Shown: positions 1 through 64,000 of the stretch, in pieces
Layout of the letters: each line of letters starts with the position of its first letter
How positions within the stretch are numbered: position 1 is the first letter of the stretch
Source of the DNA: Magallana gigas
Lineage: Eukaryota
Reading direction: 5' to 3'
Assembly: GCF_963853765.1 (NCBI RefSeq)
Contig: NC_088853.1
Span: 46,996,001 to 47,060,000, forward strand
DNA: 64,000 bases
Notes under the pieces: generated by a model
Told to the model about the DNA's origin: nothing
What the model saw: only the letters and a program-made list of their open reading frames with translations
Database searches by the model: none
Program-made: the position numbers and the translations under genes

Positions 1-135
1 ATAATTTTCGCGCATGTAACATTTTTTAATGTTACCCGTTGCCAAGTGCGTTGCTAACGCTGAGGGTAATAGTAAATATTATTAACTGCGTCTTAACCAA
101 TCAGATTTCAGTATTTAACATGAAAGTATAACAAA
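1..135 (-). mobile_element. End of a dispersed non-autonomous DNA element (same family as 23801..24150, opposite orientation)
   Basis: The reverse complement TTTGTTATACTTTCATGTTAAATACTGAAATCTGATTGGTT..CCCTCAGCGTTAG..TGTTACATGCGCG matches 23801..23916. Confidence 0.7.
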
Positions 136-353
136 ATATCTTATAATCCTCTCCGATTTTTTATCTGACGTTTCATTATGACACATACGAATAAATCTTA
201 GTGCGAGTTAATATCACAATTCAACATTTTCATTTCCGTTTATTTTAAAAACGAAAGTAGTCATGGTCGTAAGCTACTTTTAATTTTAGAACATAAACTT
301 ACATTTCTGTCGGTATTACTATTAACACAGGATGACTTAAAAAGAAGAAGAAG

Positions 354-3300
354 ATGTCAGATATCATAGAGAAGACGCTTGCTTCGCTACCTAAGCTGTT
401 CTCTGATGGCCCTCGAGGGTCTCCAGGAGAAAAGACTATGCCTCAGAAAAAAATAATGGGGCGAGCATTTCAAGGCTTCCTGTGCAGCGTCAGTAGATGT
501 CGCAGTCTAACGGTAATACTTACGTACCGCTGTCAGTCTGTCCTTTTGTCTGTTTGTCTGTACTTATCTAGTATCTACTCATCTGCCTCATTATATAACT
601 CTTGCTCAAGGTTCCTTCTCGCCGTTAACACGTCAGCTCTTCGTTGATATGCGTTTATGTGCTAGGAATCCTAGGATAACAGTTAGAATCCTACATCTGG
701 CCCCGGGGCCATAAAACTTAGAGAAGCTCACTTTTGATCTCAGTCTCACTTTTACATGAGGGAAAATATATAGCAGAAAAGTAAGTCTTAGACTGAAATC
801 AAAAGTGAGCTTCTCTAAGTTTTATGGTCCTCGGGCCTGCACTCTTTTTAAGTTAATGTGACTCAATCTTTTGTTTCTTGCCTCAAAGAAAACCTTGCAT
901 GCTTATGTAGTTAACTCTTTATAGTCCTTCGCGAGTTCCTGTTTTTGTTGCATTTGTCAAATTGTCAATTATATGAATATATATACCAACCTCTTTGTAA
1001 AGAAACATTCCTGTATAAAAAATGAAAGTCAACTCGGGTACAAAAAATTCCCATATATAAAAAAGAAAGTCAACTTGTATACAAGAATCTTTTTAAATCT
1101 GATCATTACAAAATGTTATAAATTGTATCTTTTTTTCTTACTGTTTAGGAAGAGAAAACTTACATTACACATGAGCTGAAGCAGATTCAAGAGAGTTTGA
1201 ACAGAACAGATGTTTCACAGGTACAGTATCTGTACAGACAATGCAGTCAATCTTAAAAACAGTAAGAGAATGCTGTGACACTGTGATCAGACTGATTAAT
1301 AAGTGACCCTGCCTGGGTCAGCAGTTAGTACTAGTAAGTGACCCTGCCTGGGTCAGCAGTTTGTACTAGTAAGTGACCCTGCCTGGGTCAGCAGTTAGTA
1401 CTACTAGTAAGTGACCCTGCCTGGGTCAGCAGTTAGTACTAGTAAGTGACCCTGCCTGGGTCAGCAGTTTGTACTAGTAAGTGACCCTGCCTGGGTCAGC
1501 AGTTAGTACTACTAGTAAGTGACCCTGCCTGGGTCAGCAGTTTGTACTAGTAAGTGACCCTGCCTGGGTCAGCAGTTTGTACTATATGAATTTTGATTTA
1601 CTACAGGGCACGGTGGGTGAACTGCTGTTTAGACTGATTTACTGCCACTTGTTGGGATACGACGTCTCCTTTGGTTTTATTCACACCATCAAACTCGCCC
1701 AACAGGGCACTGGACTTGAGAAAAGAATGGGCAAGTTCTTGCTTTTCTATGAAATTTTAGCAGTGCATGAATATGCAACATTTATTTAACACTTATATCA
1801 AAACCATTTATTTATAATAGATACATACATGTACCGGTACAGTTAAACTCAGTTATAGCGAAGTCCTAGGGACCAGTGGATTTACTTCCTTATATCTGTA
1901 GTTTGTTATATCCGTAAAACGAATTCGTAATAATATATATAGCGAATTCACTATATACATGTTTTCTTTTACAAGACAATAATTTTTACTAATTGAGGCT
2001 TAAAATAAAAATACATTACTTTGATACCTGAATTTAACAATCGGATTGTGAATTGAAAAATTTATATGAAATTAAATTCATTTAAACTATTATGTAAAAT
2101 GGTAGTACAAAGTTTTTAAACTGTTAAGAAATTTGTTATAAAAGTGTTAAATTTCGTTATTATTCACCTCTACGGAATTCTAAATCAGTTCGGTATATCC
2201 ATAAATTCGTTATATCCATAAATTCGTTATATCCGTAAATTCGTTATAACTGTAAAATTTTGCAAAGATTTGTGAAGATTTACTGGGGACTCAAAAAAAC
2301 TTCGCTTTCTATTTTCTATATCTGTGTTCATACTAAACGAGTTTTACTGTATTGACATAATGGTCATGATTATGACATTAATGTTTATACAGGCTACATA
2401 GCAGCTATCCTTCTACTTCACCAGGATCATGAACTGAGCCTTTTGCTGATGAACACCATTCAAAAGGTTGGTAGATCATGAACTGACGAACCCCACTCAG
2501 ATGATGGTCAGATTCCAATTCCAGTTTACCATAATAAGCTTAGGATTTCATCTCCAATGTCATTTATCATTTGTAAGGGATTATGTTGCATATTGATTAA
2601 TTACAGACTACATGAACCCACACGTGAACTCCAGTAATTAATTATTTGTTAATCAATACTCCCACAGCTGCAAATAATCTTTGAGAACTTTTTATAATAT
2701 TATTATAGGCGCAGTATTTTGCTTTTTAGCAGAAGATTTTTTGAGTTTTCAGACCAAAAGTTGTTTTCATTCATGTTGATTTCATCAAATAAAATTGAAT
2801 GAAGTTTGTGTCAATGAAGAAATCCTTGAGTTTTGCCCTTGAATCGATTACAATTGTACTTCTTTGACAGATATGTGTATTTTTGTTAAAATTCATCAAA
2901 AAGTGTTGGAAAAGGTAATCTGGGACAGACTATAGTCAGGTGAGCTGGATGGCTGATGAGCCTCTTGCTTTCATTGATCATGCTCCTAAAAATTTTGATT
3001 GTGCTTATTTGATTATCTTGTCAAGTTTTTTATGTTAAATGTTCATTTCTATGTATTTGAATTGCATATTGTTCATAAAAAGGGCTAGGATTATTACATC
3101 AGGGACCTATTGTGTAGATTGTTTCATAGGAAATACTCATATTCAAACACATTGTCATATGGGTCCATATTTTGTTCTGTGGAATTTCTATGTTGGCAAA
3201 ATATACAACCATTGACAAAGAAGTGGTGTGTGATGTGTAATTATCATTCAGATTGATATTTAGAGCTTGTCATTCTAATCCTAATGTCAGCAACATGGTC

Positions 3301-6300
3301 AAGATGTTTTTTTTTAAATGTTGATTTATTTAATGTAAATGCCAATATGTACAGTATTTTTATTTCAAAATATCTTCTGCCTTTCTCCTGAAGGACCTGC
3401 AGAGCACCAACATTCTAGACAACTGTATTGCTCTGTCTGCAGTGTGCCATCTTGTTCAGTCAGATGGTGGGGTTATTTCCATGATGTTGCCTTTAGTCCA
3501 GAAAAAATTACAACATCCCAGGTCTGTATTCTATTTGTCCCCAATTTATTTAAAATTAGTGCAAATAAACACACACTTGTTGATAATCTGAATTCTAGTC
3601 AGTATGTAATATTTTATGAATGAATTTCATTTTCATATGTTTCTCCATATTAATTTAATATTCTACCATTAAGTTCTGAAAATAAGACATGATTTTCCTA
3701 AAAGATAAAGATCCTGCTGATAAAATTTGAATGTGACATCAGATTGATACATCTAGTATTGTTTCATAGACATAATTTGTTAAACAATATCAACAAAGGA
3801 CTATGTGTGGTATTATGCATTTCTTGCCCCCCAAATTAAATTTTCATGGAGGGATTTAAAAATATGGCTGAAGATAGTTGAAATCATATTTAAGATCAGT
3901 ATGTAAAAAGTGATCACCCCAGTGACATTATAATGTATAAATGACATCATGAAGATTGTCTTCTTTTAATAAATTAATGTTTTAGAGCCAAAAATGGGTG
4001 ATTTTTGAGGGTTTTTCAAATGGGAAACAACAAGCATATGCTTGCATGCTCATTTTTATCTATGATGTGTATTATTATAAGAGCAAAAATATATGTAAAA
4101 ATGGTATTTAAGCAGACATGAGTTCTATACTATCAAAGGCAAAATATGAAGGAAAAATGACAATATTTTCATTTGTTTGCAAAATTTAGGGAATTTGCCC
4201 ATTTTTGTGATGTCATAGATGAATAGCTATTGGACAATGCTGACTAATATCAAGACATACTCTGGATAATGTTTTATGAAAATTTTGATATGATACTTAC
4301 ATTTAAATATTTGTTAAAATTGAGGGCAGACATTTGACAATACCAAATATAGTCCTTTGTTTAGCCCATCAAATAACATGTTGCAGGCAAACTTGAATTA
4401 TTTGAAAATAATAGCCTGTTGATTTATACATTGGCAATCTGTGTTTCTGTTGGTCCAGTGTGTTGTATTCAATCTGTGAGTGTATTTACAGGGAGCTGGT
4501 GAGGATGAGGGCCGCCTGTTGTATCCTCAGGTTTATCAGGCTGACCCCCAGCTACCAGCGCCATCTACAGGACAACTGTAGGAAGCTGCTCTATGACAAA
4601 GATCCAGGGGTCATGTCCATTGGAGTCAAAATACAGCTCCAACTGCTCAAAGTATGACCAATTTCTGGCTTTCCATTACTGTCTTTCAAAAACGTCAGAA
4701 ATAAAAGTTGGAGAGAGCTAATTTATTAATTATTAAATTACTAATTTTTGTTAATCATGCAGCAATGGAAACATAGACTGATATTATTATACAGCATACA
4801 AAATTAACTATTAATTTAACAGTAAACTGTTCAGAAACATGTTTCGATTAATTTTTGTGCACCGGTAATTTCTTTCTCTACAGAGTGGACTTCAGAGCAT
4901 TGAGACGTTGACCTCTGACCTCTGCAGTATTCTACAACAGATCATGAACAGAAGTCTCCCATCATCCTTTGAATATCATGGCATTCCATTACCATGGTTA
5001 CAAATAGACATTCTCAGAGCTCTAGCCTGTCTTGGCAAAGAAAACAAGAAGTGAGTGCCATACATTGTCTGTGATGCTACCATGTACTATGACTTCTTAT
5101 TAAGCACTTTTGATATGATTTCTTTTTCTATTCATGTAGAAACAGCGAGAGTATGTACCCTCTGTTGAGGGATCTGTTGGACAAGTTTAATACCAAGGCA
5201 AGGATGTCATACGGTTAGTGCTATCTAACTACAGATCTATAACTCCATGGGAATATTCAAGTTTACATGGGGTAGTCCCTCACTTACAAAAAAGCTTGCA
5301 ATAAGTGGCACACGAACACTTACTTGTTAAGTTTCAATAAGTTATCTGTTCTGAATACCTGCCATCAATAAATTTTTAACTCTCGAGCTATTTGGACTAT
5401 TTCCTCAAATTCCAAAAAGTTCTATTTTATATTTGACCAATAAGTGTACAATGAAATCTTTTTCGGTTTTACACATTTTCTAGAATGCATATGAAATATA
5501 AAAAGAAACAACATTTCTATGTACATGTAAGATATCACTTGAATCTTCAGGAATTTATAATACATGTATAAGAGAAGACTAATGTATTTTATGTTAAACT
5601 TTGATGGATTACCCTGCCTTTCAAGACATTTTGGTAAACTTATTACATGTACATGTGTTAAGCTTGTACGATATAATTATTTGGCGGAAATTTGGTTTTC
5701 AATAAGATAGTTTTCTACATTGACTTGGCGAATATTAATATACATACTTACGCATATACATTTTGGGTCATATTTGATTTAACTGTGACACTTTTTCAGC
5801 TGTGATGTATGAGTGTATTGTGACTATAACCAGGATAGTGCCCCACAGAGCTCTCCTGACTGAAGCCAGTGTCAGGGTCAAGAGGTTCATCGGCTCCACT
5901 AGCTATGTGCTCAAGTACATAGGTGAGATGATTAGCAGATTATCAATCACTGCCTGCTGGTAGGGCTTTTTACTTCAGCGTCAGTCTAACTCTAACTGAA
6001 ATTGTCTTAACCAGGTGTGAAAGCACTGACTCACTTGATAGCTGTGAGCCCGGAGAGCATCACAGACTGTCAGATGATTGTTGTAGAGCTTCTTGAAGAC
6101 CCAGATCCAGCCATCCAATCAAAGGTAAATGAATGTTTGTCACACAGAGAACATACAAGTAAAGGATGACAGTAAAGACAGGCTATGGTTAAGACTCTCT
6201 TTTACTTTTACTTTGCCCCTTCAAGAATAAAAGGTGAATAAATCTATTTTTCTTGACTATATAGTATAGTACATTTATCTTCACTGCTTTAAGTGTATTG

Positions 6301-9300
6301 AATACATTTTGACTGTAAGTACATTTAGTACAACTTATCTTGTAGACTGTTGACCTTTTGTTCAGTATGGCCAATGAGAGCAATGTCAAGGTGGTTTGTA
6401 GTAAACTGATAGAACATCTGGCTCGTCCCAGGAAAGATTTCAGTGAGTCAGAACTCATAGACAGGATTCTCACTCTCACAGAAAAGTATCCTTTACACCC
6501 AACATCAAACAGAGTCTGGTAACAGGATAACTAAATGATGCATACACTAACACTGAACCAGGGGGGAAATGCATGCATCAGTTGTCTGTTTCTAATATAA
6601 ATCATTATACATGTTTATGGCTGTGTGTGTTTGTATGTGAATTGGTGTGTCTATTAGTTTTCCTGAGCAGCAGTAGATACAGCTTAGATGGTGTTTGGGG
6701 CTATGACATGGTCCTGACAATCCTGAGAGAGGAGCGCAGTGGTCTGCCCAGGGACATGGTGGACCGAGTCCTGAACCAGCTCTCACAGGGTAGGTCCACA
6801 GAGACTCATCCCTGTAAACATAGTCAGTGAAACTCATCCCTGTAAACACAGAGAGACTCATCCCTGTAAACATAGACAGAGAGACTCATCCCTGTAAACA
6901 TAGTCAGAGAGACTCATTCCTGTAAACAATCATCCCTGTAAACACTGGGTCAGAGAGACTCATCCCTGTAAACACTGGGTCAGAGAGACTCATCCCTGTA
7001 AACACAGTCAGAGAGACTCATCCCTGTAAATACAGTCAGAGAGACTCATCCCTGTAAACACAGTCAGAGAGACCTATTCCCTACACACAGAGAGAAAAAA
7101 CCTGTAACACAGAAATACTTTTCCTTGTAAACACAGAGGGACCCACATGAACACAAAGAGACTTATCCCTGTAAACAAAGAGTCAGAAAGACTTGCCCTC
7201 TTAAACACAGAGAGAGACTAACCCCAGTAAACACAGAATTAGAGAGAATCACCCCTGTAAACACAGAGTAAGAGATACTCTACCCTTTAAACCAAGAGAC
7301 TTACTCAAATATGATCACAGTCAGACTCACTCATTTAAACACAGAGAGAGAGAGTCTGAGAGACTCCTCTCCGTAAATACATAGTCAGAGACACACATCC
7401 CCTAAATCAGAGTCAGAGAGACTCACCCCTGTAAACACAGAGAGAGACTTAACCCATGTAAACATAGAGAGAGACTCAACCCTTTAAATACAGTGTCAGA
7501 GAGACTCATCTATAAATACAAAGAGTCAGAGAGACTAACCTCTGTAAACACAGGGTCAGAGAGACTCACCCCTGTAAACACAGGGTCAGAGAGACTCACC
7601 CCTGTAAACACAGGGTCAGAGAGACTCACCCCTGTAACAGAATAAAAAAAAATTGTTGAAATTTTACATAAAAAAAAAAAGGTATTTTAACTAAATATAG
7701 AAAAAATTGTATGATTTATTTAGAGATCAATAATAGAATGATTGAACCACTCAGGTAGTGGTTGTAAAACTAGATCTAGACTGGGTCTTTACTTTGCTTC
7801 ATGACTTAATTATATATATATATATTTTCAGTTTGAAAAAGTAAACATTCAGTTACTTTCTTTTTTAGGTAGATTATGAAAGAACCTTTTTGTTATGAAA
7901 ATCAAATTTCAGTATTGTATGAAACAGTTTCCTATGCATTTAAATTTGCAGTTATAGAAACATAATTTAATTGAACAATTGTATTGCACAATTTCAGTCT
8001 TGAACTATCCCCGAGACACCAGTAGGCAGGTACCGGAGGCAGTTCAGAGCCTGGTCAAGAAATCCGTGCAGGGGCTGTTCCAGGAAAACTGCTCAAAAGA
8101 ACTGGTCAAGATTGCATCATGGGTAAAGTTATACCAATATCTCCCAATATTGCTTCATGGGTAAAGTTATCATACCAATATCTCCCAATATTGCTTCATA
8201 GATAAAGTTATCATACATGCGCAATCCAAACTTATTCTTGAAATACTTTATATTGAATGTTTTGTGTTGCAACTTCATAGCCAAGGGAATATTACTGCTA
8301 TATATAGGATCTCTTATGGTTTGTGATGGTATATAATTTTTATCCAATGAGATGTACGTGTGTTTTCTATCCCCGAGCCTTGGTGAGGGGATAGAAAGCA
8401 CTCAACGAGTTGGATAAAAATCATATACCATCGCAAACCATCAGAGATTCTTTTTATCAACTTTTACCACGTCTTTTGTTAAATCCCAATCATTTCTGTA
8501 AAATATTATAACTGTTAGCTGCACAACACATTTACTGCAAGATATCATTAACTTTACGCTTAAAAAAGTTCCTTGAAGATTAACAAAAGAACATTTTATT
8601 TTTTAACATATTTTTATCAATCCATGGAAAAAATTAAAACAGCATTAATTCACATTTACAACTCCGCACACTTCAGCTGAATTTCTTTTAATTTTCCATT
8701 CTACGTCAATCAACAGCCTAAACCTACCTAATGTTTAATTATGACATCACGTCTGGTTAGAATACACAGTGGTATATCAGAATTTATTACATTAGCGATA
8801 TCCAATGTATATTGAGCTAAACATGCGATAATTTGAGAATAGTTATGAAGATTTAATTAGTTAATTTCAATGAATTTCATGTCATTTCAAAAAATACTAA
8901 GTTACTCATGTTTCCCTCTTGTTTGTAGGTACTGAGTGAGTGCTCATTTCTGCTGAAGAATATGCCTGATGACAAAGTTATGTCCCTTCTACAGAAACAG
9001 TTTTTGAGAGAGTCCCTTGACACATTGACTCGCCTGTGGATCCTGTCATGTGTGACGAGTCTGTTGTGTGGGGGGATAGTGCAGCCAGGCGTGGTAACGA
9101 AGGCAGTAAGGGACATGAGGGACCGGTGTGTGAGCTTCTGTGACACGACACAAGATTACACTTTGCTACAGGTCAACAATTATGTAACACATTATTATTA
9201 TGCTCAGTCAAGAAGTAAATAAATTTATAGACTTTCATTGATTAAAGAACATACTTGTATCATGGATGTACATGTATGAAGGTATATTTTACCCTTTTGG

Positions 9301-12300
9301 TTAATTCTTTGGCAAACTTGAATAAAAGTAAATATTGGTTGTTAGATATAGCAATGCAGAAAACTAAGTGGCAGTTCAGCACATATACATGTAAATGGTG
9401 ATTTCAACATTTGCTATATAGGTCAGAACAGTAATCATTAGAATGTACAGTTTGAATTCTTGGTTGCCATTTTGTTGACAGAAGCTGCTGGAGTGTGAGA
9501 GACTGTGTGCCCAGCCACTGACAGTGGACCCCCAGGGACGGGACCTGACACAGGTACACAGGTCAAACATTGGTCAAATTGTACAAAACTTATCTACTTC
9601 ACTGTGTTGGCAAGTCTCAAAACAAGTAAAAATATCATTTTCTCATAAATGTTACAATTGGTCTTGTGCAAATTTTAAGAATACCACCAAAAAAAAAAAG
9701 AGTTTGTTTTCTGTAATACATGGCCGCAATGTATTTCTTTCAATTGAATGTCATGGTGTTGTTAAAGTTAGTTGGTTATTTCTTGGTAAAGTGGTAATTT
9801 TGGCTTAATTTTTTAGGTTTATATTTATTCAAGGATGACTGCACTTACACCGGTTTTGGGGTTTTTTTGGTGGCTTCTGTTATCTTAATAAGACTTTTGT
9901 TTATTTTGTTAAAGAGTCTTGTCATTTCCAACATAAATTAAGAACAATAAACTTTTTCTATGTTTTTCTCCGTAAAACTTTCGAAAAATAGAGAATTTTT
10001 GCATATCTGCCATTGGTCGAACATAAGACTGATATTAATATGCATAAGAGGTGGAGCTGACATCATCAGAGTGGTACTAAAATTAGACTAGGGTGAATAA
10101 CGGTGCCATGTATAAAAAAATTATATCATCACACTTTCACCATAGCCCTATCTATTCTATATGGTACAAGTATACTGTTTACAACAGAGAAAGCGAAAGT
10201 AAGAAGAAGTAGTTTTTTCTCATTTAAACCATGAGCGCATGTTTGTGTATTAATCTCTCATTGAAAGAACTTAGATAATGCAAATATACAACTACTGTTA
10301 AATGGAGAACAAAAGACAAACACGTGCTGATTATGTATGAGGTCAATATAAAAGTGGGGATCCTCGTTATTGTATAGAGATTCAAGGAATCGCAATGACT
10401 CCTGCCTATGAAAACAAATTCGTATTTGGTACATGTAATAACAAACTCTTATTTAACGCAATTATGTAAAGTTGCAGTTTGCATGTCGACCATTTCTGCA
10501 TTTGAAAGAAAAATGCTTGTTTTAAAAGTTTATTTTCATGCAAATATCGCATGTCCTGTAGTGCAGTCATCCTTTGCCTAACTAGAGGAGCTTTTGGTTC
10601 AACATATGTGGTATGTATAAAGAGAACAGGCTTTCTCTGTGAGGTATTAAATGATTGACTTGTCTTTGCAGTTTGATTTCACCCTCTCCTATTTGGATGA
10701 CTTTGTATGTGATTCTTTAGAAGGGGAGACAAAACCATACATACACAAAAATCTAAGAATGTCTCCACTCAAAGGTGGGTGGTTGCTCCTAGTATATTAT
10801 GCTATATTTAATAAATAAGATACACACTTAGAAAATTGATATTAATGAAGATCAGTTCCTAGACCCTCGAAAGATGGCAAAGTATTGAGTAATTGGTTGG
10901 TCCTTGGACAGAGACTGTAGTTTCTTTCTATTACAGTTGATCCCCTGTTTTCTGGGTTTGCTGAGAATGCAGGGAGTGGATCTGTGGCATCAGATTCCTC
11001 AGGAAAACCAACAAAGTCGGCCACCTCAGACTCAAAGTAAGAATACAATGATACATAATTATACTCAAAAACATATAATTACTCAAAGTAAGAATCTATG
11101 TTTACGCAAAGTAAGAATGTCTAATTACTCAAAGTAAGAATCTATAGGCAAAGTAAGAACATATAATGTCTCAAAGTAAGAATCTTTATTTACGCAAAGT
11201 AAGAACATATAATATGACTCAAAGTAAGAATCTATATTTACGCAAAGTAAGAATATATAATTATTCAAATTAAGAATGTATAATTACTCAATATAAGAAT
11301 ATATAACTTAAAGTAAGAATATATCAGTACTCAAAGGTCAAGTTCATTAATTTTGCTCAAAAGTTACATATATATTATTTAAGGAGAAGTATACATGTAT
11401 GATATATCTCATTGGAAATATTGTATAATTACTCAAAGTTAAAACTTATAATTACTCTTATAAGGAGGCTCAACTTTAACTGCAGTGTCATTCATTAAAG
11501 AAACTGATAGTCAGTGGTACCCCTTATATATTAAGTGACTTTGAATCAGTTTTATTGAAATCCTTTTTTATTAATAAGTAGATGGTTGGATGTAGCATAT
11601 AGCTTGAATAAATAGCATTTGAGATCCTTTTGCCTTCATTTGGTTTTGTAGAAATGTTGATCTGAAGCTAGAGGGGGTCAGCAGGGTTTGGGGAGAGGAG
11701 GGTTTTCTGGAACCGGATACCAGTGTCGTGGATAGTCATCACGCAGAATCTGACCAGAAACAGAGGGAACTAGAAAAGAAACAAGAACTTGCAGCGGCCC
11801 TTTTCAGTGGATTTCACAGTCAGAGCAAGGTTGGAATTACATGACTTTCTTAAAAAATTATTGTTAAGAAACTGTAGAAAATAGAATTATTCAGGTAAAT
11901 CACAGATTGCTTCTGTATTTTACATTAATTAATAACCTTGTTCTTCACATTTATCCTTTTTAAAGAGTGATGCACAAGATAAAGAGCGGAAAGACCTGTG
12001 GTCAGAAGATGTTCCTTTAAACTTGAATTCTACCTCTCTTGACTGGAGAGCTCTTAGTGCCGAAGAGTCTGAAAGGAAAGGAAGCTCCACAGAGGAGATG
12101 GACAGACAGGAAGCAGACAGACGGGATCCAGGCAGTGTTCTACTAGATCTGTCAGACCAAGAGAAATCAACAGAGGGCGTGTTGTCACAGGATCCTCTAT
12201 CTGTTGATGACACAGAACATGTTCAGCAAGGACATGAACAATCCTGTGGTGAGAGCCAGGATAGTAAAACCACCACACACCAACATGAACAATCTGTTGG

Positions 12301-12673
12301 ACTTAGTGTGAACCAGAAGGGGGGAGGGGGGATACAGGGAATGAACTATTTAAGCAGAGAACCGCCGCCATTAAGTTTTGAGAGTTTCCCAGAGGACAGA
12401 ATCCAGGACAGCAGTGAACAGTTTAGTGGTCTGTACGATGGGGTGGAGGAGGAGGAGGACGACGACTCAGAGAGTCAGGGGGACAGTGTGTACAGTCTCA
12501 GTCAGCTCGATCTGGACACGGTCCGAGTCAGGGGTGAGGTGCGTGGGAGTGGCGCGGTGTGTGATTCAGACAGTGATGGTGGCAGTAGACAGGGGAGTGA
12601 ACTCAGTCTGTACAGTCAGTACCAGGTTCTGGAGGACAGCCATGACTCCGAACACAATGAGAAAGTCAGCTAG
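354..12673 (+). CDS. AP4E1: AP-4 complex subunit epsilon (epsilon-adaptin), 19 coding exons, 990 aa predicted
   Basis: Exons: 354-512, 1149-1220, 1607-1730, 2393-2466, 3394-3521, 4492-4651, 4884-5050, 5140-5213, 5800-5922, 6015-6124, 6346-6485, 6677-6789, 7998-8122, 8929-9171, 9482-9553, 10672-10774, 10937-11036, 11652-11829, 11966-12673. All phases are compatible and the total is 2973 nt. Peptides MSDIIEKTLASLPKLF, RLIYCHLLGYDVSFGFIHTIKLAQQG, DLQSTN, PWLQIDILRALACLGKE, LKLEGVSRVWGEEGFL and ELAAALFSGF match vertebrate AP4E1 as I recall it. The exons after 9.5 kb are less certain. Confidence 0.93.
697..839. mobile_element. Fold-back MITE (~143 bp) in AP4E1 intron 1
   Basis: ~50-bp imperfect TIRs: CTGGCCCCGGGGCCATAAAACTTAGAGAAGCTCACTTTTGAT.. 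versus ..ATCAAAAGTGAGCTTCTCTAAGTTTTATGGTCCTCGGGCCTG. No clear TSD. Confidence 0.75.
1301..1584 (+). repeat. Minisatellite, 8 copies of a 35/38-bp unit, AP4E1 intron 2
   Basis: Unit AAGTGACCCTGCCTGGGTCAGCAGTT(A/T)GTACTAGT with an internal TGACCC..GGGTCA hairpin. The array ends about 20 nt before the exon 3 acceptor. Confidence 0.95.
1840..2349. mobile_element. Tc1/mariner-pogo (Tigger-like) MITE, AP4E1 intron 3
   Basis: TA|CAGTTAAACTCAGTTATAGCGAA ... TTCATACTAAACGAGTTTTACTG|TA: CAGT/ACTG termini, imperfect ~23-bp TIRs, TA duplication. Confidence 0.7.
6486..6676 (+). other. U12-type (minor spliceosome) GT-AG intron, AP4E1 intron 11
   Basis: The 5' splice site is GTATCCTTTAC (U12 consensus). 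A branch-point-like TTTTCCTGAG lies ~10 nt before the TAG acceptor and there is no polypyrimidine tract. Splicing keeps the frame. Confidence 0.85.
6800..7636 (+). repeat. Degenerate minisatellite (~26-30-bp unit), AP4E1 intron 12
   Basis: Recurrent AGAGACTCA(T/C)CCCTGTAAACA(C/T)AG(TC), starting ~10 nt after the exon 12 donor. Confidence 0.9.
8307..8830 (-). mobile_element. Non-autonomous element with a long terminal hairpin (possibly Crypton-like)
   Basis: Imperfect palindrome at 8307..8450 (..GTGTTTTCTATCCCC-loop-GGGGATAGAAAGCAC..) with the same architecture as 23801..24150. The far boundary and the superfamily are inferred. Confidence 0.45.
11030..11320 (+). repeat. Degenerate ~20-25-bp tandem array containing the exon 17 donor
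   Basis: 10 copies of AAGTAAGAA within (T/G)CAAAGTAAGAA(T/C).TA.. units. The first copy is the real splice donor at 11037. Confidence 0.85.
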
Positions 12674-12713
12674 GGAGTTTAAATGATTAGCTCAATTACT
12701 ATTAATGATGCAA

Positions 12714-12719
12714 AATAAA
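12714..12719 (+). terminator. Candidate polyadenylation signal of AP4E1
   Basis: AATAAA 41 nt after the TAG at 12671-12673. Confidence 0.45.
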
Positions 12720-13512
12720 TAAATATGGCATTTCTTGGGGTTTTTTGTGGATGCAAGTTTTTGCATTTTGATTCCAAACTTAGTAATTCTATTTATTGCA
12801 ATTTCATAAATGACAATATAATATTACTTTTGGTGACTGAATTATATGAATTTAAGTTGATACCGGAAAAATGAACAAACAATTAGCACCATGCAGAAAA
12901 TTCCAGCAAATTAGGCATTATTTAATTATAAGCAATATTTTGTATATGGAAACAAATGATCCACAGTATGCGGTTATCTGTGATATTGCTGTTTTAATGT
13001 TACTGTTTATTTTACATAAGTCAACTTTATCTGAATATGTTCCATGTGTTAAATGTATATCTTGAATGTTTATTTCAAAATAAATCATTCATCTTTGAAC
13101 AAATTAAATATTATCCTATATTAAGTATTGGTTTATCATGATTACAATTTGGGATGTCAAGTAATCCATGAGTTAATAATTTATCCACATATTACACCTT
13201 TTTCTTCGCGGCCATTAATTTATATATGAATAACAACAAGGTACTCACGGTCGTTCTTTTAAATCGGCCATAATTTTCTATATGGATTTCTTTTGAGGTG
13301 TCTCCGTTCTTCAATTTCTAATTTTTATGTGTATACATATTCATGTACTTGCGCATCACCTAACTGAATATTATTCCAAATACTTCTTCGTTTTCAGTCT
13401 ATTTCTTGTAATCGAATATGATTGATAACCTGCTCGCCAAAAAAAAACCAAACAAAAAACGTCAAGCAATGTTGGACAGGGGGTGATTTGATAATATTTT
13501 TCAGAATCCTTA

Positions 13513-14001
13513 TGCCCCAGTCACACACTCACGGATCAACTCCTAGGTTCTACTACGGAATATTTTCCACGGTTGACACCGGAAAATCAAATGATACGGA
13601 GTTAGTACGGATGCACTACGGAATGGATACAAATTGATACATACGAACTACTACGGATTTATACGGAGTTAAAACGGACTTCTACGTTCTAAAACGGTTT
13701 AGTAAGTTTTTCTAAGGAAGTACTACGGTGGTTTCATCCATAGTGGAATTTTGAACATGTTCAAAAATTGTCGCAGCTATACAATTTTCAATCTAAAGTT
13801 GAAAGTGATTACATGAAAAATTAATTTGTCATGTAATCATTTTCAACTTTAGATTGAAAATTAATAAAAGACACAAGTATTGCTACGTTTGGATACGATA
13901 ACAGACGGAAAAGCCACGGGTCAATACATATCGCCACGAATGATTCCGGATCGCTTCCGTAGCTAATCCGGCATTTAATCCGTGAATGTGTGACTGGGGC
14001 A
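13513..14001. mobile_element. PIF/Harbinger-type MITE (489 bp)
   Basis: TTA|TGCCCCAGTCACACACTCACGGAT ... ATCCGTGAATGTGTGACTGGGGCA|TTA: 24-bp TIR with one mismatch and a 3-bp TTA TSD. Confidence 0.85.
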
Positions 14002-17000
14002 TTAAGTATACGTGTGTCTATTTCGAACACTTCACAGATTGCACCTATATGTACATAATCATTGCAAGATTGTTCTCATAAGTTTCAAAGGTTATAATTA
14101 AAGGTTTTTATCACCAGCATCATACATTGTCAAGAATAAAATGCCTATAAAACTGTTATTAGACCCCTATTTATGTTTAGCCAATAATTGATTTTCTTGA
14201 AAGATGCAAGATATTTGTGGTATTTGTAACAATATAAGCGACCTGGTATCGTATTAAACCTTTGAAAGATCTGCATAGCATGTTCGGAGTAAAACCTTCT
14301 AAAACTATTCTGTTTGAAAAACATTGAGCTGCATTAGATTGCATTTTTATTAGATAACAAAAACATTTGATAAAAAAAGAAGTCGATTTTTAAAATTTAC
14401 CGGATTCAATGATTTGTTATCGTTCAATGATATGTTAGATATTCAAATACTAATTATTTGGTAAATGAAGAAACATAACAGAGTGATCTGAGTTAAAAAC
14501 TTTACATACATGTATTAGAGATCAGAATGTTATATGATGTGTGCACCGCTTCCAAGCTGAATAAGATTGGTGAAGGTGCGTGCCGTGTTAAGGCTCGGCG
14601 TACACATTTCCGCATGGAACCGGACACAAACTTAATTGTTACGTAATTATATACTTAACATCATCATCATTTGAATTGCTCTTTTGGGTGATAGCTCTTT
14701 AGATAAATATAAAAATTCATGCAAGTTTAATAGGGCGGAATTGCGGTACTCAAAGTGTATGAATGGATGTGTACTTTTCTAATATAACAGTTGTTTATAA
14801 AAGCCAATTGAAAACGAGTTCTCGTTTCTGGAAAAAGAATCAGGAAATTGGGGAGAAAATGGTAGTAACTGTTTCAAAGAAAATGTTGGACCATGTCGTA
14901 ACACTGGTAGAACCCATGGATGGGAAAAGTCCCGGTAAAATTACCTACGTAACACGTAATGAATGTAAAAATGGCCGTAACTATATTATTACATAATTAG
15001 AACGTCAAATTAATCAATGATACATATCAAGGATATGATCATCTTGAATGTTATGAGGGAATTGTCAAGTTTTAGAAATGAAGCATCGAATTTGAAAGGG
15101 GGCGTACCTACTGGTATAAATTACTTTAATGCCATTTTATTGATTAACAGCATAATTTTTTACATGCTCCCAAAACGGGGGGGGGGGGGGGGGGGGCAGC
15201 TCCTTTAAATTCGCAAAATTTAGAGAATGTGAGGGGGGGGGGGGGTCCTTTCTCCCGGTGCGGTGCCACATGTACGTGCCTGCTGGAAATGTTCATTATT
15301 GTTTTATTTTTACAATTTATTGTTACAAAGTTTACAAGATTTGCTTTTGATAACTTTAAATTTTTGTTCTGATTTTTTCTAATATGAAAGAGAGAACATC
15401 TATATAAAATAATATCAACCTTGAAGAGTGGGTTGTTTAACACAAGAGACACAAACTGTATAGCGTTACTTTAAATGAAAATAAAATTCAGGAGACCGAC
15501 TTATTTTGATTTTTTAAACTACAATAGAAAAATTCTTTAATCTTAAACAGTGTGTAAAATACACCGACCCTACTGTTCATGCTAAGTTGTATGAAAATCT
15601 GTCGTCTTAAAATTTTAGGGATCCATTTCATAATACACATACATTTGTTGCAGGATTATTGAGCAAAAAAGGGCTACTTTTTGCACTTTGTATTAGATTA
15701 TTAACTTAAAGGTAGCTCGCAGGTTTGCTGACATCACAATAGGAATCTCGACCTAGAAAGTTGACCGTCTTTGCAAAGTCATACAATTAAATTTTTAAAA
15801 AAATACAGACGATTTTAGCAACATAAAATATTTCAAAAAGCATTCAATGCAGTTTACAATAATATTTTTCAAGTGATGAAAATTAAAGGCGTGAAATATA
15901 AGGCCATTGAAATATCACTAATTTTACAATGAAAACTTTAACTTTGATTAATATTTACCATCTATTACTTATCAAAAGATTAAAAAAGAAAAGAAAATCG
16001 TAACCTAATTATCAAATATGATAAATTTATTTTGTCAATAGTTTTGTGGCAATTGTTTCTGCATTAATTGAGTTTCATGAGAAAAACAATTTCTTCTCAG
16101 CACAACCTTACATTGATTGCAATCCTTATATTCGATATCATTTTTAAGATTCATGATATTTACATCTCCTAATATGTTTGGCTATATAGTTAATAAACAA
16201 AATTGTCGTTTTGTGGTTCTCAGACGTAAAAAAAAAAAAAAAAAAAAAACTTCTGCAGCGTAACGTCATATTAAAAAAAAAATACAAGGCTTTTTAAAAT
16301 CCTTTAAAACTTTGATTTCATTCTGCAAAAATTTTGCCGAAAACATATATCAACAAATTTTGATGAATTGGTTCGAAATATTTTTCTGTTATTGTGGTAA
16401 AATTTAATTCGTCTGGTTAGTTTATGAAACAGTGGCATATTTTCGAAATGTGTTTACTGACTAAAATTTGCATGTTACGTACTATATATTTCATTGAAAT
16501 GGCGTTGCTTGATTTGATAAACAATGCGTTGATTTTAGCATGGTAACATCACAACCACGCAGACGAATCTCAAATAAATTTCAGAAATAAAACTTTGAAA
16601 CTAATGAATCAAGCACACAAATTTTCAGGATAGGTTTCTCACAAACTGGTTTTTTCGCACTTTGCAGCAGATTGTTAAAATACATGTACTACAACACTTG
16701 TTTCTCTCAAATTGAACTATGTGATGTGTAATACCATACTCTACCTAATATATTCTACCAACTGTCAAAAGGGATCATCTAAAAATAAAAAGATGCTTCG
16801 GATTTTCCTGTATACGTATTTGGAGTTATACAAAAATAAACTGGCGTGAAAGATTTTTTTCTTAAAATAGAAAAAAATACTCCGAGAGAAGCATATTTCT
16901 GTGTGTTAGATGTTCTCGGCTTACCCCAAGCTTTTGTTAAGATCCATTCGTACTGAGTCGTTGTGCCATAAACCCACAAAACCAACGCTCCATTACCAAA

Positions 17001-17181
17001 CATCATTAAAAAATAAAATTTTCTTTAAAAATGGCGGGGTTGTAGGTGTGGGAGATGTGAAACTGGTTATGGAGAGGTCTCGCTCTTAGTTATAACTTAT
17101 ATTTTTTTCATATAAGCGACAGTCGTAGATAATCGGGCTATGGTATACAATATAAGGAAAGGAAGAGCGATAAAGTGTATC

Positions 17182-18022
17182 GACGGACGCTATAAACGGA
17201 CAATACAGACAGGTGTTTCAGACGGACGCTTTAGACAAGGCATTAGAGACGGACGTTTTAAACAGGCATTAGAGACGGACGTAATAGACAGGCATTAAAG
17301 GACGGGCGTTTTAGACAGACAGTACAAACGGACGTTTTAGAAAGGCATTAGAGATGGACGTTATAGACAGGCATTAGAGACGGACGTTATTGACAGGCAA
17401 TAGAGATGGACGTTTTAGACAGGCATTAGAGACGGACGTTATTGACAGGCAATAGAGACGGACGTTATAGACATACAGTACAAACGGACGTTTTGTAAAG
17501 GCATTAGAGACGGACGTTATAGACAGGCATTAGAGACAGATGTTATAGACAGGCATTGGAGACGGACGTTTTAGACAGGCATTAGAGACGGACGATTTAG
17601 ACTGGCAATAGAGACGGACGTTTTAGACATACAGTACAAACGGACGTTTTGTAAAGGCATTAGAAACGGACGCTTTAGGCAGGCATTAGAGACGGACGTT
17701 ATAGACAGGCATTAGAGACGGACGTTATAAACGGGCATTAGAGACGGAAGTTATAGACGGGCATTAGAGACGGACGTTATAGACAGGCATTAGAGACGGA
17801 CGTTATAGACAAGCATTAGAGACGGATGTTATAGACAGGCATTAGAGACGGACGTTATAGACAGGCATTAGAGACGGACGTTATAGACAGGCATTAGAGA
17901 CGGACGTTATAGACAGGCATTAGAGACGGACGTTATAGACAAGCATAAGAGACGGACGTTTTAGACAGGCATTAGAGACGGACGTTATAGACAGGCATTA
18001 GAAACGGACGATATATACAGGC
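17182..18022 (+). repeat. 26-bp satellite array, copy 1
   Basis: Unit TTAGAGACGGACGTTATAGACAGGCA, about 30 units with variants. Confidence 0.95.
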
Positions 18023-19026
18023 GATTCAGAAAGACATTAGAAACAGACGTTATAGATGTGTGTTACAGACAGACTTGGCACACAGATACAGACACGTGCT
18101 AAAGACGAAAATTACAGGCAGACGGACGTTTTTAGACGGAAATTTCAGATTGGTGCTGCAGACAGACATTACAGACCGGTGCTTAAATTGATGTAAGCTA
18201 ATGGTAGCTTCACATGGACGTTACAGATGGATGATATCAAAACAATCATTTAAGAAATTCGACTAAGGGTGATTTAACATATTTCACAAACTATTCTTAA
18301 TTTAAAGCAGAGATATATGAGAATTATCGATTTCAAATTTGAGGGCAATACACCCCCTTAACGACGGGCTGAGACAGAGAAATATCAGCCCCGAGGGTGA
18401 TACAGCCCTAGCTTCCAGTTGCTATCTCACCTAGTCCAAAAACACGTGTATCAGGGCTGATACACTACTAGGTATATGATATAGATGGATGATATAAAAA
18501 TAATCATTTAAGAAATTCGACTAAGGGTGATTTAACATATTTTATTGAATATTTTTAAAGTGGATTAGAATGGAGGAACAGCCTATACATGTCCTCTCCT
18601 CGTATATGGTCATAGTAATTAATGAGTATATATTTTATGACATTCCGATTGTACACATGTAATTGATTAATATCAGAATACACTTTAAGTATGTTCTAGG
18701 TACATGTAGTTGTGTTGTTGAGCTTCATGTATATGTATTTTTTCAGAATTATGATTAAATAATCACAGATTTTTGTAAACTATTGATATTGCTCAGAACT
18801 GTAATGCGATTTCAACATGTTTTAACAATTTTTTGAAGTCTTCTGTTAAAATTGAAAGCATTTAGAAAAACACATCACTATCAAGCAGTGCACTGAATGC
18901 TGAGCTAACTGGGAGAGTTCATAATCAATTTTATCTATCAAGTTCTACTTCCTGAGTACGCGGCTGATCACTTCCTTCCATGAAGGTCTTTGTTTGTCGT
19001 GTTCTGTACTCTCTCTCTCCTCTCTC

Positions 19027-19061
<35 letters not shown>

Positions 19062-22000
19062 TAGTCATCTGTTTGTAAATAAACGTTATAAAAGATTTTA
19101 TCTGGTAACTGTAGATTAAAATATTAATACATCTGTACACTTTAATAAACGACCATTAAAAGTAAAAAAGAATTCGTGAAACTATAATTATGAGATAAAC
19201 TTTGTTTCACATTCGTTAATTCAGACGAAATTCAGACGAAAATAATATTTAAATGTCATATTCATAAATCATATCTAACATAGGTGAACGATTGACGTAA
19301 CGATCGTTTACTATAGTTGTTATAATGATATGCTATTATTTACATCAATCAAACATAGTTTATGGCCATAAACTATAATTTACATACGTGAATGCCAAAC
19401 AAATGTTTACAGCAATTATATAGAGTATGGATACATGATTGTATAAAAGCTGTTAAATGTAATCTAATATGCTTTGATTTTTAATTGAAACTATTTTGGA
19501 ACGTATTCATAAGATAGAGCAATTATTTTCGCACAAAACGATTAGATCGTAAGCTAAACTTTAGGATTGTGAAATTTTTTCGCAAAATTGTTTGTCTCCC
19601 ACACAAACACTAGATTTTGTGTTAACTGTTAATTTCAAATGCAAAACTGCTTCCAACACATTTTGTGAATACGGACCATAAATGTTTATAAATTATATAT
19701 TTTAAACCGTATATTTTACTTAACATCTGCTAACAATATATATTTTTTTTCGAATTGGATCGTGAACTAACTACACGTTTAATTATGAGATAATGTTTTG
19801 GAGTCGTAAATGTTGTTTTACGCTTTTTGTTTAAGAACTTAAGTGATGTGTGAAATAAAGTAAATAGCATTCTCTGTGGTTTAATATAGATGTGCAGTGT
19901 ATATTTGGGCGGTAACTATTGTTCACCGCCCGAGAGTTTACAGTGGATAATACTAGTTGTCATATGTGAAACTATAAGGCTAGGTCCATTATGTGAATAT
20001 GACAATCATTTTTATTCAAAATATTTTGACAAATTGTAATAGTGACAGGCAATAGAGATGGACGTTTTAGACAGGCATTAGAGACGGACGTTATTGACAG
20101 GCATTAGAGACGGACGTTATTGACAGGCAATAGAGACGGACGTTATAGACATACAGTACAAACGGACGTTTTGTAAAGGCATTAGAGACGGACGTTATAG
20201 ACAGGCATTAGAGACAGACGTTATTGACAGGCAATAGAGACGGACGTTATAGACATACAGTACAAACGGACGTTTTGTAAAGGCATTAGAGACGGACGTT
20301 ATAGACAGGCATTAGAGACAGATGTTATAGACAGGCATTAGAGACGGACGATTTAGACAGGCAATAGAGACGGACGTTTTAGACATACAGTACAAACGGA
20401 CGTTTTGTAAAGGCATTAGAGACGGACGCTTTAGGCAGGCATTAGAGACGGACGTTATAGACAGGCATTAGAGACGGACGTTATAGACGGGCATTAGAGA
20501 CGGAAGTTATAGACGGGCATTAGAGACGGACGTTATAGACAGGCATTAGAGACGGACGTTATAGACAAGCATTAGAGACGGATGTTATAGACAGGCATTA
20601 GAGACGGACGTTATAGACAGGCATTAGAGACGGACGTTATAGACAGGCATTAGAGACGGACGTTATAGACAAGCATAAGAGACGGACGTTTTAGACAGGA
20701 ATTAGAGACGGACGTTATAGACAGGCATTAGAAACGGACGATATATACAGGCGATTCAGAAAAACATTAGAAACAGACGTTATAGATGTGTGTTACAGAC
20801 AGACTTGGCACACAGATACAGACACGTGCTAAAGACGAAAATTACAGGCAGACGGACGTTTTTAGACGGAAATTTCAGATTGGTGCTGCAGACAGACATT
20901 ACAGACCGGTACTTAAATTGATGTAAGCTAATGGTAGCTTCACATGGACGTTACAGATGGATGATATCAAAACAATCATTTAAGAAATTCGACTAAGGGT
21001 GATTTAACATATTTCACAAACTATTCTTAATTTAAAGCAGAGATATATGAGAATTATCGATTTCAAATTTGAGGGCAATACACCCCCTTAACGACGGGCT
21101 GAGACAGAGAAATATCAGCCCCGAGGGTGATACAGCCCTAGCTTCCAGTTGCTATCTCACCTAGTCCAAAAACACGTGTATCAGGGCTGATACACTACTA
21201 GGTATATGATATAGATGGATGATATAAAAATAATCATTTAAGAAATTCGACTAAGGGTGATTTAACATATTTTATTGAATATTTTTAAAGTGGATTAGAA
21301 TGGAGGAACAGCCTATACATGTCCTCTCCTCGTATATGGTCATAGTAATTAATGAGTATATATTTTATGACATTCCGATTGTACACATGTAATTGATTAA
21401 TATCAGAATACACCTTAAGTATGTTCTAGGTACATGTAGTTGTGTTGTTGAGCTTCATGTATATGTATTTTTTCAGAATTATGATTAAATAATCCCAAAT
21501 TTTTTAAACTATTGATATTGCTCAGAACTGTAATGCAATTCCAACATGTTTTAACAATTTTTAAGTCTTCTGTTAAAATTGAAAGCGTTTAGAAAAACAC
21601 ATCACTATCAAGCAGTGCACTGAATGCTGAGCTAACTGGGAGAGTTCATAATCAGTTTCATCTATCGAGTTCTACTTCCTGAGTACGCGGCTGACTTCCT
21701 TCCATGAATGTCTTTGTTTGTCGTGTCCTGTTCGCTTTCTCTTAGTCATCTGTCTGTAAATAAACGTTATAAAAGATTTTTTCTGGTAACTATAGATTAA
21801 AATATTAATACATCTGTACACTTTAATAAACGACCATTAAAAGTAAAAAAGAATTCGTGAAACTATAATTATGAGATAAACTTTGTTTCACATTCGTTAA
21901 TTCAGACGAAATTCAGACGAAAATAATATTTAAATGTCATATTCATAAATCATATCTAACATAGGTGAACGATTGACGTAACGATCGTTTACTATAGTTG

Positions 22001-22720
22001 TTATAATGATATGCTATTATTTACATCAATCAAACATAGTATATGGCCATAAACTATAATTTACATACGTGAATGCCAAACAAATGTTTACAGCAATTAT
22101 ATAGAGTATGGATACATGATTGTATAAAAGCTGTTAAATGTAATCTAATATGCTTTGATTTTTAATTGAAACTATTTTGGAACGTATTCATAAGATAGAG
22201 CAATTATTTTCGCACAAAACGATTAGATCGTAAGCTAAACTTTAGGATTGTGAAATTTTTTCGCAAAATTGTTTGTCTCCCACACAAACACTAGATTTTG
22301 TGTTAACTGTTAATTTCAAATGCAAAACTGCTTCCAACACATTTTGTGAATACGGACCATAAATGTTTATAAATTATATTTTTTAAACCGTATATTTTAC
22401 TTAACATCTGCTAACAATATATATTTTTTTTCGAATTGGATCGTGAACTAACTACACGTGTAATTATGAGATAATGTTTTGGAGTCGTAAATGTTGTTTT
22501 ACGCTTTTTGTTTAAGAACTTAAGTGATGTGTGAAATAAAGTAAATAGCATTCTCTGTGGTTTAATATAGATGTGCAGTGTATATTTGGGCGGTAACTAT
22601 TGTTCACCGCCCGAGAGTTTACAGTGGATAATACTAGTTGTCATATGTGAAACTATAAGGCTAGGTCCATTATGTGAATATGACAATCATTTTTATTCAA
22701 AATATTTTGACAAATTGTAA
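17391..22720 (+). repeat. Tandem segmental duplication of ~2.7 kb (17391..20039 and 20043..22720)
   Basis: Near-identical array variants and unique sequence at an offset of 2730 bp, falling to 2681 bp after a (CT)n length difference. Confidence 0.95.
20043..20752 (+). repeat. 26-bp satellite array, copy 2
   Basis: Same unit and same order of variant units as 17391..18022. Confidence 0.95.
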
Positions 22721-22871
22721 AAATTATGAAACATATAATTTTTACACAAAACCCGTAAAATTCATTGTACGTAAAAATCGTATTAATTTATTCGATTCTA
22801 TAAAACAAAATAATTTATTACAACACTGGAAATTCAACGCTTTTTAAATTAAGACAACCATAGATAAACGT

Positions 22872-23319
22872 GTATATAGGTTTGTAAACATCTAATCCCG
22901 TATAGAGGTTTGTAAACATCTAATCCCGTATAGAGGTTTGTAAACATCTAATCCCGTATAGAGGTTTGTAAACATCTAATCCCGTATAGAGGTTTGTATA
23001 CATCTAATCCCGTATAGAGGTTTGTAAACATCTAATCCCGTATAGAGGTTTGTAAACATCTAATCCCGTATATAGGTTTGTATACATCTAATCCCGTATA
23101 GAGGTTTGTATACATCTAATCCCGTATAGAGGTTTGTAAACATCTAATCCCGTATAGAGGTTTGTAAACATCTAATCCCGTATATAGGTTTGTAAACATC
23201 TAATCCCGTATAGAGGTTTGTATACATCTAATCCCGTATAGAGGTTTGTAAACATCTAATCCCGTATAGAGGTTTGTTAACATCTAATCCCGTATTGAGG
23301 TTTGTAAACATCTAATCCC
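22872..23319 (+). repeat. 28-bp minisatellite, 16 copies
   Basis: GTATAGAGGTTTGTAAACATCTAATCCC x16 (448 bp), with few variants. Confidence 0.97.
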
Positions 23320-23716
23320 GTATCATACTATATGCGTGTTCTCCATTTATTACTGGTCTCTGAAGTTTATCTGAGCAGAAAAAACCCACCGGAAGCTCTA
23401 CGTCACCAGGAACTAAATTGTAGTCTCTACTTAAATTCGGACTTAACCGCATTACATTGAATCGTTTGCTTTCACTTCTACATTCTTTTTCAGGATCGGT
23501 CTCGCATTCGGCTCCTAAGAGTTTCTCTGCTTTGTAAATTACGTTCGGTATCCTGTTCGAATCAACATCCGGTATCCATTTCCATGGACACAAACAACTT
23601 CCGGTCAGTAGAGGACAACGGTTTGCTTCCTCGATAAGAACGTTAAAGGTGTTTGACATGGGGAAGGTGACAGTATGAGATCGCTGATTTGCTGAAACAA
23701 CAGGATTGCTGTCCAC
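23312..23716 (-). pseudogene. Possible LINE ORF1 N-terminal remnant
   Basis: 134-codon ORF containing FPMSNTFNVL, reminiscent of the SNRFxVL motif of CR1/L2 ORF1 linkers. No other support. Confidence 0.2.
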
Positions 23717-23800
23717 GTAAACACCTCCAGCAAAACAAAATAAAAGATATACAGCAAGGAAGTGTGTCTGAAAAAAAATAACATCAGATATTTATTTCAT

Positions 23801-24150
23801 TTTGTTATACTTTCATGTTAAATACTGAAATCTGATTGGTTTAGACGCAGTTGATAATCCGTTCTATTACCCTCAGCGTTAGAAACACAACGAATTGTTA
23901 CATGCGCGTAAATTATGCGCGTACGGTTCGCCGTGGAATTCACGTCATTTTATGTAAAAGCAGTAAAAAAAAATCTATAAAATTAAGACATTCAGTATAA
24001 TAAAATAAATAGTGCCTGTTTGAGAGGATAACAGTTGAAATTGAAACCCCTTGAAAACCATTGTCAACCTCCGCTTCGCGTCGGTTGACAATGGTTTCCT
24101 TGGGGTGTCAATTTCAACTGTTACCCTCCCAAACAGGCACTATTTATATA
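23801..24150 (+). mobile_element. Non-autonomous element ending in a 65-bp-arm hairpin (possibly Crypton-like)
   Basis: Arms at 24005..24069 and 24083..24147 around the loop TCCGCTTCGCGTC. The 5' part is shared with 1..135. Confidence 0.65.
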
Positions 24151-25034
24151 ATAATGATCATTTAATATTCCTCGTAAGGCTGAATAGATTATATCAACTG
24201 AAAAAATTATCACAAGAGTCAGGATTTTGTTTACTGGTTGTTCATTTTAACCCATTATATTAAGTATTTTTGTTCAAATCATTTAAACACATACGCAGTT
24301 CAGCATTCCTTTTCTGAGACATTATAATATTGCATCTTTGGTATTCTCTTAATCAATAGCATAAAATATTGACATTGTTTAAATTTTAGACAAAATTTGA
24401 TGAGCAAAGCTTTTCAGTATATCATGGGATAGAAATATTTGTTGACACCCCCCCCCCCCCCCTCCCCGAACGTGGTCATGTCGGGATGTGGATGAAGAAT
24501 ATCTATTCAGATTGAGTAGACTTGTACGTCAAATAATTGGACAGTTCAAGAGCAAATAGGAGATCGTTTTTCATTGAGCTATAACACTATAATTATATTA
24601 TGTTCCAGTCAGAAGTATAAAGGATCTGGTGATACAAACTTTGATTGTGTATCGTGGATTACTTACATTCATGATGTCCAATCTTTCACAAGATTCTTAA
24701 AGAGTATAGTTTTGGTTGGTTTAGTAGTTGGTGTCTACTGACTGGCTTCTGCTTATATAGGTGTACGTTAAGATGATTTTGGGCTTTGGAAATTTTATTT
24801 ATCAATGGATCTTGTGTTCCCAGAAATGTTCTTAAAATAGTAGGTATGCATAGGAAGGACTGACCTGTGTTTATCTTGTACATCATCTGTGTATTCTCAA
24901 CAGGATGGAAATAAACTCTTAGTAAACAAGCACTTAATTCCCTACAATGGAAACCCCAGTCTGCATGGTGATTCAATAAAGAAAGAAAGAAAAGATCGTG
25001 TTTCGAGATACAGTTCGTTTTGGCTTTTCGAAAC

Positions 25035-27799
25035 ATACACATCTATCAGTATTAAAGGAGTGATAATACACATCTATCAATATTATAGGAGTGATAATAC
25101 ACATCTATCAGCATTATAGGAGTGATAATACACATCTATCAATATTATAGGAGTGATAATACACATCTATCAGAATTATAGGAGTGATAATACACATCTA
25201 TCAGTATTATAGGAGTGAGATAATACACATCTATCAGTATTATAGGAGTGATAATACACATCTATCAGTATTATAGGGGTGATAATATACATCTATCAGA
25301 ATTATAGGAGTGATAATACACATCTATCAGTATTATAGGAGTGATAATACACATCTATCAGTATTATAGGAGTGATAATACACATCTATCAGTATCAGTA
25401 TTATAGGAGTGATAATACACATCTATCAGCATTAAAGGAGTGATAATACACATCTATCAGTATTATAGGAGTGATAATACACATCTATCAGTATTATAGG
25501 AGTGATAATACACATCTATCAGAATTATAGGAGTGATAATACACATCTATCAGTATCATAGGAACACATCTATCAGCATTATAGGAGTGATAATACACAT
25601 CTATCAATATTATAGGAGTGATAATACACATCTATCAGAATTATAGGAGTGATAATACACATCTATCAGCATTATAGGAGTGATAATACACATCTATCAG
25701 TATTATAGGAGTGATAATACACATCTATCAGTATTATAGGAGTGATAATACACATCTATCAGAATTATAGGAGTGATAATACACATCTATCAGTATCATA
25801 GGAACACATCTATCAGTATTATAGGAGTGATAATACACATCTATCAATATTATAGGAGTGATAATACACATCTATCAGAATTATAGGAGTGATAATACAC
25901 ATCTATCAGTATTATAGGAGTGAGATAATACACATCTATCAGTATTATAGGAGTGATAATACACATCTATCAGTATTATAGGAGTGATAATATACATCTA
26001 TCAGAATTATAGGAGTGATAATACACATCTATCAGTATTATAGGAGTGATAATACACATCTATCAGCATTATAGGAGTGATAATACACATCTATCAATAT
26101 TATAGGAGTGATAATACACATCTATCAATATTATAGGAGTGATAATACACATCTATCAGAATTATAGGAGTGATAATACACATCTATCAGTATTATAGGA
26201 GTGATAATACACATCTATCAGTATTATAGGAGTGATAATACACATCTATCAGTATTATAGGAGTGATAATACACATCTATCAATATTATAGGAGTGATAA
26301 TACACATCTATCAGCATTATAGGAGTGATAATACACATCTATCAGTATCATAGGAGTGATAATGCACATCTATCAGTATCATAGGAACACATCTATCAGC
26401 ATTATAGGAGTGATAATACACATCTATCAGCATTATAGGAGTGATAATACACATATATCAGTATTATAGGAGTGAGATAATATACATCTATCAGTATTAT
26501 AGGAGTGATAATACACATCTATCAGTATTATAGGGGTGATAATATACATCTATCAGTATTATAGGAGTGTTAATACACATCTATCAATATTATAGGAGTG
26601 ATAATACACATCTATCAGTATTATAGGAGTGATAATACACATCTATCAGCATTATAGGAGTGATAATACACATCTATCAGTATCATAGGAGTGATAATAC
26701 ACATCTATCAGTATCATAGGAGTGATAATACACATCTATCAGTATTATAGGAGTGATAATACACATCTATCAGTATTATAGGAGTGATAATACACATCTA
26801 TCAGTATTATAGGAGTGATAATACACATCTATCAGTATTATAGGAGTGATAATACACATCTATCAGTATCAGTATTATAGGAGTGATAATACACATCTAT
26901 CAATATTATAGGAGTGATAATACACATCTATCAGCATTATAGGAGTGATAATACACATCTATCAGCATTATAGGAGTGATAATACACATCTATCAGTATC
27001 ATAGGAGTGATAATACACATCTATCAGTATCATAGGAGTGATAATACACATCTATCAGTATTATAGGAGTGATAATACACATCTATCAGTATTATAGGAG
27101 TGATAATACACATCTATCAATATTATAGGAGTGATAATACACATCTATCAGTATTATAGGAGTGATAATACACATCTATCAGTATTATAGGAGTGATAAT
27201 ACACATCTATCAGTATTATAGGAGTGATAATACACATCTATCAGTATTATAGGAGTGTTAATACACATCTATCAGTATTATAGGAGTGATAATACACATC
27301 TATCAGTATTATAGGAGTGATAATACACATCTATCAATATTATAGGAGTGATAATACACATCTATCAGTATTATAGGAGTGATAATACACATCTATCAGT
27401 ATTATAGGAGTGATAATACACATCTATCAGTATTATAGGAGTGATAATACACATCTATCAGTATTATAGGAGTGTTAATACACATCTATCAGTATCAATA
27501 TTATAGGAGTGATAATACACATCTATCAGTATTATAGGAGTGATAATACACATCTATCAATATTATAGGAGTGATAATACACATCTATCAGTATTATAGG
27601 AGTGATAATACACATCTATCAGTATTATAGGAGTGATAATACACATCTATCAGTATCAGTATTATAGGAGTGATAATACACATCTATCAATATTATAGGA
27701 GTGATAATACACATCTATCAGTATTATAGGAGTGATAATACACATCTATCAGTATTATAGGAGTGATAATACACATCTATCAGTATTATAGGAGTGATA
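25035..27799 (+). repeat. 31-bp satellite, ~89 units (2.77 kb)
   Basis: Unit GTATTATAGGAGTGATAATACACATCTATCA, with recurrent indel variants. Confidence 0.97.
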
Positions 27800-28415
27800 C
27801 TACAACACAACAGTTCTAGTATATAAAAAAAGACAAAATTAAAAGACATAACAAATATATTTTAAACTTCTCAATGCTACAGCCCGGTAAAATGCAAGGA
27901 TACATGAATACCCTCTAGTTGTGCCTTTAAGTTAGACGACTGTACTGCTCGCATAACGAACACACACAATCATCTTATTACACACATACTACCATTATGT
28001 CAAAGATGATTAGAGAAATCTTGTATAGATGCCTTTATTCCTCAAATTGTTTCTTTTTTCAGTTTAGAAACATCCGGAGAGAACCTGTGTTCTTGATGAA
28101 AATGTTGATATAAGTAATCGTGTTTAGTATGTGTATGTAGGCAGTTAGTACAATTTTACGATTTTTATTGATATCTAGGAGTTTTAAACGTTTTTGGGTT
28201 CATAGTTTTGGGAGTTGCATGTTTGTATTCCGCTGACGGCTATTTAGAGAGCAGAGGCAAAGCCAACAACAGCAGGATACAAGATAATTTCAAATGGCGT
28301 TAAAGCTAGAGTATAACCATGGAAAAATACCAAATGTATAGAGATATATTCTTTCTCTTATTTACAGAAAGAAATTTTAAAGACAATTTGACTGAAAACT
28401 TGCAGTGATAATTTT

Positions 28416-28490
28416 TTTTAGCTCACCTGAGCTGAAAGCTAAAGTGAGCTATTCTGATCACATTTTGTCCGTCGTCCGTTTGTCCGTCCA

Positions 28491-28523
<33 letters not shown>

Positions 28524-30598
28524 TACATTTTGAACTTCTTCTCTAAAACCACTTGGCCAATTTCAACCAACTTTGGCACAAAGCATCTTTATGGGAAAGC
28601 AAATATATTGCAGTAATGAAAGACCGATCTTTATTAAAGCGAAGAGAACATCGAAATTGTTGATAAAGGGGGTGCATGTTAAAAAATCTGCTCCTCAAGA
28701 ACTACTGAGTCAAATTCAACGTAATTTAGCATAAATCATCCTAATTGGAAGGAAAATATAAATTGCAAAAATTAAGGGCTAATCTGGTTCAAAGTTGAGT
28801 AATTTACGAAAATAATAATAAGACAGAGAGAATGGGGGTTAATCAGTTTAACTTCGGGCTTGATATTTCAAATATCGAAAACCAGTTTTGAGGACCAGTC
28901 ATATTGAATGGAGATAAATTTGCTTGTTGTGCAACAGTTTACGTGCGAAGGGAATATTTGAAACATCCAAAATATATTTGTGCCGTTTATATATGAAGTA
29001 AATTGAGGTTAAATATTTCAATGCGTAGACATTTTCATTTATGACGGTGGTTTTTAGCTTGTTTTGATTTTCGTAATTTAGCATGTTTAGTTTCTTTTTA
29101 TTTTAACTTGAGAGGAACCATCGTCTTTATTTTAGAATTTAAAATTTTTACGTGTAGACCGGTTAATCAGACAGCTGATTGTTTACATGTACCTGCGCAA
29201 AATCTGATGCACTAACAACATATTATAAAATACTATTCATTATGTTGGTACATGTAACTCGGTACGATCTCTACGTAATGGTTGATAAATGCAACATGTT
29301 TTATTAAGATGCTCAGCAATTTCAATGTAAACGGAGATTATTCTCGCTGCTAGAAATGTATAAGTATATATATGATGAAAAATAGATTGTGTTTTTTGTT
29401 TTTTTTAGTGCATTTATCTCTTGATTTAATTGTTCACAAATTTCTATTTACTAGCCCGAGAGTCAAGCTTCGAGTTACCTAGCTTTGCAAACATAGCTAC
29501 TGTATGTTTGTACACAAAGCTGAGGTCATGCTTTAGTTCGTTTATATTTTAAATGCAGCTATGCTGAATAGAAAATACCATGTTTTAAAAATCTTATTGA
29601 ATGTAATAAACTCATGTGAACAAAAACATGTTTCAAACCAAGCTATGTATCTTGCTTATAATTCTACGATTGGCGCTGAAATTTTGGTTGATCAATTGAA
29701 ATGTCTTGCTAAAAGGATGATATGCTGTAACTACTTTCTGGTGCCCCTTCTTAAACGATGAATTGCATAAAATCTACACAAATTTTTGATAGTTTTTCGA
29801 ACATAAGTAAATAAAAAGGACGTCTTTTAAACAGTTTCCATAGTCCTGAAACATTATTATTATGAGGATAAAAGCATTATCGTTGTTCTTAAATTTGCAA
29901 CGGTAAGTCATCTTTGTTTGTAGACATTTGTTGATTTTTTAATAAAGATGAAAATAATGGGTGGGCCTTTGTACAATAGAGCAACATGCCTGCCAATACA
30001 TTGATTTGAATTATAGCTCTTTAACATATGTGACAACATTTTTCAGTGAAGTTTATTCCTCAGTCAAGTGAGTAAAGATATGAAACGTCATACGAAATGA
30101 ATTCATGCCTGGTAAACGACAATCGTATATAATGGGGAAGGCCAATTAAATCTTTCAATGTTTTTAATTTAAGGAATTCAGTGCATTCATTCTGGTGCAT
30201 TGATGTACACTTTTCTTTTTCCATATATAGGATTTTTTAAAATAAAATACAATAACTAGTAAGTAGTGGAGGGAGAAAATGTACCTGTATGCTCTCATGT
30301 ATTTTAATCGTTTTATAAAGTGAGGGGGGAAGGGGGGGGCTAAAATAAAGGGAACTGGAAGTTAACCGTGAACACCAACTAATAATTTAGTTATTTATAT
30401 TGCATATAATCTTATTTTTGGTAAAAATGGTATCCCATACGTCAATGATTATAATAAGTATATGCAAAAATAAGTGTAAAATTCTGATATTTATTTTTGG
30501 TTAATCTACCAAGGCGCCATATGACACAATATCCTTTGAACGCCCATACAAAGCCAGTGTTGCTCAGATAAGCGACGTGGCCCATTGGGCCTCTTGTT
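28416..30598 (+). mobile_element. Helentron-associated non-autonomous element (HINE/DINE-1-like): 5' and 3' ends
   Basis: 5' end TTTTAGCTCACCTGAGCTGAAAGCTAAAGTGAGCT followed by a (GTCC/GTCT)n tract. 3' end CTCAGATAAGCGACGTGGCCCATTGGGCCTCTTGTT with a stem-loop. The interior may include unrelated inserts. Confidence 0.7.
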
Positions 30599-31529
30599 AT
30601 GCTTTCTATCCGGAATGTTTCAAACTGAAAAAGATTGCAGGTGTAATAGCATAGACCCCATCCTCCCTCCTCCATCCCTGCAATCAGTATCTTTTCCCGA
30701 GGAAAAACAGGCGTGGGTTTTATTCCCCCCAGATACCCTGATACCTAATTTCCCTATAGAAAAAAAACACCCATTTGTAGAAAAAGCTCGAGATCGCTTT
30801 TCCCTATTCGTACACTGTATATCTGTTGTCAATTCTCTAACAAAAAATCTCCATTATAATTTTATATGTAAACTTAAACTTTCTTCTTTTTGAAGGTATT
30901 TATGAATCACATATATAATTATTCTTAAATTTTCAAAAGAAAATTTTTCCATACATATACATTTTATGAACTACTACAATGAATCACTACAATTCCTTAC
31001 CATTATTTATATAAAATCTTAATTTGGTAAAATTTCATAATCATAAATTCAACTTTCGTTTTTTTAAATAAACATTTCACTTCAACTTTATTTCTTACTC
31101 AGCCTTTTCGATTTTTCACAAATTCCTAATGTCCTCATGACTTTGTATTTTTTAAACAAGGTACGAGTAACAAGAACTTTATTCTACCAACAGCTCAGAA
31201 TACTCGCTGATAGTTTCCTTTATATTAGAGAGACCGATTAAGTCCTTCAGAAAAATGTTCCGTGTATTTGTTGAAAATATTTAACATGTGCATTGATAAC
31301 AGACAACTGATCGGAATGACATGCAGACGATAATCTATTGTTGGATGTTAAGAGGGCCAGATGTTAGGCTATAATTACCTCCTTTACACAAAGAGTATAA
31401 GGAAATAAGAAAATGTTAAAATTTCAAAACTTAAATATTTGGATATCTTCTTCTCTTAAGAAGACTTTCATGGTCAAAAATGTTATATTTTAAAGTTTTT
31501 GTGGTGTTAATAATGTATGCAAAACAAGT

Positions 31530-33081
31530 GTTAATTACTATAACTACAAAAATTTGTAATGTTTTTCACAAAGCAGTAAGCGATACATTTGGTAATTACA
31601 ATATGGGATGCAACAAATTTTCAGAAAAAAATTTCAATAATAAACCATGGTTCAACAAAGAATGTAGAACAGCAAGGAAAAATTTTCATTTGGCAAAGAA
31701 AAATCATAATAACTGCAAGTCTGAGGAAAATTTACGTCATCGTCTCAAAGCAAAAACTATAAGCGGGTTATGGACGAGTGTATAAAAAACTTACAGGAAA
31801 AGCATCACCGACAAAATAAAGAACGTGCGTACTACAAATACCAAAGAGTACTGGAAAATTTTAAATTCAACATGTAAAGACAAAAAGTGTGCTGTTGATA
31901 TTAATGATTATTTTAATTTTATAAAGGGTATTACTGAAAATGAAGATGAGTCGCTTGCTGTAGAAAATGATGACTACTTTTTAAATGTCGCTCATGAAAA
32001 TGTTGATGACTTTCTTAACTGTGAAATATATGACGGTGAAATATTGGCTGCGGTTAAACACAATAAAGCAGCAGGTTTTGACAGAGTGTTGAACGAACAT
32101 ATTTGTTCTACTATTACTGTATTTTTGCCAGTGTGCAAAAACACTATTTAATGTTATTTTTGATAGTGGTATTGTTCCAGACGAGTGGTTAATTGGAATT
32201 GTAAAGCCTATTTATAAAAACAAAGGGGACCCTACGAAACCTGAAAATTATCGTCCTATAACTTTATTAAGTTGTCGTGGTAAACTTTCTACATCTATTT
32301 TAAGCAAACGGCTGGATGCATATGCAAATGAGATTAATATAACAAGTGAAAGCCAATTTGGTTTCCGAAAAGGCTATTCTACCCTAGATCATGTGTTAAC
32401 TCTGCAGTTTTTATCAGAAACTCTTATGAAACAGAAAAAGAAATTATTTTGTGCCTTCATTGATTTTAAGCAAGCATTTGTCACTATTTGGAGAAGAGGG
32501 TTATGGTACAAAATGTCAAAAATGGTATTACTGGAAAATGTTTTGTTTATACCAGAAACATGTACCAGGGTATTAAATCTCTTATTAGTATGGATGGTAC
32601 CACATCTGATTTTATAGGGCGTAAACCTATCGCCATTTTTGTTTTCATTGTAATTGGTCTGAACAAAATATATAGTAAATGTAAAATTGATTTCTACAAT
32701 TGTAAAACAAAGGTTACAAGACCAATATTTCAAAAATGGTCTAGTGAAATTAATGACTCGTCAAAAGGGCAAATTTACAAGATTTTTAAGTAAAATTTCA
32801 GCTATAAAAATTAGATTGATATATTGCCACATAAGCTTTAGAACCTCAAATCACCGTCTCCCAGTGGAGACTGGGAGATGGTACAATTCTCCTTTAAACC
32901 AAAGAGTGTGTAAACTGTGTAATTCAGGTCAAATGGCTGACGAATACCATTATATTCTTGAATGTAAAGAGCTATTGACATTTAGACATAAATATCTTGA
33001 TGATAAATACTGGTCAGCGCCAAATACTATTAAGTTTTGGGAACTTATGTCTTGTTCTAATGTTACAACTGTCATGTTGTA

Positions 33082-33119
<38 letters not shown>

Positions 33120-33250
33120 ACAACATGACACAAACCTGAAAAAGTTATTTATTATCAAATATACAGTCTGATATAATAGTCTGTCCTCCATTATTACACT
33201 TTTTCCTATCTTCATTGTATATATTGTATATTTATGCTTATTTACTATTT
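31530..33250 (+). mobile_element. Decayed LINE (RTE-X/CR1-type ORF2), 5'-truncated and internally deleted
   Basis: KPWFNKECR linker, then NYRPITLLSC, QFGFRKGYST and FIDFKQAF. It jumps at ~32640 from NLSPFLFS to post-RT sequence, so YADD is lost. C-terminal FRTSNHRLPVETGRW..C..C..DEYHYILEC. Many frameshifts. Confidence 0.9.
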
Positions 33251-34270
33251 ATCTACTACTTATCTATTCATTTATAAAATGTACCTCTGACTTTTGAACT
33301 GTATATAATGATTGACCTCATGTACCATTTCATGGTTTTAGCGAATAAACTGAATTGAAAAAATTGGATCTGATGGTTGATATATTGACCATCCAACCTC
33401 CTTAAAGAAACAGAACAGCTGAAAACATATGTGTGAATAACTTCAGATTTACCTATTGTATCGTTAGGAAACAAGAAACAACGTTGATTGTAATAATTGA
33501 AATTCATAAAAATCCCTTTCACATACTTAGTTAACGTAATTATGAGCTTCCGGAAATTTAAGGATCGTACAAACCGGAATAATCTTATATCGTTTATTTT
33601 TACCACGTGGACTTTGATTGACAGTAATTGACACGTGCTGAAAGCTATAAGATCTTCGTCTGACTACGGTCATCTTGGTATACGAGGTTAAAGGGACTCT
33701 CTAGACGGAACTCATCGTCACTTACTCGATAATTTTTAAATGGTTTACCAATTTCGGTTCATTTTAACATGAACAGACATAAATATGTCAAATAACCCCT
33801 TAAAGGCCGGGGCCTCATTTACACAAATGAATTTAGGTTGTAGCAACTCCTATGATAAACACGCAAAGTACATGCTTCCAAAATAATAATTGTGGTTTTT
33901 TAAAAACTTTGAACAATTATTACCTAAGAGAAGTAGAAAAACCATATTTTTATCAACAAACCTGTCCAGGAGAATCTTCGCGAACCCTGCATGTGTTTTG
34001 TTTGCAGTACATAATTATGCATGCGTAATAGTATAATAGAAGGCTGAACCCCGTAACACGTTGCGATGTAAATATAGGTTAAACGTAAGTATTAATTTTA
34101 ATGAAATAATTAGATTTATTTCACGGAGAACTTTGTAATTTTCGAAAAGTTTATAAATTCATGAGTTGAGTAGTACAAAAATACCGAACCCGATCGGAGA
34201 ATTTTTTTCAAGTCGGTTTTTTGATAAGATGTGCCGTACTGTCTCTTTAAACTCACTTGGCCCATATAAA

Positions 34271-35536
34271 GAACACTGATGTAGAATAGCTTATATATAG
34301 AACATTGATGTGACATACCTTATATATACAACATTGATGCATCATACCTTACATATAGAACATTGATGTAGCATACCTTATAAATAGAACACTGACGTAG
34401 CACACCTTATGTATGGATCACTGATGTAGCATACCTTATATATAGATCACTGTGATGTAGCAAACTTTATATATAGAACATTGATGTAGCATACCGTAAA
34501 TATAGAAAACTGATATAGCATACCTTATAAATAGAACACTGACGTAGCATACCTTATATATAGAACAGTGATATAGCTTACCTTAAAAATAGAACACTGA
34601 CGTAGCATACCTTATGTATAGAACATTGATGCATCATACCTTATATATAGATCTCTGATGTAGCATACCTTATATACAGGACACTGACGTAGCATACCTT
34701 AAAGATAGAACAATAATGTAGCATACCTTATATATAGAACATTGGTGTAGCATACCTTACATATAGAACATTGATGCATCATACCTTATATATAGAACAT
34801 TGATATAGCATACCTTATAAATAGAACACTGACGTAGCATACCTTGTGTATAGATCTCTGACGTAGCATACCTTATGTATAGAACATTGATGTAGCATAC
34901 CTTATATTAGAACATTGATGTAGCATACCTTATATATAGAACCTTGATGTAGCATACCTTATATATAGATCACTGACGTAGCATACCTTATGTATAGAAC
35001 ATTGATGTAGCATACCTTATGTATAGAACATTGATGTAGCATACCTTATATTAGAACATTGATGTAGCATACCTTATGTATAGAACATTGATGTAGCATA
35101 CCTTATATTAGAACATTGATGTAGCATACCTTATGTATAGATCATTGATGTAGCATACCTTATATACAGAACATTGATGTAGCATACCTTATATATAGAA
35201 CATTGATGTAGCATACCTTATATATAGAACATTGATGTAGCATACCTTATATATAGAACATTGATGTAGCATACCTTATATACAGAACATTGATGTAGCA
35301 TACCTTATATACAGAACATTGATGTAGCATACCTTATGTATAGAACATTGATGTAGCATACCTTATGTATAGAACATTGATGTAGCATACCTTATGTATA
35401 GAACATTGATGTAGCATACCTTATATATAGAACATTGATGTAGCATACCTTATATATAGAACATTGATGTAGCATACCTTATATATAGAACATTGATGTA
35501 GCATACCTTATATACAGAACATTGATGTAGCATACC
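34271..35536 (+). repeat. 29-bp satellite, ~44 units
   Basis: Unit GAACATTGATGTAGCATACCTTATATATA, degenerate on the left and homogeneous on the right. Confidence 0.95.
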
Positions 35537-36242
35537 GATATCATTAATTATTTTAAGAGTAATTAAATACGATTACCCTTTATTTTATGCAAAAATTCAA
35601 ATGAGTTAGGGAGGTCAATTTAATTAGAAAGAATATTATTTTAATGAAAAAAGCGCAAAGACTAGCAGAAATTTTTGGCTGGGAGTAGAATAGGCATAAA
35701 GTTCTTGTTATTGTGAATATTGCCGGATAACCTCCTCGGTCGAGAAATGCTTTTCTGAAATATAAAGGCCGGAAACTCGTACTCTATTTTTTAAATAAAT
35801 CCACCGGAAGTTTTTATTTTTCAATCACGTTGGCAACACAACTATTACATATAAGATAAACTAAACCCTCTGTAAGTAATTTGGAAGATAAAACTGTTTA
35901 TGTTCATGCATACTCAAACACTTATTTCTTGATTTTAGCGCATTGGGCATAGTGTGCTCTTGCTAGTACATGTATTCAAAAACGTGCAAATATAGTCAAT
36001 GCAAAAAACTTTATTCCTAAATTGTAATTAGGAATAAGATAGTTTTGATTATCATCAACGACCGCCAGCAGTGCTGACGAGCAATGAACTAAATTAAATA
36101 TCTTATTTTTGAAGGTCTTTCTACGAATATATACATTTTTTTTTTGTATTTCCATATACAGTAAACAATTTTGAAGTAAAAATGATTTATATTGATTAAT
36201 TTAATCTGATTATTTCTAAATATTGTAGGAAGAGATTTAGTG

Positions 36243-36391
36243 NNNNNNNNNNNNNNNNNNNNNNNNNNNNNNNNNNNNNNNNNNNNNNNNNNNNNNNNNN
36301 NNNNNNNNNNNNNNNNNNNNNNNNNNNNNNNNNNNNNNNNNNNNNNNNNNNNNNNNNNNNNNNNNNNNNNNNNNNNNNNNNNNNNNNNNNN
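36243..36391. other. Assembly gap (N run)
   Basis: 149 N. Confidence 1.
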
Positions 36392-36955
36392 TTATCCGTA
36401 AACAGGAAGTGGAGTTCTATATCTGGGCAATTAATTTTTTTGCCACGGGAGAAACTTTTTCCTGATCCATCTAAAAAACCATGGGCGCTTCTTCCGCCCA
36501 TGTTGGTTAGGTTACCCACGGGCCTGCTTTTTTGGGGCGAAGAGGACTATGTGGGGGGGGGGGGGCGTGAGGTCTATGTGTAATTATCTTTCAGAACTTT
36601 AAAAAGACCACGAAATATTGTGCTTTTAAATAGCCTAATGATATTTCACATTTAAGTTCATATAAATATCTTCAGTTTGCTAACTATTGCTATCGATATA
36701 CGCGCGACTGATGTCACTTTTTGCTTTGTTGTCTGGGGCTCCATAACAGCTCTACTTGGGAAAGCGCCATAATCACCACCATAGAACACAGAAGTACGGT
36801 ATGTAGAGACTCTGGTTTATTTATTTTTTTGGTCTGTCTGTATGTCTTAATGTCGATTAATTAATATCATGTTTCATTTTCCAAACATTTGGTATATGGC
36901 TGTTAAAAGAATTCAGATATAATATAATTTTACTTTTACTTTATGGGAAATAACT

Positions 36956-37001
<46 letters not shown>

Positions 37002-37879
37002 GTGTTATAGTACAGCTGACCATTTACGTCGCATTAGAAGACATAAAACAGGCTAATACAAAAAGAAATATTTTCCCCAAACTGTTGAAATGGTTGGACC
37101 TTGTATCTGGATCATACGTCAGTTTATACTGAGTCTAGTATAGCAATGAATACTCTTCATTTAAAAAATGGCGATAATCAAGCATTGCTAAAAAGTATTG
37201 AGCGTGTACAGGTAATTAGCTAAACGCCAATAAATGCAACCAAGGACAATACAGCCCATCAGTTTACAATAATTCACATATTACAAAATAAAATAAACAT
37301 CTGACTCTCGGAGTCAAAATGGGGGGTGAAACCCCTGATCAAGTGTTCCACATTTCCACAGATCCCACAGTTCCAACATTACATATTAAAATTATGTAAA
37401 GTTGCATATCATATACGGATTTGAAAAAACAGTTTTGAGTCAACAATATTTACACATAACTAGAGGCAAAGTATAAATGTATAACATATTTTAACATACA
37501 AGAGAATATGTTTCTTAGATAAATTGAATGATTTTCATGCAATTCGGCAATTAGAACCATTATAACAGGAGCTTGGACTTTGGGTAGTTGTATCAAACAG
37601 CAATGTGACGTAGGCCTGTCTATTTCTTTGCTGCCCACTCAGTGGAAGCTCATTGAAATCAACACGATTTGTCTGGCTTTTGAGCTAAGACTTCCCAATC
37701 GGTGTATATTTCGCTTGAATCCAGCGTCATTTTTAACATGTTTTGACGCAAGAAATGATAGCTACGTCCTACGGAAAGTCCAAGGCCTTGTTAAAATGGT
37801 TTTAATTATTACGGATTAATAAAGCACATTTTATATACATGATCCGAACACAACAACTTAAGTGATTTAAATGTACTCG

Positions 37880-38790
37880 GAGACTTATAATAGTACTCGC
37901 TTAAAAATTTTTTTTGTATATTATAATATTTTGGACATCGTCTTCAATTTGTTGAGCATCACAAACATCATATAATCGAGCCTGCCTGCTCTTACAAATG
38001 TACCTTGCTATCTTCCTGTTTCAATATTTAAACAATGTGAAGACAGTCTTATGCGAGAAATACGCATCCAAAGATTACTACGGATTGGTTTTGTTAGGTA
38101 TGGTAGGATTTTCGAGTAAGTGGGGTTTTTTGGGGGGCAAGATATCTGTATAAAAGACACTTTGAAGGATTTTCCACAAAGGCATTGCTTTCTTGCATGT
38201 AAATATCAAAAATTCTAGTTTCATATATATGTAACAACTGGCCAGGATTAAGTGACTGCTGTCCAATCCAGACTTCTTCTAGACCCACATGAAACAATTC
38301 ATTTTTTTACGTTTCTTGCCCAATTTACACTAAATAAGGCTGCACAATACTCAGTACTATTAAGTAATTGTAAGACGATTTTAAAATACAACTGTCTGTT
38401 TCTAGTAATTTACACCAGTATTTCATAATTGTAAAATAAGCAGACGTCGACCTTCACTATAAATCATATAATTACATACATTACGTCTAACACCAAGAAC
38501 ATTCTTACAATTTGACAGATGTAAACGCTCAATTTCAGGTGATTTATGAAAACCCAAGATTTCACTTCCATAAGAAATTACACTTCCAATATATATATCG
38601 AAATTTGACTCAGGGTTTTATGTATATTCAAAATCTTGAAGATTTCGGTTTTTTATCCAACAGAGCTTTTCTGACCCTGGTATAATAGTTTCTTTTGAGT
38701 TGCAGTAAATTTGCCGTTACAATTCAAACATAATCCTATATAATTAAAAGAATCAACGTTTTCCAAAATTTCATTGTTCGTTGTATGAAA
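37880..38790 (-). mobile_element. Decayed LINE ORF2 3' part (RTE-X/CR1-type)
   Basis: Minus-strand peptides ENVDSFNYIGL, SYGSEILGFHKSPEIERLHL, GLEEVWIGQQ and IRLSSHCLNIETGR, with frameshifts. Confidence 0.85.
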
Positions 38791-39108
38791 TATTACACGT
38801 TATGTACAAGTAATTAGGTAAATGCCAACATAATTTATTACAGGTGACGTACAAACAATTAGGTAAATGCAAATAAAATGTATTACAAGTAATGTACAAG
38901 TAACTACTAGGTAAATGCCAATATGACATATAACAAAATTTGTTAGATGTTTTTATAAATTGTTTACCTTAATATTGAATCGTACACTTACAATATGGGC
39001 TTCTTCTATTAGTATTGCCACAGATGCACTGTTCGGTTTTCAACATATATGTTAGGTACTAGAGAAGCAATTTTTGCACTTCATCGTCTGGTTTCACAAG
39101 CGCTTTAA

Positions 39109-39561
39109 GGTCAGACGACACGTTCCTCAATTTTATATATAACTTTTTTTCAGGAATTTGTTAATGGTTTACATGTACTATGACACACTTTCTTGCAAAA
39201 ACTTAGGGAACCTTATCAGGCATTTCTGCAAAATACTTGAGTATGCAATTTCCTATATGATCTTCTTGAAAATACACTTGAATGGCTTGATATAAAAATA
39301 AATAAAAATACAGCACAGCGAAATTTTCTATATTGGAACTCTATCTCGGCTGGGGCAGGGCTTTAAACTCACGACCTCTAGAACCTATATGCATCTGACA
39401 GTGAGCGACCACGGTTCTAACCACTCGGCCATCTAGACATATAACCATCTACTAGTAAATTTTTATCATTTTAAAAATAATAATAAAATTGATATTTTTT
39501 ATTGGAACTCTTTATTACGAGGAGATACATAAAAGATGCTCGAGGAACGTGTCGTCTGACC
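39109..39561. mobile_element. Kolobok-like MITE (453 bp)
   Basis: TTAA|GGTCAGACGACACGTTCCTC ... GAGGAACGTGTCGTCTGACC|TTAA: perfect 20-bp TIR and TTAA TSD. Removing it rejoins the LINE RT. Confidence 0.85.
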
Positions 39562-39968
39562 TTAAACTAAAAAAAGGGTTTATTGTTGTTTTGTTGATTA
39601 TAAGAAGGCCTTTGACTCTATCAACAGGTAGAAATTGTACAGAAAAATTCAAATATTACGGTATACAGGGAAAATTACTTGCAGTAATTCGTTCAGTGTA
39701 TTCCAGAATTAGAACGTACATGTGTTAAATCTTCTGGTCATATGTCTTATTTCTTTGAAAATCATGTTGGTCTTTTACAAGGAGAAGTGTTGTTTGTATT
39801 ATATGTTAAAGATTTTGAAAATGACTTAAAAAAAAAGGTACTGTCCCTACTGACCTGCAATTACTAAGTCTTTATCTTCTTATGTATGCGGATGACATGG
39901 TGTTGATTTCTGAATCAAATGATGAACTTCAGAGAGTTTTGAATGACCATGTAACGGTGAAAATTTAG

Positions 39969-50336: not shown

Positions 50337-53300
50337 ATGTGGCGTGTCTTTTGTTGTAGCTGCAGTGTGTGTATTTGTGGTTGTCGTGTCAAGACTCTCT
50401 ACAGCACAGCTCACTACCAGCTCCACCGGTAAGAACAATCACCTAACAGGACAACAAGATTTGCGAACGCTTGCTACTGCGTACAAGGATAACCGCACTA
50501 TAATCGTGTTCTCCTCCAACTAAAATATAAATATTGTCAAGTCGAATTTAATATCGGTACTAAGCTTTATTATTAGGTATCGAAAGCCTTTTTCAGGCAC
50601 TTAAGATTTACCTTATAGTCCTCGATCTTCACTCGTCGACTTCGACAAGATTCACTCACAGCGTTCTGTCTCTGCTGTATATACCCTATTGTCATGTAAC
50701 AAAAGTCTTAGAGAACAGTACAGAGTTCAAAACAGGAAGTCATAAAACAAAAATTTAGGAAGCCGGAAGGGATATTTGATTTTCATTTACTACTTCCGCT
50801 TCAACTCAAAGAATAATTCCTTTTTCTTTAATTCGTTTAACCAGTGACGGACTTGATATTTTCCGCTCATTTCAGGGTGTGAAGAAGGAACATTCTTGTT
50901 GAATGGCAGATGTGAGAGCTGTAGCACAAACTGTAATCGAGGCGCCTGTGACGTCACAGACGGGCGGTGTTCGGACGGGTGTATACAAGGATTCTACGGC
51001 CAGACGTGTCAGCATCCCTGTCCAGACAACTGTTTATATGACCAGTGTAGTATTGACACGGGGTTTTGTAATTTTGGGTGTACACATGGTTTCTATGGCG
51101 ACATGTGTGACCTAACCTGTAATGAACATTGCAATGAAAAGAAATGCAAAAGAGACTCCGGCTACTGCAGCGCCGGTTGTGTTCCAGGATACTTCGGAGA
51201 CAAGTGTGACTCGGCGTGCAACAGTCACTGTATCCAGACGTGTGAACGAACTTCCGGTGTCTGCGACGCATGCGTGGATGGTCATTACGGGGCAAACTGT
51301 ACGGATACGTGTAGCACCGGATGTGGAACTCTCAAGTGTCGACAGGATAACGGGGAATGCTGGGACGGCTGTAAGACGGGATGGACTGGGCCTCAGTGCG
51401 CGGGTTTGTGTTGTGTTTCGCTTATGTTCGGTTTGCATATGTACCTTATTAATAATCAATTAATGATTTGATTTTTATAAATTTTTATACATGCATGTTA
51501 TACATGTATATGTAGGTATAAAAATTATGCAAGTCATTTTCAGGTCAATTGGACCGAACCCCTTTTTTAACGTCACAATTCTATTACTAGTATTCTTTTT
51601 ACTTGTTATCGGTACTATTTCAAAGGAATCCGATATTGGTATTGGGTTTGAAACTAACTACATGTACATATGTAATATCGAGTGAATCGTTTACAGCTAA
51701 ATCATGTTCACTGATCGATGTAGCCAAATTAGACTATAAGACCCTTAATGTTATACTATTACTATGTCCAAAGATATCCGCGATTTACATTTTGCTTAAT
51801 TACTCGATATTTATAAATATCATAAGGTTCCAACAATGTTTATTCAAAAGCATGAAAAAATTCAAAGATTTTTCCTTTGAAACGCTCAACACACAACTAA
51901 ATATAAAGGAGTCTACATGGATGTTGCATTGCAACAGACATATATGTACCCGGGCGATAACGTTGAAAAATTGTGCGAGGTATTCGGACTGGCTTCCGGA
52001 TGGAGAAAAGATGTGACAGTCATCATTCCCTATTATAAATCTCCTTAAAAATCTGCTTTCGTTCCTGTAAAATTTTCCAAGTGAAAAATTACAATGTATC
52101 TATGAAAATATCTTGGATATTTTCCCTTTCATCGATTTTAATTGCACTTCTTTCACAGGATATGTGTATTTTTATTTAAGGTATCCGATCCATAATAGCC
52201 CCAGATTTAATGAATCTGGATGCATAACAGATAAATGTATATGTGGGCTTAATACTCACTATACTTTGACATAATTTTCGGATACCTTAAATTTTATTTA
52301 ATTGTGCTGCATAAATATCTTGAGACAGACTATAAACAGGGAATGACTAACAACAGTTTATTGTCTAATAATGTCAATGGGGGATTTAATCTATATAATA
52401 GAATTTTTCTCGCATTTACAAGAAAATCGATTAAGATTTGCAACAATATTAATAGCAAGCGCATTTATATACACACACAAAAGCAAGAGTCACACTTTAC
52501 TGACATATCGTCCAATTTTAAGCTTATTTTGCATGCATGTACAGTAAGTATAAGTAGTGAAGAAATAAAATATAAAGGTCATTTTGAACTATATAAATAG
52601 AATAAACAGAAAAATAAACAATTAAAACAAATTATGCAGATATTGCATATTGTCAAACCTTTAAGTTGGAAAATGTGATACATCCACAAACAGGGACCCG
52701 GGGCCCGGATACAACGTATGTAATTAGACTCAGATATATAATCAAATTAAAAAAAGACTTGAACCAGGAAATTATTTTTTAAAAATGTCAGATAACAACA
52801 CAGTACAAATGAAAAATGATACTGTATTTACTGTTTACACATTTGACCAAATTAAACACAAATTACATTTTACAGACTGATCAATTCTATCCAAAAGTAA
52901 GGAACGATTTTAGGGGGAAGCAAGTCTATGTATNNNNNNNNNNNNNNNNNNNNNNNNNNNNNNNNNNNNNNNNNNNNNNNNNNNNNNNNNNNNNNNNNNN
53001 NNNNNNNNNNNNNNNNNNNNNNNNNNNNNNNNNNNNNNNNNNNNNNNNNNNNNNNNNNNNNNNNNNNNNNNNNNAAATATCGCTAAGATGACAATGATGC
53101 ATAGTACATGTATGTGTAATTCTTGCTGCGCTCGCCACAAAGGTAACACCGTACAACATATCATTGTTACATTCTCAGCTATTTTTCTCTTCTTATGATT
53201 CTGTAGGTATTTACTAGATTTTACATAATAACAGACAATTTTGGAATAACACATTTTGAGGCGAAATAACCAGTCAAATTGCCCAATTATTGCGAAAACT

Positions 53301-56083
53301 CTAAACACTTTCGAGGCAGTATCATTCTTTGAATTAAGAGATTTAATAAAATCCACTTACCATAACGTCTGAATTTCCATAGGGACAAAAATCAAACCAA
53401 AAAATCTTTTTCCAGATGAAGTCAACAAATTTGACTTTTTAGAGAAAAAGTTGATCACATTACACGCCCTATGATAACTGATAAGGATTTGATAAGGCTT
53501 TCATTAACAAGTGGGAAAAAACCCCAAAGCACTGCATTTAATTCACAACGATAATAATGTCATGATGTTTAATAAACCGACCGCAGCAAGAGGCGGGCGA
53601 GGCTTAATGGTAACCCGCATATATATATATATATATATATAAGAAAAATCAATGAAAAATAGAAGTTGAATTAAGGGTACTAAGGCCAAAAAATTTTCTT
53701 CTAGTTCATGGACGGCGCGCAAATGGCAACCTCTCGGGCCTTTCCGGCAGGCTAGGAAAAACACCTGAAATGTATAACCTAGGCGTCCATGACAACCCCC
53801 CCTTTTTTTTTAAAAACTTGCTATAAATACAACTGTTACACATTTTACGATGTATTGAGATGTAAGCTAGACTTCATTTAAGTCAATGATATACCCTAAA
53901 ATATAACACAGAAGCGACTTATAAAGCTGTCTAGCCGATACTTATTTCAATGGGAAGCGACTCCATTTTGTATAGAATTCTAACATCCGGTAATGTTAAT
54001 ATATTCGAGGTGTTTTTCCGAGCTTGCTGTAAAGGCCCGAGAAGATGCGATTGGGACGCCGCCATATTGACCGCCATTTTGTTCGACAAAGTTAACTCAT
54101 TCATTAAATGAGTGGGCTATTCTATGTTTATTGTCCATTAACTTTATCAAAAACTTTCCAAGTTTTCAATGCAAAGTAAGTTGAATAAAAATAATTTATT
54201 ATTCAAACCAAGGCACTGTTGATAACTTGTCATTAGACTTCTATGTTTTCTTTAATGACACTTTGGCAGACAATACTGAAAATTCAAATCTGTACTTTAT
54301 TCATTTCTCGAGAAAATGAATAATCAGTAACAACAAGTTTTGTCAGGCGGCGCAATGTGCGACGTCGAAAATTTCCAGTTTTACGTTGTTGCTAAACCCT
54401 CCACAATGTTTACGATAACATTTTTATCTTCTTTTTTTATATATTTTCTAAGTACAAACGATCTGTCGGCTCCAAACTGGCCATGTATTACCTGTTGTCT
54501 AACGTCCGTCTTACCGAAATGTGTCGTTCTGCATTTTGACGTCCATTGATATCGTTCGAGGTTTCTTTTTTTCACTTATTGTCATCATACTTGATCAAAT
54601 ATTTTCAATGTTGTTTTACTACTTATTCACAAAACACATTTCTAATCGATTTTGTTCATTTCATTTACTTCCAAAGGCGCTTAGGATTTATTTCATGGTC
54701 TTAACAAAATTGTATCAGTTACTGCTGCGCCGCCTTAAACGCTGACATCGTCATTTTATTACAAGTTAACTTTTCAACTTGTCACAAAACTATCTATAAA
54801 ATATTTAAAAGTTTTGTTATAGCCAAAACATTTTCTGAGTAAATAATAGAATTATTATCAAATATCAATGTATGTTTTATTTGAATTTTTTCATTCAAAA
54901 AATACTTTTCCTCGCAATTTTCTTTTCATTATGTTGATTTTAACTTTTTTTTTACATTGCGCCGCATGTCGAATTTCTGATCTAACGTGCTTTCATTTTA
55001 CTAATTTAATCTCAAACAATATTTGATTTTAAAACATTATTTGAATGCAAATTTCTTGAACCCTTTATGGCACTTTCATCTTCCTTTGTCTTCGATTAAC
55101 TGAATAACGCCACTTGTCTACGCTATTTTGGAACAACCCTCGTATGTAGGTATATGAAAATACAGTGTCAATAACTAAAGCTCATATTTCAAAAATTGAT
55201 ATTGTTCTTTAATAAATTAATCACGGCTCCGATCGATCTCTTAGTCCGTACGACCGAAAAAAAAACTCGGTCGGCGATCATTACGGATCTATTTCGAGAC
55301 AGACAGAACGCTATGTTTTATGAGGTTTTTAAAATATTAAACGTAACACAATACTGTAGTGGCTATAAAACTTTTAGATTGTCGAGAAATTCATTTGTTT
55401 TGAATCCATCAAATCGTCTGTGTCAGTAATACACTGAAATTTAAGATACTAGTAAACCCTAGCTCAAATACATCTATTTACATATTGTAGAAGTTTGAAA
55501 TTAAAATGAAATGAAGAATAACCATCAGTAACAGTTAGAAATCAAACGGAGAAAATAATGGAAAAAAATGAAAATGGAACAAAAGTAGGAAACAGTAGTA
55601 AATAAATACAGATTTACCATTGCAGTGTTATTCAAATTAGACTGGGACACCACCCGCTTCTGTACCGTACGCTACATGTATATACTCGCAGGGTTTCGTT
55701 GAGCAGTAATTTTACAAGTCTAACCTTAATCAGATTTTAAAATACTATTGAAACATAAACTATTCTCGCAGTTACATATAATTGTTAAACGTATAAGATG
55801 AATATCCCTTGAATTAAAAAAAAAAACCCTCAAACGTTATTTACTCTTGTTCTATGTAATAGATAAATGGATGGAGATTTTTTCATTTTGCCATCATATT
55901 AAAAACAATAAAATGAGAATGATATTTTATGATTATGTATAGCCTGCTCAGACGGTTTCTATGACATCAACTGCACCAGTCGCTGCAACAAAAATTGTCT
56001 GAATGAACTTCAGTGTGATGCCGTAAATGGGACATGTTTGACCGGATGTAAACCTGGCTTCCGGGGAGAGGAGTGTTCGATAG
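50337..56083 (+). CDS. Secreted/cell-surface multiple EGF-like domain protein (MEGF10/SCARF-like), partial
   Basis: Exons 50337-50428 (signal peptide, with a 1-nt frame problem), 50876-51403 (528 nt, phase 1-1, tandem C..NC...C...G.C..GC..G.YG..C units) and 55943-56083 (141 nt, phase 1-1, one more unit). All have AG/GT boundaries. The gene may continue beyond the window or into the N gap. Confidence 0.85.
52180..52286. mobile_element. Tiny Kolobok-like MITE (107 bp)
   Basis: TTAA|GGTATCCGA ... TCGGATACC|TTAA. Confidence 0.65.
52934..53074. other. Assembly gap (N run)
   Basis: 141 N. Confidence 1.
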
Positions 56084-57093
56084 GTACGTGTGCGCGTTGA
56101 ATCATCCAGAAATTTTTGAAGTGTAATAAATGGACGACAAACCTAATTTGCGCATGCAGTTGCTATATTTTCGATTTAAGGTAGTACGAAACACCCCTGA
56201 AATTATTTATTTGAAATATTTTCTGAAATACACAAAATAATGACTTAATATAATGTAAAAATTAATTTCAGTCCATTATCTTAAGAAAAAAATAAATCAT
56301 ACCCATCAATTACTCACGGCCAAATAAATTTAGGTTACAACGTATTTCAATAATTTTGAAACATACATTTGGATGGCACCGTGTTCATAACTATGATTTT
56401 TGTGCAATTTAGCCTTATCCCATTTAAAAATACTTGTGTTCTTTCTGTCGAACAAATTTCAAGGTCATATGAACAGGTCAAAGGCCAAATATGATGACGT
56501 CATCTAGGATTTTTATCAATTTATACCTCCGTCAAACATACTTAAACCTTGATTAATCTAAAACCAATGGTTAAATTTTCTTTATTTTTATATATTTTAA
56601 TTACAGGGTCATGACAATCATACTGTTAAATTTTATTCAAATTTGAATGATACATTTTCTTTTTAGCTACCGTTAAGTGCTGCAAATTTTCGTCTTAAAT
56701 GAGTATTCACAAGCACTAGGTTTACATTATATTGCATGAGAAATTATCTTAAGTTACCAGCAAACTAAGGCTCGTCGCACAGACTGCAGACTGCCAGCTT
56801 GTGGAATGTGTGACGTCACAGGAATGTTGAGTATTTTTAGCACAGACTTGGTCAGTCTGATACGTCACAGATACCCTATGGTATTTTTAATTCAGGAATG
56901 CAAAATATTTCATAGACTGATTCTACTAGGTTTTGCAGACATTTGCATCATGAGTATTTTTAGCCCAGACTTTAAGGAATGTACAATATTTTCATAGCCA
57001 ATCTAAAACATGTGAGAGAAAGGAATGCAGTAAAGACTATAAGTACTTGCATGCCACACTTTTTCTATATCATTTTTACTTGAAATTTTAACG

Positions 57094-57193
57094 ATGGAAG
57101 ACGCTCACCGAGAGATCCTGAAAAGAAATTATTCAACGTTAGTTTGGGAAATGTCTCCTGAATTAGTTGTTGAAGAGCTTTATAGGAAAAGAC
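57094..57193 (+). pseudogene. 5' fragment of a CARD (death-fold) domain exon, cut by the Polinton terminus
   Basis: ATG at 57094 gives MEDAHREILKRNYSTLVWEMSPELVVEELYRKR, which has the pattern of CARD helices 1-3. It then runs into AGTTCTG at 57194. Confidence 0.55.
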
Positions 57194-57349
57194 AGTTCTG
57201 CGCCACCCATCCGTCTTATAAGAAAATAGAAGGCATCCCTCACTTTCCCTCACATTGAATTATATAGAAGATATCCCTCACTATATAACGAGTATTGAGG
57301 GATGACTGATAAGTAGGTCACTGGTCATTTCAATCACCTGTGGAATGTT
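57194..57349 (+). repeat. Polinton terminal repeat, copy A
   Basis: AGTTCTGCGCCACCCATCCGTCTTATAAGAAAATAGAAGG..; homologous to 57992..58152 (direct) and 63570..63739 (inverted); carries a 14-bp deletion relative to the latter. Confidence 0.75.
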
Positions 57350-57991
57350 TGGATAAACCCTGGAAAACATGAGAAAAAGAGTAAATTTGGAATTGGTGCA
57401 CACTAAACGGAGATTGCGTAAGGTGTGTGCCAAACCAAACTTTCAATTCTTTAAGATATATAATGAAGATTTGGTGGCGGTCAATCTTAGAAAATCAAAC
57501 ATTGTCCTTAAATCAACCCATTTATGCCGGCTTCTGTATACTCGACCTCGCTAAGCTGCTCATGTTTCAGTTGCATTATGACTTTATGAAATCCACTTAT
57601 GGAGATACAGCTAGTCTTCTTTGTACCGACACAGATAGCCTTTGTTATGAAATTCAAAAAGACGATATTTATTAGGGCATGTATAAACATCTCTACCTCT
57701 TTGATACCAGTAATTTTAACAAGCACCACTTTCTGTATTACAAAACGAACTGTAAAGTTCTTGGAAAAATGAAAGATGAATGTGGGGGAACACCGATACA
57801 AGAATTTATTGGACTAAGACCTAAAATGTACAGTTTGTTATACGATGGCCAAGAAAAGAAAACTGCAAAGGGAGTGAAAAAGTCGGTGATTGAAAAAGAT
57901 TTGAAACACGAATCTTATAAGCAAGCTCTCTTTGATCATAGTTCTATGAAGCATTCAATGAATATGATTAGAAGTGTCAACCACCAATTGT
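57350..57991 (+). pseudogene. Protein-primed family B DNA polymerase fragment (Polinton), left copy
   Basis: TLENMRKRVN, QPIYAGFCILDLAK, CTDTDS, EFIGLRPKMYS, KTAKGVKK, IRSVNHQL. One frameshift and one TAG. Confidence 0.93.
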
Positions 57992-58331
57992 CACCCCATC
58001 CCTCTTATAAGAAAATAGAAGGCATCCCTCACCATTCCTCACATTGTATTATATAGAAGATATCCCTCACTATATAACGAGTATTGAGAGATGACTGATA
58101 AGTAGGTCACTGGTCATTTAAATCACATGTGCAATCGATCGGGTGGAATGTTGACTGGGTCACTGCAAACTGCGCGCTGACCACCGAGTTTATTGCCCCT
58201 TTAAACTGAGGAATGTGAAGTCTGCATTGTATTTAAAGAATATTTGTTACCTTAATAACATGATAAAGGAAATTCCAATAAATTTAAAATAGATAAAAAG
58301 CAATATGTTCACAATGCAGTTGCATTATTCA

Positions 58332-59364
58332 ATGAACTGGAAGGAACACCTAAAACATATATATTTTTTAATGTGAAAAATCCCATTAGCTATGCAGGTC
58401 GTACGAAAATTTATCATTATTTAAAAAAGGAAGCAAAATATTCAGTAGGTTTGAGTGCTATCAAACAATGGCTGCAAGGCATTGATGCCTACAGTTTTCA
58501 ACGTCCACAGAGATATATTTTAAGACGAACAGAGTCATTTCCCAGGGTTTAGACTTCCTTTGAGATGGAGATTTAGCCGACGTTTCAACACTTTCAGAAG
58601 ACATTGATATAATATAATATATAAAGTATTTATTCATCGCCATCGACGTATTCTCAAGATATGCTTGGGTTAAACCTCTGAAAAACAAACTCCACGGTAG
58701 TGTCATAGATGCTTTGAATGGCATTTTTTAAAACGGGACGCAAGCCTAAAGAACTTCAAACAGACAAAGGGAGTGAATTAAAAAATCAAGGGGTCGAAGA
58801 TTTTTCAGAAGACAAGGAGTTGATCATTACGTTACACATAACGTCACTCATGCCAATTATGCCGAGCGGTTCATTCGAAAGTCATGATGTATCGATATTT
58901 CACCCACAATAGAACATACAGATTTACAGACTGTTAGAAATTATAACAGTCGGCCACACAGATCGTTAAATGGCTTATCACCTAGAGACATAAATAAAAT
59001 CAATGAAGCGGTGACTTGAAAGAAATTATATGTAGATGTCTTGAAACCCAGTGTTTTCAAAAAGAAAGCGTACTAACCACGTAAGCGTTTCAAATTTAAA
59101 ATGGGAGACTATGTAAGAATATCAAGCACCAAGCACATTTTCCTGCGGGACAAAATTACGGATTACGGCAACGATCCCATCGAGGGAACGTTTTATGAAT
59201 CTGAGCTTCAAAGAGTCAACAAAACCAGAGACGACTTGTGGAAGATTGAGAAAATCTTGAAACGGCGCAGATGAAGAGGAAAGGTAGAAGTCTTCGTAAA
59301 ATGACAAGGGTATCCAACGAAGTTTAATTCCTGGGTACATGAGAGACAGCTGCAAGATATATAA
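58332..59364 (+). pseudogene. Polinton retroviral-like integrase (rve plus C-terminal chromodomain), disrupted
   Basis: MNWKEHLKHIYF..AIKQWLQGIDAYS..IDVFSRYAWVKPLKNK..GRKPKELQTDKGSE..AERFIR..FKMGDYVRIS..GTFYESELQRV..IEKILKRR..GYPTKFNSWV. Many stops and frameshifts. Confidence 0.92.
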
Positions 59365-59407
59365 AGAGTCTATTTAAAAACTTGCCATCATTTTCAACCC
59401 TGCAGTT

Positions 59408-60328
59408 ATGAAGCCAACATCATGCTCTATCTGCCAGAGAGAATTTTCACGCCCTGATAATCTGAGGAGACATTTACGAACTGCTCATGGGAGCAGTGAA
59501 CCATATCCTCAAATGTCTGAACCGTATCCTCAAATCACAGAACCGTATCCTCAAATCACAGAACCGTATTCTCATCAGGATTTCACTCCTCCTCCTCCTT
59601 CTCCTCCTCCTCCTCCTCCTGATTTCACTCCTCCTTCTCAGTACCTCACTTCTTTAAAAGAGAATATGTTATCAGAAAGCATGGAGGATAAGTTTCAGTT
59701 CGTGCATCCCTTCACCATGATCGTTGCGGGACCAACTATGTCGGGAAAATCTACATGGATCAACTACTTTTTAATAAACAGCTCATAATCCCCGCACCTG
59801 AAAGAATTTTGTGGATTTATAAGAATTATGTGGATTTATAAGCAATGGCAACCCCTTTATGATGAGTTTAAGTACTGGATTTCAGGTATAAAATTCATTC
59901 AAGGGATAACGGAAGACATCAAAACAGACAAGTTTATTAACTCTCGCGAAAGAACACTGCTGGTTATTGATGACATGATGAAGGATGCCACTCAGGACAA
60001 GGAAATTTGTGAACTATTTACGGAGGGTGCTCACCATCGCAACCTAAGTGTGATCTGTATTATGCAAAATCTGTTTAACAAAGGAAAGGAAAACCGAACA
60101 ATGAGTTTAAACAGCCAGTACATAGTTATCTTTAAAAATCCAAGAGATCGACAACAAATTGCAACCCTTGCACGACAAATGTATCCTGGAAATTCAAAGA
60201 AGCTGTTGGATGCTTATGAAAATGCAGTGTCTTTTCCCTACGGTTCGTTGATTTTGGATTTAAAACAAACAACCCCAGAATCGATGAGACAACTCAAATC
60301 ATCACTTGACAGCAGATCGACAAAGTAA
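59408..60328 (+). pseudogene. C2H2 zinc finger + Pro-rich linker + FtsK/A32-like packaging ATPase, disrupted
   Basis: CSICQREFSRPDNLRRHLRTAH; (EPYPQxx) repeats; Walker A GPTMSGKS; Walker B LLVIDD; HHRNLS; FKNPRD. A frameshift near 59770 and a 19-bp duplication (59802..59839). Confidence 0.9.
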
Positions 60329-60394
60329 TTGGACGTCTGTAAAACCCGCTCCCCACAGATCAAATCAGTATCAAATCAGTATCCGATTGAAGAG

Positions 60395-61072
60395 ATGGCG
60401 TACCACCAAAGACCGGGTACTCAGAAGTATTATTATCCTCCCTCCTCTAATTCTTGGGCTACACCACTAGATACGAGAAATGTACAGACAAGGGAAATCG
60501 ATGAGAAATATCCATCCTGTTCAGAATGTGGTACCATGTTTGCCAGCACGTATGATTTACAACGACATACCAAAAATGGTTGTCCAATGGAAGAAGAAGA
60601 AGATGATGCAAAGTCTGAGGTTAGTGAGGAGGATGATGACAGTGGATTTACACTCCTAGTCAATCAAGTACTGGAAGAAAATCAATCTCAGTTCGACAGA
60701 AAATTGGATCAACTTATGGATGAAAATTCCAAACTCACTCGGCATGAAGCTCGAGAGGAAGTGAGAGATATGATGCTACCGAAAGACAGAGCTCTGCTTT
60801 TCAGAAAATACAAACGTATTCTCATGATTACATCTAACCTAAACAAGAGCAAACTGCATCGTGCTATCCGAGAAGAAATAATAGCTGTAATGGAAAATAC
60901 CGATATAGATGTGGAAACTGCTATTTCTCGCGTTCTTAATAAGCATAAACAAGACTTTGATGAATTACTTGAAATTGAAGATATTACTGATGATGAAGAA
61001 TCTGATGAAGAATCTGGTGAAGATAAAGAGTCCGATGAAGAGTCAGGTGACGAGGAGCAATTAGAAGACTGA
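60395..61072 (+). CDS. Polinton-borne protein: C2HC/C2H2-like zinc finger, helical region, acidic tail (225 aa), uninterrupted
   Basis: ATG at 60395 within ORF 60329..61072; CSECGTMFASTYDLQRHTKNGC; D/E-rich C-terminus. Confidence 0.7.
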   Translation: MAYHQRPGTQKYYYPPSSNSWATPLDTRNVQTREIDEKYPSCSECGTMFASTYDLQRHTKNGCPMEEEEDDAKSEVSEEDDDSGFTLLVNQVLEENQSQFDRKLDQLMDENSKLTRHEAREEVRDMMLPKDRALLFRKYKRILMITSNLNKSKLHRAIREEIIAVMENTDIDVETAISRVLNKHKQDFDELLEIEDITDDEESDEESGEDKESDEESGDEEQLED

Positions 61073-61305
61073 ATATAAGTGGCATCCTCAATAGTTCTAA
61101 TGGGGAGGAATAAGAACTCAATGTCAAGTTCCAATTTATTATTGATATCAACAAATATTGTACACATACAAATTGTAAACATTATTTCAATTATGCATAT
61201 ATGGAATAAAAAAAAGAAGAAAAAAAAACCATATATATATATACACTGTCGTTATTTTTTTTCAATGTAAACCCATCTATACAATTTCAGAGGTATCAAA
61301 TGGCT

Positions 61306-63569
61306 CTATTTTCTAATTTTTTAATGTCCATGAGTATCCGTGTGTATACCTGTATCAAGTACATAACGCTTGTCATCATATAGACTTGAGTTGTTTTACG
61401 TATTGACACAGAATACAATTGGTGGTTGACACTTCTTCTTTCTCTTTTTTTTTTAATTCACACATTCTGCAGACATTCAATGCATGATTAAGTTGCTTTA
61501 AGTATACCGGTAATAATTCAGAAGTACAAAATTTTATTTGAGAGAGAGAGAGAGGGGAGGGAGAGAGAGAGATAGAGAAGGAAAATTCAAGTAAAAATTG
61601 GATTCCAGATGTTTCAATGAGTATCAAAAATCTCATTTTCACCTTTTTTGTAAGAAATAAATTTCTGTGTTTCTTAGAAGAGCTTTAAAGACGACATTGC
61701 ATAAGAAACACTCAACTGTTTCTCAGTACACCTTGCTGTGTAAATAAAGTACTTTAACCAAAGAAAAATGATATTAAGGATATCTTTGCTTTTACCAAGG
61801 ATGCCTAGAATGAAAGTTTTCTTGGTAAATGTAACCTTAAAATTGATTTTTTCTTCTAAAGAATCACAATCCCACAATATATGTTCTATAGTTTCCTCTT
61901 CTCTGTGACAAAAGGTACACATTTTAGAGTTTACTTTTTTAATTTTGAATAAAAAAGGGTTTGTTGCTAAAATGTTGTTGATTATTCTGTATTGGAACCA
62001 CTGAAGTTTACATTTTTTTGTTATTACAAAAGGTAGTTTATTGATTAATTTCCATTCCATGTCCTCTATATCTAATAATTCATTCCACCTTCTTTTACCT
62101 GTTATCACAGATATTATTGTTTAAAATATCATAAAAGAACTTTGACTTTTAACATTTCATAACTTTATATATGTTTTCTCTGATAAGCGGGTTTGCTAAT
62201 TTTCTTAAAGTTTGGTTTTCACCCAATTTTCTGATGTATGTCTGCCACCTTGATTAACTGCAGATGTTATGTTTGTATAAAAAATCTTTACCCGCTGTCT
62301 AATAGTGGGACCAAAGTTAAAACAATCTAAAGTTTGCTTTATAAAATTCCAAGATCAGGTATCAAAAGCCTTTTCAAAGTCGATAAGCAATCAAAGACCG
62401 GGAATTTCTTAATCTTCGGTATATTGCATTCTGTCAAATAATAACCTTGTGTTTTCTCCAATATATCTATAAGACATAAATCCAGTTTGATCTGGATTTA
62501 TAAGTTTATGTAAATATTTTTTTAATCTAACAGCAATACACCTAGATGCAATTTTGTACACAGTATCTAATAGAGTTATAGGACGCCAGTTCTTAATATA
62601 GTGTCTAGCTTTGTCACCTTTAGGTAGCAAAGTAATTACACCATGTCTTTGTGTGACTCATAATATATTATTTTTATATCTATAATTTATAGATCTAACA
62701 ACAAAAACACCAATGTATTTCCAAAAAACCTTAAAAAATTCTGAAGAAAAACCATTCGATCCAGGTAATTAGCTTTCATACTAGAAAGTGTTTTTGATGC
62801 CTCGCTAAAAGTAAATTCACCCTCTTAAGAATCTGATTCCGTTTCGGACAGTTTAGGAATGTCAGCATATATTAATTCATTATTTAAACCAAAGTTGACA
62901 TTATCTAACTTGTGTTCATATAATTTTGTATAAAAGATTTTAGTTTTAGTGGTTGACACTTCTTATCATATTCAGTGATTGCTTCATAGAACTATGATCA
63001 AAGAGAGCTTGCTTATAAGATTCGTGTTTCAAATCTTTTTCAATCACCGACTTTTTCACTCCCTTTGCAGTTTTCTTTTCTTGGCCATCGTATAACAAAC
63101 TGTACATTTTAGGTCTTAGTCCAATAAATTCTTGTATCGGTGTTCCCCCACATTCATCTTTCATTTTTCCAAGAACTTTACAGTTCGTTTTGGAATACAG
63201 AAAGTGGTGTTTGTTAAAATTACTGGAGATGTTTATACATGTCCTAATAAATATCGTCTATTTGAATTTCATAACAAAGGCTATCTGTGTCGGTACAAAG
63301 AAGACTAGCTGTATCTCCATAAGTGGATTTCATAAACTCATAATGCAACTGAAACATGAGCAGCTTAGCGAGGTCGAGTATACCGAAGCCGGCATAAATG
63401 GGTTGATTTAAGGACAATGTTTGATTTTCTAAGATTGACCGCCACCAAATCTTCATTATATATCTTAAAGAATTGAAAGTTTGGTTTGGCACACACCTTA
63501 CGCAATCTCCGTTTAGTGTGCACCAATTCCAAATTTACTCTTTTTCTCATGTTTTCCAGGGTTTATCCA
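61306..63569 (-). pseudogene. Polinton polB C-terminal remnant, right copy, split by a Tx1 LINE
   Basis: 63569..62949 is the inverted near-identical copy of 57350..57984. After the LINE, 61437..61306 resumes RSVNHQLYS..YDDKRYVLDTGIHTDTHGH, the polB C-terminus. Confidence 0.92.
61438..62948 (-). mobile_element. 5'-truncated, internally deleted Tx1/L1-clade LINE with 16-bp TSD
   Basis: PGSNGFSSEFFKVFW, KNWRPITLL, DQTGF, LIDFEKAFD, then a jump to zf-RVT (CTFCHREEETIEHILWDC) and an A-rich tail. TSD GTGGTTGACACTTCTT at 61422..61437 and 62949..62964. Confidence 0.92.
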
Positions 63570-63739
63570 AACATTCCACCCGATCGATTGCACAGGTGAT
63601 TGAAATGACCAGTGACCTACTTATCAGTCATCCCTCAATACTCGTTATATAGTGAGGGATATCTTCTATATAATTCAATGTGAGGAATAGTGAGGGATGC
63701 CTTCTATTTTCTTATAAGACGGATGGGTGGCGCAGAACT
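63570..63739 (-). repeat. Polinton terminal repeat, copy C (170 bp)
   Basis: Ends ..GGGTGGCGCAGAACT, the inverted counterpart of copies A and B. Confidence 0.78.
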
Positions 63740-63839
63740 GTCTTTTCCTATAAAGCTCTTCAACAACTAATTCAGGAGACATTTCCCAAACTAACGTTGA
63801 ATAATTTCTTTTCAGGATCTCTCGGTGAGCGTCTTCCAT
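63740..63839 (-). pseudogene. Second, inverted copy of the CARD-like exon fragment
   Basis: Identical to 57094..57193 on the minus strand. Homology with the left flank continues to the window end (64000 pairs with 56932). Confidence 0.55.
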
Positions 63840-64000
63840 CGTTAAAATTTCAAGTAAAAATGATATAGAAAAAGTGTGGCATGCAAGTACTTATAGTCTT
63901 TACCGCATTCCTTTCTCTCACATGTTTTAGATTGGCTATGAAAATATTGTACATTCCTTAAAGTCTGAGCTAAAAATACTCATGATGCAAATGTCTGCAA

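What the first reader, a model, noticed from the sequence alone, without database searches (positions are those of the whole stretch)
56932..64000. Polinton locus forming a giant palindrome: both outer termini abut the same host flank in inverted orientation
Seen: 56932..57991 and 64000..62949 (plus 7 nt beyond the LINE) are inverted near-identical arms. Each arm reads host flank - AGTTCTG terminal repeat - dead polB fragment. A third terminal-repeat copy (57992..58152, missing its first ~10 nt) begins a deleted Polinton body. Both arms share the same polB frameshift and TAG but differ by small indels (14-bp deletions at ~57340 and ~63225), so the duplication postdates inactivation. Established: Polintons have 5'-AG..CT-3' TIRs and make ~6-bp TSDs, so the two flanks should be the two different halves of the target. 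Inference: this is a fold-back or alternative-transposition product, or a new composite element whose >1-kb TIRs include host DNA. A flip between two haplotypes at the TIR during assembly is a real alternative.
Basis: partly seen in the sequence, partly recalled or inferred. Interest (0 to 1): 0.75.

Follow-up and report, generated by a model that had tools for sequence, protein, structure and literature searches.

The report
Inverted duplication at dead Polinton end
A decayed, heavily deleted Polinton (virus-like transposon) sits inside a CARD-domain exon, and a later inverted duplication copied its right end plus the adjoining exon piece onto its worn left end, most likely through ordinary break repair and not through a new kind of mobile element.

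Summary
Two inverted arms, 56933-57991 and 64000-62949 plus 61421-61415, differ at 13 of 1038 sites (1.25%) and by two 14-nt indels. Each reads cellular CARD-exon piece, ~170-nt terminal repeat, polB remnant. A third repeat copy (57992-58152) lacks its outer ~10 nt.

The anatomy differs from the title. There is one deleted Polinton (57992-63739), and only its right end touches the CARD flank. On the right, polB runs on across a LINE (exact 15-nt target duplication) to its natural end. The left arm stops short and is fused to the worn left terminus, so it is the extra copy.

Both arms share the large polB deletion, one frameshift and one stop. The element's own two terminal repeats differ by 5.0%. 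So the order was insertion, decay, duplication, then LINE.

The single-copy spacer is 3,423 bp, typical of fold-back inverted duplications. "Giant" is unproven, because the arm is cut off by the window's end. The second half of the CARD exon is nowhere in the 64 kb. Integrase-made joining is disfavoured because the terminus is not intact. An assembly flip through the repeats cannot produce this junction, but an artefact is not excluded. There is no evidence for a composite mobile element. Interest is modest.

The parts
56933..57991 (+). Left arm: the extra, inverted copy of the right end plus flank. Its outer limit is set only by the window's end.
   Evidence: 13 substitutions in 1038 aligned bases against the right arm, and two 14-nt indels.
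56933..57193 (+). Cellular flank inside the left arm: the upstream region and first ~31-33 codons (from 57094) of a CARD-domain exon, reading towards the element.
   Evidence: P0248 (95 aa, Pfam CARD PF00619) is 81% identical over 31 residues. Its contig L001 aligns at 88% from ~57000 to ~57187 and then stops.
57194..57349 (+). Terminal-repeat copy in the left arm. It carries one private 14-nt deletion.
   Evidence: 2 of 146 sites differ from the right-arm copy.
57350..57991 (+). polB remnant, left-arm copy. It is cut short at its C-terminal side and shares one frame change and one stop with the right copy.
57992..58152 (+). Left terminal repeat of the element proper, lacking the outer ~10 nt. 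The novel junction lies at 57991/57992.
   Evidence: 8 of 160 sites differ from the right terminal repeat.
58259..59350 (+). Integrase-like gene remnant, with several stops and frame changes. No intact relative was available for an exact count.
   Evidence: Sub-threshold rve and rve_3 hits lie in the right order on two window pieces and on relative P0252. Relatives were found. L001 has similarity with summed E 2.6e-19.
59378..60325 (+). Zinc-finger plus FtsK/A32-like packaging ATPase reading, with one in-frame stop.
   Evidence: zf-C2H2 at E 5e-7. FtsK_SpoIIIE at E 0.04 and Pox_A32 at E 3.5e-4, both below Pfam's cut-off.
60329..61072 (+). 247-codon ORF of unknown role, with acidic short repeats and a weak zinc-finger match.
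61299..63569 (-). polB remnant of the element proper, given as one part and interrupted by the LINE. It equals only the last ~22% of intact relatives. Damage: one large N-terminal deletion, three frame changes (one of them from a private 14-nt deletion), at least two in-frame stops, and one nested insertion.
   Evidence: (5 of 17 full-length relatives match DNA_pol_B_2, best E 1.3e-24).
61437..62948 (-). 5'-truncated LINE fragment (reverse transcriptase and zf-RVT) with an A-rich 3' tail. It is present in the right arm only.
   Evidence: RVT_1 at E 1e-6 and zf-RVT at E 3.4e-7. Sequence read.
61422..61436 (-). LINE target-site duplication, inner copy. The outer copy is 62949-62963. The unoccupied single copy in the left arm is 57970-57984.
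   Evidence: three exact matches in the window, 0.01 expected.
61415..61421 (-). The last 7 nt of right-arm homology, on the far side of the LINE.
63570..63739 (-). Right terminal repeat of the element, ~170 nt, with its outer end at 63739.
63740..64000 (-). Cellular flank of the right arm: the same CARD exon piece (ATG at 63839), running off the window.

Best explanation
One Polinton inserted into the first coding exon of a CARD-domain gene. It decayed: about 78% of polB was lost, the capsid and protease genes are absent, and the integrase is riddled with breaks.

Later a DNA break or a stalled fork at, or within about 10 nt of, the element's left terminus was repaired by a fold-back type inverted duplication. 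The exposed end was extended on the opposite strand, starting 3.4 kb further in. This copied, in inverted orientation, part of the polB remnant, the right terminal repeat, the adjoining CARD exon piece and an unknown length beyond.

The 3,423 bp between the two priming points (57992-61414) stayed single-copy as the spacer. The original left flank, holding the rest of the CARD exon, was lost or displaced. Afterwards a LINE entered the right arm, and each arm picked up a private 14-nt deletion and a few substitutions.

Shown: the anatomy, the order of events, and the cellular nature of the flank. Inferred: the break-repair mechanism, and that the break was linked to the element's end. A complete head-to-head duplication followed by an asymmetric central deletion would leave the same product, and I count it as a variant of this explanation.
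For: - The right arm is continuous with the natural C-terminal end of polB across the LINE, and the left arm is cut short. Intact relatives bridge the two right-hand pieces.
- The left arm is fused to a terminal repeat that lacks its outer ~10 nt.
- Both arms share the large deletion, one frame change and one stop.
- The arms differ by 1.25%, against 5.0% between the element's own two terminal repeats (Fisher p 0.004).
- The LINE, with an exact 15-nt duplication, is in one arm, and the empty site is in the other.
- The flank is a CARD exon piece whose homology to an uninterrupted paralogue stops within ~10 nt of the repeat's start.
- The second half of the exon is absent from the window.
- The 3,423-bp spacer lies in the range of sequenced human fold-back duplications, which is 766-70,466 bp with a median of 3,428 bp (PMC3907307).
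- Polinton remnants are known to cause inversions and duplications of host exons (PMC11414722).
Against: - No clear inverted microhomology can be shown at 57991/57992, because the ancestral outer bases of the left terminus are unknown.
- A fold-back product is a dicentric or acentric chromosome unless a second junction exists, and that junction is not visible because the window ends inside the arm.
- Nothing in the window proves that both arms lie on one molecule.
- A 1.25% difference is also of the order expected between alleles in many marine invertebrates.
Confidence: 0.6

Rival explanations
1. Assembly artefact. The left arm is the other haplotype's copy of the right end, lacking the polymorphic LINE, and was joined in inverted orientation by a chimeric read or a graph error. 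In reality each chromosome has one arm and an ordinary left flank.
For: - The arm difference of 1.25% plus small indels and a present/absent LINE looks like allelic variation.
- An independent short-read assembly holds a right-arm-like ORF at 96% identity (P0002), which shows variation of that size exists.
- The exact junction-spanning ORF is not in the public protein collection.
- The window has two N runs, so this is a scaffolded assembly.
Against: - The junction 57991/57992 joins mid-polB to position ~10 of a terminal repeat with no shared sequence that could mislead an overlap or graph assembler.
- A flip through the terminal repeats would give flank, repeat, body without the 640-nt polB piece and without a second repeat copy.
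- There are no Ns at the junction.
- Absence from the protein collection is weak evidence, since none of the four arm ORFs of the window is in it.
Confidence: 0.13
2. Integrase-made aberrant (alternative or sister-chromatid) transposition. The element's left end was transferred by a Polinton integrase into the polB remnant of the sister copy, which gave the inverted join.
For: - One breakpoint falls within ~10 nt of an element terminus. That is unlikely for a random break (about 10 in several thousand positions) and suggests the end itself was processed.
- Alternative transposition of Ac/Ds gives inverted duplications of this general kind (10.1101/2020.01.07.897926).
Against: - The terminal ~10 nt of the repeat are missing or unrecognisable at the junction, whereas strand transfer keeps the terminus.
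- No short duplication marks the junction.
- The element's own integrase is broken, so a related active copy would have been needed.
- With arms only 1.25% diverged, later erosion of ~10 nt in one spot is not expected.
Confidence: 0.12
3. A new composite mobile element whose terminal inverted repeats, longer than 1 kb, include captured cellular DNA (the CARD exon piece) and which moves as a unit.
For: - Polinton terminal repeats can reach 1.5 kb (PMC10748475).
- A second contig (L001) also shows a CARD exon near a decayed integrase-like stretch, in the same order as in the left arm.
Against: - There is no second copy of the arms or the junction in 64 kb.
- L001 has an uninterrupted CARD exon and no polB or terminal-repeat similarity, so it is not a copy of this unit.
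- The arms' inner ends are asymmetric, one continuous with polB and one truncated, as expected of a one-off duplication.
- All element genes here are dead.
Confidence: 0.05

Closest known systems
Polinton / Maverick virus-like transposons
   Same: - A protein-primed family B polymerase remnant whose full-length relatives match Pfam DNA_pol_B_2.
- ~170-nt terminal inverted repeats.
- Integrase-like and A32/FtsK-like ATPase readings in the body.
- Insertion into a cellular gene.
   Different: - Only ~4.2 kb of element sequence remains, against the usual 13-25 kb (PMC10748475).
- No capsid or protease genes were found, and every gene is broken.
- One terminus is worn.
- The target duplication cannot be read because the left flank has been replaced.
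Fold-back inverted duplications with a single-copy spacer (human constitutional cases, yeast and cancer foldback inversions; PMC3907307, PMC10622511)
   Same: - Inverted arms separated by a single-copy spacer of a few kb (3,423 bp here; the human median is 3,428 bp).
- Sequence beyond the break is lost.
- One junction shows little or no homology.
   Different: - Here one breakpoint coincides with a transposon terminus.
- The event is old and apparently fixed, not a fresh pathological rearrangement.
- The outer end of the arms and any microhomology could not be examined.
Maize Mu killer and inverted duplications made by Ac/Ds alternative transposition (PMC3440606; 10.1101/2020.01.07.897926)
   Same: A partial inverted duplication of a transposon gene together with its terminal repeat, lying next to a cellular gene that reads into it. 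That architecture can give a hairpin transcript.
   Different: - Those are plant cut-and-paste transposons with shown small RNAs and silencing.
- Here no transcript or small RNA has been examined.
- The host is an animal, probably a cnidarian, judged only from the named relatives.
Polinton-driven reshuffling of the C. elegans eri-6/7 locus (PMC11414722)
   Same: Polinton remnants and their terminal repeats lie at the breakpoints of inversions and duplications of host exons.
   Different: There the rearrangements are ascribed to recombination between several Polinton copies. Here a single element is involved, and the junction lies between unrelated sequences.

Membership tests
Polinton / Maverick | [quoted passage not shown] | tested here: met
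   The window pieces themselves give no Pfam or PDB hit. The longest piece finds 4717 relatives. Full-length ones of 1100-1340 aa match it near their C-termini. Five of 17 match DNA_pol_B_2, best E 1.3e-24. Only the last ~22% of the gene survives here.
Polinton / Maverick | Encodes a retrovirus-like (rve) integrase | tested here: inconclusive
   Only sub-threshold hits, though they lie in the right order: rve E 0.028, rve_3 E 0.03, and relative P0252 rve E 0.14. No PDB sequence hits. The chromodomain-like tail I read by eye has no support from any tool.
Polinton / Maverick | Terminal inverted repeats of 100-1500 bp | tested here: met
   57992-58152 against 63570-63739 shows 8 differences in 160 sites, and the left copy lacks the outer ~10 nt. 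The size range is from PMC10748475.
Polinton / Maverick | 5-8 bp target-site duplication | not testable with these tools
   The original left flank has been replaced by the left arm, and the second half of the CARD exon is not in the window.
Polinton / Maverick | Virion module: packaging ATPase, protease, major and minor capsid proteins | tested here: not met
   Only an A32/FtsK-like ATPase reading below Pfam's cut-off. No capsid or protease match in any piece, and there is no room for them in 4.2 kb. This fits a deletion derivative and not a complete member.
Fold-back inverted duplication | Inverted arms around a single-copy spacer of roughly 1-70 kb | tested here: met
   Arms of at least 1.06 kb. 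The spacer 57992-61414 is 3,423 bp and is unique in the window. The size range is from PMC3907307.
Fold-back inverted duplication | Short inverted microhomology at the spacer/arm junction | tested here: inconclusive
   Read strictly, no bases are shared at 57991/57992. The ancestral outer bases of the left terminus are unknown, so the test cannot be completed.
Fold-back inverted duplication | Loss of the sequence beyond the break | tested here: met
   Residues 32-95 of the CARD exon, taken from paralogue P0248, have no counterpart in 64 kb. The only hit (E 0.45) is chance-level.
Fold-back inverted duplication | A second, outer junction or chromosome end closing the arms | not testable with these tools
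   The right arm runs off the window at 64000.
Integrase-mediated alternative transposition product | Intact element terminus joined to the new target | tested here: not met
   The junction copy of the terminal repeat starts at about position 10 of the repeat.
Composite transposon with long repeats that include captured DNA | Several copies sharing the same outer ends, each with its own target duplication | not tested
No further copy in the window.
Mu killer-type hairpin locus | Inverted duplication of a transposon end and part of its gene, with a cellular gene reading into it | tested here: met
   In both arms the CARD exon start and its upstream region point into the terminal repeat and polB remnant. 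The architecture of Mu killer is from PMC3440606.
Mu killer-type hairpin locus | A hairpin transcript and small RNAs that act on related elements | not testable with these tools
   No expression data are available.

The most novel reading that the evidence does not exclude
The locus works like maize Mu killer, but in an animal and against a virus-like element. The CARD gene's upstream region points inward in both arms. It would drive transcription through a ~1-kb inverted repeat made of Polinton terminal repeat and polB sequence, giving double-stranded RNA and small RNAs that silence related Polintons. That could also explain why the palindrome has been kept.
Probability: 0.08. Interest if true: 0.6.

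Novelty: new member of a known kind. Interest (0 to 1): 0.33.

Why it matters
As it stands, this is a well-resolved example of how a dead virus-like transposon can seed a structural rearrangement of a cellular gene. Here the gene is an innate-immunity type CARD exon, and one breakpoint lies at the element's terminus. It adds an animal, non-nematode case to the few described Polinton-associated rearrangements.

It also serves as a caution for annotation. Such a locus can be mistaken for an element with very long terminal repeats that carry host DNA. It would matter more if the arms prove to be large, making it a true genomic palindrome, or if the locus produces small RNAs against Polintons.

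Tried and rejected
- **Direct naming of the polB pieces.** Pfam and PDB sequence searches found nothing. A PDB search with a profile of 17 full-length relatives found only zinc fingers. The name came only from Pfam hits on some full-length relatives.
- **Naming the integrase and ATPase pieces.** PDB sequence searches found nothing. The word-based protein search gave only unnamed fragments.
- **Looking for the second half of the CARD exon in the window.** One hit at 52265-52179 had the expected strand and register. It is chance-level (E 0.45, scattered identity, followed by a stop, next to dispersed repeats) and I rejected it.
- **Exact look-up of four arm ORFs in the public protein collection.** None is present, so it gave no independent support for or against the junction.
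- **Simple nested insertion of a second Polinton into polB.** Rejected. The polB part beyond the insertion point lies in the opposite orientation and belongs to the right copy.
- **Two independent insertions into two inverted CARD paralogues.** Rejected. The arms share the same insertion point, the same deletion and the same breaks.
- **An assembler flip through the terminal repeats.** Rejected as a cause of this particular junction, for the reasons given in the report.
Full report
**1. Observation**

The window is AT-rich (about 33% G+C), rich in tandem arrays, and has two N runs, which I left untouched.

- The two inverted arms are real. Ungapped blocks are 98-99% complementary, and one BLAST alignment covers 56933-57987 against 64000-62946.
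- In the pairwise alignment there are 13 substitutions in 1038 aligned bases (1.25%) and two 14-nt indels, one private to each arm.
- Substitutions are spread over all three segments: flank 2 of 261, terminal repeat 2 of 156, polB remnant 9 of 621.
- The arm sequence is found nowhere else in the window.
- The outer edge at 56933 is only the mirror image of the window's end.

**2. Inner ends of the arms and the LINE**

Read on the - strand, the right arm reaches 62949 and is interrupted there by a 5'-truncated LINE (61437-62948). The LINE has RVT_1 and zf-RVT matches and an A-rich tail. It is flanked by an exact 15-nt duplication at 62949-62963 and 61422-61436. The left arm holds the single unoccupied copy at 57970-57984. 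That makes three exact matches in the window where 0.01 is expected. The true inner ends are therefore 57991 and 61415.

**3. What the arms contain**

- **Flank.** An ORF that starts at 57094 (63839 on the other arm) runs into the terminal repeat. Its first 31 residues are 81% identical to P0248, a 95-residue protein with a Pfam CARD domain.
- **Where host homology stops.** The contig of P0248 (L001, a Logan assembly of run ERR13986109) aligns with both arms at 88%, from about 95 nt upstream of the ATG to codon 31. It then stops within about 10 nt of the repeat's first base. So the flank is a piece of a cellular-type CARD exon, and the element boundary at 57194/63739 is right to within about 10 nt.
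- **Terminal repeat.** It is about 170 nt long.
- **polB.** The pieces give no Pfam or PDB match on their own. The word-based protein search found only unnamed fragments, and the few with names come from anthozoan cnidarians. The exhaustive search found 4717 relatives. Full-length proteins of 1100-1340 residues match the piece near their C-termini. Five of 17 of them match Pfam DNA_pol_B_2 (best E 1.3e-24), and all 17 have an endonuclease-VII-like motif. The polB label therefore stands, through relatives.

**4. One element, not two outer termini on the same flank**

Intact short relatives run without interruption from the right arm, across the LINE site, on to the - strand stretch that ends near 61300. 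So the right arm is continuous with the natural C-terminal end of polB.

The left arm stops at 57991 and is joined to a third copy of the terminal repeat (57992-58152) that lacks the outer ~10 nt. From that repeat inwards lie:
- an integrase-like remnant (58259-59350), supported only by sub-threshold rve hits that lie in the right order;
- a zinc-finger plus A32/FtsK-like ATPase reading (59378-60325), below Pfam's cut-off;
- a 247-codon ORF of unknown role.

So 57992-63739 is a single, internally deleted Polinton with about 4.2 kb of its own sequence, against the usual 13-25 kb (PMC10748475). The left arm is an inverted extra copy of its right end plus flank.

**5. State of the genes (counts only)**

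- **polB, right copy:** one large N-terminal deletion that leaves about the last 22% of the protein, three frame changes (one caused by a private 14-nt deletion), at least two in-frame stops, and one nested LINE.
- **polB, left copy:** the same large deletion, one frame change and one stop, both shared with the right copy, plus truncation of the last ~45 residues.
- **ATPase reading:** one in-frame stop.
- **Integrase-like region:** several stops and frame changes. I did not count them, for want of an intact relative.
- **Capsid and protease genes:** not found.

**6. Order of events**

The shared polB damage shows that the duplication came after decay. The element's own left and right terminal repeats differ at 8 of 160 sites (5.0%), four times the arm-to-arm value (Fisher p 0.004). 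The LINE and the two 14-nt indels are private to one arm each, so they came after the duplication. The order was insertion, decay, inverted duplication, then LINE and small changes.

**7. Mechanism**

The product is an inverted copy of the segment from a point inside polB outwards, attached to the other end of a 3,423-bp single-copy spacer. That is what fold-back priming after a break, or a template switch at a stalled fork, produces. In 21 sequenced human cases the spacer was 766-70,466 bp with a median of 3,428 bp, and the junctions had 2-8 nt of inverted microhomology or none (PMC3907307).

- Here one breakpoint lies within ~10 nt of the element's terminus. This suggests that the break was linked to the end of the element. 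That is an inference.
- Microhomology cannot be judged, because the ancestral outer bases of the left repeat are gone.
- The second half of the CARD exon is absent from all 64 kb. This fits loss of the sequence beyond the break.
- A full head-to-head duplication followed by an asymmetric central deletion would leave the same product.

**8. Rivals**

- **Integrase-made joining** is disfavoured, because the terminus is not intact at the junction.
- **A composite mobile element** has no support. There are no other copies in the window, and the arms' inner ends are asymmetric.
- **An assembly artefact** cannot be excluded. The arm differences are of allelic size, and P0002, from an independent short-read assembly, is a 72-residue ORF 96% identical to the right-arm ORF. 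It ends at the same residue, where in the window the LINE junction makes the stop. However, a flip through the terminal repeats cannot create a polB-to-repeat junction, and there is no shared sequence at 57991/57992 to mislead an assembler.
- **The exact look-up** of the junction-spanning ORFs found none in the public protein collection, which decides nothing.

**9. Comparison with what is known**

The element is a deletion derivative of a Polinton/Maverick. The rearrangement belongs to the known class of fold-back inverted duplications. Polinton remnants at breakpoints of host-exon rearrangements are known from C. elegans eri-6/7 (PMC11414722).

The architecture also recalls maize Mu killer: a transposon end and part of its gene in inverted duplicate, with a cellular gene reading in (PMC3440606). 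Whether it makes small RNAs is untested. The word 'giant' in the finding's title is unproven.

Noticed in passing
window 61415-61436 and 57970-57991: The LINE's insertion site lies only 7 nt from the inner breakpoint of the inverted duplication, and the left arm keeps the empty site. Either this is coincidence (under about 1% for a random site in the element) or the spot is fragile and was used twice.
   Followed up: partly
L001:1-2225 (Logan ERR13986109): The contig with the uninterrupted CARD paralogue reads CARD exon (190-477), then a PC4-domain ORF (573-1055, E 6e-13), then a decayed integrase-like stretch (about 1891-2218, summed E 2.6e-19 to the window's integrase region). This is the same order and orientation as the CARD piece and integrase in the window's left arm, but without polB or terminal-repeat similarity. 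It could mean cargo, a target preference, or coincidence.
   Followed up: partly
window 57094-57186 against L001:190-282: The 8 coding differences between the two CARD copies fall 3, 3 and 2 on codon positions 1, 2 and 3, and the upstream region is about as similar as the coding part. The CARD copies show no sign of purifying selection and may belong to a neutrally evolving repeated family.
   Followed up: partly
P0002 (72 aa, Logan) against window 62949-63164 (-): An independent short-read assembly holds an ORF 96% identical to the right-arm ORF, with the same length and the same last residue, where the window's stop is made by the LINE junction. So a very similar polB/LINE junction exists in another data set. 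Its contig was not fetched because of the bar.
   Followed up: partly
relatives P0109-P0247 (alignment A3): All 17 full-length polB relatives carry an endonuclease-VII-like motif in mid-protein (best E 8.6e-10), and some have N-terminal C2H2 zinc fingers. Only 5 of 17 reach Pfam DNA_pol_B_2.
   Followed up: no
window 17173-22720: A roughly 2.7-kb tandem segmental duplication: 17314-19018 matches 20044-21742 at 94%, and 19051-20039 matches 21732-22720 at 99%. Each copy starts with an array of 26-nt units.
   Followed up: no
window 25035-27804; 34262-35536; 22872-23323; 1297-1584; 6793-7637; 43056-43800: Several satellite-like tandem arrays, with periods of about 31, 29, 28 and 36 nt and two more diverged ones. 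The largest is 2.8 kb.
   Followed up: no
window 23315-23716 (-): An ORF with a weak interleukin-17 domain match (E 9.6e-5, just below Pfam's cut-off).
   Followed up: no
window 36243-36391 and 52934-53074: Two N runs of 149 and 141 bases, left as they are. The second lies 3.9 kb to the left of the visible arm.
   Followed up: no
window 44337-44601, 51910-52176 and 2806-2934: A dispersed repeat family at about 78-80% identity, next to the chance-level CARD hit at 52179-52265.
   Followed up: no
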